Assembly: GCA_009103225.1 (NCBI GenBank) | Contig: RHPI01001946.1 | Span: 209,330-273,329, forward strand | DNA: 64,000 nucleotides | Direction of reading: 5' to 3' | Source of the DNA: Chlorokybus atmophyticus | Taxonomy: Eukaryota; Plantae; Mesostigma and Chlorokybus algae | Part shown: positions 1 through 64,000 of the stretch, piece after piece | Numbering within the stretch: the first letter of the stretch is position 1 | How the letters are laid out: every line of letters starts with the position of its first letter | Program-made: the position numbers and the translations under genes | The notes under the pieces: generated by a model | Told to the model about the DNA's origin: nothing | Database searches by the model: none | The model's input: only the letters and a program-made list of their open reading frames with translations

Positions 1-605
1 ATAAGAGGCATCTCCAAACACTGCAGCCCGTGAATAGACTGCGCGGTGAACAAATATAAGACCATGAAATCCATACATGGAAACACATTGGTGCCACAAG
101 CGCAACTCAATAAACCCAACAATGTGTGAGATATGTGCGCGCATGCGCGTATGCGCAAGTGCAAATGCAAACACGCAGCTACATAGGAACGACCATGCGA
201 GGCGGACATGCAGCAACATCTGCAGGTAGTGAGCAGTCTGACCTATGCACGTATGTTGGCAAGGGACAGGCATCCTAGCATGCACGCAAGTGCACAGCAG
301 CTTACCAATGCATCCATGAGAGCCTGATTCTTGCCCTTCTCTCTGGTGAGCACGACGTCGTAGGAACTGGCGGCGGCCACTGCACAAACGGCATTTCTAG
401 CAGGCGACATCCCCAACGACATCGACGACAATGACCACCTCTGCTCCCTCCTCTGCAATCCTAACCCTGATTTCCGGTGCACGACCGCAATGTGCCTTCC
501 CGCGAGTTCTCGCCAGCCAACGCAAGCACTCGCCTGTCGGCATGGAGAGGTAGCTGGTGTGGTTGCGGGCGCCACCGCCACCGCCGCCGCCATCGCCGCC
601 ACCAT
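1..605 (-). CDS. HEMD: Uroporphyrinogen-III synthase, plastid-targeted (5' part; gene continues off the window start)
   Basis: Exon 605-306 encodes an Ala/Ser/Arg-rich transit peptide, then YDVVLTREKGKNQALMDAL. A GTAAG donor follows at 305, and the next exon (38-1) gives SIHGLQCLEMPL in frame. This matches the plant UROS N-terminus (VVVTRERGKN...LELPLI). Confidence 0.88.
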
Positions 606-1989
606 TGCGGCGTCTTATTGCACATGCACCGCGTGGCGCTTTGGAACGTTGTGGGCGCACTCATATGATTGGCGCAGACGTGCAAGTAACGCATGCGGGG
701 AATGGCATTTGACTGTCGATCCAGACTCTGGTGTTGAACTTGGTGAAGGAGTGAAGAAGTTGCACGCTTTATACGAGGGTTAAATTACAAAAGGCTTGGT
801 ATGTGCATTGGTAGGCAGATTTTCTGAATGACATTAACAAGTTGTGTCCATGTATAAAAGTTGAGGTTATTCAAGAACGTTCATATACTTAATAAAATAT
901 AATACATTGCGCGCATTCAAATGCATGGCTTCATGCATGTGAGTATCTTCTGTACTACTTACTAGCACCCCATGTAGTCCCAAGAGACAATTATCACATC
1001 ATGACTATATACTATACGAATACGTGATCACGTTCTTGTATAGTAAGTACAATGCATGTGACTCGTACGGCATCCATTCATGAACGCATCAGATGCATTG
1101 TAAGCAGTCCACTTATAAGTACACTAGCAGCGCATACCATCGACATTGAGAAGGAGGTTGCTTGCCAATACGCAGTAGTGGTAGACTTAGAGGTAGTTAG
1201 CAGGCAGCATGTAGCCCTTACCCCGGTGGTCAATATGGTGAGTGTTAATGGTGTTCGTTGAATTGCATGTGCACGTAAGTTGGCATGTTATGCATTCCCT
1301 CTTGCATCTTTTGGACACTAACCACAGCCGCGGTGCTGGTGACTAAGTCTGCCAATTGCATGCATGACTATAGGGTGGGGTAATTGTAGTGATAGAGTAG
1401 GTAGAGAAAAGGCAACGAGAGCGTGGTTTAGCTCGGTGGTCATGTAACGGTTGCGTGTGTCCGATAGCCATGCATGTCACGTATGCTGTGTGAGGCGCTA
1501 GCTGGTGGCATGCTATGTCATGTATGCTATATGTGGCGTTGCGTTGCACGCGGCCAATAACCTCAACGTTCTTTTGTATACACGCACACTAGGTTAGCTG
1601 CAGTGCCGTGGCGTGTTGCATGTACACTGCATGCATGTGCGCGTGCATGTTGCAACCGCCACGGTGTGCAAATGTACAATACGGGTGCATGTGCACTACA
1701 TCTTGCATATGCAAACATGCTGTAACAATTCATCATGTGTGGTCACTGTTCTTATCAAAAGTACCTGCAATTTATGACGCATTCAATCCATCACAGATAC
1801 AGGGATATACAGTTTGACCAAACAGGTTGTCAGAGCAACAGCGCTTGGAGGGGCCTTGACTACTAGCCCGCAGTACCGGAGTGTGCAGACAGCCTATCTG
1901 TCGGACAGCCTGCCTACACGCACCCACGCACCCACGCGCATGCATACACACATATCTACAATTTCATGTACACGCACGGAGAGAGAGAG

Positions 1990-2533
1990 NNNNNNNNNNN
2001 NNNNNNNNNNNNNNNNNNNNNNNNNNNNNNNNNNNNNNNNNNNNNNNNNNNNNNNNNNNNNNNNNNNNNNNNNNNNNNNNNNNNNNNNNNNNNNNNNNNN
2101 NNNNNNNNNNNNNNNNNNNNNNNNNNNNNNNNNNNNNNNNNNNNNNNNNNNNNNNNNNNNNNNNNNNNNNNNNNNNNNNNNNNNNNNNNNNNNNNNNNNN
2201 NNNNNNNNNNNNNNNNNNNNNNNNNNNNNNNNNNNNNNNNNNNNNNNNNNNNNNNNNNNNNNNNNNNNNNNNNNNNNNNNNNNNNNNNNNNNNNNNNNNN
2301 NNNNNNNNNNNNNNNNNNNNNNNNNNNNNNNNNNNNNNNNNNNNNNNNNNNNNNNNNNNNNNNNNNNNNNNNNNNNNNNNNNNNNNNNNNNNNNNNNNNN
2401 NNNNNNNNNNNNNNNNNNNNNNNNNNNNNNNNNNNNNNNNNNNNNNNNNNNNNNNNNNNNNNNNNNNNNNNNNNNNNNNNNNNNNNNNNNNNNNNNNNNN
2501 NNNNNNNNNNNNNNNNNNNNNNNNNNNNNNNNN
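1990..2533. other. Assembly gap (N run)
   Basis: Continuous Ns, preceded by (GA)n and followed by a short G run. Confidence 0.99.
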
Positions 2534-3407
2534 GGGGGCACACAGCAGTAGCGACATCAAGAGTTGACAAGGACTTTATGTGCCACATGACCAATCTGTC
2601 TAGCTCCACGTGTGGGCCCCATGTCTCTGCCGTGCACAAATGTTTGTTTTGCTTATGAAATCAGAGTTGGCATTATCTGTAAAGTACTGACAGGCCAGGT
2701 TCGTGCTTGCCTGCTCACAACTTACCTCGCACTCGCATGTAGAGCGCCATTGGAGCGAGCGCGCATCGGCGAATATGTTGTTGCCATCTGCTGATCTGTT
2801 CCACGCCTTGCTTAAGCCAACTGCATGCGCCGTTGAGCTGGAGTCGGAGCCAAAGGTCTGGCGGCAGCAGTGCCGCTCATACTCTTGTTGTGCGTGTTGT
2901 TGAACTGCTGATGTGCATGCAGCTAACTGTACTGCTCTGCTCTGAGACTCCTATGCTACTAGCATGCCACAGAAGTGATTACAACCACACCCGGCGCACT
3001 ACTGCCGCAGGCGGCCTTGTCGCCTGTGTGCAGTCACAAAGTAAAGCAAGCGAAAATGGCGCACAACCAGAAGGTGCAGTAAACGAAATAACGGCTTGAT
3101 TTGAGACATCGCTGTAAGGGTTGATAGCGGACTGTTCCGAACCCAACAGAAGCCCCTGGCCAGTCGGGGCTCAAGCTCAGTCTTGGCCCTAACTGTCCCC
3201 CGTAGCTGGAGTGCCACTCGACATTGCATGTACAAGCCTCAAGCGAGCAGCGTTCTAGTGCGAAGGCTACTATGCACGCAAGTATTGCACTTGCTTAATG
3301 CAGTGAGATGCTGTGCTTCGCACGCTGCGCAGCCTACGTAGGTTGTGTACCAGTCGCCGCGCAGGGCATGCCTGTGCTTACAGATTGCAAGGCACTGTTG
3401 GTCTATG

Positions 3408-3644
3408 GATAACCACTTTGTCGTCATCTGCGTCGTCGTCTGCGTGCTGATCGTCGTCGGTACGACCTTTGCTTACCTTCACCGACGCCTCCGCCCCCTT
3501 GGCAAGTCGATCGACACTGCAGGTGACGCAGCGCCTAAGCTTCCGGAGGAGGGTCCGACTGGAGTCCATTTGGAGGTCGGTGGCGCTGTCGGCGTCGGCG
3601 TCGGCGGCCGGAGGGCGGAGGGCGGAGGGCAGCTTGTGTGCTGA
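3408..3644 (+). other. Possible coding exon or gene relic for a single-pass membrane protein
   Basis: GC-rich coding-like stretch MDNHFVVICVVVCVLIVVGTTFAYLHRRLRP (hydrophobic helix followed by basic residues). No family recognised and exon connections are unclear. Confidence 0.3.
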
Positions 3645-5613
3645 GCACTATCAACGTCGTCGACGGCGTCGTCCAGACGGAGGCAGTCGGCAAGTGCGCT
3701 GCCAGGAGCGTAGGCAGGCGCATGTTTAGAGGTGCAGCTTGCAGGAATAGCCAGAGACCAAAGTTCATTGGGTTTTCACGCAATTGTATTCTGTACGTGC
3801 ACTGTGTTGTTTGGCAATTACCTTCATGCCGGGAATATAACTTGCTTCCTAGCAGCAAGTCAAGCGCTTGTCACCTGGTCTAGTTGTTGAAACCAGCGGG
3901 CTTAGAGGAATCCATTTGTACATCACCTTACCGGATGTGCAGGGAGGTGCGGTGTGCGGCTGGCGCCAAGACCTGCCCGAGCGGCCGACGCTCTCCCCGA
4001 CGGCGTCACTTAAGCTGTGTACCCAATTTCTGGTTACTGTTTGGCAGTCAGGCAGCGGTCTACATGACACTCGTTGGATGATATTTGGTATGATGAACAC
4101 TGCAGCAGCACGACTGCATGCCACCGCGCCATGTGGTGCTGTGGCATGCTGTCGTGCCCTTGATGACTGACACGCTACATGACAGCAGTTGTTCCCTGAT
4201 TATTGTGTAAGTTACAGCCTCAACAGCCACTGGGCACGGGGGCACTCCTGAACCACAGTTCCTTCTCCTTGCTTGACTTAGAACTTTCCTAGTTACTCCG
4301 TACATGTGGCTGTACATTGTGTGCTGCTATCACAAGGTCAGTTAGCAGCATGTCATTCTGGCCAGGCACCTTAATGTTGTTCGTGTTGCCCAAAGCGTTT
4401 CTTCCAGAGGCAGCTTTTCTGATGTTTGATGTGACTGATCACGTATGCTGCTGGCAACCTCGGAAGCATAGGGCAAGGTACAGTGAACCGCAAGTGTGTC
4501 ACCCAAGGGTCAATGCTCGGTACATTCATCGTACATGCATCTTCAGTGGAGGGGGAGGCATGCCACCCTTGTTTTAGCACGGGACATAAGTTGCATGGCA
4601 TCTCAGTCCAGAGTTGCAAACTGGCAGTCGGTGCATAGCGCACGGCTCTGTTGTTGGGCTCTGGCTTGTGTGTTTGTGCACGTGGTCTGTCGTACAATAC
4701 TTATGTAGCAGACAAAAGGCGATTCAGTTTGCTGCCCCGCCCGCATCCTGGCTGGTTGCCAGAGCCATATGGAGGTACTTGACATTCGCTTTGCTGCTAG
4801 TGACTCAAACTCTCTCGTGTATTAGCTCTGTTGACTGTTGGTTGCTCTGCTCTGTGTAGCGAACTGTCCTGCTCCCGATCTTGCCAACCATCGTTGTGCC
4901 TTTAGGTTGGCAGCCTGCCCTTTTTTGACTAGCAGATCAACCCGGGCTTGTGACATTGACTCACAGCGGCTCCATCATAGGCCCTAGCGTACTGTTGCTG
5001 TGACTGACTCTAAGGGTCTGCCACGATGGCATGAATGCACCTGACTTCCAGTACTCTCATTGATTTCTCCCTTGTCCTCACTATCTCACCACCCGTGCGA
5101 GCACAACAAGCACAAGGCAACAATTCCGTGTACAACGACAACGACTTCAAGATGATTCTAAGCAGTCAAGTTCTCCAAGAGTACGTAACAGCTCATGTGC
5201 ATACACTTACTGCCTCAGCCCTTGCAATACCACATGTTTCATGTACCCTATGCATTGCTGTGTGCAGTCCACAGGCTGATGAGCCGCTGCCGTCGGCACG
5301 GGCTACGGCACAATCTGATGAGGTGGTGACAGCAGCGGCGCCAACAAAGTCGATCCCCAACACGGCCGTGGGGACAGTGGCTGACTATGCGTACATGTAC
5401 TGGAAAAACGGCCTGGTGAACCCCGCCAACCTTGTCCTTGCAGTTTAGACCAGCCGCCTACGGGTTTGAACTATAACAAGGTGAAGCTCCTGACGTTTGC
5501 GGCTCTCGAGCAACGTGTCTCCGGTTAGTTGACTAGCATACCCGTTACTACTGGGCTCGGTGTGTATGCGCGTGCGCACGCGTGCGCGCATGTGTGCATT
5601 GTGGTGTGTGTGT

Positions 5614-5652
<39 letters not shown>

Positions 5653-5780
5653 NNNNNNNNNNNNNNNNNNNNNNNNNNNNNNNNNNNNNNNNNNNNNNNN
5701 NNNNNNNNNNNNNNNNNNNNNNNNNNNNNNNNNNNNNNNNNNNNNNNNNNNNNNNNNNNNNNNNNNNNNNNNNNNNNNNN
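5614..5780. other. Poly-G tract (5614-5651) and assembly gap (5653-5780) inside an intron of copy A
   Basis: Seen directly in the sequence. Confidence 0.97.
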
Positions 5781-6913
5781 GGGAGGGAAGCGGGGGTTGG
5801 GCAAGTACAAATCATTGTTGGCAATGACATGATTAAAGGCGGTCTACCTGGGGCAGCAAGCCTCACCTTCGGATTGATATACCATGGTGTGACTTATATT
5901 GTGACCGGCACGTTAGGGAAGTAAGTTACCTATTTGCTTGGTGGCTTGGAAGGCGACACCATGCATGTGTACTTACTTGCTTGCTTTGTACTGCAGCTTC
6001 TTGCACAATGTGGTGCTGAGCATGGCTGCCGGTTCAATCGTCGGGTCTTCAACTCCCTCTCATGGTCATGTAGAAGATTCATGCATGCACAATGGCACCC
6101 TGCCGCGTAAACACTCATTTGGTACAATGCTGATCGTCTCATGTGCACTGCCAACTGGCGCCCCTTCCATGAGCCGCTCGGCAATTGATTGATCTGTGTG
6201 GCCCGACCGGGTAGCATTCTTCCTGCAAATCACCCCTCAGAAAAGTGACTTCTCCTCCGCGGACGCTCGCATGTTTGTTAGGCTGAGCGCCCCTGGTCTG
6301 GGTTCCGCCTTCACCATCGCCGGCTCCAGCTTCACCTCCGTGAGCAGTGGGAGCGTCGCCAGCTGGCCTCCCGGCACGTACGTACATCACAATGGTGGTA
6401 GTGATAACGTTTATGTTGTCGTTGTTGACACGTCTGTCCTACCTCGCAGTTGGCCCCCACTGATCAGGCGCTCAGTTACGTTGGTGGCATCTTTCAACAA
6501 AGCTGAGCGTGGTGTCACCAACTTGCGCACTCCCATCACAGTGAAGTCTGACCAGGTTTGTTCCCTGGCGCAAATGACTTAGCTAGTTGCCAATCAAAGT
6601 GCTGTGTGCTAAGCTGAACTTCTGTATTGTAATGCGATTTACCACAGACACTGCCTGCAGCTGTCTCCGACCTGCTTGTGCATTATGTGGAAGCGCAAGG
6701 CTGGCACGACATCACTCTGCGCAACGACAAGTACATGTCATTCTCAAGCCATGCAGGTCGGTTGAAGAGGCTTGACGGTTGACATGCAGGCAGATGCCGC
6801 TGGGAGACCAGCGCTTGAACCGCATCGAGCGCGTGACGGTGATTGTAACCAACCCGAGTGCAAGCACTCGCATCGTGAGGCTCAGCGTCTCCAAATCCAA
6901 AGTGGTCTTGTTT

Positions 6914-9900
6914 AAGACGTTGCAAGTGTTGCAGACAGCCTACCTGTTGTACAATGCTCTATGCTCTAGGTAAAATAATGCTCCGTGCATTAGGATACAA
7001 GTTGAGCAGCAACCCCCTATCCTGGAAATGAAAACAATGCGTATGCGTGCTCAATGACTGTTTGCATGTGTACACTTACACATCCCTACAGGGCACCAGC
7101 GCCTACAACACCAGCACGTTACAAACTCGCTTGTGCAACAAAACACGGCACGCTACTCATGGTTGGCCTAAGTTGGCTTGGGTACAGACGTTAGCTTGGG
7201 TTACAACAAGCCCGCACATCACTGCCGGCCCCACCACCAACCACGCTACAACCAGGCTCCTCAGCAACTACCCTCACCGCTCACCACTAAGTTTGCCGCC
7301 AACCAACCGCCGCCGGCACAGGACAACAATCTTGCCGCCTGTACAACTACATGGACAGTCTGTGAAAACGGCGCCGGCGGGAAAACTACCAAGCAAACCT
7401 TGATTCCCCTCGGCCCCGAGGAATTAGGTTAGTGAGTTGGCCCTCCGGCTGTTAATACTCGATGGCTTTATGCAATACGTCTGGAGTTCCAGTTCCAGCT
7501 CCAGTTCCAGTGGGCAGACATGCGGGTTTGGAAGGGCGGCGGTGTGGGCGGCGGGCATAGGGTGGAGGAGTTGGCAAGTCGCTGCCAGCATGGTGGTGGT
7601 GCAGTGTGCGGGGTCCGTATGACCCCAAGAGCAAAGACACCATCGTCAATAAGCTTGAGCCACAGCACCAATGGCGTCAGCACCCGCTCTCTTTCCACCA
7701 ACCATCAGGTATGTAAGGCGGCTTGATTGGACTGCTTTCTCGTCTGCTCCCTCTGACGCATGCTCATGTAGCTTGCTATCTTCGTAGTGCTCGATTGCCA
7801 ATGCTAGTGCTAGTCGTCGTAGTGCTGTGAGCGCATTTGCTGCGTTGCACTAACCCACAATCGAACTGCTCATGTAGCTTGATGTCGTCCCTACTTGCTG
7901 TCGTCGTGGTTGCCACTGCTTGTGCTGTGAGTGTTACTTGGTCAGCTGTTTCTGCTGCGCTACACTAACAATCCGATTACTTATAATCACAGGCTAGTGA
8001 ATCAGCTGCTAGAGTGCCAACGAGGGCGGACGTGAAAGGTTGTAAGACAAAGAAGGAGCTGGAAAAACTCTGTCATGATTACTTGTTGCCACGCAGTGGC
8101 ACCAAGCTGCAATTGAAGCGAAGGCTGCTTGGCAATGTGCCAGGGGCAGCAATCCTTGGATGCTTACCGCACACCACCTTAGGCGGCGAGCAGCATCAGG
8201 GTCCCAAACAAAAACCGCATTGTCACCAACGACGAGGATGAGGATGAGGAAGAACCCTCTCCACCACCTGCTGACAGCAAGTAGGTCCATGATACCGTTG
8301 TTAAGCAGGTGTATTTTACTGTGCATAGCATTGTCACACAACTGCACTTCGCTTGCAGGAAGCTGACATTGTCTTCACCACAGTTTCGGTGTCCGCGATA
8401 CATTGATTGATTTCATTGTGTGCTCAGGCCCAGTGATAGGCTGATATGCAATGCCCATGACTGTACTTGCCAGCTCATCTCGTCAGATGTGAAAAAGCGG
8501 CGCAAGACATTCTACAAGCATAATGATCTTGGGGTGAAGAAACGGTGCAATGAGTTTGTTGAGTACGTCTTTTTAGTGTGATGAATGTAATGAGTGTGAT
8601 GATCGTGTCTTTTATTGTGTGCGACTATCCAATGATGGGCCGCTTTGCAATTTTCCTAGCTGTATTGCACGGCTCAACCCGTTATAAGTGAGAAAGCGCG
8701 CCACAAGATGCTATAAGCATATCGGTTGAAGGGCCGAGACACGGTGCAATAAGTGTGGAGTAGTTGGAGTGGAACCCAGCCGGGCAAAGGTTCGAGTCAC
8801 TAGTGTCATGCTTTGCAAAAACTGCCTCAGATACAAGTAAGTGAACTGCAGTCTTAGAGTTGGGGCAACACACAGCATGCAAGACTGCATTGGTATTGAG
8901 CAATTGTCCTACATGCACAGGCATGCAGCAGAACGAGCTAGTCGCATTACTTGCTCATTAGACGGGTGTGACAAGGCTCCCATCCGACCAGAACAATGTG
9001 TACAAAACATGGCTACCCGGCCAAAAAGTGCCACAACGACAACTGTGACAAACAGGTGCCTGCTGAAGACAGAATTCTGTTGTGCTATGACTGTCGTATG
9101 GAGAAGATGGAGGAAGACTTTTTAAGGTGAGTGTTTTCTGTGCCAGTCAATGAGAGCTTGCTACCACTTGGCAATGTGATTACATGTCTAATTCTATCTC
9201 TTGTAGAGGACGGGATTGTAGAACAACGGACTTTGTGTGACAACCCTAAATTTAGGGATGTCACACAAATTTGTTCAGCGTAGCCTGCCGGACACACCGA
9301 GTTGAACCATTGTATCTCAAGTAGGCAAATTGCAATTTCCATGGCAAGCACAGGCGTGTGACCAACAAAGCACTTGACTCATTGGTCTGTCACTTGATTG
9401 CAGTGGCCGCACCTGTGCGATCGATAGCTACGAGTTGCAGACGTTCAATATTTTTTGCAGGCTGTGCTGATATCACTTGTTTTTCAAGTGAGACTGCGCT
9501 AATCCCGTGAGGGGTTGTCGATACCTGCGGGAAAAACACGACCTGTTTGTAACTTGTGCAGGACAATGGAAAAAGCGAAGGATGTCTACTCATAGTACGT
9601 CTGTACAATAGTTTACTCTTTTTAGCATCATAAAGCTACAATGCTCTATGCTCACGCTCTAGTCTACTATTTAGGCATACACCAAGCCTATTTACCCACG
9701 AACACACAGGCTTGACGAGGAGGACGCCTTGGACCGCTGGCTGCGCAGTCGCTCAGAATAAAGGTCGGACATAGAGCCATGGGAGCATTCCCACTTGATA
9801 CTCATTTAAAACCACGAAAAGAAGTTGGGAGACAGAGGGCTGCATTCTTTGTCAAGAGCCGAGCATGTGCGGTTGCTTGGCTCTGTTGAGGACGTCAAGC

Positions 9901-10502
9901 GACAAATGGAGGAGTCTTTTCTGCACTGGCCTGTAAGTGTAGTATGCTACACATGTCACTTTACCGTAAAATGCCTTTAAGTCACTTGCAGCATTGAATA
10001 ACAAATGCAATGCAGCTCATCTTGTTTTGCAAATGGTATGATGGGATGTGAAAACAAGGTCTCTTTCTGGTCCCATGATCATTACCCGCCGATCAAAGAC
10101 TACCACTTGAGCGACCCACAGCAGCGCGCACATGCATTCCCCATCAAGCGCATCTTTCCATGCCTAAAAGGTTTCAACTCCGCCAAGGGTAGCAAGCATA
10201 TTCCCCCAACATATAAAGCTTATGACGATTGGATGCGCTTACGTAACACCACCATTTTGCTTAGCTCTGTGACCTAAGTTTCTATTGAAACGCGGTTGAT
10301 AGCTGACCTGGCAGACAGTCAAGATACGCGGGCTCCAGCATAGTTCATACTTCTTGTTGGATAGCCCTGGTGGTGATAGTCATGCTGTATACAAGTGCGC
10401 TATAAAGAGCGCCAATGAAAGTGTTACGTATCTTTGCAATTTCAACACAGGTGTTATGTAGGAGTGAACGACAGCACACATACATTGAAAGTCTATTTGT
10501 TT
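6914..10502 (+). mobile_element. 3.6-kb insertion in exon 8 of copy A carrying a decayed, intron-containing SAP-domain/Cys-rich Zn-finger gene; probable transposon derivative
   Basis: Removing 6914-10502 rejoins ...SKSKVVLF|PIPVILAALHDTQVNPIGIPIQ in frame, aligning with the paralogs' ...TKTKDIFLIIGILATLHDTDLNPIGIPIQ. TTGTTT occurs at both junctions (6908-6913, 10497-10502), a candidate target-site duplication (TSD). Inside are a SAP-like motif KTKKELEKLCHDYLLPRSGTKLQLKRRL (~8045-8125), CxxC pairs and a CSLDGCDK...C.KHG..KKC finger (~8740-9110), with several stops and frameshifts. Confidence 0.65.
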
Positions 10503-11933
10503 CCGATTCCTGTAATCCTCGCCGCACTGCATGACACCCAAGTCAACCCCATCGGCATCCCCATACAAGCAGGAGTATGAAGTAGTCACTCTGCCTTTAT
10601 ACACATGATGAATATAAATCAATGACTGTTGTTGCTTACCCTTGTCAGTTATATGCATGCTGACTAACCACTGGTTCTTGCAGGTGTATAAAAACTCGCT
10701 TAAACCCAACTTGGTACAAAGGCCCTTTCTGGGGATGGTGGCCTTGCCAGTGCCGGCGAGGGCGACGTGGGCAATGGTATACACATCAGTAAACGCCTTC
10801 GAGGGTGGGGCGCCAGCTGTCTCACACGTGCAGCTGGCGCTCACGGATGCGATGCCCATCACATAATGGGACCAAGTCGCCCTTGCGTAAGTGTGCGTGT
10901 GGTTGTCAACACCGGCGTTGGTACCAAGCTTGGTACCAACATCAAGCCAGCATAGCCACTCACCTAATGGTTGACAGGTCTTGGGGTGAGACGTTTTTTT
11001 CGAGCCGGATCAAGGGCGTACTACGCGGGCAGTAGTTTTACACATGCGGCCGATATACGTGCTTGGCAACAAGGTGAGCTGATGTACCAAAAATGGCAAT
11101 ACCGTGGCATCTCAGTCTCCAAGAGTGGCATAGTGACTGAAAGCATTATTGATAAAACAGAGCAAAAGGGAGAAGTTTTGGTGGACACAGAATGTTGGTG
11201 GAGCCGATGTTGCTGCAATTGATACTGGCTCATCACTGCCTCAATTCAATGTTGAGATCCGCACATATTGCAAGAGGTAGGGACCGCTTGATTGAGGTCA
11301 GTAGCTAGTATGCGCATACATTCACACTTGCACCAGAACGTCCACTTACCACGAATCGGTTTGTACCCTTGTAGACAATGTATGCGGGCAAGTCTGAAGA
11401 CAGCAAGATGAAGATCCATTACACCGCATGCGTAGCGCGTTCAGATGATGCTGCAAGGGCTGCTTACCACCTTCACATGGAAGTGGTCTTTGGTGTGACA
11501 TTTTGCCGCTTCCCCATCTGGCAGGTTGGCTTCTCCTCCAGAAGGCTTTTCCTCCATGTTCAACATGTACAAGTTGATGAAAAAAATGATGTTTCTTATC
11601 TTGAGTCACTTGTTTTGTTATGCAAATGGCAAGCTCAACTTACGCTTGGGGATACAACTACCAATTTGCGTATGTATGGTAACGAGAAGGGTCTCCTTTA
11701 TGAATGGACTCGCAAGCTGGGTCAGAGTAAACAATAACGCTATATTTTCATTGCTGCCCTGCGATTGCAGCAATGTGGTCACACTTGTGATGCTGCCTTC
11801 GTACTCGTGACACAGTCAACGGCAAAGATGCATTTAGGAACGTCGCTATACAAGCTAAATGGCAAGAAGAATTGGGTCTCTCTTACACAGGTACATACAT
11901 ATATGTATATATATATACATATATGTGTGTGTA

Positions 11934-12005
11934 TATATGAAGTATTATTCTCACCTTGGTTCGTGGCACTAATTGATATATATATATATGTATATATATG
12001 TGTGT

Positions 12006-12052
<47 letters not shown>

Positions 12053-12080
12053 AAGTGGTATTCTCACCTTGGTTCGTGGC
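11934..12080. repeat. (TG)n/(TA)n microsatellite flanked by a duplicated ~35-bp segment
   Basis: (TG)~18 at 12009-12044; TATTCTCACCTTGGTTCGTGGC occurs on both sides (~11947 and ~12059). Confidence 0.85.
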
Positions 12081-14074
12081 TGATCGATCTCTCCCCGCCC
12101 AGAGCGCTAGCGTAAAGGGCACTAGTGCCACTGATGCCTCGCGTTGGTTTGCCATCTCCCAATGGAGTGCGTTGCTGAACGGTAAGCCCGCTAACCCTTT
12201 CATGGCTGGTTCGTATGCTTGAAACTGCTCGACAGTGCACTCAGTGTCATGAGTCACGCATGTGGTCGTACTCAAGCACTTCATCCTTTACAGAACGCGG
12301 CATATACTCAGGCGCCACCAACGCGCCCATTGGGCAGGTCTCCATCATTGAGGTGGTTCCGCCACCCTCAGTGCATGCTCTCAAGGCTGGTGACGACATT
12401 GACTGCATCATAGAACAGGTGTGGCACAATCATATGTTTGTGAGCTTATTGATCTGCAATTAAGCCTTTTACTATGTCCACCAAGACATGTGTCTCTTTA
12501 GTGATGACATGCATATGCAGGTCATCTCGCCCAAGTACCGTGTCGATTACTACGGGCCCAATTTCAACATGCAAGCGCGCTGCTCAAGTGGGAGAACAGT
12601 TGGCGGCTGATGTACCGAGAAGTTGCGCTCAATACGCCTACTTTTTGTCAACACAGCTGGCAAGCTACTTCGCCAGCGGCCTCCAATGATACAAGTCAGT
12701 GAGCGAGTGGACATGCGGACGCTCACTGTCAGTGTTACCTGAACTTGCAGTTGCTACTCAGGTTGACCAGGCCAACCACGCGCAATTCTCAGTTACGGGC
12801 GGCCTTGGCTACCTCGCAATGACTTTTGCAGGCGTGAAGGGCTTCAAGAACCCGAAACTGGAAATGAGCTTCGATGGAACCTCTTGGAAGGTTGTGGACC
12901 AGTCTGTTCATGGCAAGGACTCCTGGCAGGTACAAGCAGAGTCTGGTGTTCGTTCAATACATGCCATCATTTGTGACCGCGCACAGTTGTTGGCTGTATG
13001 CATGCTATACAGTCCGCAAATCAGCAAGAAGAAGTGCTGATCTGCATGACAAGGACTGTGTAACACGAGCAACACATGAATGCAACTCGTCCCTGGTCTT
13101 GGACAGAACTCTCTGCCGTGTGCAGGCGGACTTTGAGCCTTCTGCCAGCACGTGGGAGCTGACCTTCAGCGTGTCTGCGAACAACGCGGGAGACGCATTG
13201 AAATCGCCTTGGTTCCGCTTCTCCATGCCAACAGCTGCAGTGCTCACTGGCATCCCAACCTGGAAGTGACAGCCAATCGCATGGCCAACATGTAAGCGCA
13301 TGACTTCAACTTGACTGATAAGTTGACTAACAAGTGCAGCTCATCAACCACGTCTTGCTTACTGATTTGAGGGACCTTTCAGACGCTGCTGTGGGACCTG
13401 CAGTGGATGCGACCATACTATGACTCATTCTGTATTAGATGCAGGCGTCCTGACAACTGATAGTAGGTGCACAGCAGTTAGGGTGGGACATGTTAGATTG
13501 GAGTGGTTGACAGGGTCGTTTCTTGCTGTACACGTGTCAATCAAATGTCTCTACAGCGAATCTACTGAACTGTCATTATGCATCATGCCTCCACACAAGG
13601 CATCATGCTTCAGAGGCATGATGCCTTGTGTAGAGAAGATGGCTACATACAACACGCCAGGCATGATGCCGTACGTGGAGAAGCTGGCTTGGATCGTCAT
13701 GTCATTAAACATATCATTATTTATGAAGCCGTATAGGTTGTCACAAAGTATGCCTTGCTTGCTATCATAGTATCCCCCACTCAACCCTTGATTACAAAGG
13801 AACGGAGGGGCTGGCTCAAAGTACATACTGTCACGATATGCCATGTGCAACTGCAACCCTGCCGAGAATGCGCTCGTTCACAGTGTACATGCAAACAGTC
13901 CGTTCCACAACATACAAGCACAACATGTACCAATATAGCAGTATAGGTACTGCTTATTTAGCGACGCCAGCATTCTACATACAAAGCTGCAGCACATGCA
14001 ATAGGGCAAGTGCGCACAACACTCTTCCTAATGCAATGTTACCTTAGCAACCAGCCGTGAAGGACACGAGCAGC

Positions 14075-14898
14075 CTAATAACGATACTTGGTTGAGTAAT
14101 CTTTAGGGGAAACCACTAGACCCCTGCCTTTGCGTGCGCCCCGATACACTGTTTCCACAATATCAATGAATTCCTGCCAAAGTATCACACATCAGTGCTC
14201 ATTGCAGCCACGCAGCTCCGGTAATGCTTCCATGACTGACAACTGCACGTATAAGTTCACCTGGTTTCAGCCAGACTTGTAAGAACTTGCGAAACCTGTT
14301 GTACACTACTACTGCACATACAACTCAACACTGCAGAGACTCTTACCTGCTTGTTGGTAAATGCCCAATTTATCTTGTTGTTGTTACCAGTTCCAAGATC
14401 GATCATGATGTGCTTGTTGCGGAAGAAGAACATAATCGTGCATGGATCGTACAACTCGTACATCGTGTTGAAGTCCGGAACCTGCAGAAGCGCACATATT
14501 CAGCTTCAGATCCGAATGGTTCATGCTATTCTTTTACGGAAACAGAGATAATTATTTTCTTTGCCAGTTTGCCAAACTCATGCTAATTATTGGCATTGAT
14601 ATGCTGCTGGTACCACAAACTGCAACCAATCCAACCAAGAGAATAATGAATGCTGTGACTTGTTGGAGAAAGACCTGTCACACGCGTAAAGAGGAAGCCT
14701 GACCTTGGTGATGTCAACGAGGTAGATCACTGCAAAATTCTTCACAGCGTCAGCGACGGCAGCGAGGACCTCGTCCATCTGCATGCACTGCTCGTCCCAG
14801 TCATGGCCGAACCGGATGATTACAACCCTGTCCTCCTCGCCCAGGATCGCCTGATCTACCGCCCAGCCGCTGTGCAAGTGCGGCAGCAGGTAGGACAT
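14075..14898 (-). CDS. DIM1: Thioredoxin-like U5 snRNP protein Dim1/YLS8/TXNL4A; 3 exons (14898-14704, 14481-14347, 14173-14075)
   Basis: Spliced translation MSYLLPHLHSGWAVDQAIL...VDITK|VPDFNTMYELYDPCTIMFFFRNKHIMIDLGTGNNNKINWA...|EFIDIVETVYRGARKGRGLVVSPKDYSTKYRY*, a near-invariant Dim1 sequence with GT-AG introns. Confidence 0.97.
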
Positions 14899-15347
14899 CC
14901 TTCCTCCTCCTGCTCCAACACCCTTCCTCTCCCACACAACCCTAACACCGCAAAACACGCCCCAGGTAACACCAGCTCCACAGCGCACGGCCGCCGCCTA
15001 GTCAGCACAACACCTCTCTGCAGCAGTATTACGCTCTTGACGTCGTGATTGTCGCCGCCGCAGCCGCCGTCAGCATCAACGATAGCAGCGATGGCCGGAC
15101 TGGGTCCAGGACTACACGCAGCTCAAGACGGCTTGTCACGAACCCTCCACGTGTATCAACGAATTGTTACTTGCCCGGTCGCCTTATCATAGTGCCGGGC
15201 AGTGCCCGGCGGGCACTGAGTGCCCCCCCGTTATGGTTTGCAATGTCATTTCACGGACGCAACCTGTACATAAAGTCCCGCACGCGATCAGACTGTGGCA
15301 GGTAAGCCTTAGCTAAGCCTCAAGGGCTGGGAACATAAGTGGGTAGC

Positions 15348-15374
15348 GTCGACTGTCGACAGTCGACCGTCGAC
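15348..15374. promoter_or_regulatory. (GTCGACN)x4 palindromic array in the divergent DIM1/MAP3K intergenic region
   Basis: GTCGAC occurs at 15348, 15355, 15362 and 15369; 15348-15367 is a perfect 20-bp palindrome. A regulatory role is inferred only from its position. Confidence 0.35.
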
Positions 15375-15705
15375 GTTCGGTCCAGACTGTCCAGACTGAG
15401 GCAAATCTTACGGCACGCGCGTACTAGTCGTTGAAAGCTTCGAATTCATGTAACAATCGGGCCGTTTGCAAGGTTGGAGCGCGCGCTGCGGGCTAGCTGT
15501 GAACAAACGCGGGTGGGCATCGTTCAGGTGTGCAGCTAGTTTGAGCTACAAGCGCAGCTGGCTGTGGCTGCGAGGGCTTTGGCTGGGGCGGCGGCGGCGG
15601 CGGCGGCGGCGGCTGAGGAGGCGGCTAAGGAGGGGGGTGGATAGCGGTGTCGATCAGGAGGCGTGTGATGTGGCCGCTCTCCGTCTCTGCTTGCTTTCTG
15701 TCGTG

Positions 15706-18700
15706 ATGTGGTTCAGCAAGGCGCTGGACAAGTGGAAGCGCAAGCAGAAGGCGAAAACCCTCAGGCGGCGGCTTGAAGCGCCGCCGGCACCGCCGCCGCC
15801 GGCTTTGGGAGCAGTGGGTGGACTTGGAAGGGGAGTTGGTGGTGGTGCTGGTTCATACCCCGTTGGGACATTGTACGTGCCGCAAGCCTCCCCACCGCTG
15901 TCACCTCCACGGCCCCCTCCTCCACAACGGCAGCCTCCCCCGCCGCCTGCTCCTGCCGCCGAGCCGCTCAAGGCTCTCCCTGCTGTGCCCCACACGGAAT
16001 ACGGGTTTGCTGACACTCCAAGGCAATCTGTAAGCAATGAGCCGTGCAACTGTTGTTCACATGCAGCACGTTTGTTCTTTTCTTGAATAAAACACAACAG
16101 TTGCTTATTATTTTACATCTGCATGGCATGCGCAAGAGAAGCACGCCAGTTACAGCAAGTACTTTTTGTGTCTTTGCGTGGCTCGCAATGTTGCTAGTAT
16201 TGCATACAGAGCACGAGCTTTGCTCAAATAGCAGCTGACCGGTCGCTGACTGTGATGCAATGCGAGTGTGAGTTTTTCTGGCATGTGTGTCTGCTTTTAC
16301 ACGCAAGAATTGTCCCGTTTCTTGCATAAAGCTATGTATAACCGAATGCATGCGTGTGCAGGAGCTGTATGACAGCTTCGATGAAAGGTACCAAGCGGAA
16401 GAGCGCGACGATGTCCCGGATCTACCGAGTGCAACACCGACCTTCTCTGTCTACCCAATACAGGTGCATGGACTGGCACACAGATACACGGCTACTGCTG
16501 TGTTTTTGAGAGAACTCAACACATGCTGACATGAGCGCATGTGCGTTTGCAGCAGGCTGCACCCTTGCCGCCGAAGCCTTTCAGATGGAGGAAAGGGGAC
16601 TGCATTGGCTCGGGGGCGTTTGGCCGAGTGTATAAGGCCATGAACGATGAGTCGGGGGAACTCATAGCCGTCAAGCAGGTATGCTCTATGTCCCGAGTGT
16701 TATACCATCAGTGACCAAGCATGAGCAGTGCACTGGTACAACACAGCACATTGTCGTTAACTTGGCTGTTGTGCAGGTGGTTGTGCCCATCAACAGCGCC
16801 ACTGACAGAGACAGAGCACAACAGGAGATGGCTGATTTTGAGAAGGAGGTCAACCTGTTGCGCACTTTTGATCACCCGAACATTGTGGTAAGGGTGCTTG
16901 CCGCAGCTCACGGAGCCAATGGGCTATCTTTTGTGCATTACATGCAATGACAGTCCGGGACTGGCGTGCAGCGTTACTTGGGCACAGAGAGACACGACAA
17001 CTGTATCAATATCTTCCTCGAGTTTGTTCCTGGTGGCTCTATAGCTTCCTTGCTATCGCAATTTCATCGCTTCAACGAAAAGGTAGCCCAGTTGGAATGT
17101 TGCTGCCTATACACAGCTGCTGGGGTTGGCATGCGCTGATGATGTTACAACAGGTGATCAGGTCGTACACTCGGCAGCTATTGCTCGGGCTTGAGTACCT
17201 GCACAAGCATGGTGTCATGCATCGTGACATCAAGGGTGCAAACATACTGGTGGACAAAGTCGGCGTCATAAAGCTTGCAGACTTTGGTGCATCCAAGAAG
17301 CTGCAGAATCTGGTATGTGGTCACATGGTTGCTTGTATAATATTTAGCATTCATCAAGGTACTAAGCGCATCCCCAATACAGGTTACCATAGCAGAAGGT
17401 GTAAAGTCTATCAAAGGTACCCCCTACTGGATGGCGCCAGAAGTCATCAAACAGGAGGGCCATGGCCGGCAAGCAGACATATGGAGTGTCGCATGTACAG
17501 TGATTGAAATGGCGACCGGCAAGCCACCATGGAGTCAATATGAATCTCAAGTACGCAAGTCAGCTCTTTAAATGCAACAACTCTGTGCTCTGGTATGGGC
17601 TATGTTATGAATGGCTGCCTGTTGTTGCAGGTGGCGGCTCTTTTCCGCATAGCTCAGGATACAGAACCACCACCGTTTCCAGAGTATTTATCAGCGGAGG
17701 GCAAGGACTTCTTGCTGAAATGCTTCAACAGGTCGGTAGTACTCTCTGGTGCAAAGGGAGTTGCATCGTTGTTGTGTGCACAGCACTTCCATCAGTAATT
17801 TGTCATTTGCAAGTGAGTGACTGTGTCAACAACAGGATCCCAAAAGACCGTCCTACAGCAACAGAGCTGCTGAGGGTTCGTGCGTGTTGGGAAGGACCTG
17901 CCTGCATGTGGGGCATCTTGTGGAACAATCTTAACAAACATGTCTTCCTTTTGCAGCATCCCTTCATCACCAATTCCTTGCCTGAATTGGATCGCAATGA
18001 CAGTCTACCAAAGCGAGTTACTCCCCACCCATCCCCTGTAAGCGGTGCCTGCGGCATCTGCAGGTGTTGTTACTCATCAATCGTGTGTTGTTGCTGATCA
18101 CCTTCAGTTGTATGCAGAGCACCGATCGCAGTTCTGCACGCAGCGGTCACAGCACCAGCCTCACTCAAAGCACATCCGGAACGGGCACGGCACTTCAGTA
18201 AGTGTCCACAGCAGCATATCGCACGTGTTTAGTCAGCATAGCTTTGGAATCAGCTTGTATCATAGTTGGACATTGCAATGTGTATTGCTGACTCTACACG
18301 TGTCATTTATCTATGTCAAGGCTGCAGTGGGTGTTACTAATGTCTACATCTTGTTACATGGTTGTTGCTTAAACTGTGTCCGTTTACTTGCATGCTGATA
18401 TGTACTAAATGAATCACATTGCAGGTTCAACTCTACTAGCACAGATAGTGGAGCATCTGCAGCAGATCTTAAGGATCTCAAGGCACGGTTGCTCACCCAA
18501 ACGCCACATGTGGATGCGCAAGGTGCGCACCAGCAGCGCAGCAGAGGACCTTCACCAGCACCATCTCCTAGGTGTAAAACTCCAATCCCCACCATTGCAA
18601 TATCAGCTCCGCCTCCTGCTCACCAAAGTGGCGAATACGGTGCTGGTGACTCGTATGAAGGCATGCACGACACGCTGGTGGGTTGTTTTGTGGTCATGCA

Positions 18701-19866
18701 CCGACAAACAGTCACTGCGATGCATTTGCGATGTGCTCAATCTCAGATGCTTGTTGTTCTTCAGAATATGTTGAATCCAGTTGCCGAGGGGACTGTGGAC
18801 ATCCACCACTTTGATCACCTCGCATATCCTGTCAAGACAGATCCAAACTATGCAGACACACTGGTAAAGTGCACTGCTTGCCAAGAAGTGAGTAGACCTC
18901 TTGCATGACTTGCGAACTGTGATTGGTTATTGCAGATGGATATCAACCCCATCATGGAGCCAAGCTACGCTGGTGGAAACATAAGCATGTGGAATGCTAT
19001 TGCTGCACACAGCAACAAGGAGAATGTAGAAGAGACCAGACGCTCAGGGCCCAGCACACTGCACAATGATTCAAACGCAACTGAAAACAGCATCTTAGAC
19101 TTCATCAAGATTAAGGTGATGGGTGAGGACTTGTTTCATGCCGTGCACATGTTGCTGACATTAACATACCACAGGTCACAGAACAATTTGGAACTGTACA
19201 AGCTTCTGGTGAGCAGCAGATGCAGTCAGAGGCTCCTGTGTTGAGACGGCAGCTGAGTGGTGTGTCTGGTACGTATCAATTCATCATGTTTGCGGTGCAC
19301 TTCGTAAAGCTTACAGTGTAGCTATATAAGTATTCTCCTGGACTGGATACAGCATGCCATGTGTGTGTAGCATGTGAAGCTGACTATTGTTACCACCATA
19401 GCATCTGACATGTCTATTGTGCGTGAACAGCGCCCTCAACGCCAACAAGGCCGCCAGCAGGTCCAGTGTACAGAGTAATGGGCAACGGAGGTGGGGGAGG
19501 CTCAAACTTGCCGTCGCCAATGGCTGAGACACCAGTGAATTTGCTGAGTGGACGTACAGCGCAACGCACCGGGGGTGCTGTGGTCGATGACAGCAGGCGC
19601 AGCAAGCAGGAAGAGTGGAACAAGGACCTGCAAGACTTGCTGCAACTCAAACGAGGTACGTGGTGGTTGTTGTGTATCTTACCTGTGTGCCGAACAATGG
19701 AGCAGTTTACAGAGTTGTCACCATGTGTTGGAGCTTGTCTGACATTGCCGCTGTACTTTTGTGCACAGTTGAACGGTCTGCACGCAAGCCGGAACAGCCA
19801 CCGCAGGTACCAATACAGAGGCAAAGCAGTGTACCGCAAAGTGGACCACGTCGAGCATTGTTTTAG
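15706..19866 (+). CDS. NPK1: MAP kinase kinase kinase, NPK1/ANP-like (multi-exon)
   Basis: Pro-rich N-terminus. Spliced kinase motifs: [91 protein letters not shown]. The C-terminal [17 protein letters not shown] resembles the ANP/NPK1 coiled coil. Orthology is not phylogenetically tested. Confidence 0.9.
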
Positions 19867-21749
19867 CAGCAGTTTGTATGCAGCAGGCAGTAGGCAGTTG
19901 TGAGCGATGGTGGCGTTGTAGTAGACATTACTTAAGTTGGTTTTACATGCTGGGGACACCAGCATGGTGTTCATAATATTCAATCCCCTGATGGCGTTAT
20001 ACCAAAGTCACAATATTACATACCATTCTGTTGATCGTGTTTATATAAAGCTGCACTGGTTAGTCCTAATTGGCTCACCAATCTCTTGACGCCTAGTAAT
20101 AGAACCACTGCTTGTCCCCCATATATGCCGACGCACAGGCAGATAAGATAGGTACGTGTGCTGGCTTGCAGTCGCATGTACAAACAATGCGGGGCGTGCT
20201 TGCTCATGCATCGTGTCATACATATGTCACCAAGCACACAGCATACAGCAGGCGCACATCCTCACAGATGTTCAACCACCAGGCTATACTACCCCATCTA
20301 GGCTAACAACTACACCACCACCCCGTTGTTCATGCAAGCGTGCATGCAGCAAAATGTAGTTATCTGTACCAGCACGAGCGTGTGACTTTGTGTTGATGCA
20401 CGCGCACTCAGGCATAGCGTCCACATATGTATGCAATAGCGCACTATCGAAATTGACGTATTCGTGCATGATATTGCGATTCATATGCGCTATTGTTACA
20501 ATGGTGCGAGCGCAAATAATATAATCGTACCAATGAGGCTTGTTAGTGACATGCTGTTTGCGTGCATCGCATTGAACATTCAACAATGATATAAATGGTA
20601 GCACTTTACACTACCAATATCAGCAAGAATATAATAGCAATCCGTATTTAGTATAGATTGACATGTATGCATATCACATACACAATATGGTACGCATGTT
20701 GTGTCAATCATCATATAATTGACTACTCACATAGGGTATAGAAATCAAATCAAATTGAATCATCAGAGACATTCCCTCAAGCATGGATTAGCACACACGC
20801 ACACGCACAGTCACACCACCAGACGCACTTAGAGAATCGTCATATCCAAACTGTTACGCATTGCAATTCACAAGTAGTGCGCAAGTCACGAGGTACAAAA
20901 AACCGCTTGCAATGGTATACTCACATATGAAGCACACTATCGTGCCTTCTTTCTCATATATTTTTATGCAACCTGTTTGCGTGATGGCAAATATGATACT
21001 TCACGTGTGCGAAACGTGTATATATAATCTCTTATTGCATTTGAACCATGCAACACAGCAGTGTACATATCTACTGGCAATGAAATAAAAGGGCATGGGG
21101 CCGCGTCGTAAAATGGAGTATTCAATTTTTAGGTTGCCGGACATGATTACCGGTAATGACTCCGAACAATTGATAATCATTTTCCATTAGAAGCTATATC
21201 TTTCACCGTAATCTTGATTTTAGATTACAGTTGACGGTTCGGCAAACACCTACAAAGGCACTACACGCTATTAGATATACGGATTGTATCGGTGGGGAGC
21301 ATGCGATATCATATGGCATCCGGTGCTCGCTACATGTTCGAATGATCATGCTGTGTGGCATGTGCTCTTATGCTCATGTTGCTATGTCCGCGTGATCATG
21401 TGGCCGCATAACCTTAACCCTAGCCAATAACGCCTACAGCCTTTTGCTTGGCTATTCTGCCCGTTACAAGGGTACAAGACCAACTGCAGCACATATATAG
21501 CGGTTGTGGAGGCGGGGCTGTAAAGCATTGTCAAGTCCACATTCAAATTGTCCGTGTCGTGGCTTTGCTAGCTGTTTCAAAGCGGGGATGTTCAAACCTG
21601 TGCCTGTGCTTCTGCCCTCCCCTCCCTGCGCTATCACTGCTCGTCGAAAGTATATATGTGAGCTGACGTCAGCTCCCTCCGCACCGTTCAACCTTGCACA
21701 CAGCCCACCCTCTAGCCTTAAGTAATGGTTGGTTGCTAGCCATGACTTG

Positions 21750-23330
21750 AGCGTGTGCTTGTTGCTGTCCCATTGCCTTTGCCTGCTTGCTGCTTGGATT
21801 ATATACCATATACAGTCAAAGCAGCTATTACCGTATGTGTTCCAGCAGTTTGCAAAGGCTTGTATGAGTTTGCGGACGCAAAGCATTGCCAGCTACAACA
21901 ACCTGGGGCCTTGAAACCTTGGGTGCAAGCGGTGATCAAAGAGGTGATGTCCAATGTCACTGTGCGCTTGCATGTCATGCCTATCACTAACTTGCAGCAG
22001 TGCAAGCTGTACACAGTTGCGCAACTTCGCTTGAATCCAACATCAATACTGCAACAACACTTTGTTATCACGAAAGTAGATTAGTGCTCTATCACTTTCG
22101 TGGTTGTATGGAAGGCTTAATATTTGTCTGCCTTGCATGCGGAACTGCAAACGTCGACTTATACACTGCAAGTTGACAGCTCGCAGGACATACTACGGAG
22201 ACACAAAGCTTTTAACGATGAGCATGCGTTTGTCTCGGCACCAATTGGATGCGCACCACGCTTGCCACACCTATCCCTCACCATGAAGTTGCACAAAGCT
22301 CTATTAGCAACGCTTTATGTTGCTGCCTTTGACTCTACCCTGACTGATGCTAGCACTTGGCTAACAAGGGTGTACAAGCAGATTTCTGATGTGCTTGATA
22401 TGTTATGGCAAGATGCCACATGCATCTCACAAGCGCGCCACAGCTGAATTCTAAAGGACTTACTAAGATTTGCCCGTCTTTGCTAACAATTGAACACTAC
22501 CAGAACCACCGAAAAAAAGGAACAGCCGCTGCACTAGCCACCTTTGATCTTACGGCGTTGTACACCAAGCTGCAGCAACATGACCTATGGCAACGCATGT
22601 GTGAGTTGGTGGATATGGTGTTGGCAAGAATGCACACATTGCACCGCGCAACACATCTGCATATCATGGTGGTGAAAGGGTGCTGTCGCACAAGTGGGTA
22701 TGCAGAGATACAGTTACAACTACTGAGGGCACAACACGCACTTTCAAGCCAACGCAATTGCATGCACTATTGCGGTTTGTATTGGATAACTTGTTTGTGC
22801 AGACGTCCACTGATACTGTGCACAGACAATGCATTTAGGATTTTGATGGGGAATCTTGCAGGCGTCTACCTAGCTAACAACACGCTGTTCACCTATGACT
22901 TGGACTTCATTCAACGCGTGAAGGCTTTGGGTGACCCTAATTTATTGCTGCGCTTTGCAACATGCATTGTGCGTATGATGACAACTTGTTTGTGGCTGGC
23001 ATCCATAAGTTTGAGCAAGCACTGTATCTGTCATCTGATGCTTTGCCTGGGGGTTTGTATCCCCAACAGATGCTGACGGTCACTTAGTCAGCAGGAAACG
23101 CAATGCCGTTCTTAGGCTTATGTGTCTTTCAGACCAAGATCATTGAAGTCTGCACCAAGGTCTACAACAAGCGATTACAAACGGCGTATCAGGGTGTGCC
23201 AGTGCGAAGGGCCCCCCACCCGCATTCCAACATTGTAAGATCAACTAAAGAGGGAGTTGTCGTGTCATAGTGCATTTGTTTTCTCCACATTTCCACCTAC
23301 CGCTCACATTTCTTGTCGGAAATGGTGGTG
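21750..23330 (+). mobile_element. Degenerate Penelope-like retroelement reverse transcriptase
   Basis: Motif fragments lie in order across frameshifts: FVITKVD, YLSALHAEL, LPHLSLTMKLHK, TFDLTALYTKL (RT motif A), ILMGNLAGVYLANNTLFTY (motif B), YDD (~22970), PFLGL, and KVYNKR...PHPHSNI...GVVVS*..FLHIST (PLE-type thumb). Multiple stops and indels. Confidence 0.75.
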
Positions 23331-25258
23331 CTGCTGATTGCTATGTGTGCTGATGGACACAATCAACAACAATTGTTACGAAGGTTGCGGGGTAAGCTGT
23401 GGAGCATGCAAAGACAGGCTTATGACACAAACTACAAATAAGTGTATAACATGATGCTGCAACGTTTGGGGATTGGCAGCGCAAGCAATGATAGGTAAGT
23501 ACAGGTGAGTTTTGGGTAAGTACGGTGTGGGGAGCAGATACATTGCTCGCATACATGTTAGGCCACTGCCTGCTAGACTCGCTACTTCTCACTTAGGATG
23601 CTACTATGCTACTTGTGCTAATGCCCATGCTATAGACCACAATGCCTACGTGATGCACTGCCCTGCTGTGCAATTCACACTAGTATTGCACTGGGCGTTC
23701 CAACTGGACAATGCAGCCGTTGTGAGTGCCAGCGGAGACACTAGCGGCTACTAAAGTATTGGTGGCGGCTGCTGGAGATGTGGCCGTAGCTGTTGTTGAG
23801 TCCAAGTCGTGCTTGCTGCTGCGTGGTGTGAACGCGGCTGACGCGCTCCTGCTGGTGCTGGCAGGTGATCCCAAGTCCTTGCTGCTGTTCTCCCCCTCCC
23901 CTAACCCCCTCCCTTTCTCGCTTGCTGCTAGCTAGTGCATATAGCTAGCATAGAGGCCCCCCCATCCTATGTTGTTGCAGCTGCTATGCTGTATGCTGCA
24001 TTGGCTCTGCTGCTTGTACTGCAATCTACCTTGCACTAGCTCACGACCCCTCGATTATTGTGTCTTATACATCGTGCACAGCAGATACATATTGTGGTCA
24101 AATCTGATTGCATTGCGCATGGTAAGCTACGATGTGGCTGGCTCTGTAAGAAGATTGTTTCTGTTGTTCAGAGCCACTTTACAAGCAAACATACGTAAAA
24201 AATCCAAAGTGGCTGCTATGAGCCATCTGATTTTAGTGTTCCGGTTGACAATCGGAACACTAACAAAGGCGGGGCTGTGATTGAGCCTACGATCGCGGGG
24301 GCTCACGGGCGCTGGATTAGATCACGCCGGTCGTGGAGAGCTTCATTGACTGTTTGCAAGCCCCTTGTCAATGATGTGTGTGTGTGGGTTCAGGGACCCA
24401 TGATTACACCAATGGACCCTCAAAAGCTGCGTGCATGGCGATGACGCGTCCACGTCAGTTAGGCTGCGTCCCCGCGGCCCATCCTGACACGTCCGATCGA
24501 TCCGCTTTCCTCTTCGCGCGCTGCAGATCGGCGCCAAGCTAGGTCCCAGGACAGGCCTCGTTTACCAGAGTCGACGGATTCCACATGAAGTCGTGCTTAG
24601 GACCAGCGTTCCAACCATATCTCTGCTTTAGGACGGACAGTAGATTCATCTTAGGCTGGCGACGGTTCGGCCAGCGTACATCAAAAGCAAGAGCCAACCG
24701 CACTCCGACGCAAACTGCCCCAGTCACCAACTTCTTACGCGAAAGGACGAATGAATCACAGCTGATTCACGACACTGCCTCAGCCCCTGATTTAGATCAC
24801 AGCTCAATCGATTTCCTACCAAGCCTCCGAATCACTGAATCTCCGTCACTGAGTCGAAATCTCCCGATGCACTGAGTGAATCATCGACTGAATCAGTTGA
24901 AGTGGTGACTGAGGCACCAGCCTAAGGCGCAACGGCCAACTAAGCGTCCACAAGCAGCCGCGGTTGCAACTTGCTGTGGTGGTGTCGTTGAGCTCGGCGG
25001 CGGCGGTGTTTGAGGCGGTGGCGGTCGTGTGTTGGGTTTGCTTTGCTAGATAAACTCAGCTGCGGCGTCAAACAGAGTTCTGTGTGATTGTTTTCTTGCT
25101 GGGTTGTTGTGCGGTTGGAAGCTCCGGATCGGAGAATAGTGTACCGACAAGCCTTTGAGGGTGAGGGAGGCTTCGAGGGTGCCAGCTGCGTACAAGCGTG
25201 TAAGGGCTTTGAGAGCCTTCTACAGAGTTCATCAAGCTCTTTCTCCACCCTTCCAGAC

Positions 25259-25669
25259 ATGGCGCCCGCGTTGGTGCTGGCGCAAGGGGCATCGCAATTG
25301 CTGGCGCAGGGGGCGCAAGCTGCGGGGCTCGTTCTTGGCGTGATGATGGTGCGGGAGCAGCTCATGCCACAGGTAAGCAATCGTTTATTTCACTCGTTCG
25401 TACCATGCTCGCACCACTTGCTAGGGTTTCAACCAACCTTCTCTATTCCACACACGCAGCCTCCAAGGATGAGCAAGCGAGACAGCCATGTGCCGAGCTG
25501 CCCCAGGTGCAACGGGTCTGGTAGGGAAGAATGCTTCTGCAACCGATGGTCTGATGGCGACGTCGGCTGCAGCAGTTGTGTCGGTACCGGCATGACGGCC
25601 TGCCGATCTTGCGGTGGCAGCGGCACGGGCAGACCAATACCTGTCAAGTTGAGAGTTGACCGGAGGTAG
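25259..25669 (+). CDS. Small DnaJ-like cysteine-rich Zn-finger protein (At5g43260-like, no J domain)
   Basis: Exon 25259-25372 is a hydrophobic leader (MAPALVLAQGASQLLAQGAQAAGLVLGVMMVREQLMPQ). The exon from 25460 gives CPRCNGSGREECFCNRWSDGDVGCSSCVGTGMTACRSCGGSGTGRPIP, i.e. four CxxCxGxG-type motifs. The last codon may instead be spliced to ~25752-25755. Confidence 0.88.
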   Translation: MAPALVLAQGASQLLAQGAQAAGLVLGVMMVREQLMPQVSNRLFHSFVPCSHHLLGFQPTFSIPHTQPPRMSKRDSHVPSCPRCNGSGREECFCNRWSDGDVGCSSCVGTGMTACRSCGGSGTGRPIPVKLRVDRR

Positions 25670-26802
25670 GTATTTCACTTTTACTCTCCGTGTCTGTAGC
25701 TGTGTGTGTGGATGTGGAATGTTTGCTCAGTTGCTGTGTTTTGACTTGCAGGTGATTTTGCTTCAGTGGTGCCTCTTGTAAGTATAGCTAGTAAGTGTTG
25801 GTTACACGAGTTTGTTAGATTGAAGTGGATAGTACAGCATAGTGCGACAGATTTGATGGGTGGCTCTGTTGTGGACAGAGCCGTACAGTGCGTGGACTTC
25901 TGTATATATCTGAAGCGCATTGTACCCTGATTTCATGGTCGCATGCTGCTGCTTGGTGCATAGCGCAGGATGGGTTTCACGGCAGGTATGTGACACTTAC
26001 ATACCTGCTGCGCTTGCAGACGTTGTCACCAGTCCTGACACATGACACAATTATCAAGTCTTACAAGTCGTACATAGTAACAAGCTGATAGCCCTGTGCA
26101 AGCAAGAACAGTTGTGGATATTATGATAAGATGAGAGTACTACAGCAGCATGCTTCACAGATGTAATCGCTGCCTGCTTCGCTGCCAATACCTTCTGCTT
26201 AATAGTCTGAAGCCTAAGTTTGCGTCATTGTCTGCTCTGTTCCTCTCTTCATCTCAAAACATCACTTTTGCCTTGAATGACAAAATGATTGAAAATGCAG
26301 CCCCAACCTGTTTATGTACCTTGCGTGACATGGTTGCCTGGCAGCTAGCAAACCACTTTTGTAATTTTGCTTAGTTGTAAATGTGGGCAAAGGCCGTTTT
26401 ACAACAGTTAACTGCGTACAAATGCAAACAGACATACACTGTCTAACGTGTACTTTATGAGTGGCGTTGACCCAGATACACACCAGCAAGTTACTTGAGG
26501 CCAAGAGCCTGTGCGGGGTACATTGTTAGTCATTATGCCTTGATATTATGCAAATCATCTGCATCCCTCCAGTTCATACCAGAGCTTGCACAAGCCTTAA
26601 TGAATGGAGGAGCACAACCGTCAAGATGCTGGGTACAAAAGTACACATACTATTATAAGGTATCATACCACCTGCTGTAATGTATGACACAGGTCAACGG
26701 ACGGTAATCTCAAGCCAGCATGCTCCAGTATTGCTTACCACTCTGGCTTTGGCGTTGTCTTGTACCAAAAAGCAGGCATGTCGATCTCAAGTGCAGGTAT
26801 GC

Positions 26803-29800
26803 TTACGGTCTCTTCAGCAACTGGCTCTTAGCCACAACCCGCTCGACCGCATCCCTCTGGTGTGGCAAAAGCTCATTACCAGCGCCTGACACTAGCATAT
26901 ACTCGGGTAGGAATGGATCAGTCACTTCACCCCTGTACAAGCCATGGGTTAGAGGCATATGGACTATCACTTGTTAACATGAAACTGCAAGCCTGGCAAC
27001 CACACAGCAGTTGGAAGCCAGCATGCCTGTGGCCGCAGAGGGCTTCAATCGTTGCCAGGCCGCAGAATGGCACATATGAAGCAGAATAACCACCTGTTGA
27101 ATACCACACTCATGTGGGCAACTATCTGCGCACATAACACCAGATCTAAAGTGCAGTGCATATGTGCACATAAGTGGCTGACTGCTCACCTTCATGGCAA
27201 AGTACAAGCCTGCCTTGGCAATGTTTGTCCGCTGCTTGCACAACCAACTCTGCAATGCAAGAAACACTGCTGCATCAGTACCAATGCTGCATACTGTACC
27301 ATGGTACTCTGTTTTGAGTATGCACCAGACACAGCTTGTGTGCACACCTTATGAATATGTTTATAACGTTGCCATGTGCAAGCTGGCAACGCACCTGTCA
27401 TTTGGCGAAAAGTTTCTGATGTGCAAAGCATTCTGCCCAAAGGGTCCTGCACATGGTAAACAAGTTGCAATGCATCAGCGAGTGGATGATGTGTGCCAGT
27501 TCAGTGGGCTCACATTGATACCAGCGTCGAACCCACAGGAAACCAGTAACAATTGCGGCTCGAATGCCTCAAGCGCAGGAACAATTATCTCCCTAAACGC
27601 GTGTATGTACGCAGCGTGGCCGCTTCCGGCCGGCAGCGGCACGTTGATTGTGTATCCTAACATCAGCACACACTGTGAGACAGGCTGCCACGTGTACGTG
27701 GGTGTTGCCTTTGCAAACATAACGCACGGGGCATACGCACCGTGATTACACATGAGCGGTGCGTATGCCCCGTGTGCTTTGCGCGCACGCGTGAGCACAC
27801 ACACAACAACCAAATTTACATGCGTCCTAGTTCAGTCATTGCGTGTTGTGGGCTGTGTGACCAACCTTCACCAGCTCCGCTGCCAGTCTCCTCAACACCA
27901 CCTGACTCCATGGGATAATGTCTGTCCTGCACAATCCCGTTGAGCATGCGCGTGTGTGAAGGTATGACAACGTCAATCCCCAATCAGCAACCACCTGATG
28001 CAAAGAAATGAAGAGCGTCTGTTCATTGTCATAGAACGCTTGCTGGGTGCCATTGCCATGATGAACCTGAAATCCAGTATCAGAAGACAATACGGCAAGT
28101 CCACTCTTGCACACGACTGCGTTATCAATGCATAAGACGAATCCATTTACAATTCCTAGCAGCATGCTTACATCCCAGTCCACAATGGCTATCTTCTGCA
28201 CTCCTCGCGCCTGCCGAGCTGGCTTGCATACAGCACATTCAAGTAAGCAGGTTGCATTGTGCACGGTTTCATATAGAGAATGCCAGGCCCTTCTTACCAT
28301 GCAGTGCGGCTATGACGATGTTGTTGAGGAGACAGAAGCCTCTGCCGCGATATCTTTCTGCGTGATGACCAGGAGGCCGAACGAGTGCGTAACAGTTCTG
28401 CACAAATCCTGCGCGCAATGCCATGCTGTTCACACTGTGGACACGGCGTCCTTTGTGTCTGTCACTGTGCATATATCAACAGGGCGTACCTGCACATGTT
28501 TGCATAAAGTTGCATACACATATTGAGACGCACACACTATGCACATGCACGTGTACATAAGGGCAATCGTTGGGTGCGCTTATACTGCAATAGTATACTC
28601 TAGCACATACGCTTGCTAATTCACAACATGGACAGGAGCGACATGTTTATACGTGTGCGACTACTATGTGTACAAGCACACGTATATACACATTCAGCAC
28701 ATGATGAGTACAAATGTACTGCGTACATATGTATGTGTACATAAACGCACGGCATGGTGTGCATGCATGCATGGCGAACATGCACTCTTCATCACATGCA
28801 GCACAGCGCTCTCCACCGGAATCCATCAACCCTCCACCCAAAAATCATGCACTTGTCCACCCTCTCTCACCATCAAGAACTGCATCGACGGCGGCGATGC
28901 AACCCCCCGCAGCAAGTGCGGCAATATCAAACCCGCCCGGGCCAAACGGTGTTGCCTCTCCCGCGTTGCCACCAACGCTATCGCTCATCATCCGCAGCCG
29001 CTGAATGTAATCATCCGTGTGGAAGCGCAATATCTCCTCATCCTGCATACAAGCCATGGTTTGTATGGTGTTATGCTTGCCTCACTATGCAGCTGTGTCA
29101 CGTGCAACTCCCTTGTTGAGGTGACTTGTGCATCCGACACTTAAGACGCATATGTAAGACAACTACTAATGAGTGTTAATGTGCAATGCACTGATCTGCT
29201 GCGACTACTGCGAGTGTGTTGCGCAGACCATGTTCACAGATGAACTGTGTGTGACCGACAATGTGTATTATCAAAGCTGACTTGCTTTATGTGTCTTACA
29301 ACTCTAGTGAGTTCATTCTGGTGAAAGGCATACACACTCACATGTGTCACAGCGAGCGTGCATGTGCACTCTAAGAAGTGGAAATGTAGACAATTTGTAA
29401 CAAATGGCGGTAAATGTTTGTCAGATTCACCTCAAGAAGGTACTTGTCGTACCAGCGATTCCCTTTGCGTGAGTGTGCAAGTTACTCACATAATGAAACT
29501 CTGTGGAGTTTCAGACTCACTTCAAGAGTGTACTTGTCGTACAAACGACTCTCTTTGCGTGAGTGCGAATACTCACTTGTTGAAGCTATGGAGTACACAT
29601 CATGAGCCAGCTGTGCAAACAAAACAGGCAGTTGAGTGCTGGACACAACTCATCCACATCTTACGGTTGCTGGCCGGGGTCGAACGCTCTCAACAATGCC
29701 ATTGTCCAACATGCCAGCGACGTGCAAGAGCGAATGCAGCCTCCGCTTCGTCTCAGACGATTCAGCCCCAGGAAGCGGCTGCATGCATCGCGTCGCAGGC

Positions 29801-30527
29801 CAGCCATAGCCTCCACTGCCCAAACTGCAAGATAGAGAAGAGTGCAATATGTATGAGCTCATGCAAGTTGTGCAGTCAAAGTGAGCATTTGTGATAAGAC
29901 ACGCCACCAATCGAGTCAGTCGGTGTTCCTTGCACTGTGCTCGAGCTTAGCCATGGTTGTTTCCAATAACAATGGGTCTGTGGTTGTGGTTCATACACGC
30001 ACTGACTGGCTTGCATAAGCAGGTGCGGGGTACTGATTGGTTTTCCTTTGTACCTGTCAAAGAGACTACACTGCAGCAGCAAGCGGCACTATGTTGCTTA
30101 TAAGGCAGTGACAGAATCAGCAATGGCCAAGAAGAAGGCCCATAGAAGCCAAGAAACAAGGGTTGGCATGTTCTGTTGTTGCTTCTGTTCCTAGACATGC
30201 GACGTTTTTTGTGGTTTGCTGTCGTTTGCAGGTCATTGCTCATGCAGAGCATACATTGTCCAGGTAGTGAAAAGACAGTTAACCACCACCACAACAGCAA
30301 CCAATGCCCCCAGCTTGCCTGTCCTCATAGCCCATGCCAGTGTCGTGCCATATGTACAGCTCGTGCCACACGTAGCCCGTCACCGCTCTGTGCTTGCCAC
30401 CTCCCTCATGGCCCTGCCCCTCCTTGTCAGCCCCAGGCCCACTCCTAGCTGCCGCCGCCGCCGCCTTCATGCTGGTGCATGAGCTTGTGCAGGTTGACGT
30501 TAATGCCTGTGGCCTGGTAGGAGGCAT
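26803..30527 (-). CDS. Zn-dependent class II deacetylase of the bacterial HDAH/PA3774 type (multi-exon; start codon uncertain: 30470, 30527 or 30602)
   Basis: Spliced motifs: GYVWHELYIWHDTG, MQPLPGAESSETKRRLHSLL, DEEILRFHT, GPGGFDIAALAAGG, YALVRPPGHHA, GFCLLNN, IVDWDVHHGNGTQ, INVPLPAGSGHAAY, SCGFDA, QDPLGRM, GGYSASYVPFCGLATIEAL. Confidence 0.92.
29421..29596. repeat. Imperfect 90-bp tandem duplication within the long deacetylase intron
   Basis: TCAGA(T/C)TCAC...TACTTGTCGTAC...CTTTGCGTGAGTG starts at 29421 and again at 29511. Confidence 0.85.
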
Positions 30528-30600
30528 AGTAGCCTTGGGAGGCGGCGGCGGTCGGAGGAGGAGGGTGTGGTGGAGGCGCAGGTGGAGTTGGTGGAGGGGC

Positions 30601-33600
30601 ATGGCGTCGTCGTCGCCGGGCGCGGCGGGGTTGCTGGACGAGCACAGGGAGCTGTACGACGTGCTGAACGTCCCCGTCGACGCCACTCAGGCGGAGATTA
30701 AGCGGGCCTTCCGGACGCTTGCACAGGCGAGTGAGGCGTATGTGGCACACGCAGCGTGCTTGTGACAGCTGACGACGCCCATGCAAGCAGCTGCATTGAG
30801 GCTTGTTGACACCTGGCAGTGCATTCTAGTGGATTAGCATGCATTCACACATGCTCGGACTGTTAGCTAGGAATGAGCTTGGCAAGCATCATCGCTCGCC
30901 CCCAAGTTTCAGGGCATGCAACAATGGCTGGCAATGCATGCCTTGAAGAAACAGAATGCACTTGCTTAGAAGTGGTGCATACGTACATGCTAACACAGCT
31001 TGCGGGGGTGTAATGGCATCGCAAGCAAGCATGCGTGCATTCACATGCTTTGAAAATAACCTTATCAGCTGGCAAAAAGCAATTGCACTGCACAGCAGTT
31101 GCTTACATGCGTCGCTAGCTGTCAAGCCGCCTTGGTAGCTTGTTTTACGCACTACTGGCCTGGCGGAAGCCTGACCGAAGCAACACAAGTAGTTTTCAAT
31201 ATTCTGGATATGCTGAACACTGTTCAGCAACCAGCTTTGCAGCCTCGCCACGCTTGCATTGCAACCAACCTATCATTGGCGTAGCACAAACATGCTTTGA
31301 ACATTTTTCTGGACTCGAGGTGGTCGCTTCATGTGTTTGCTTGTAAAAGTATATGCACTGTCGTGTTTAAACGTATACAACTGATCACCCTTGGAGCATG
31401 GCCTGTAACATCACAAAAGCGTGGCATCTCAGAGTTGTTCAGTTCTGGATGCTTTCTTGAGATGCCTTGTCATAGTGTCACACAGCTGCTGGCAGCGTGA
31501 AGGCTGTAAAAGCACGTTGTAAGCAAAGCACCGAAGCCATTTTTCAAACAGTAACCGAAACACTGTTAGACAAACCGAGTAACATTGTTCGGGTATTGTT
31601 GGAACAGGAGGTGGTTGTAATTGTTCCAATAAACCCATTGTCATTGGTCCCTGTTCGGCCTCTTACTGATCAAGATCCATCTATCAGTAATAAACGTATT
31701 ATATCCTGCATGACAGGCTGTGCACCCAGACAAGCATAGAGACCCTGATGTGCGAGCCACTGCAACAACACAATTCAACCGGTTACGCGAAGCCTATGAG
31801 GTAACTTGCTTGATGCTACTCACTTGTGCCTTTCATTATGACCAACAAGAAGCTTCTTCCCATTGACTCACTGGTTTGTGCTCGTGCAATATCTAAGTTG
31901 TGTGCTCCTGTGCAGTCCATACCAGGATATTGAGTGTTGGGTTTGGCATACTGTATGTGTGTATTTACATGACATGCAACCCACAATCCAACACACAGGT
32001 TCTCAGCCACCCAGAGCTGCGCCACATTTACGACCACTATGGCGTCACGGGCATCAATGCTGGGCGCGAGCTCTCGCAGCCGCTCACAATGCTCGCAGAG
32101 GTCAAGCGCCAAGTTGAACGCATGCAGGTAGGCAACAGTAAACGTTTTATGTGTCTTGCTGTGTGGCTGCAGTCCTGTTCGCAAGAACACGTGCATTGGA
32201 ACACGGCATGCATGCGGTAAACCAAAACTGTACATATGTCGAGTTTTATACATGCAAGTCCATCACAACAAACAGATCCTCTAATCTTGCAAACATTACT
32301 GCGCGTGCAAGTGATTTGTGTGATCACACATTGTGTATCACGCGTGAGCTGTGCGAAGGGAAAAATCTCTAAACAACTGCATGCATGCAGGCGCAAGCAC
32401 AAAGGCAAGCGCTGGAGGCTCGGCTCGGTTACAACTCCACGGTACTGTTTGGCTTTAGCGCTGCGCATCTGCTCGACCGATACAGCCGCTACCCGCCAAA
32501 TACATCACCCTTCCCTGAACTGACACAGTGAGCCACATCTCATGCGCACACCTCCGCATAACACCCACTTAAACACTTGCTCTTGCATATAACTCACAGC
32601 TCATCACATCATGAACATTATACAGTCATGCACTCACGCACATGCATGCACCCAAACTTTTTCATATGGTTCATATATGCGTGAAAACGCTCATTTCAAG
32701 CTTGGACGCTGACTGGGATGCGAACAATTACCCACCTCACTTCTCTTCTCAGGACTGTCATCAATGTGGCAATGCACGCGCCCCTCTCCCAGAAGAACAC
32801 GTTGATATTCGGCGGCTCTGCAATGGTTCGACGAGGCCTCGGCGGTGGCGGCATGCTCGCGGGCTTCAGACGGCAGTGCTCGCCAGTCAGCTCCCTCGAA
32901 GTGTCTGCGCAACTTGGAACGCGCGCGATTATCCAACTATATGCCCGTAGGTGCGTGACGACGCCTTTCCTTTGCAGGATACTCAAGCCCAATCAAGCAC
33001 GTTACAGGACCGAGTGCATTATGTCTGAGTATGGAAAGCACGTTGTGGTGAAAGTTCATCTATACATGCATTTGATATAAATACACCATATTGCACAACG
33101 CCTTCTGGCACATGTCCGTGCACACATACACATGTTATGCACATGCATGGAAACACACGCACCTGTACACCTGCATGCATGCATACAACCTGTGGTGCCG
33201 GCAACAGTTACTAATATATTTTGGTGCAGGCAGTTGTCTGCACACAGCTCTGGCAGCATCATGTTTACTTTGAACCCGCGCGATCTGAGCAACGGCTTGA
33301 CGCTGAGCATAAACCGGCAGCTTACAAACCACACATTTGGCCAGGTGCGTGCATGACACAGTTGTCATCATACTGATCAACAACTTGTTTCGTCTTGAAA
33401 GCACTTACATGTGCCATTGCTCATGTGTCCTTTGCAGATGTCTTGGAGTTTGGGGATGGATCCCGGCATTGCAATGAATGTTTCAAGGAAAGGTGTTACC
33501 CGCGTCGTTGCGGGCGATTTGCGGGTACATCTTGTGGCTTTGTATTGTGTTCTGCTGAAGACACATCACGATGGGATGAAATCTACAGTTGCTTGGGTCA

Positions 33601-35154
33601 AACTCGTGGAAACTCTGTTGCAGATTGGTCTAACAAGCATGGGTGTTGGCGGATCATACACCCAACAGCTCTCACCAAAGTCGAGCACAAAGGTTTCAGC
33701 CAAAGTGGGCAGGTACAAATTACGTACGACTGTATTGTTCCACTAGCTAGCTTATCTATTGTGTTTGCTCATGGGTTTGTGCAATCAGCACTGGTGTAGA
33801 GATGGAGCTCGGCGCATCACATCAGCTGTCCGAGCACAGCAGCGGCGGCGTCGCACTTGTGATCGGTTTACAGGTAACATGTACTATGTCACTGCAAGTC
33901 AAGTGCTTGTGCACCACTGACACTCAGTTTGTCTGCAGGGAGTATCAATGCGGTTTCGTTACACTCGCATAGGGCAGAAGTTCATCATTCCCGTGCTGCT
34001 CTCCCCCGCACTCCACTGGCAGGTGGTGTTGGGTAGCCTTGTGGGACCTGTAACGCTGTTCGCCATTTTGAAGGTACGCAGTTTCGTGGTTGTCTGTTGC
34101 AATTTGTCAAGTGATAAACTGCTTGTCCTTATGACTGCGTATGTCTGCCAGACAGTTCATGGTAACATGCATGATGTAGACAAAACACACTTGCATTCAT
34201 GTGCGCGTGCGTGTCACAAAGGGCAGCATGCGCTCAACCTGCGACTGAATTGTGATCCCAATGTTATCGTGTCTTGCGTATGTGTAGAGGTTCTTCCTGG
34301 ATCCCATAGCCAAGGGGCGCCAGGACCGCAAGCAGCGTGAGGTCGCAGCGCGCGAAGCCGCAATGGTGAGGGATGCGCGCGAGACTGCGGCGGCAAATGC
34401 AGCTTTGCTGCGCCCTGCGGCTGCGCGGCAGACAGCTGCTGAAGAAGGTAAAGTGACGGATATTATACCTGCCATATTCACGCCTTCACTCATTTACTCA
34501 CTTTTGGTTCATAGAATGGTGCATTAAATGATGGGTCTTGTTGTGCATGTGGTCGATCACTCTCGTCTTATTTCACTACCTCACTGACCCATCATCTTGG
34601 CTTACTGAATCAGTCACTGATGTGGTTGGCAGCGTGCAATGGGCTTATCATTGTGGAGGCGGTGTACGGTGATCTGGTGTCAGACAGAGCTTCCGATGCA
34701 CACGAAGGGGAGGAGACGTTGCCGCGATGGATAGATGTAACGATCCCACTGCGCTTCAGGGTGCAGAACAGCAGACTGCAGGTATGGATGGTGTCACACC
34801 AAACTCGCCTGTGTGAAGTAAGCCTCTTGTTTGTGCAATGCCATTGAAGTGTGCTTAATGTGTGTTTCTGCGCAGCTTCATGAGTCTGTTCAAAAGCCTG
34901 GGATAATGGGCTTCTGCGATCCGAACCCGGGCGCTCCCAAGGCACTGCGCATCAAGTACCTTCACAGGGGCAGGTTGCACCAGGCAAGTGCACTTGTTAG
35001 ATCGCTCGTGTCAACATGTCTGTCGTCAATGTGTATGGAGTTCTGATGTGGTGAGTATTTGATGATTGTGCAGGTCACGGTTCCCGACGAGCAGGGCGTT
35101 TGGTTACCCAATGCAACGCATCGGCTGCCTGATGATGAACAGCCCCCAGGATGA
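30601..35154 (+). CDS. DNAJC11: DnaJ protein of the DNAJC11/ATJ13 family (J domain + C-terminal DUF3395)
   Basis: J domain LYDVLNVPVDATQAEIKRAFRTLAQ|AVHPDK...AYE|VLSHPELRHIYDHYG. C-terminal GLIIVEAVYG...IDVTIPL...GFCDPNPGAPKALRIKYLHRGRLHQ|VTVPD is typical of DUF3395. Confidence 0.92.
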
Positions 35155-35747
35155 ATAGGGAGCTAGGGGTGGCAGGGCCACTTGTAAGTTGATCTTATGT
35201 TGCACTTGTGTGCATACTTACGCGGTAGGGATAGACTCCATTCTTGATGCGAGGATTGCGCGTTGGGGTGTGCAGCCTGCATTACACAATACGGTTGATT
35301 GCAAACAATCTGCATCCGTTTGTTATCAACCCTTTAGCTCAGCTTGCACAAAACACATGTGCAGCAATTGCGGACATGCTGGCATGATAATTTCCAAGAA
35401 TGTATGTGGCCCAGCAAGAGTTGGGCCACACAAGCGAGGTAAACAAGTCAAGGCTGGTTGTGGCTAGCTTAATTGAAGCACTTGGGTTGACCTGGATGCC
35501 TAATGAGCTTTCTTGTCAAGGTCATGCGACATACACAGCTCAGCCCAATGTGAAACGAACCTGTGCAACTTACGGGTATTGCAACTACACATTCAGACTC
35601 AGCAGGCTGCTCACACTATATGCAGATCATTGCAATAGGTGTACACACCAATATGGATCACACAGCAACAACACATAGGTATACACATGTTTGCTTGCAT
35701 TTTGTTGTCGCGGCATTGCATACTTTGTACACCAACACGCCTAGGCA

Positions 35748-36802
35748 CTACCTCTTTGTTTTCCTATGGAACACCACTCCCTTAGTCTTGCTTTTGCCGC
35801 GCCCGCCTTTCTTCCCTGCCTGCCCCTTCTTCCCCTTGTTGTTTCCCTTCTTCTTACTTATGCCTCCCTTGGCTTTGAGACTCGAGCCAGCACGGCCCCT
35901 CGTGTCCCCACCAACATCCATCGGCTCAGCACCAGCCTGGGACACACATGCAGATGAAGCATGCAGTAAGATTGAGGTACTACGCACATGCACTAGGGGA
36001 ACCACAATGTTTGCATACTGACAAACAGATCCCCAAAAAACAAATGCGACTAACTGCTGACATTTGCATATGCACACGCTGCCTGCACGCGCCATGTGAA
36101 ACACGTAGAAGAACATATGTGTGCATACAAGTCTGCGTGTACACGCATAGATGCATACATGCTGCGGTGCGAGTCACGTGCGTACGCGCTCTTGCATATG
36201 TACGCGCACAGACGTACACAGGCATGCGCGGCCCAACACATACCCTGCTTGCGTGCGTTTGCGTGCACGCAAGCAGACAGAATGTGACTGTCTCTGTATG
36301 TGTATGCGGCATGTATCCCAACCATGTCAAACAAGGCACCTGCTCCTGAGTGGTGTCCATGAAGGGCTCGTCCTGCTGATTCACGACCGGTACAGCCTCT
36401 GCCGCTGCGGCCTTTGCGAGCGCGGACTGAATGGCAGTCTCCCGAGCTGCATAACGACCACACGTAATGCATCAAACTAAGCGGCTTCTTGATATCAGCA
36501 GGATGAACCTAAGAGGGCGCAGAAAACACGTTCTTGCTCCCATGACGTAAAGAGTGCAAATGCCAGTCGCCTCTGTACAGACTGGTCAACTCACTTCATA
36601 CGAATGCATGCACACCACAACACAAACACGACACCTGCTGCTCAAAATGTACGCATGTGCGATACACAAAGACCACAGGTGACAGCCATATATGTTCAGT
36701 ACTCTGACCCCACTTGCCTTTGACTAGCTCGCTGTTGGCCACAATCTCCCTTGCCTGCGTGCGCAATCGCTTCTCCCGCTTGGACCTTATCCCCTTGCCC
36801 AT
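35748..36802 (-). CDS. LLPH: Small basic LLP-homolog-like (LLPH/DUF2462-type) protein, 3 exons
   Basis: Begins MGKGIRSKREKRLRTQAREIV (compare LLPH MAKSLRSKWKRKMR). Middle exon ARETAIQSALAKAAAAEA..., and a Lys/Gly-rich tail KAKGGISKKKGNNKGKKGQAGKKGGRGKSKTKGVVFHRKTKR*. Confidence 0.62.
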
Positions 36803-37462
36803 GGTTGTGTATAGTGTTCCGCTTGTAGTTGATTCTGTTGGGCAATCTCTTGTGTCTTGTTACAACAGAAAACGCTGGCTTCTTGCTCGGCCGCAAGTCA
36901 AGCTGTTAAAGCACGCAACGAGTTGGGCGTTAAACGAGCGACACAATGCTGAAAGAGACTAGACTAGACATAAACAGTAAAGAAGTATGCTTGCGTTTAT
37001 ATGTGCGCGCAGACACGAGCGCGAAAAAAGAACTTTATCGACCAACATAAGGACATAGACGTCAACACCCTACACAAGCAAACAGCACACGCTCAGGTTC
37101 TATTATCACATGTAGACATTGTAGACAAAGGCTTCGCAGTGCTTGGCATGCGTGCTTGTGCTGCGCTGGCCATTAAGCAACAAAGCCGACCTAAGACGAG
37201 CGTGAGTTCAATAAGCAGAAGCTTACCAAGACTATAGAAACAAGGCGCAACCTCTCTGCCCAGCAATCTACCTTGCAGAATACCCGCATGCACCACCACC
37301 GCCGCCGCCGCCGCCGCCCGACAAGCCCTAATTGACTTAATTGGGCCTGGTAAATACCAGTCCCTTAACGCTGTGCATGATTCCTAATCACCCTAATAAT
37401 GGACAGGCTAACCTCAACTCTGCGTGGCGGTGGCGGTGGCGGTGGCGGCGACATCCGTAGCC

Positions 37463-40431
37463 ATGTCGGTGAGTTTGTCATATCACAAGTTTTTTTTTTT
37501 ATTAGATCTGATTGTATATCTTGTTTACATTAGCCCGCTGGTAATTGTGTGGCTGTGTCATAGCTCGGACGCTGCGAGTTGATTGTGCTGTGCTGTGCAG
37601 CGGTTGTATGCTTTGTATGCTCTCAATCAGGGTGTGGCCTTTGAGCCGCTTGTTTTCATCACAATAAATGAGCACAGGGCAATGGCCGTCCATGCAGCCC
37701 AACCTGAACTTCTCCTCGTTGGGGGTAAACACATGATCCCCTTCATGTGCATCGTGCTCTCTAGTTTGAGTCAAGTCTGTGCAACGAGAAAGCAATAATC
37801 TACCCTGTGTGCATTACACAGTTTGGTATCAACATACAAAGCATCGGGCAGTGTGATTGTTGTTATAAGTCTTGTTAGATTAATATGTCCCACGACTGCT
37901 GCTGCTTTATTTTCTACCTCTGTGCACGCGCACGCTTGTGTGTGTGTCGATATACCTGCACTTGTGCTTAGCAGGTGGTTTGCTGCTGATCTTTTTCCTT
38001 TTGTTCGTAAATGTTTGTGTATTGATTTGTAGATGTTGTGTGTCTGTTTTGTTTTGTTTTTCGAGCATCCATTCATCTTGCCATGGCACGTGATTGGTGG
38101 CTCAATCAGTATGCCACATTGCTCGTGTACACACTCATGTACACACTTGCGCGGAGAGGAAGCATTGTTTTTTTCTTTGCCTTGGAAGATAGTTTTGAGC
38201 ATGGACGCTTTGGTTTTACTTATATTTATCACTCAACATACGTGTCTTTGGGGCCTTCTGTTAGGGTGTGGACAACACAGCGCGTCGCAAATGGAACAGA
38301 GAAGAGTTTGAAGAGAAGGCGCGCGAAAGGGCTCGACAGGTTGGCTCAATCTAGCAATCCTTGCTGAACATATGAGTGTCAAGGATTCAATGTGTTTCAT
38401 TGTTGTTGTTTGCATTGCGTATTGAATGGCGGTGTGGCAGGCTGATGGGTCGGATGAAGAGCGGAAGCCGAAAAGAGGTTAGTGTCATTTCTATTATGCC
38501 AGAAGTAAGATTAACCGCACCATAGTAGCACGTTGTGTTGTCGTTACTACCTGATATGCCCTTTTGGGGGCTTATGTGGCATGTCTGTGTGTGCCCATAC
38601 TACTTTGACAGTGGAGACCATGATAGTGCCACATTTGCACCCACATGCATGCATTCTTACCCCATTCACGCGCAATTGCATACTGTGTGTAGTTGTCACC
38701 CACTCTCATAACATGACTGTCGTAGGGAGCAGCCCTCCTGTGCAGCGCGCGCCATTGAAGCAAAGAGATTTTGCGGTTGATCTCTCATCCAAACTCGGCA
38801 AGACACAGGTTAGAGAGACATATTGCATAAACGCATGTTGGCGAGTGCTGGTGAAAGTGCAAGGCAGGGTACAACAAAATGTGTGTTTACTTGGTTTCTG
38901 AGATTTACAGTTTTGTGTGTTTGCTTCCACGCAGGTCGTGACACACCTCACACCACTCGCCCAGCAGGTGAGCTCAAGCACAATCTCTGTCGGGTAGATG
39001 AGCGTATGCAAAAGTTGCAGTCCAAAGCATGCAGGCGCTCATGCATGCTGGCACACATGTACGCGCATACATTTTCATTCATGCTTATGCACACGCATAC
39101 AGCCGCGCACACGCATGCAGGCGTGCGCAACAATCGCGTGGTGGTTCCTTGACATTTGTAAAATGAAATGCATGAGACATTGCACAGGACCATTACAAGT
39201 GTCTTTCAACAAACGTTACCAAGTCCACAGTTGAAATGTTGTGATCGTATCGGTGCTGTGTGCAGGCGGGGTACTACTGCAATGTGTGCGAGTGCGTAGT
39301 GAAGGACTCTGCGAACTATCTAGACCATATAAATGGCAAAAAGCGTAAGCGCCTGACTGTAACTGTTTGCCATTTTGTATTTCTTGAACATTTTGCATTT
39401 CAAAGTTGTTTACCATGTTATATGCATTGATACACGCACTGCTTTCGAAAACAGATCAAAGAGCGTTGGGCATGTCCATGAGAGTGGAGCGATCATCATT
39501 AGAGCAGGTGAGATGTGATACAATCTCACACTTACACATCACGACATCTCCACAGTGGGGTATGTACTGTTATTGTGACTGGATTGTGCAATCGACATAA
39601 CATGAAGTGATGTTGAGTGTGTTCAGTCCACTACGCTCGCATGGTGGATGGTGTGCTCACAGTTTGCATACAAACAAAGTACGCACGCACATGTGCACAT
39701 AGGATGCATATGTACATCCTGTGAGCAGGTGCAAGGTAGGTTTGAGATGCTGAAGCGCAAGCAGCAAGAGGAGAAGATGAAAGTCAACCCAGCAGCAGGT
39801 GTGCGCATATACATGCATGTATATGCCTATCTCTCGTCTGCAGGTATTGCGTATGTTTACTTCAGTTACCCGTGGTGCTTGGTGCGTGCTTGCGTAAGTA
39901 TGTGTGCTGTTTCAGGCATACACCTAGTGTGCGCTGATGCACACCCTGCTTAGTTGTGTGCCTACACATACATAGGCACACTGCTGCTTACGTGTGCTTG
40001 TTCTCATGTCTATCATTTGTCACTTGTCGCAGATTGGGAAGCAAGGATAAGTAGGCTGCAAGATGAAGAAGAGGAGAGGAAACGAGCCAAAAAGCAGAAG
40101 AAGAAAGACAAGGACAAACAGGTGCGTATTTGGTTTCTTATGGTGATGGCGAAGATGCTTGCATAGCTTGATTGACTGCTTGCATGAGCTGCTATTTGGC
40201 TTGACTGGCTGCAGTTCCAACTGGGTCCCACAAACCGGTTGGGTGCTGATGCAGATGCCTGATTTTGTTGACCATGATGAAAACTGCTAGCTCGGTGGAC
40301 TGCATGACGGTTCGGCTCCTACTTATGATGCTTGCAAACAGGTTGAAGCTGATGTAACTGTGCCTGAGATGGATCCCGAGATGGCTGCGATGATGGGTTT
40401 TGGCGGATTTGGGACATCGAAAAAGTCGTGA
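37463..40431 (+). CDS. ZMAT2: Zinc finger matrin-type protein 2 (Snu23), spliceosomal B-complex factor
   Basis: Spliced MS|[15 protein letters not shown]...[21 protein letters not shown]|...[26 protein letters not shown]|[18 protein letters not shown]|V..RFEMLK...[19 protein letters not shown]. Confidence 0.96.
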
Positions 40432-41500
40432 TTGTGCATTCCTTGCGGCAGTGTACATACAGATTGTAGGGAGAGTAAGAGTTTCACAGCAATGCATGGG
40501 TTGCTGTCATTCAGATAGTGTATCTAGGTTTTATTTTATACATGAAGAGACAGTGTGTACTTGTAGCAAGTGGCTGCTTGCCAGTTGAGTGTACACAAGA
40601 ACAAAGACGGTATGCATCATAAGTGACCAACATGACAATACATACTGCAGCAACATGCACCTTGACTACCATCAGGCTAAGGCACACGCTCAGGCCAACC
40701 AACTCCTGCACTTTTTACTAGTCCTACCTGTCAGTCAGTAATGCACGCATGCATGACTGCATGCATGCATCTGTGTCTGCATGTGTGTCTGGCGAATGCC
40801 TGTGCACGTGGCTGTACATTGATGCACAGCACAGGGCGGAGTTCACATCTGCCTGCTCCTGCTGCTGCTGTTGTGGTCGCTGCTGCACAAGACCGCTAAC
40901 CAAGGCGCATGCGCAGGTGAATGCCATTGCTGTGCATGCATGTATAACAGGGGGGCAGTAGGGGTCTAGTAGTAGTTGATAAATAGCAGGCGCATGCCTC
41001 AGCACGGTGGTCAAGTTGGTGATTGGTTGTGATGTTAGTAACATTGCATGTGCACCTAGGCTTGCATGTGCTAATTGCCTCTCGCATCTTTTGTACAGCA
41101 CAGTGAATAACTCCGGTTGTCTGTGCGAGTTTCGAAGGGTAAAGCAAAGATTGAGACATTCGTGTGCCCAACAGCGCGTCTTTTATCCTGCACACTAGTA
41201 CTGCAAAACAAGAGAATTTTTTTTCTCTCTCTCACTGCCTTGTTGCTGCTCTGTATTGCACTTTGTGCATGGTTAGATGATGTGGCTAGATGATGTGAGC
41301 GGTGGTAGCTTATGTGCATTAAGTCGTAAACTCCAACTGCAAATAAAAAGCTGCACCCATGTTCCATGCGTGCACATGCTCTCGCACAAACCCACAAACA
41401 CAGTCTGGCACCGGAACACATGCGCACACACGGCGCTTGAGTGACACACCACACTGGCACAGCCGCTCAAGCTCAAAGAATGACGAGGCTCTCTTGAGAC

Positions 41501-42716
41501 TCATAGTCCCCTGAGCAAGCCGCTTTTGTCTATAGACAGCAGTTCCCTCGGGCTCAGTCCCAGCGAGCTTAGCGCCAGCGAGTTGAGCGCGGACCCGAGG
41601 TCTCCCAGAGCCGAGGCCGCCAGCGACTGCCGCTGGGGCTTCGGCCCGCCCAACGCGCCCCCTTGCTGCTCCTCGCTCACACGCTGCAGCACGCCACCAT
41701 CCGACACGAAGTCACGCCACGACTCCTGCGCCTCCAACCTCTCCCGCATCTGCCAGCACGCAACCGAACTCAGTAAGTGCCCATGGGTCGGTGTATATGA
41801 CGCGCACGGGGTTTGCACATGCATTGAATGCACGAGTAAACAGCCTGTGTACAACACATAACACACAAGCTGGCACACATGTACACCTAAGACGCTGGAC
41901 TTAGTTACTGTTTCGCATGTTGTTTTGGCGTAGGCTATACTCAACATAGATATGTCCAAGCAAACCACCCTCAGCACTCTTCAATTCGCACAAAGCCTTT
42001 GATGGAGCCCATGCTCAATACGCAATTGCAGTATGAAATATACTTAACGCACACTCACGACCAGCGTAAGCAACATGCAACAGTAAGTGCACATTACATA
42101 CCTGTACATCCACCTTGGCCGCGGCTGCAATGGCATTCGCCAGAGCCATGGCGCACCCGAGATGGGCGGGTCGCTTCCCAACAGGCAAATCCACGCTGTC
42201 GCGAGCCACATCAGCCAGGCGCACATGGAGGCCTCCCCCATCCATGTCGAGGAGTTGTTCCCACGCGGGAGGTGAGGGCGATGATGAGCCAACCTTTGCG
42301 TCCTCATATCGAGGGGCGAACGCGGCCTCAAGCACGCAGCACGCCGGCACGTGAAGGCAGTTGTTCAAAGGGTGGGCGAAGACTAGCTGCGCGATCTTGG
42401 GTAGAGCTCCACTGGTGAACACGGCGTGGTCGATGTGCTTGTTGCCGCACGCTAATAGCCGCTCTGCAGTCGTGGCCAGAGCAATGGTGGGCGTTTACGT
42501 ATAAACACCCTGCATCCAATGAATGTGCATGTATGCACATACATATGCAGACATGCACATATAGCACACATATTTATATGTACGTGGACAGCTTCTGTCC
42601 ATGTGTTACATGTTTGTTGTATGAATGCAAGTAACATTGAGCGAGCATGGGAAGAGTTCCTTCACACATGCAATCACATGTGCATGCATGCATGACTGCA
42701 TATGTATGTAAATGTA

Positions 42717-42807
<91 letters not shown>

Positions 42808-45283
42808 GTGTACCTCCAGGTGTGCATACCTGGATATACACTGCATCGTGCACCCACAACACCTCTCTCAACACTCACCAAGCAGCCGCACGACCGCGAC
42901 GCGATGCCTCCCCGCCACCTTTACGATCCTCCCGTCCTGCACGGCTTGCTCCCCTGCCTCCATGCGCAGCAAGGCCGCGAACACGCCGAGGGACTGCAGC
43001 ACCTGCGCCAGCGCGGGCCGCTGGTGAAGCTGCGCCGCCAGGGAGGGCTCCACGGCGGTGGATTGGAGCTCGTCGTCGACGGCGGCAACAACCTGTGCAC
43101 GAACGTGTATATGTTGTGATGGTCAGTGACACGGTTGTTGAAACAGATTGTCAAGTCAACTGGGAAGAGGTTTGCTTCCTTGCCTGGAATACATTGTCAG
43201 CGATTGCGTGTATGTCTGGGCTTGAGCTGTCTATGTTTTGCAGCTGTTCCAGGGCTGCAAGAACCTGGAAGAGGGACATACTTGTTGAAGAGCAACATAT
43301 GTGCACACACGTATATGTGGGTATATGCATACGTGCACACATATTGGTATGCGCCAACAAGGCAAACAGTAGAATTCAATCAACAGAACCATGCCATTAT
43401 CGACTAGGCAACATGTTGCCATGTCATATTATTGTCAAGCAAGCAACCGCGCACTGACCTGTTGCAAAGCAGCAGCAGTATGAGAGGTCGGAGCCCTTAA
43501 AGACGTTGGGTCGCCATCCTGCAATGCACCCGACATCGTCATCACACTTACTCTTGAACCACGCACAGCTCAAACACATGCGTCCTCCCCACCCAACGCA
43601 CCTGATCTGCATCCCACATCAACTCCATAGACGGCTCCTCGACTAGAGCATCAGACCGTTTATGATTTGTTTGTGGCCTTGGCGGAGGTTCTATTTCTAT
43701 CTGCATAAGGGTTGTTATAAGCGTGTAATGTTCCAGTTTTTTCAAGCATGCATACAGCAAACACAGGTACAGGTACCTGCAATGACTTGCGTGTTTTACA
43801 CAAAGCAGCAAGAGCGATCTTGCCCTCGTCTGTAGCCACGTTGCCCGCAACATTTACACTTATCAAGTCGGGAGCAGCGCCATTGGCGAGTGTTGCAGCT
43901 AAAGCCTGTGGGCAACAGTCGGTTATAGCAAAACCATCAACACTCACTCTCAGCCGACAAAGTGAGGTACCATGGTCATGGCCATGATTCGTAAACAAAG
44001 CTCATCAACGTTGAGAAAGGCTGTGTACATGCATGAGACCATTGTTCACGCTAAGCTGATGGTGCTAGCTTGTGCTAAGTGCTATTTGTAACACAGCAAA
44101 GCAACCAGGTCCAACCAACGCACCAGCAACCAATGTGTTTCGCTTGCACATTCTCATCAGCACTGTAGGTCACTACGGATAAGTGTACATGTGTGTATGT
44201 GGAGTGCACACGTAACACAAGCTGCAAAAACGCACCTGCAGCACCGCGTCGCTTATTGAGTTGTAGGACAGATCTAGTGAGATCACCACGCTCTTGCTGC
44301 TGAGTGCATCCACCAACTGCAAGCCGCCAGTCACTCAGGAACGAACATGTGCACATGCTTCGCAAGAAACACAACAGTTGTCAGAAAAAGTACCTTTCTT
44401 GCACGCTTGTCATCGAGTCGACAGTGCGCCAGCTGCACCCACATTGAATCTTCATCGCTACGCCGCAACGCTGCGAGTGCCGCATTATACCTGCAAACAC
44501 CATTGGATGAACACAACTGATTTTTCAGTAGGGTGTCAACATCATCATAACCAACAACATCATGGTAGTCGTCACGGTTGGTATACTACCTTTGATCAGC
44601 CTCATGCGCAGGCACAGCATTCTCATCGACCAACTGGTACTCAGCTGTTGAAGAAGAAGTTGTTGCTAACTCTGCTGCGGGGGCTTCTTCAGCGCCACCT
44701 TTGGCCTGTTGTTTAAGTAAAGCACTGATCACTAGCCAGCTGAGAGCTTGCACTGTGCACGACACACACAGCTTGCTGTGTACTCAACAAACTCTACGTA
44801 TACAAGCAAGCTCAAACCCTTACCGTAGCTGCATTCTTGCATGCACGAGCTTACTGCATGCATGTGCAGCTGCTACACCACCACAGACAACAACCAAACA
44901 AGCAGAAACAACTGGCATGCGAGCTCGCACACCCTTTCGATGGGTATGTTTCTAATGTACAAGCATTGCATAAGTGCTCCTGTTGTAATGTACAGCAAGC
45001 AAGTGTAATTGCTCCTTATGCGGGATCTGAACAGTGAAACTGTCCATGCATAGTATAGGCCCAATGTGCGACCTAGCAGCATTTGTGTAGCAATTGTGGT
45101 CACGCATGCAAGCACCTTCTTCTTCTTCTTTTTTTTCTTCTTCTTGCCCTTGGCCTGCTGGCCTGGAACGGCAGCAGCATCCGCAGCTGTGCCAGCGGCG
45201 GTGGCTTCGTCCCCTCGCACGTCCTCCTCGTCCTCCAGCTCCGAGCCAGACTCAGAAGCGTCAGTCTCCTCCTCCGTTTCCAT
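41501..45283 (-). CDS. Protein with acidic/poly-Lys N-terminus, RNI-like LRRs and a C-terminal SAPS (SIT4/PP6 regulatory subunit)-like region
   Basis: METEEETDASESGSELEDEED...GKKKKKKKKKK. LRR-like VISLDLSYNSISD and LISVNVAGNVATDEGKIAL. SAPS-like GRHRVAVVRLL, LVFAHPLNNCLH, RPAHLGCAMALANAI and WRDFV...LGGPKP. Not all exon joints were checked. Confidence 0.7.
42715..42812. repeat. (TATGTG)~16 hexanucleotide microsatellite (intronic)
   Basis: Perfect tandem array seen directly; it explains the HIHIHI/CMCMCM/YVYVYV artefact ORFs. Confidence 0.97.
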
Positions 45284-45802
45284 GTCCACCAAGTCCACAC
45301 CAACCCTCCCTCGCACAACCACCGCCGGCACCTGCACCGCCGCCGCCGCTGCCGCCACCGCCCTGGCCGTTGATCACCTGATCCATATGGGCGGTTCTGG
45401 TTTGTTGAAGTCCGGTCGAGTAAACGTGATTGAGTTTTCCGAAGACACTTGATCCGCTTTGCAGACATTGGGGTTTGCATTAGGGTGCATCAGTGTAGGC
45501 ATTCTCGTGCATGAATTGAGTAGATCCAATGCACTTTTAGACGCAACGCAAAAGGCAGTCCTTACCTGTACACCAGTGCCAGTGGCTTAGGTACTGTGAG
45601 GACATTGAAACGTTCATGCGCACCTCGCGTTGGGCCAATTAACTTTTATTTGTCCATTTGCCGCCACAACGGTTTATGTAATGCATTGACCTTGAGGCAG
45701 TTTTGACCGCCGATATATACCGTAATTTGTCAAATATCTCCCCTTCCCCACCACACACAAGATGCAGCTTCCATCTTTTGTACATACAACACCTGATTGG
45801 GA

Positions 45803-45985
45803 GGGGGGGGGGGGGGGGGGGGGGNNNNNNNNNNNNNNNNNNNNNNNNNNNNNNNNNNNNNNNNNNNNNNNNNNNNNNNNNNNNNNNNNNNNNNNNNNNN
45901 NNNNNNNNNNNNNNNNNNNNNNNNNNNNNNNNNNNNNNNNNNNNNNNNNNNNNNNNNNNNNNNNNNNNNNNNNNNNNNNNNNNNN
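45803..45985. other. Poly-G tract and assembly gap (Ns 45825-45985)
   Basis: Seen directly in the sequence. Confidence 0.97.
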
Positions 45986-46939
45986 GGGGGGGGCTTTGTT
46001 TGTACAGGGTTGTGTTCAGCGAAATACGGTAATCAGAAGCTCGTTTTGGCTTTGCTATCATGGCATTCGGAATGATCAGGTCATACCCTACAAGATGCAG
46101 CTATGGCGTAGCTGTGTATGTCATGTGAGCGTACTAGTGGGTAGGAGAGCTCCATTGCATTTACCACAATAGATACTACAAAATAGTGACTGATGTGATA
46201 TTCATGATCGTCGTTGCCACGCCATTGCGCACGAGCCACGGTGGTAGGTGTCTGCCAGCAATGTGTCATGCTGGCAAAAGTTTCTTGGCACACATCTGCT
46301 ATTACAACTGTGGATGTTGCGTGTGTCACGCTTGGTTGAGCTTGCCACCACGTTGTGTTGTTGTAGTGTCAATCCATGGTATTTGCTTATGCATGACAAC
46401 AACTATCTGTGCGGCACACAAATAGCAACACCAGCTCAAACCAATACCAGTTCCACACCTATCCCCATGAAATGCGCATAGCCTGGTTCAGCCAGCGACC
46501 TTAGCTAGCTTGCGTTGCACGCACGCTCGCGCGCACGAACACACGTTGTTACTTGCGCATGCACATCGCGCGCCTTGCCTACGCAAACACATGCAGCTTA
46601 TTAGATAGACACATGTGTCAAAGAACACGTTCAAACAAATTATCCAAGTTATCTATACAAGCAAGGTCAAAAAGTACAACATCTCCTATACAGCCACACA
46701 CTACAAGCCAATCAGTCCTTGTATGGCAAGAAATGAACACAAAGCAATTTCTAAGCAATTGACACAATGTCGATGCCTGCTTGGGCACCCTCAACATGTG
46801 CGGCGGCCACAGGAAGCAATGCGCACATACACAGTGATTGTCCGTCATGGAGGAGGACGCAGTCTGTTCCTGCCTCAACTCCCTTCCGTCTTTGCAACTC
46901 AAGTCAGAGGATTGGGGTACAAGTAACATGAACCCATGC

Positions 46940-49900
46940 TCACCATGTTTTCATCTGAACAGCAGGTCCCAGCGCAGCACCTGAGACACAAGTCTTGCAC
47001 ATGAGTCATTGTTGACGACAGATCATTTGCCAAATTCTGAGTCAACACACAAACTTTGTCTTCATAACCCGCTTACGTGTGGGCCACGCAATTGGCTGAG
47101 TCTTCCATGTTGGGATGCCGCTGAGTGTCGCACATGGCGGCACATGAAAGCGGAACCAACGCGTCTTCACCTCGTCACATGGGTTGTCAACTGACACGCT
47201 GTAAGTCAACTCCCAAGTGCTTGAGGAGGGATCAAAGTCCGCCTGCAAGCAGGAAGCACCTCAGTTGGAATCCAGATATGGGCTTATCGGTCCAAAGGCA
47301 TGCACTATGAGCACAAACATGCAAGTACATGCATGCACACACTGCAGTGTGCACAGACACGCGGAACTTCGCGCGCGCGCACACACACAAGCGCAGGTGT
47401 GCCTTTTAGCACACGCACGTGCACATGCACACGCTGACAGTCTCACTGGTACTGCATGCAATGCGAAACAGACAAACAACTGCCTAGCTGGAGTAACTCA
47501 CTGACCACAACACATCGCCATTACCTGCCAGAAGTCTTTGCCATGCACGGCCTGGTTTACCACAGTCCAGTCCTCGCACCCGTCGACGCGCGTCTCCAAT
47601 TTCGGGTTCTTGAAGCCGGTCGCGCCGGCGAAGGTCATCGCGAGGTAGCCCAGGCCGCCGGTCACCGAGAACCTGGCGTGGTTGGTCTCATCAACCTGCG
47701 AGTGGCAAACAAACATCATCAGATTGACGGACCTCATGATACACGTATGTGACAACTTGATCTACCTGTATCATTAGAGGACACTGGCGAAGGAGTTTGC
47801 CCTTCTGGACATCAAACTTTGGCGTGTTGAGCGCTACTTCACGGTACATCAAGCGCCAGCTGTTTTCCATTTTTTCAAGGGCAGCTTGCAAGTTGGCATT
47901 GGTTCCGTAATACTCGTTGCAGAACTTAGGCAGCATGATCTGTGCCCCAGTACACACGCATGTCAGCTGTTGACATGTATCAAGCATGCAGTGTTGGCCA
48001 AAATGGCAGCCTTGAATACCTGTTCAATGATGCAGTCAATGTAATCGCCGGCCTTCAGGCAAGTGATTGAGGGTGGAGGCAACACCTCTATGATGGAGAC
48101 CTGGCCGTTGGGTGCATTTGTGCCGTGTGTGAACAAGCCTCTCTCTGCGCAAGCATAGGACAAGAGCGTAAAACACACGCACAAACAAGAACGCACACAT
48201 GGACACGCCCACACACTACACTGCGAGAAGCGTTTCTGGTAAGAGAGTGACACGCAAGCACGCTCGTGCGCGCACACAAATGCACACACACGCTTGTGTG
48301 CGCAAGTCCACAACACACATGTATGCAATGTGTACCGGCCATATGTGGGTTGGCAGGCTTGCCGTCCAATACCGCACTCCAGTCGGAGATGGCAAACCCG
48401 CGTGAAGCATCAGTGTGACCTTTTCCCTTGCAACTGGGACTCTGCCAGTGGGATGGTACGCCACTCACCCAACAATGGAGCTGCAAAACAACACATCACA
48501 TTCACCTACAATCACTCTTACCTCTGTGAATGAAACCCAGTTCTTCTTTCCTTTAAGCTCATGGTGTTGCGTCCGGTACCCGTCTTTGCCATTCACTGCA
48601 AACAGAATGCACTCAGTAAAGAATACATGCAACATAACAACAATCACACAAACAATCATACTCGTCATCAGCATTACACGACTCCGGAATATGCTCTCAA
48701 TTGTCATCATCAAGCATGTGTACCTTGACCAAGTTCGCTGGTCCATTCACGGATGAGTCCCTTCTCGTCACCGTACGCAAAATGGTGATTGTAGCCCCAA
48801 GCGTAAGTTGGAGTTCCCATCTACTCGCCACAGTAGCTCAGTGCAATAAGCCACATGCGCAGAAATATACCTACATAAAACAATGCGCGTTTTTGTGACA
48901 AACCTGCCAGATGGGAAAGCGGCGGAACTTTACATCAGAGACCACATCGATACGGAGGTGATAAACAGCACGCGCAGCATCGTCCGAGCGCGCTATGCAT
49001 GCGGTGTATTGGAGCCTCAGGTTGTTGTCTTGAGACTTGCCCGAATATGTCGTCTACATAGAGTTGAGTTTGGTTGCATGCATGCGGCAGATGTTGTGTA
49101 CGTGTGCACATATCAACTTCAGTATCCACCTCAGTCAAGAGAGGTCCCTGCCTTTTACGATAAGTGCGCATCTGAACATTGAACTGGCGCTGCGGCGAGC
49201 CTGTTTCGATCGAACAAAAATCGGCTCCGCCAACATTTTGAGTCCACCCAAACTTCTCCCTCTTGCCCTGTGACAAACAGTGTTTTACACGTTTCACCAA
49301 AAGCCTACATACAATATACCCAACATAACAGCACCTCACCTTGCTGCCGAGTATGTACAAAGGCCGCATGTCCAACACTGCCGCCCGCGTGGCACGCCCC
49401 TGATCGGGCTCATAGCAGAAGTTCTCACCCCAACACCTTTAAAATGTGAGGTCATTGACCAACAATCATAAGTGCTCACGAGTGCGCACGAGCGTGAGTA
49501 TGTGTGTTTGTGTGTGTGTGTGCAAGCGCACGTGTAAGTTTATGTATGCATGTGCGTGTGTGTACAAGTATGTGTATGTGTATGTGTGTGCGCACACGTG
49601 CACATGTGCACGAGCACACACGTACGAGATGGCGGCCTGGTCCCATTGCGTTGTGGGCATCGCGTTGGTGAGAGCCAGCTGCACGTGCGTGGCGGTTGGC
49701 GCCCCGCCCCAGAAGGCGTTCACCGTCGTGTACACCATCGTCCACGTCGCCCCAGCCGGAATCTCCAACGCAACCAGTCCCCTGTACCACTTCGGGTTGG
49801 AGTCCCAGTTCTTTGAAACCTACGCACCGCATTGTGAGTTTGTTAAAGCGTGCGTGCATGTGTGCGGGCACGCATCTGTCAGCCTACAAGTCACTGAACA

Positions 49901-52872
49901 TGCGCGTGCACGGACGCATGTGATAATGTCATTGCTTACAACCATGTTCAAACTTAATGACAACTGTGGCATCATCTATCTTTGCCTTGCCTGTATGGGT
50001 ATGCCAATGGGGTTGAGATCAGTGTCATGGAGGGTTGCCAGGATGCCAATGATGAGGAAGATGTCTTTCGTCTTGGTGAAACACAATCTCACGATGCGGG
50101 TTTGATCGCTTGGGTTTGACACCGTCACCAGCACGCGCTCGATGCGGTTCCAGCGTGGGTCCCCGAGCGGCATCTGTCTGCAGAGACAAGTTGGAAGAAA
50201 TGAATTTGAGTGTTGGCAGAATCAATATTGCAAAGCATGCATGCACCTACTTGTCGTTGCGAAGCACGATTTCATGCCAGCCTTGAGCTTCCACATATTT
50301 CACTGGCAGGTCACACACCTCCAGAGGCATTGTCTGCAGCAACAACAAGGTTGATATATAACCAAAGCTATATCTTTGTCAATCGCTGGGGCGTGCACAT
50401 GCACGCACACGTGCGCAGCCCCGCGCTCACATACATGCACACTCAAGGGCATGCACGCGCGCACACACATACCTGGTCAGCCTTGACTTTAATGGGTGTG
50501 CTCAAATCATTCAAACCCTTCTCAGCTTGGTTGAAGTACGCCACTAGCGTCACCGACCGCTGAGTCATAGGCAGCCAACTGGGCACAGAGCAATCATCAC
50601 CGAATACACAACACTCACCCAACACACACACACCCACCCACACCACAACACCACACAGATAACATACCTGCCCTCAGGCCTACTGGTAACAGTCCCATCC
50701 TCGACCGTTGCATCGCACGAGCCCGCTATAGTGAAAGCAGAACCGAGGCCAGGTGCGTTCAGCTTTATGAATAAATGTGTCTCGGCGCAGTCGCCGTGTT
50801 GGGGAGTTGCGTGAAGCGTGAAGGCCGCGCGGTCGGGCCAAGAGGAGACCTCGATCGAGGAGCAGTGCATGGCAGGGGCGCCGGCTGTTGATAGACATGT
50901 TGTAGGTGTAATGGATGAGTGGTGAGACGGTCAGCATAAGTGACACGGGTGCTTGAATGTGCGCGTGTGTGCGTGTGCACATGCGTGTGTATGCATGCAG
51001 GTGCGCGTGTGTCCAACATGCCTGAATATGTGCGTGAGTGTGTGTGCATGTATGTATGACCGTACTTGACCATGTGAGGGAGTCGAAGATGCGACGGTTG
51101 AACCAGCGGCCATGCTCAATGAGCCTGTTTTTCATGTTGAAGCTGCCAACAGGCGCACACAAGCAGCACACGTTCAGTATGTGGTACGGGAATCACTTCA
51201 AAGGGCAAATCCAACAAAGCTCCAGACACAACTCACTCGCCACACGTGCCGGTCGCAGTGTATGTAATCCCGTTGTGTATCATCCCAAAGGTGATGCTCG
51301 CGTCGCCTTGGCACCCTTTCTGGATCATGTCATTGCCAACATTGACAGCAAACGCCTCTGCAAACACCCAAACTGTTAAGCCACCCCACAACACATACCC
51401 AACAAACACCCATCTCAGTCAACTAACCAGACACTCGCTGCGGCAGCGCCCCAAACTTTAGTAGTTCGAGCGTGTTGTAACGGAGTTCGAAGCCGTAGCG
51501 GCTGCTTTGGACCGCGACGACGAGGTTGTTTTTGTCGCGCTGCCCATTCTTCCAATACATGTAAGAGTAGTCGGCCACAGATGCCACCGCCGAGTCCGGT
51601 ATGCACTGTTTTCCCGTTGGCCCGGGCCTGTGGAAGAAAGTATACTAGTTATTACACAGGACGAAAGAAGCATGCTTTAGCCGTTGGGACTGAGTGACTG
51701 CAGGAATGGAATGCTTAATTGGGTGAATGCTGGACTGATGAGTGCGTGTGTGCATGTATGCATGAACTAATAAACGAGTGACCACATCAAAGACCACATG
51801 GACAAACGAGAATCTGACTTTTGGACACGATCTATCAAAGGCCTCGTTAAACAGCAATCAAGGCAGTTAGATAAGACGGGCACAAGGGGTTGGCATGCAG
51901 TTGTGCTTGCACCAGCGTCCCCTACAGTATGCTGTCTTGACGCACATTACGTGTTGTGCGCTCAGTTGCAGCTTGCATATGTGGGGAGTCATTCACTGAA
52001 GGTCACGCACCCGCACCATCACGCATGTGGCACTATCCAATGACGATCATGCAAGTTGCTTGCATTCAAATTACGAGCCCACTATCTGTGTGCATGTTAT
52101 CAATCCAAGTTCAGTTCTGTGGGATTGACATCTCTTCATGCACAGTTGGCAAGCATTGTGCTTTGGTGTGCCGGACACACAACAACAGTGTGGCTGTGAT
52201 GAGGGCACAACTTCCTCAACTTCCTTTCATTCTCACAAAAGTGCAGTGCTGAAAATCAAGCAAGCAGACATAGCACAACCGCGAAGCTAAGTTCAACTGC
52301 AAAGATCATGAGATGCATGGCAGCATGCATGCATGCATTCGCATGACATTTCACGTCATGCAACATGCTCATCTCACATACTGAGCTAGCATTGGCTTGG
52401 CAAGCAGGAGAAACCCTTGCATGCACCGTTGGCAGCTGACTGTGCTTGCATAGACCACACACATATCTGCAACATTCTTTCGAACTTACCTCTTCCCAGG
52501 CTCTCCTCCCCCAGGCCTGTGCGGCTTCTCCTCCTCTCCGCCTTCATGGCGCCGACCACCACCACCCTGTCCACCCTGTCCTCCTCCTCGTCCACCCCCA
52601 CGCCCGCCTCCTTGTCCACCGCCTCTCTGTCGTCCTCCATGCGCTCCGCCGTCGTTGACACAAGTCTGGTTGTCGTCGCTAACCAAGCTTTTCAGCTCAT
52701 CTTTCAGTTTATTTTTCAGCCAGTCCATTGCGGGACACTCCTGCGTCTGCGCCTCGGCGGCGACGCCTGGAAAGAGGTCGCCGGCGATCAGGACGACAAC
52801 GACAACAATGCCAGCAGCAAAAACAGTAGTGTCGCTGTGGCACTGACTGCGACAGCGTCTTCGGTATTGCAT
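46940..52872 (-). CDS. Copy C: uncharacterised ~900-aa secreted/anchored protein, ~20 exons, Gly-rich leader; apparently intact
   Basis: Exon 1 is MQYRRR...AAGIVVVVVLIAG (signal/anchor) plus a Gly-rich tract. Later exons give DYSYMYWKNG, LIEHGRWFNRR, WPDRAAF, VSKNWD, WGGAP, WDQ, WGENFCYEPDQ, GWTQNVGGADF, RSDDAARA, GGLGYLAMTF, DQAVHGKDFWQ, ending AALGPAVQMKTW* (TGA 46942-46940). Joints checked by hand stay in frame. Confidence 0.85.
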
Positions 52873-53119
52873 ATTGTTGTATTCCTTGCCAATTCCAGCT
52901 CGCATTTCACGCATGGCATGCGCGCCGTTTCTGCCACGGCGTACAGGTGTCACGTGAGATCCATCATGCAAACAAGGACTACTTTTGCATGTTGCATAGT
53001 TGTGTGACACAACTTGCGTCCCTCTTGTTTTGGATCGGAGGGACACAACTTGCTTGTTTGCATTGGCTCTTGTAGAAGGCAGGCAAAAAGCATAGGATTA
53101 TAAGTAGATATGCAACTTG

Positions 53120-54950
53120 ACATGGTATACAGTAAATGGCTGTGATGTACGGATGCGATCCTTTGGGGGCTAATCAATAAAATTTAATAAGGCAATTGAT
53201 GTTAAGTGCATACAAGCCGTTACGGCAGCCAGGGATCTGGGCGTGATACATAAGAATAGAAGTAGCCATAAATTCCGTCACGGTCTTTTATAGCTTGGAT
53301 GGCCGGACCTCTGTTGTAACACAAGCGAACAACCAAAGGATAGCACAAGCACGTGATGAGGAGTACATGCACCCACTTGTGTATGCTTTCAAGCAGCTCC
53401 ATTGAAGGATATATGTATAAAACAAGTCAATGAAGCATACTGCTATGGCGTGTTACAGTATCTGACTGCTTTTAACTTGCATTTTTACGAATTTAAACTT
53501 AAGACAGTCAATGTCCGACATGGCATGTCCCCCATGCTGCTACTGATACACAACACTGCAACTCCATACAATACCTACTTCTTTTTTTACATGCATTATT
53601 GTGTCTATCTACATGTGCAGCTAGACATGATATACATGTATATTACACAAAAGCTCTTTTTGTATTCTTCTTGTTAGTATACTTGTTAAGCAGGATTTAA
53701 AGAGTGACAAAGTTATGCATGACTCTTGCACACAGTGCAATTGTGAAGATTAATGTACACTTACCACGATAGTCTCAGGGTAGGCTAATGACATATGACA
53801 CAACACAAATGATACATTGTAGAGTAACTACTCTACAATGTATACACACTCATCAATTTATTATGCGAGCAATATAACATGGTAAGCAAGTTCCTTTTTA
53901 TGGGAACCTGCTTACTATTGGTATAATATACTCACATATAATATACTCGTACATACATATGTTCGGTCACACAATCGCCGATGAGTTACAACAAATACGC
54001 GACAACTTGGCTCGCACGTCTAAATTTTAAGACAACCATATACGATTACACCACATGCAAGTCAAGGCTGCCTTCACTTGCTCCTTCAACTAAAACTTTG
54101 ATCCACACCGCCGATAATGCCGCACGCGTGTACTCGCTCATGAAAGATTTTAATGGATGAAAATCCCTTCCACCAGTGTTTCTCCACTCGCAACTTTTGA
54201 AATCAACCCGATCGCATATATATAATCCAAGTGACTTCAATGTCCAAATTACGCTTCCGCAACTCATGTCACAGTATTGAGTACGCTTCCTCTCACTCGA
54301 TGACATTCTATCTACCTTCCCATCACAAAATATGCTCCCACAAGCATGACCAATTACGTCGCGCCTACGAGCAGGCCACAATCTGTTATGCCCTTATCTG
54401 GAGTAACTTACTGCAGGTAGGGGAGTTAAATAGTCTCGGGATAGTATTCCGAAACAATCCAATTCAAGCTGCTAAGCGCGCAAGTATAGCATGTAAGTAA
54501 TGTTTATGAGGTTGGGTTACTTATTGTATTATACTACTCAAAGTGCCAACCGTTGGCACTATAAGATGACCTTGTATATGTGTGCATCATGATATAGACA
54601 TGACATTGAAGGCATGTTAGCATGCCATGAAGCGTACTTGACACTGATGTTGATTACGCAAGGCATTGCATACCAAATGAGCAGCAGTTACAGGAATACA
54701 ACATGTGATACAAGATGATATGCAAGCGCAATGGTACACTCACACTATTTGATGTATATTTACACAACATGTAGTAAATGTTACAATGTTAGTTGAACAT
54801 TGTCGATTACGCACACATGGTTTATGGATTAGTCCGCCATTGTTGCCACTGCCATGTCCGGGATGCACTACTTGGCCGGCCCAGGCCTGCCAAGGAAGAT
54901 ATAAAAGTTACACGGGACAAACATGATGGACAAGCTGGTTTGAGACTGCT
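53120..54950. other. AT-rich block between the two duplicated exon-1 units; probable inserted-element relic
   Basis: Composition shifts to AT-rich, there is no spliceable gene, three palindromes are present (53812-53843, ~53882-53915, 54542-54560), and the block truncates the orphan duplicate. Confidence 0.35.
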
Positions 54951-54959
54951 AATAATAAA

Positions 54960-56330
54960 ACAACACTCACTCGAGTCAATAAGCAGTTAAGTGACTGCAT
55001 GATGGGATGACTGGATGTACTCAAGTATGTGTGAGAGCATGCTTGCATGCACAAACGCAGTAATGAGTAATCAGATGCAAGAACAAGAAGAAACAAAAGG
55101 TCTTCTCCATGCATACATGCGGGGACGCCAATGCCGAACGTCATCACAAGCCTTGTATTACAGCAGCTGATAGGCTGGGCACAAGGGGTTGGCGTGCAGC
55201 TATGCATGCAGCGGTTGGTTACACATGCCATCATGACAATCACAGGGTGCAGTACATGTCTCGTCTAGTATCATGTGTTTTCGTAGTGTCACTCAGTGAT
55301 GGTGCAGCACGCAGATGTGACTGTGCGAGTTGCTTACATTATGAAACTCCTACCGATTATTGCGTCTTGCATGCACATTGTCAATGAAAATTCAGTATGA
55401 ATCCACACAGCTGCGTGTATGCGCTCTGCAAGCAATGCGTATTGGTGTGCCATACACACAACAGTGTTTCTGATGATGGCAAACCTTGCTATTACTTGAA
55501 CAAGAGTGTAATGCTAACTACATGAGCATGCCAATGCAGCTCAAGCTAGACGCTCAGCTGCAAAGGTTATGAGAAGAGTATGGCATCAAGCATGCAAGCA
55601 TGCCATGGCACGACATGTCACATCGTGCATACTTCACATCTACAGCTTACATTCACTTGACATCAAGACAAGCGTGACAAAACCTTGCATGCTTGATGCC
55701 ATGCAGGTGCGCCTCTATCCGGCTTACCTCTTGCCAGGCTTTCCTCCACCAGGCCTATGCGTCTTCTCCTGTCCACCTTCATGGTGACCACCTCCACCAC
55801 CCCGTCCATGTCCTTGTCCATGCCCACCTCCTTGTCCATCGCCGTTATGTCGTCCTCCATGCGCTCCGCCCTCGTCACCCATGCTCTTGAAGCATGCCAC
55901 AACCGTTTTGTAGTATCTCAGCCAGAAGAGTACACGGCCTTCGCCTGGGAGGCGACGCCGCGGGGGAGGACGACGACGACAATGCCAGCGGCGGCAACAA
56001 CGATGTCACTGTGACACTGACACTGGCTGTCACAACATAAGCGTCTTTGCTATTGCGTTGCATTCCGTTCCATTTCTCACGTTTTTAGAACGTAACACGC
56101 ATGGCAAGCCATGGGCCGTAGCCCACTGTGCGCCATTGATGCCACGGCGTATAGGTGTCACGATGCCCACTAGGACTATTTATGAATGTTGCATGGTTGT
56201 GTTCTTCCCTTTCGTGGTTTTGTTAATCAGGAACATTGTCGCTAGGGTTGGTGAGAGGGACAGGAGTAAGCACATCACAAAACATGTTCTGTAAAGGCGG
56301 AAGCTGTGTTAAAAGGCATGACAACTTGCA
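54960..56330 (-). pseudogene. Orphan duplicate of copy C upstream region, exon 1 and intron 1 (fourth, 5'-only family fragment)
   Basis: 55724-56070 mirrors exon 1 (AAGIVVVVL..., DEGGAHGGRH..GQGGGHGQ..RPGGGKPGKR|gtaag) with frameshifts and a stop. 54960-55700 matches intron 1 (e.g. GGGCACAAGGGGTTGGC at ~51877 and ~55177). No downstream exons follow. Confidence 0.8.
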
Positions 56331-56705
56331 AATGCGTAAAATAATGAGTTCTTAATCACCATGACTATATGACTTCCTAGTGCAATCTCACGAAGCGCAA
56401 TAGCTACAGACTCACGAGGATGATTTCATTTCGTATGGTTGAAATTTAATTGGTTATGTTTATCAACCGCATTCTTGATGTTGCACCAGTCTCAAATCGC
56501 CGTATGTTTTGCAATTTATATCATGCGTCATTATTAAAGTATAATGTCACATACATATGATATCATTTCGTTTTGTTTCACAGCAGGGCCAATACATATG
56601 ACAAGACTGTTTGCATTAAACTACGACAGAGTAACACAACATCATATGACCAACAATCGCTCACTCAGATTGGTGTTGGTATATAAGCATGTGGGCCCCC
56701 TTTTT

Positions 56706-56707
<2 letters not shown>

Positions 56708-56749
<42 letters not shown>

Positions 56750-56818
56750 TAAAAGCANNNNNNNNNNNNNNNNNNNNNNNNNNNNNNNNNNNNNNNNNNN
56801 NNNNNNNNNNNNNNNNNN
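56708..56818. other. Poly-G tract and assembly gap (Ns 56758-56818)
   Basis: Seen directly in the sequence. Confidence 0.97.
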
Positions 56819-57741
56819 GGGGGGGGGGGGGGGGGCGAAAGGGGGGGGGGACATGCTGTAGTTCGTGTCCATTAAATTGGATTAGCTGGTGATAGGAAGG
56901 TAAGGGAGGGGCAAGCAGCAGGCAAGGCAAGCGCCTAAGCAAAGGATACATATTCTTGAAAGGTCACAAGCAAACATTGATCATCTTTATTGTGTTATAA
57001 CACTGTTATGATAGAATGAAATGTGACAATTGAGCATGAGTTGAGCAGCTTACCTTAGCTTACATCCAGCTTATCAACGTGTACTTTCTTTACCTATCCA
57101 ACATAAGTCATGCCACAACATGCTATGCAAGCGATGATGCAGCCGCAGATTGGTCATATAGCACACGTCTTGAATTGCGCCTCTTGCTGCACGAGTCTCA
57201 TTGCAGTAAGAGTCTTGCATGCAGAGCTGCGTAACATTGGCAGGTAGGCATGCTTTGTTGAAGTAACGGTGCTCCATCTACTACTCACATCATTTAGGTT
57301 TACAATTGACTCAACCACCTGCTTCACACAAGTTTCTCTAACACACCATGCAACAAATAAAGTTTCACACACTTCGTGGACTGCTTCAGATACAAGTCAA
57401 CGACACATTGGTATTGCGCTACTCAGCTCGCATGGCATATAACTTTTATGTTGTGTCACAAAAAGTAGCAAGCCTGAACAGGTGCGACACACTTAGGAGG
57501 CGTATATAAGCCGTTCATATAGGCAGGAAGAACCCTATCAGTGCTATCTCCCAGCCGTGCTACTCACACCCTAAGCACCAGGAGGCTTGCACACTAAGAA
57601 CGAACAGACGCAGAAGGCGCATGTAAGCCAAATATGTAGGCAGGACGAACCTGTCTGTCCTTCTATGTTGCATTTTCCCTCCCACATAACTTACACTTTG
57701 CCTAGCCACAAGCAGGCTTGCATTGTTGACGAGGAACAACA

Positions 57742-60700
57742 TCACAGTGTTGTCGCATCCACCGCAGGTCCCACGGCAGCGCCTGCAAGGCTCACATCAG
57801 TAAGCAGTTATTGCCAAGTTACTGCCTCAGTCACTGTGCTTACGTGTTGGCCATGCGATCGGCTGCGTGTTCCAGGTTGGAATGCTAGACAGTACTGCAG
57901 CTGTCGGCATAGAGAAGCGGAACCAACGCGTCTTCACCGCGTCACCCGCATTGTCCACAGACACGCTGAAGGTCAACTCCCAGGTGCTGGATGAAGGCTC
58001 AAAGTCCGCCTGCACGCAGTGCAAAAGGGCTCAATTCAAATCCTCCAATTGTGTTTTGAACTGGTCGGATGCAACACTGTTGAACGCATGCAATATGGGG
58101 CGTTTGAGCTATATGTGTACATGCTTATGACGAAAGTCTAATCCAAGAAGCACTGTGCGCAAACATGTTTCTTGCAATGCGGTTGGACCTAACCAATACC
58201 GCTAGTACCTGCCAGAAGTCTTTGCCATGAATAGACTGGTCTACAACCTGCCAAGAAGTTCCGTCAAAGCTCATTTCCAGTTTCGGGTCCTCGAAGCCTG
58301 TCACGCCTGCGAAGGTCATTGCAAGGTAGCCGAGGCCGCCGGTGACTGAGAATTGCGCGTGGTTGGTATCATCAACCTGAGGAGTGGTGGATGTTAGGTC
58401 AAGTATCACTGATGTTGAGATCAGGCAGGTCAACGGTAACTAACCTGTATCATGAGAGGTCTCTCGCGAAGCAGCTGGCCAGCTGTGATGACATAAGTCG
58501 GCGTGTTGAGCGCGACTTCGCGATACATTAGGCGCCAAATGTTCTCCCACTTGAGAAGGGCGTTTTGCATGTTGACGTTCGGGCCATAATAGTCAGTGCG
58601 AAACTTGGGCAGGGCGACCTGTATAAGCCACATTATGCACATTATGCACATTATGCACATCAATGCTGCACACATTTGTACGGGACTGACTCAACACAAG
58701 ACACGACACACAGGCGTGTTGGTGTGCGCGCACAGATGCCTGCAGGCACCCACCCACGCGCGCATGCACACATGATTGTGCCACACCTGTTCAATGATGC
58801 AGTCGATGTAGTCACCAGCCTTCAAAGCATGCACTGAGGGCTGCGGAACCACCTCAATTATAGAGACCTGCCCGTTGGGCGCGTTGGTGGCGCCTGAATG
58901 TATGCCGCGTTCTGTAAAGGACAAAGTGCGTGAGTACGCCCACACACTGACGAATGACTGCGATGACTGGCTCAAGCACGAACCCGCCATGAATGGGTTA
59001 GAGGGCTGGCCATTCAGCACCGCACTCCATTGGGAAATGGTAAACCCGCGCGAGGCATCGGTGGCACCAACACCCTCTACGCTGGGGCTCTGCAAGGCGA
59101 TTGAATATCACGATCAGCATGGACAATGCAAAAACAGCAACATGTTCAAGTCAGTGTCTTTGCCTTTCACACCGAGATTACTTCACGGTGATGTTGTACC
59201 TGTGTAAATGAGACCCAATTCGTCTCGCCCTTCAGCTCATAGAACGGCGTTCTGTACGCATCTTTGCCGTTCACTGTTTACCAATTCTGTCAGGTAAGAA
59301 TGTGACATCCACGACCACATCTTTTACTGAGGCGCTAAGCGACATCACATGCCTTGGCCCAGCTTGCTGGTCCATTCAAGGAGTAGTCCAATCTCATCAC
59401 CATAAGCAAAATGGTAGTTGTATCCCCAAGAGTAAGTCGGGCTTCCCATCTGCATAGCAGAGCATTCGAGTCACAGTACGGGACAACGTGTAACTCCATC
59501 ATTACATATGGGAATGCAGTGACAGCAAACCAACCTGAAAGATAGGAAAGCGGTTGAATGTCACACCGGAGACCACATCAATGCGAAGGTGATACACAGC
59601 CCTCGCAGCATCATCGGAGCGCGCTATCAACGCAGTGTACTGGATCTTCATGTTGTTGTCTTGAGACTTGCCCGCATATGTTGTCTGCACGTTTGGGAAA
59701 AGGTGGTTGTGTGTGTTTGTGCGCTTGTGCATGTGTGTATGTGTACGTGTATGCAAACTGACTGCTGACCTCCGTCAAGAGAGGTCCCTGCCTCTTACGA
59801 TACGTGCGCATCTGCACATTGAATTGGGTCACTGGCGAGCCGGTATCGATTGCAGCAAAGTCGGCTCCGCCGACGTTCTGCGTCCACCCAAACTGCTCCC
59901 TCTTGCTCTAAACAACAAGTAACACATCAGCTGATGCCTTTACACAGTACTCCCAAGTGATATTCAACAGCCAGCACCAGCTCACCTTGTTGCCAAGCAC
60001 GTATAGCGGCCGTGTGTCTAGCACAGCGGCCCGCGTGGAACGCCCCTGATCAGGCTCATAACAAAACGTCTCGCCCCAAGCTCTGCCAAGTGTGTGCATG
60101 TGCTCGTGCGCATTTGTGTCTGTGAGCCCGGGCGCGTGCGCATGTGTGTGTGGGCGCGTGAGCGAACACTCACTCTCACATGTGCGCATGCACACGCGCA
60201 TGTGCATCAGCAGACAACAATGCTTCCACACAAGCACGCGCTTACGAGATGGCGGACTGGTCCCACTGCGTATTGGGCATCGCATACGTGAGCGACAGCT
60301 GCACGTGCGTGGCAGCGGGTGCCCCGCCCCAGAATGCATTCACCGTCGTGTACACCATCGACCACGTCGCCCCTGCCGGCACCTCCAATGCAACCAGTCC
60401 CCTGTACCACTTTGGGGAGATGTCCCAGTTCTTTGACACCTGCATGAAAGCACTACCCATAATGTCGTTGTTGTTGATGATGACGATGATGACGACTCTG
60501 TGCCTGTATAGGGATGCCGATGGGGTTAAGTTGGGTGTCGTGGAGGGTCCCAAGGATGCTGATAATGAGAAATATGTCTTGGATCTTGGAGAAAGACAGC
60601 CGCACAATGCGGGTTTGATCACTCGGGTTCGACACTGTCACCGTCACGCGCTCGATGCGGTTCCATCTCTCATCCCCAAGCGCACCCTGGCTGCGTGCAA

Positions 60701-62434
60701 CATAACATTCATTCGGCTGACCCGACAATACATAGCAAGAACAACACACGTTCTCATCATTGCGCAGGGAGATGTCGTGCCAGCCTTGCGCTTCCACATA
60801 TTGCACAGGAAGGTTGGAGACAGCCATTGGCAAAGTCTGCAAGACACGCACTTGTGTAAGTGCAAACAACACCCAACTGCGCTGCACTTGTGTTTGTACG
60901 GTGCGAGCAAATGCTGCGCAGTAAGCTTGCACACAGACTTGTATGTGTAACAGAGGACAGTACCTGGTCTGCGTTGACTGTGATGGGAGTGCTCAGATCC
61001 GTTGAACCACGCTCTGCATCATTGATAAATGCCACCAAAGTCACCGAGCGCTGTACTAATGGAGGCCAACTGCAAAGGTCAATTCCTTCAACATGACGAC
61101 AATGGTAATTTTTGATGATGATGATGATGATATACATGATATACGTGCCGGGCGGCCGGCTAGTGACGGTCCCGTCACTAAGAGAGGTGAAGCTGGAGCC
61201 CGCGATGGTGAAGGTGGAGCCCATACAAGCAGCACTTAGCTTGACAAACATGCGCGCATCCGCAGAGGTAAAGCCAGTGTCTTGAGGGGTGATCTGCAGG
61301 GAGAATGCCACCCGGTCGGGCCAGACAGATATCTCGATCGCCGAGCGGTTCATGGATGGGGCGCCAGCTGATAGTAAACAAGATCAATAATGTTCACAAG
61401 GCGTGCGAGGTTGTGCATGTGTGAGTATCATACATGACCATGTGAGGGAAGTGAACATGCGGCGATTGAACCAGCGGCCGTGTTCAATAAGCCTTGAATC
61501 GAGCAAGAAGCTGCAGAAAGCACACCAGAATGAGCACATGCAAGGACACATTACCGGCACCGATGCATTATAGGCAAAGTAACCAAGTCAGGAGTTATGG
61601 CTTACTTCCCAGATGTGCCGGTGACGGTGTATGTCACACCGTTGTATATGATCCCAAAGGTGATGCTGGGCGTGCTGGGCAGCCCGTCTTCAATCATCTC
61701 ATTGTCAACATTCAAAGCATATGCCTCTGCGTTGCAAACAACGACCAGTCAGTCAAACAAACCACGCACACGTGTGTATGCATGTGAGTGTACGCACACG
61801 CACACGCACGCGCACATGCACGTGCACGCGCAAGCGCGCGCATAGACACATAAAAAAGTAAGGCCTGCGCATGCACAGAGAGTGCCCTTATTAGCTGTGT
61901 GGTTGCCGGTCAACTTACCGGAGACGCGTTGCTGAAGACCCCCGAATGTCAGGAGCTGAACCTTATTGTAGTTGAGTTCGAACCCGTAGCGGCTGGTCTG
62001 GACAGCAACGACAAGGTTGTTGGGGTCCCGCACGCCGTTCTTCCAATACATGTACGCATAGTCCGCCACTGTCCCCACGGCCGTGTCGGGGATTGACGTT
62101 GTTGGCGCCACTGCTGCTGTCACTGCCTCGGATTGCGCCAACGGCAGCGGCGTATTAGGCTGTGGACTGCAAGCAACTCATGAACTGACGCGCATTGCAG
62201 GCATGGCTGAGGCAATCAATATGCACGCGAGTGAGCTTGCACGTACTGTCGGAGGACTTCAGCACTGAGAGTCATCTCGAGGTTGTCGTTATCGGACATG
62301 GTGCCGTTGCCTTGTGCTTGTTGCGCTCTCACGGGTGATGTGGCAAGAGCAAGGAGGGAGAACGCAATGAACAGAATGTGCGTTTGTGTTATCATGACAG
62401 AGTCCTGCGGAGTCCGTTGCAGGATGAAAGCCAT
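57742..62434 (-). CDS. Copy D: uncharacterised ~900-aa secreted/anchored protein, ~20 exons; apparently intact
   Basis: Exon 1 MAFILQ...ILFIAFSLLALATSPVRAQQAQG (signal-peptide-like with an AxA cleavage pattern). All downstream exons are collinear with copy C (DYAYMYWKNG, EHGRWFNRR, WPDRVAF, WGETFCYEPDQ, GWTQNVGGADF, DYYGPN, DQSIHGKDFWQ), ending AAVGPAVDATTL* (TGA 57744-57742). About 900-930 aa by hand count. Confidence 0.87.
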
Positions 62435-63520
62435 GCTAAAGCTTGAGCAGCAGTATGCTTATGCGAGTGTATAGGAGCGGTTTCTAAAATGACAAGCTAT
62501 CTGATTAGTGATCATTCTCATGCATCAGAAGTTGAGATGCAAGGATATGGACTGGGGATAGCAAGTCACCAGCAAAACCAATAGCCTGCACCCACCGCCA
62601 GTTTGCCACTGCGGACTGAGCTGCAATAAGCTTATAGCACTGTATTTTGCACAAGCTCAAGCAAGTGTCACATGCCTTACCCTTGGACGAGTACTCCCCA
62701 CTGAAGTTGCACGATGCATGCACGATGTGCGTACTACAATGCATGATGACAGTACTACGCCACCAATGGGTTAAACACACGTTCAATACAATGTATTGTT
62801 ATGCGCCATGGTTTCCAGAGGTTGCCAGCAGCGTACTCCATCAGTCACATCAAACCACAGTTGCATGCTACTTGTGAAGCGACCCTTGGCCAACACAAAA
62901 GTTTTCATCTAGGTGAAACAATTGGCCGCTGTGTTTCTAGGCGCATTGCCTTCACACATGCTGCAAGCATTGCATCCATCCATAGCATGTGTGCGAGCAC
63001 TGAACAAGCAAACCATGCTCAGCTCCAATCCAGTAATTGACGAAGCTAGTAACGAGCAGTGCCGTGACCATCGTTGCAGAGTCCTGGGACAATGTGTAAC
63101 CGCAGTGGGATATGAACAAGTGCTGGAGCAAGCGAGAGGTAGCAAGCAAGTTGGTCAACGAGGGCATGTAACAGGAGACAGCGCCACATGTCTGTGTGGC
63201 ATGCAGTCAAGCTGCTGCAGTTGTTTAGCGTTGAACAAGCTGGTAGGTTAATTGTGACATTGACCTCTTGCTGAATGACAAACACACCGTGCAAGCAGAC
63301 TGAATTAAAGCGATGAGAGGCCAGACACAAGGGCTTGACTTACAGCAGTAGAGCCGATCAACTTGGCATCGTGTAACAAAATACAGCGTACAATTTCCAA
63401 ACCAGCTTGCCAGTGTTTGACAGATTTCACAAAGCTGGGTCCCTGACAGTCACTCTAAGCTGTTCTCCCCTAGGGATGAGCATGCCTGAGCGCCTGCTTG
63501 CCGACAGCCTCCTCCTGCAT

Positions 63521-64000
63521 ATGGCGTCGGCGTCGTCAACATTACCCATGTGTTCAACACCTCGTTCAGCTCATCCGTGTGCTCCTTTGCCTACTACTTC
63601 CAACGACGCCCGAGAAGCTCCTCCCGTCGCCGCCGCCGCCGCCGCCGCCGCCGTCGCAGACACTAACAGCCCTGCCACTGACGTTCTTGAGCTAAGCGCC
63701 CTGCAGCTTTGTAGAGGCGGAGGTGGAGGTGGTAGAGGCGCTGGCGGAGGCAGAGGCGGCGCCGGTGGTGCTGGTGGTGGATGGGTGAGGTGAGGTTTGT
63801 TGCTGACGGTGAGAAGGTAGCTCAGTATCACAATGACAACGACCAGGGCAAGCAGGCGGGCGGAGCTGGAGTGGTGGATATGTGGAGGCGAGGTACAATC
63901 TGCATGTGGTGGGCACTGTCACTCCGTGTAGTTGCATGCGCAATTGCAGACTGCTGCTCCACCAGCCTCAACAACAAGCCAGCATTGGCTGCCCCGCCCC
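63521..64000 (+). CDS. Probable 5' end of an unidentified gene (low-complexity Ala/Gly-rich first exon)
   Basis: GC-rich MASASSTLP...PPVAAAAAAAAVAD...GGGGGGRGAGG..., a GTGAG donor at ~63790 and a candidate next exon after TGCAG at ~63949. Resembles the first exons of the other genes here; no family recognised. Confidence 0.35.

What the first reader, a model, noticed from the sequence alone, without database searches (positions are those of the whole stretch)
46940..62434. Local family of ~20-exon genes for an uncharacterised ~900-aa secreted protein with apparent PVC-bacterial affinity (candidate horizontally acquired extracellular enzyme system)
Seen in the sequence: two intact tandem copies (C, D), a pseudogene (A, 5035-13423) and a 5' fragment, with shared intron positions and N-terminal signal/anchor segments. 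Conserved Trp/Tyr/Asp-rich blocks include DYxYMYWKNG, EHGRWFNRR, WPDRxAF, VSKNW, WGGAPA..HVQL, WDQ, WGExFCYEPDQ, WTQNVGGADF, RSDDAARA, YYGxN, GGLGY and DQxxHGKDFWQ. I recognise no plant or algal family. From memory, the same ordered motif string (SKNWH...WGGxPAASHAQL...WDQSALGxWGESICYEPDQ...NVGGGDF...RTDD...DYYGPN...GGLGYVP...VDQSVHGxDFWQ) occurs in large hypothetical, often LamG-containing proteins of Planctomycetes/Verrucomicrobia; this recollection is unverified. Inference: an old bacterial gene was acquired, gained ~19 introns and expanded locally. The beta-rich, aromatic/acidic character suggests a carbohydrate-binding or carbohydrate-active enzyme working on wall, mucilage or soil polysaccharides.
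Basis: partly seen in the sequence, partly recalled or inferred. Interest (0 to 1): 0.85.

Follow-up and report, generated by a model that had tools for sequence, protein, structure and literature searches.

The report
Bacterial fucoidanase-like genes in a green alga
A streptophyte alga, probably Chlorokybus or a close relative, carries a small cluster of intron-rich genes for secreted all-beta enzymes that came from bacteria, and whose only characterised relative is a bacterial fucoidan-degrading enzyme.

Summary
Two intact paralogues lie on the minus strand. D spans 62434-57827 (19 exons, 900 aa, signal peptide). C spans 52914-47042 (19 exons, 980 aa, type II membrane anchor). They are 73% identical, with dN/dS 0.16. 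A decayed 5' fragment lies between them, and pseudogene A lies at about 5.06-13.4 kb. The N gap (56758-56818) is intergenic.

The family has no Pfam, NCBIfam or PDB sequence match. It has at least 546 bacterial loci, mostly Planctomycetota, Verrucomicrobiota and Lentisphaerota, plus Bacteroidota, Armatimonadota and Hydrogenedentota. The only eukaryotic source found is Chlorokybus. The algal sequences form one clade inside the bacterial diversity, so horizontal acquisition followed by intron gain and local duplication is well supported. The donor is unresolved.

The C-terminal ~550 aa are homologous (E 2e-93) to the Luteolibacter algae H18 fucoidanase, which a 2025 review lists as unclassified. 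Bacterial homologues sit among sulfatases and GH29/GH95 fucosidases. The predicted fold is galactose-mutarotase-like beta-supersandwiches, as in GH174 endo-fucanases, GH186 and PL26.

Most likely function: an extracellular endo-glycanase for sulfated anionic polysaccharide, possibly the alga's own sulfated L-galactose/GlcA "pseudo-pectin". That target is inferred, not shown. Membership of CAZy GH187 could not be tested.

The parts
57827..62434 (-). Gene D: intact 19-exon gene encoding 900 aa, with an N-terminal signal peptide (MAFILQ...ILFIAFSLLALATSPVRA|QQ). Exons: 62434-62243, 62126-61919, 61726-61606, 61510-61434, 61367-61145, 61069-60964, 60836-60750, 60686-60504, 60439-60246, 60082-59986, 59907-59770, 59684-59535, 59449-59353, 59273-59200, 59089-58984, 58911-58787, 58618-58445, 58376-58209, 58009-57827.
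   Evidence: Spliced alignment to six guide proteins and manual refinement. It aligns to residues 31-824 of the 824-aa bacterial P0105 at 39% identity. 18 of 20 family-invariant residues are kept. The exon 1/2 junction, the exon 7/8 junction and the exon 13/14 boundaries are the least certain.
47042..52914 (-). Gene C: intact 19-exon gene encoding 980 aa. It has an Arg-rich N-terminus, a transmembrane anchor (VFAAGIVVVVVLIAGDLF) and a Gly/Arg-rich linker ahead of the conserved ectodomain. Exons: 52914-52490, 51627-51428, 51357-51237, 51142-51066, 50884-50668, 50578-50473, 50333-50251, 50177-49991, 49819-49626, 49436-49340, 49267-49130, 49053-48904, 48820-48724, 48595-48522, 48441-48336, 48144-48020, 47939-47766, 47695-47525, 47242-47042.
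   Evidence: C is 73% identical to D over 823 aa. dN/dS is 0.16 and dS about 1.1. 19 of 20 invariant residues are kept.
54832..56202 (-). Fragment B: decayed copy of C's exon 1 and upstream DNA (55723-56202), plus a weak remnant of the start of exon 2 (54832-54888). It has stops and a frameshift and is not a gene.
   Evidence: blastn 77% over 171 bp and 74% over 84 bp; translation and tblastn.
56758..56818 (.). Assembly gap flanked by poly-G runs. It is intergenic, between D's 3' end and fragment B.
5057..13423 (+). Pseudogene A: a third copy in the opposite orientation, 69-83% nucleotide identity to D. A 3.6 kb insert (6896-10496) splits exon 8, exon 9 has an in-frame stop, and an assembly gap (5653-5780) lies between its exon 2 and exon 3 matches.
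59353..60686 (-). Exons 8-13 of D, encoding the central supersandwich domain that holds most of the family-invariant residues: N358, Q399, W404, W410, E468, D486, N507, D567 and Y598 (D numbering). These are the candidate catalytic and substrate-binding residues.
   Evidence: Invariant columns of the 72-sequence alignment, mapped onto D and C.

Best explanation
This is a tandem family (D, fragment B, C, plus inverted pseudogene A) of nuclear, intron-rich genes in a streptophyte alga, most likely Chlorokybus or a close relative. The genes descend from one horizontally acquired bacterial gene.

The encoded proteins are extracellular and all-beta. D is secreted through a signal peptide. C is held on the membrane by a type II anchor and a Gly/Arg-rich stalk. 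Each has two galactose-mutarotase-like beta-supersandwich domains followed by further C-terminal beta-strand structure.

The proteins belong to the same sequence family as the Luteolibacter algae H18 fucoidanase. They fall in its LamG-less, two-supersandwich subfamily. In bacteria that subfamily sits in loci with sulfatases and GH29/GH95 fucosidases.

The most likely function is endo-cleavage of a sulfated, anionic matrix polysaccharide containing L-fucose-type or L-galactose-type sugars. The catalytic residues would be the invariant carboxylates of the central domain (E468, D486, D567 in D).

Shown: gene structure, intactness, purifying selection, homology, bacterial distribution, nested phylogeny, fold and bacterial gene context.

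Inferred: enzymatic activity, hydrolase rather than lyase chemistry, and the substrate. The substrate is possibly the alga's own sulfated L-Gal/GlcA 'pseudo-pectin'.
For: Gene structure and selection:
- Gene models are intact with 19 exons each.
- dN/dS between C and D is 0.16 over 820 codons.

Family and distribution:
- A profile of one exon hit about 70 proteins among 1.84 billion. The top two were Chlorokybus and the rest whose source was looked up were bacterial.
- Chlorokybus paralogue P0003 matches 800-900 aa bacterial or metagenomic proteins at E 1e-157 (38% identity over 82% of its length). It matches UniRef A0A455R2M4 'Fucoidanase', Luteolibacter algae, at E 2e-93.
- D and C align to that fucoidanase at 38% identity over 553 and 630 columns.
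- At least 546 bacterial loci carry the family.
- The algal clade is monophyletic (SH-aLRT 100) and nested when rooted on the fucoidanase/LamG subfamily.

Structure:
- The AlphaFold2 model of P0003 has pTM 0.82 and is all-beta.
- VIA-align Z scores: 16.3 to PL26, 15.6 to OpgD (GH186), 14.2 and 13.6 to GH174 endo-1,3-fucanases.
- The N-terminal module is also mutarotase-like (Z 11.7).

Bacterial gene context:
- 91 neighbouring genes at 14 bacterial loci include 11 sulfatases, 6 GH29, GH95 and SusD. Searches show the same pattern.
- One homologue is fused to a sulfatase.

Literature:
- The L. algae enzyme degrades deacetylated Cladosiphon fucoidan (PMC8997789, PMC7699409, citing Nagao et al. 2018).
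- Chlorokybus 'pectin' is sulfated, rich in L-Gal and GlcA, and resists all the wall hydrolases tested (PMC10953000).
Against: - No expression data and no enzymology for any member of the LamG-less subfamily.
- The characterised fucoidanase belongs to the other subfamily and shares only the C-terminal ~550 aa.
- Fucose was not among the sugars reported in the Chlorokybus 'pectin' hydrolysate (PMC10953000).
- The fold is shared equally well with lyases (PL26, PL17) and with non-catalytic domains (GH38, LacZ C-terminal domains).
- The organism was not identified directly.
- D's exon 1/2 junction uses a weak donor.
- The donor lineage is unresolved. The sister taxon in the tree is a long-branch Lentisphaera sequence with support 82.
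Confidence: 0.7

Rival explanations
1. The proteins are polysaccharide lyases, not hydrolases. They would cleave next to uronic acids (GlcA or GalA) in an anionic polymer by beta-elimination.
For: The best structural match for both the whole model and the N-terminal module is the PL26 exo-rhamnogalacturonan lyase (Z 16.3 and 11.7). PL17 alginate lyases also match (Z 13-14). Chlorokybus 'pectin' and Cladosiphon fucoidan both contain GlcA (PMC10953000; the Cladosiphon composition is from my own knowledge). An invariant Tyr and Asn/Gln residues are present.
Against: The one characterised relative is described as a fucoidanase. GH174 and GH186 hydrolases match about as well (Z 14-15.6). The invariant residues include three carboxylates (E541, D559, D640 in P0003 numbering) and no invariant His, Arg or Lys.
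Confidence: 0.15
2. The enzymes act on foreign polysaccharides, such as bacterial exopolymers, other algae's mucilage or soil glycans. Their role would be nutrition or biofilm control rather than remodelling of the alga's own wall.
For: In bacteria the family is catabolic and sits in polysaccharide-utilisation loci. The alga is said to live on soil or in subaerial habitats among bacteria (my own knowledge).
Against: Several paralogues are kept under purifying selection. One copy is membrane-anchored at the cell surface. The host wall contains an unusual sulfated polymer with no known endogenous hydrolase (PMC10953000).
Confidence: 0.2
3. The proteins are non-catalytic. They would act as carbohydrate-binding or adhesion proteins of the extracellular matrix that have kept the fold but not the activity.
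For: Mutarotase-like supersandwiches are non-catalytic accessory domains in GH38 and LacZ. Other notes on this genome describe many surface mosaic proteins.
Against: 18-19 of the 20 family-invariant residues, including all the conserved carboxylates, are retained after long divergence, with dN/dS 0.16.
Confidence: 0.07
4. This is not a transfer. It is either bacterial contamination of the assembly or an ancient eukaryotic family inherited vertically.
For: All close relatives are bacterial. The unrooted tree alone cannot fix the direction of transfer.
Against: There are 18 spliceosomal introns per gene with GT/GC-AG borders. The genes sit in tandem beside eukaryotic genes, including Dim1-like and protein-kinase exons. 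No other eukaryote appeared among 1.84 billion cluster representatives of about 15 billion proteins.
Confidence: 0.03

Closest known systems
Fucoidanase of Luteolibacter algae H18 (UniRef A0A455R2M4; Nagao et al. 2018, J Biosci Bioeng 126:567). I recall it being called Fct114.
   Same: Clear homology over the C-terminal ~550 aa (E 2e-93 to the Chlorokybus paralogue, 38% identity to D and C). Every invariant residue is shared. Both are secreted, all-beta, and found in bacteria that degrade sulfated polysaccharides.
   Different: The bacterial enzyme has a LamG (PF13385) N-terminal region where the algal proteins have an N-terminal supersandwich module. It lies in a different subfamily of the tree. 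The algal genes have 18 introns and eukaryotic targeting signals. Their activity is untested.
Uncharacterised 800-900 aa 'hypothetical proteins' of Planctomycetota, Verrucomicrobiota and Bacteroidota (for example Formosa agariphila KMM 3901, Parabacteroides segnis, Lentisphaera marina)
   Same: Same two-module architecture over the full length, at 33-39% identity. This is the subfamily the algal clade belongs to.
   Different: They are intronless, often carry a type IX secretion tail, and sit in loci with sulfatases and GH29/GH95 genes.
GH174 endo-1,3-fucanases (PDB 8jd7, 9k1g)
   Same: Beta-supersandwich fold (Z 14.2 and 13.6). Both are linked to sulfated fucans.
   Different: No detectable sequence similarity. 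GH174 enzymes are about half the size, and catalytic residues could not be mapped across.
GH186 OpgG/OpgD beta-1,2-glucanases and the PL26 exo-rhamnogalacturonan lyase
   Same: Best fold matches (Z 15-16). In GH186 the supersandwich itself is said to be catalytic (my own knowledge).
   Different: No sequence similarity, and different substrates and domain order.
CAZy GH187 (Fun187A of Wenyingzhuangia aestuarii, 101 kDa)
   Same: GH187 is described as beta-sheet dominated and found in Bacteroidota, Verrucomicrobiota and Planctomycetota (PMC12534559). Its size fits the ~870 aa flavobacterial members.
   Different: No GH187 sequence was available, so identity with this family is unknown. No Wenyingzhuangia name appeared among the 120 listed hits.

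Membership tests
L. algae H18 fucoidanase family (listed as unclassified in the 2025 review PMC11943901) | Significant sequence similarity across the conserved C-terminal ~550 aa region | tested here: met
   P0003 against P0144, E 2e-93, 33% identity. D 211/553 and C 238/630 identical columns.
L. algae H18 fucoidanase family (listed as unclassified in the 2025 review PMC11943901) | Retention of the family-invariant residues (N, Q, W, E, D, D, Y and others) | tested here: met
   18/20 in D and 19/20 in C. The only changes are Gly to Ser. E468, D486 and D567 in D correspond to E636, D653 and D732 in the fucoidanase.
L. algae H18 fucoidanase family (listed as unclassified in the 2025 review PMC11943901) | N-terminal LamG/concanavalin-like domain of the characterised subfamily | tested here: not met
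   No Pfam hit on D's exon pieces or on P0002/P0003. The N-terminal module folds as a mutarotase-like supersandwich. The algal proteins are therefore in the sister subfamily.
L. algae H18 fucoidanase family (listed as unclassified in the 2025 review PMC11943901) | Endo-cleavage of (deacetylated) fucoidan | not testable with these tools
   Needs recombinant protein and polysaccharide assays.
CAZy GH187 | Sequence similarity to Fun187A | not testable with these tools
   No GH187 sequence or structure was reachable. There are only indirect hints (fold type, phyla, size).
CAZy GH174 | Sequence similarity to Fun174A and its catalytic D119/E120/E218 | tested here: not met
   Single-sequence and profile searches of PDB sequences, which include 8jd7 and 9k1g, found nothing. 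Only the fold is shared.
CAZy GH107 / GH168 endo-fucanases | (beta/alpha)8 barrel catalytic domain (stated for GH168 in PMC12534559; for GH107 from my own knowledge) | tested here: not met
   The model is all-beta with no barrel of alternating helices and strands.
Horizontally acquired bacterial gene in a eukaryote | Eukaryotic sequences nested in prokaryotic diversity, patchy eukaryotic distribution, and integration in the host genome (introns, host neighbours) | tested here: met
   for distribution and tree; for introns and neighbours. The nesting depends on rooting with the LamG subfamily.

The most novel reading that the evidence does not exclude
These proteins are the alga's own endo-glycanases for its sulfated L-galactose/glucuronic-acid 'pseudo-pectin', a polymer that resists every wall hydrolase tested so far (PMC10953000). 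On this reading, a bacterial fucoidanase-type enzyme was co-opted for wall loosening or daughter-cell release in the earliest-diverging streptophyte lineage. That would give the first enzyme known to act on that polymer and a eukaryotic branch of a barely characterised glycoside hydrolase family.
Probability: 0.25. Interest if true: 0.75.

Novelty: new member of a known kind. Interest (0 to 1): 0.55.

Why it matters
Intron-bearing CAZyme genes of bacterial origin are a known theme in streptophyte algae. This family differs in that it is almost unstudied. It has one characterised bacterial enzyme, no Pfam, NCBIfam or PDB entry, and hundreds of 'hypothetical proteins' in fucoidan-type utilisation loci.

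The algal copies give a concrete candidate for the missing enzymes that act on the unusual sulfated wall polymer of Chlorokybus. They also give an experimentally tractable eukaryotic member for defining the fold's active site. The bacterial result stands on its own: the LamG-less subfamily is a strong candidate for a new group of enzymes that degrade sulfated fucans.

Tried and rejected
- Pfam on ten stop-free exon pieces of D gave only sub-threshold noise.
- NCBIfam found no model for the family.
- PDB sequence searches with one protein and with a 72-sequence profile found nothing.
- A search with P0002 for closer eukaryotic relatives, or for the window's own predicted proteins, returned only P0002 itself and one unnamed JGI protein. 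The organism therefore could not be pinned down beyond 'Chlorokybus or a relative'.
- A search from an Algibacter homologue for a named Wenyingzhuangia protein, to test GH187, found none among the 120 listed hits. Two unnamed NCBI hits turned out to be metagenome-assembled genomes.
- The Nagao 2018 paper is not held in the library.
- The 'careful' IQ-TREE search did not finish in two 300 s runs, so the quick tree with SH-aLRT support is reported. No AU test was run.
- A phase-2 alternative for D's first intron, using the stronger GTACGT donor, was checked by hand and has no in-frame AG acceptor, so the phase-0 model was kept.
- Contamination was rejected because of the introns.
Full report
**What is there**

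Six-frame comparison within the window and blastn show three related copies of one gene. A lies on the + strand at about 5057-13423. C and D lie on the - strand. No splice-aware tool was available, so I wrote a protein-to-genome spliced aligner (BLOSUM62, GT/GC-AG introns, all three phases, no frameshifts or stops allowed). I ran it with six guide proteins. The two algal full-length guides and the three full-length bacterial guides gave mostly the same exon chain, differing at a few junctions. The fucoidanase guide covered only the C-terminal exons.

After manual checks of the 5' exons, exon 14 and exon 16, the models are:
- D: 19 exons, 62434-57827, 900 aa.
- C: 19 exons, 52914-47042, 980 aa.

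Neither has an in-frame stop. 11 of the 19 exons have the same length in both, and 5 more differ by a multiple of 3 nt. Exons 7 and 8 differ by 4 nt in opposite directions (270 nt in total in both copies), so that junction is probably misplaced in one model. Exon 1 is not homologous between the two. Introns are 63-862 nt long.

D starts with a classical signal peptide. C starts with an Arg-rich segment, a hydrophobic anchor and a Gly/Arg-rich linker, which suggests a type II surface protein. This is read from the sequence; no predictor was run.

C and D are 73% identical over 823 aa. dS is about 1.1 and dN/dS is 0.16. So the duplication is old and both copies are under purifying selection.

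Between them, 55723-56202 is a decayed copy of C's exon 1 and upstream DNA, with a faint remnant of the start of exon 2 at 54832-54888. A is a pseudogene: a 3.6 kb insert splits exon 8, and the stretch matching D's exon 9 contains a stop.

The N gap at 56758-56818 lies in intergenic DNA between D's stop and the fragment. It is flanked by poly-G runs, as are two of the window's other three gaps. It breaks no exon.

**Which family**

The exon pieces and the full-length relatives match no Pfam or NCBIfam model and no PDB sequence.

A profile of one 65-aa exon, searched against 1.84 billion cluster representatives, found 80 proteins, about 70 after removing repetitive ones. The top two are Chlorokybus atmophyticus proteins from EukProt: P0002 (709 aa, apparently truncated) and P0003 (1010 aa). 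D is about 57% identical to P0002 and about 38% to P0003, so these are paralogues rather than the window's own genes.

Every other hit whose source I looked up is bacterial or metagenomic: Sumerlaeota, Hydrogenedentota, Parabacteroides, Planctomycetaceae, Lentisphaera and Omnitrophota.

P0003 matches 800-900 aa proteins at E 1e-157 over 82% of its length. Over its C-terminal 55% it matches LamG-containing proteins. One of these is UniRef A0A455R2M4, 'Fucoidanase' of Luteolibacter algae (E 2e-93).

A pattern scan of one genome per bacterial or archaeal species gave at least 546 confirmed loci. Planctomycetota, Verrucomicrobiota and Lentisphaerota dominate the 79 kept, alongside Bacteroidota, Armatimonadota, Hydrogenedentota and Chloroflexota.

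**Origin**

In a FastTree of 90 rows and in an IQ-TREE (LG+C20 PMSF, quick search) of 46 rows, winD, winC, P0002 and P0003 form one clade (support 99-100). The branching is (P0003,(P0002,(D,C))).

Rooted on the LamG/fucoidanase subfamily, this clade sits several supported nodes (100, 100, 96) inside the LamG-less bacterial subfamily. Its immediate sister is a very long Lentisphaera branch (support 82). By path length the nearest rows are Pirellulaceae and unnamed metagenomic proteins. The donor is therefore unresolved.

The following together make a bacterium-to-alga transfer, followed by intron gain and duplication, much the best reading:
- a single eukaryotic lineage against hundreds of bacterial species;
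- 18 introns per gene;
- eukaryotic targeting signals;
- neighbouring eukaryotic genes, namely a Dim1-like exon at 14587-14988 and a kinase exon at 16947-17507.

The rooting is an assumption, and the careful tree search did not finish.

**Structure**

AlphaFold2 on P0003 with the 72-row alignment gave pTM 0.82 and an all-beta model.

Foldseek's best matches are OpgG/OpgD and GH38 mannosidases (E about 1e-6). VIA-align gives:
- Z 16.3 to the PL26 exo-rhamnogalacturonan lyase;
- Z 15.6 to OpgD (GH186);
- Z 14-15 to the GH38 C-terminal domains;
- Z 14.2 and 13.6 to the GH174 endo-1,3-fucanases 8jd7 and 9k1g;
- Z 13-14 to PL17 alginate lyases.

The N-terminal module, folded alone (pTM 0.77), is again mutarotase-like, with Z 11.7 to PL26 and 9.3 to a galactose mutarotase.

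So the protein has two galactose-mutarotase-like beta-supersandwiches followed by further C-terminal beta-strand structure. The scores do not single out one enzyme family. The fold is used by both hydrolases and lyases and also occurs as a non-catalytic domain.

19 of the 20 invariant columns lie between P0003 residues 432 and 682, and the last is W748. They include E541, D559 and D640. All are kept in D and C apart from Gly-to-Ser changes, two in D and one in C.

**Function**

The one characterised relative degrades deacetylated Cladosiphon okamuranus fucoidan. This is cited in PMC8997789 and PMC7699409. A 2025 review lists it as unclassified (PMC11943901).

The algal proteins belong to the other, uncharacterised subfamily. 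I therefore examined that subfamily's bacterial gene context:
- Among 91 neighbouring genes at 14 loci there are 11 sulfatases, 6 GH29 alpha-L-fucosidases, one GH95 and two SusD-family proteins.
- An Algibacter locus has GH95, an acetyl-esterase-like protein and two sulfatases.
- Two further loci show GH29, GH95, esterase and sulfatase clusters.
- One member is fused to a sulfatase and a type IX secretion domain.

This is the signature of loci for using sulfated fucans.

For the alga, Rapin et al. 2023 (PMC10953000) report that Chlorokybus 'pectin' is a sulfated anionic polymer. It is rich in L-galactose (the 6-hydroxy analogue of L-fucose) and GlcA, and it resists all the wall hydrolases they tested.

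I infer that the algal proteins are extracellular endo-glycanases for a sulfated polymer of this kind. It could be the alga's own matrix or foreign material. This step is inference only.

**Known or new**

Horizontally acquired wall-active enzymes in streptophyte algae are a known kind of event. I found no paper reporting this one. All listed homologues are named 'hypothetical protein' except the L. algae enzyme and the LamG-domain proteins.

The family may or may not be CAZy GH187. PMC12534559 describes GH187 as beta-sheet dominated and present in the same phyla. I could not obtain a GH187 sequence to test this.

I rate the finding a new member of a known kind, of moderate to good interest.

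Noticed in passing
window 5611-5652, 45797-45824, 56706-56757, 56819-56836: Three of the four assembly gaps are bordered by long poly-G runs, and these runs match each other. This looks like a sequencing or scaffolding artefact rather than biology.
   Followed up: partly
window 14587-14988 (-): The ORF contains a highly conserved Dim1/TXNL4A-like (U5 snRNP thioredoxin-like) exon: MSYLLPHLHSGWAVDQAILGEEDRVVIIRFGHDWDEQCMQMDEVL... This shows eukaryotic housekeeping context.
   Followed up: no
window 16947-17507 (+): An exon with a Ser/Thr protein kinase catalytic loop ([11 protein letters not shown]...DFGASK), reminiscent of a MAP3K.
   Followed up: no
window 52490-52660 (-), exon 1 of gene C: A Gly/Arg-rich low-complexity linker (GGRQRGGGQGGGRGGGRGGGQGG...) lies right after the membrane anchor, on the presumed extracellular side. 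That is an odd composition for a stalk. The decayed fragment at 55724-55900 keeps a similar run.
   Followed up: partly
window 42702-42810: A long dinucleotide microsatellite, which reads as (VC)n or (YV)n in translation. Many introns of the family genes are also rich in CA/TG repeats.
   Followed up: no
P0007 (bacterial, 1744 aa): A natural fusion of an N-terminal sulfatase, the family domain, cadherin-like and MBG domains, and a type IX secretion tail. It suggests desulfation and backbone cleavage are coupled in one protein.
   Followed up: partly
L080 11895-13361 (-): A group II intron-type reverse transcriptase (RVT_N, RVT_1, GIIM) is inserted in a rhamnosidase gene of a bacterial fucoidan-type locus, splitting it into two ORFs.
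   Followed up: no
window 25088-25669 (+): The ORF ends in a DnaJ-type zinc-finger motif (CPRCNGSGREECFCNRW...CSSCVGTGMTACRSCGGSG). It is probably an exon of a small plastid-type chaperone-like protein.
   Followed up: no
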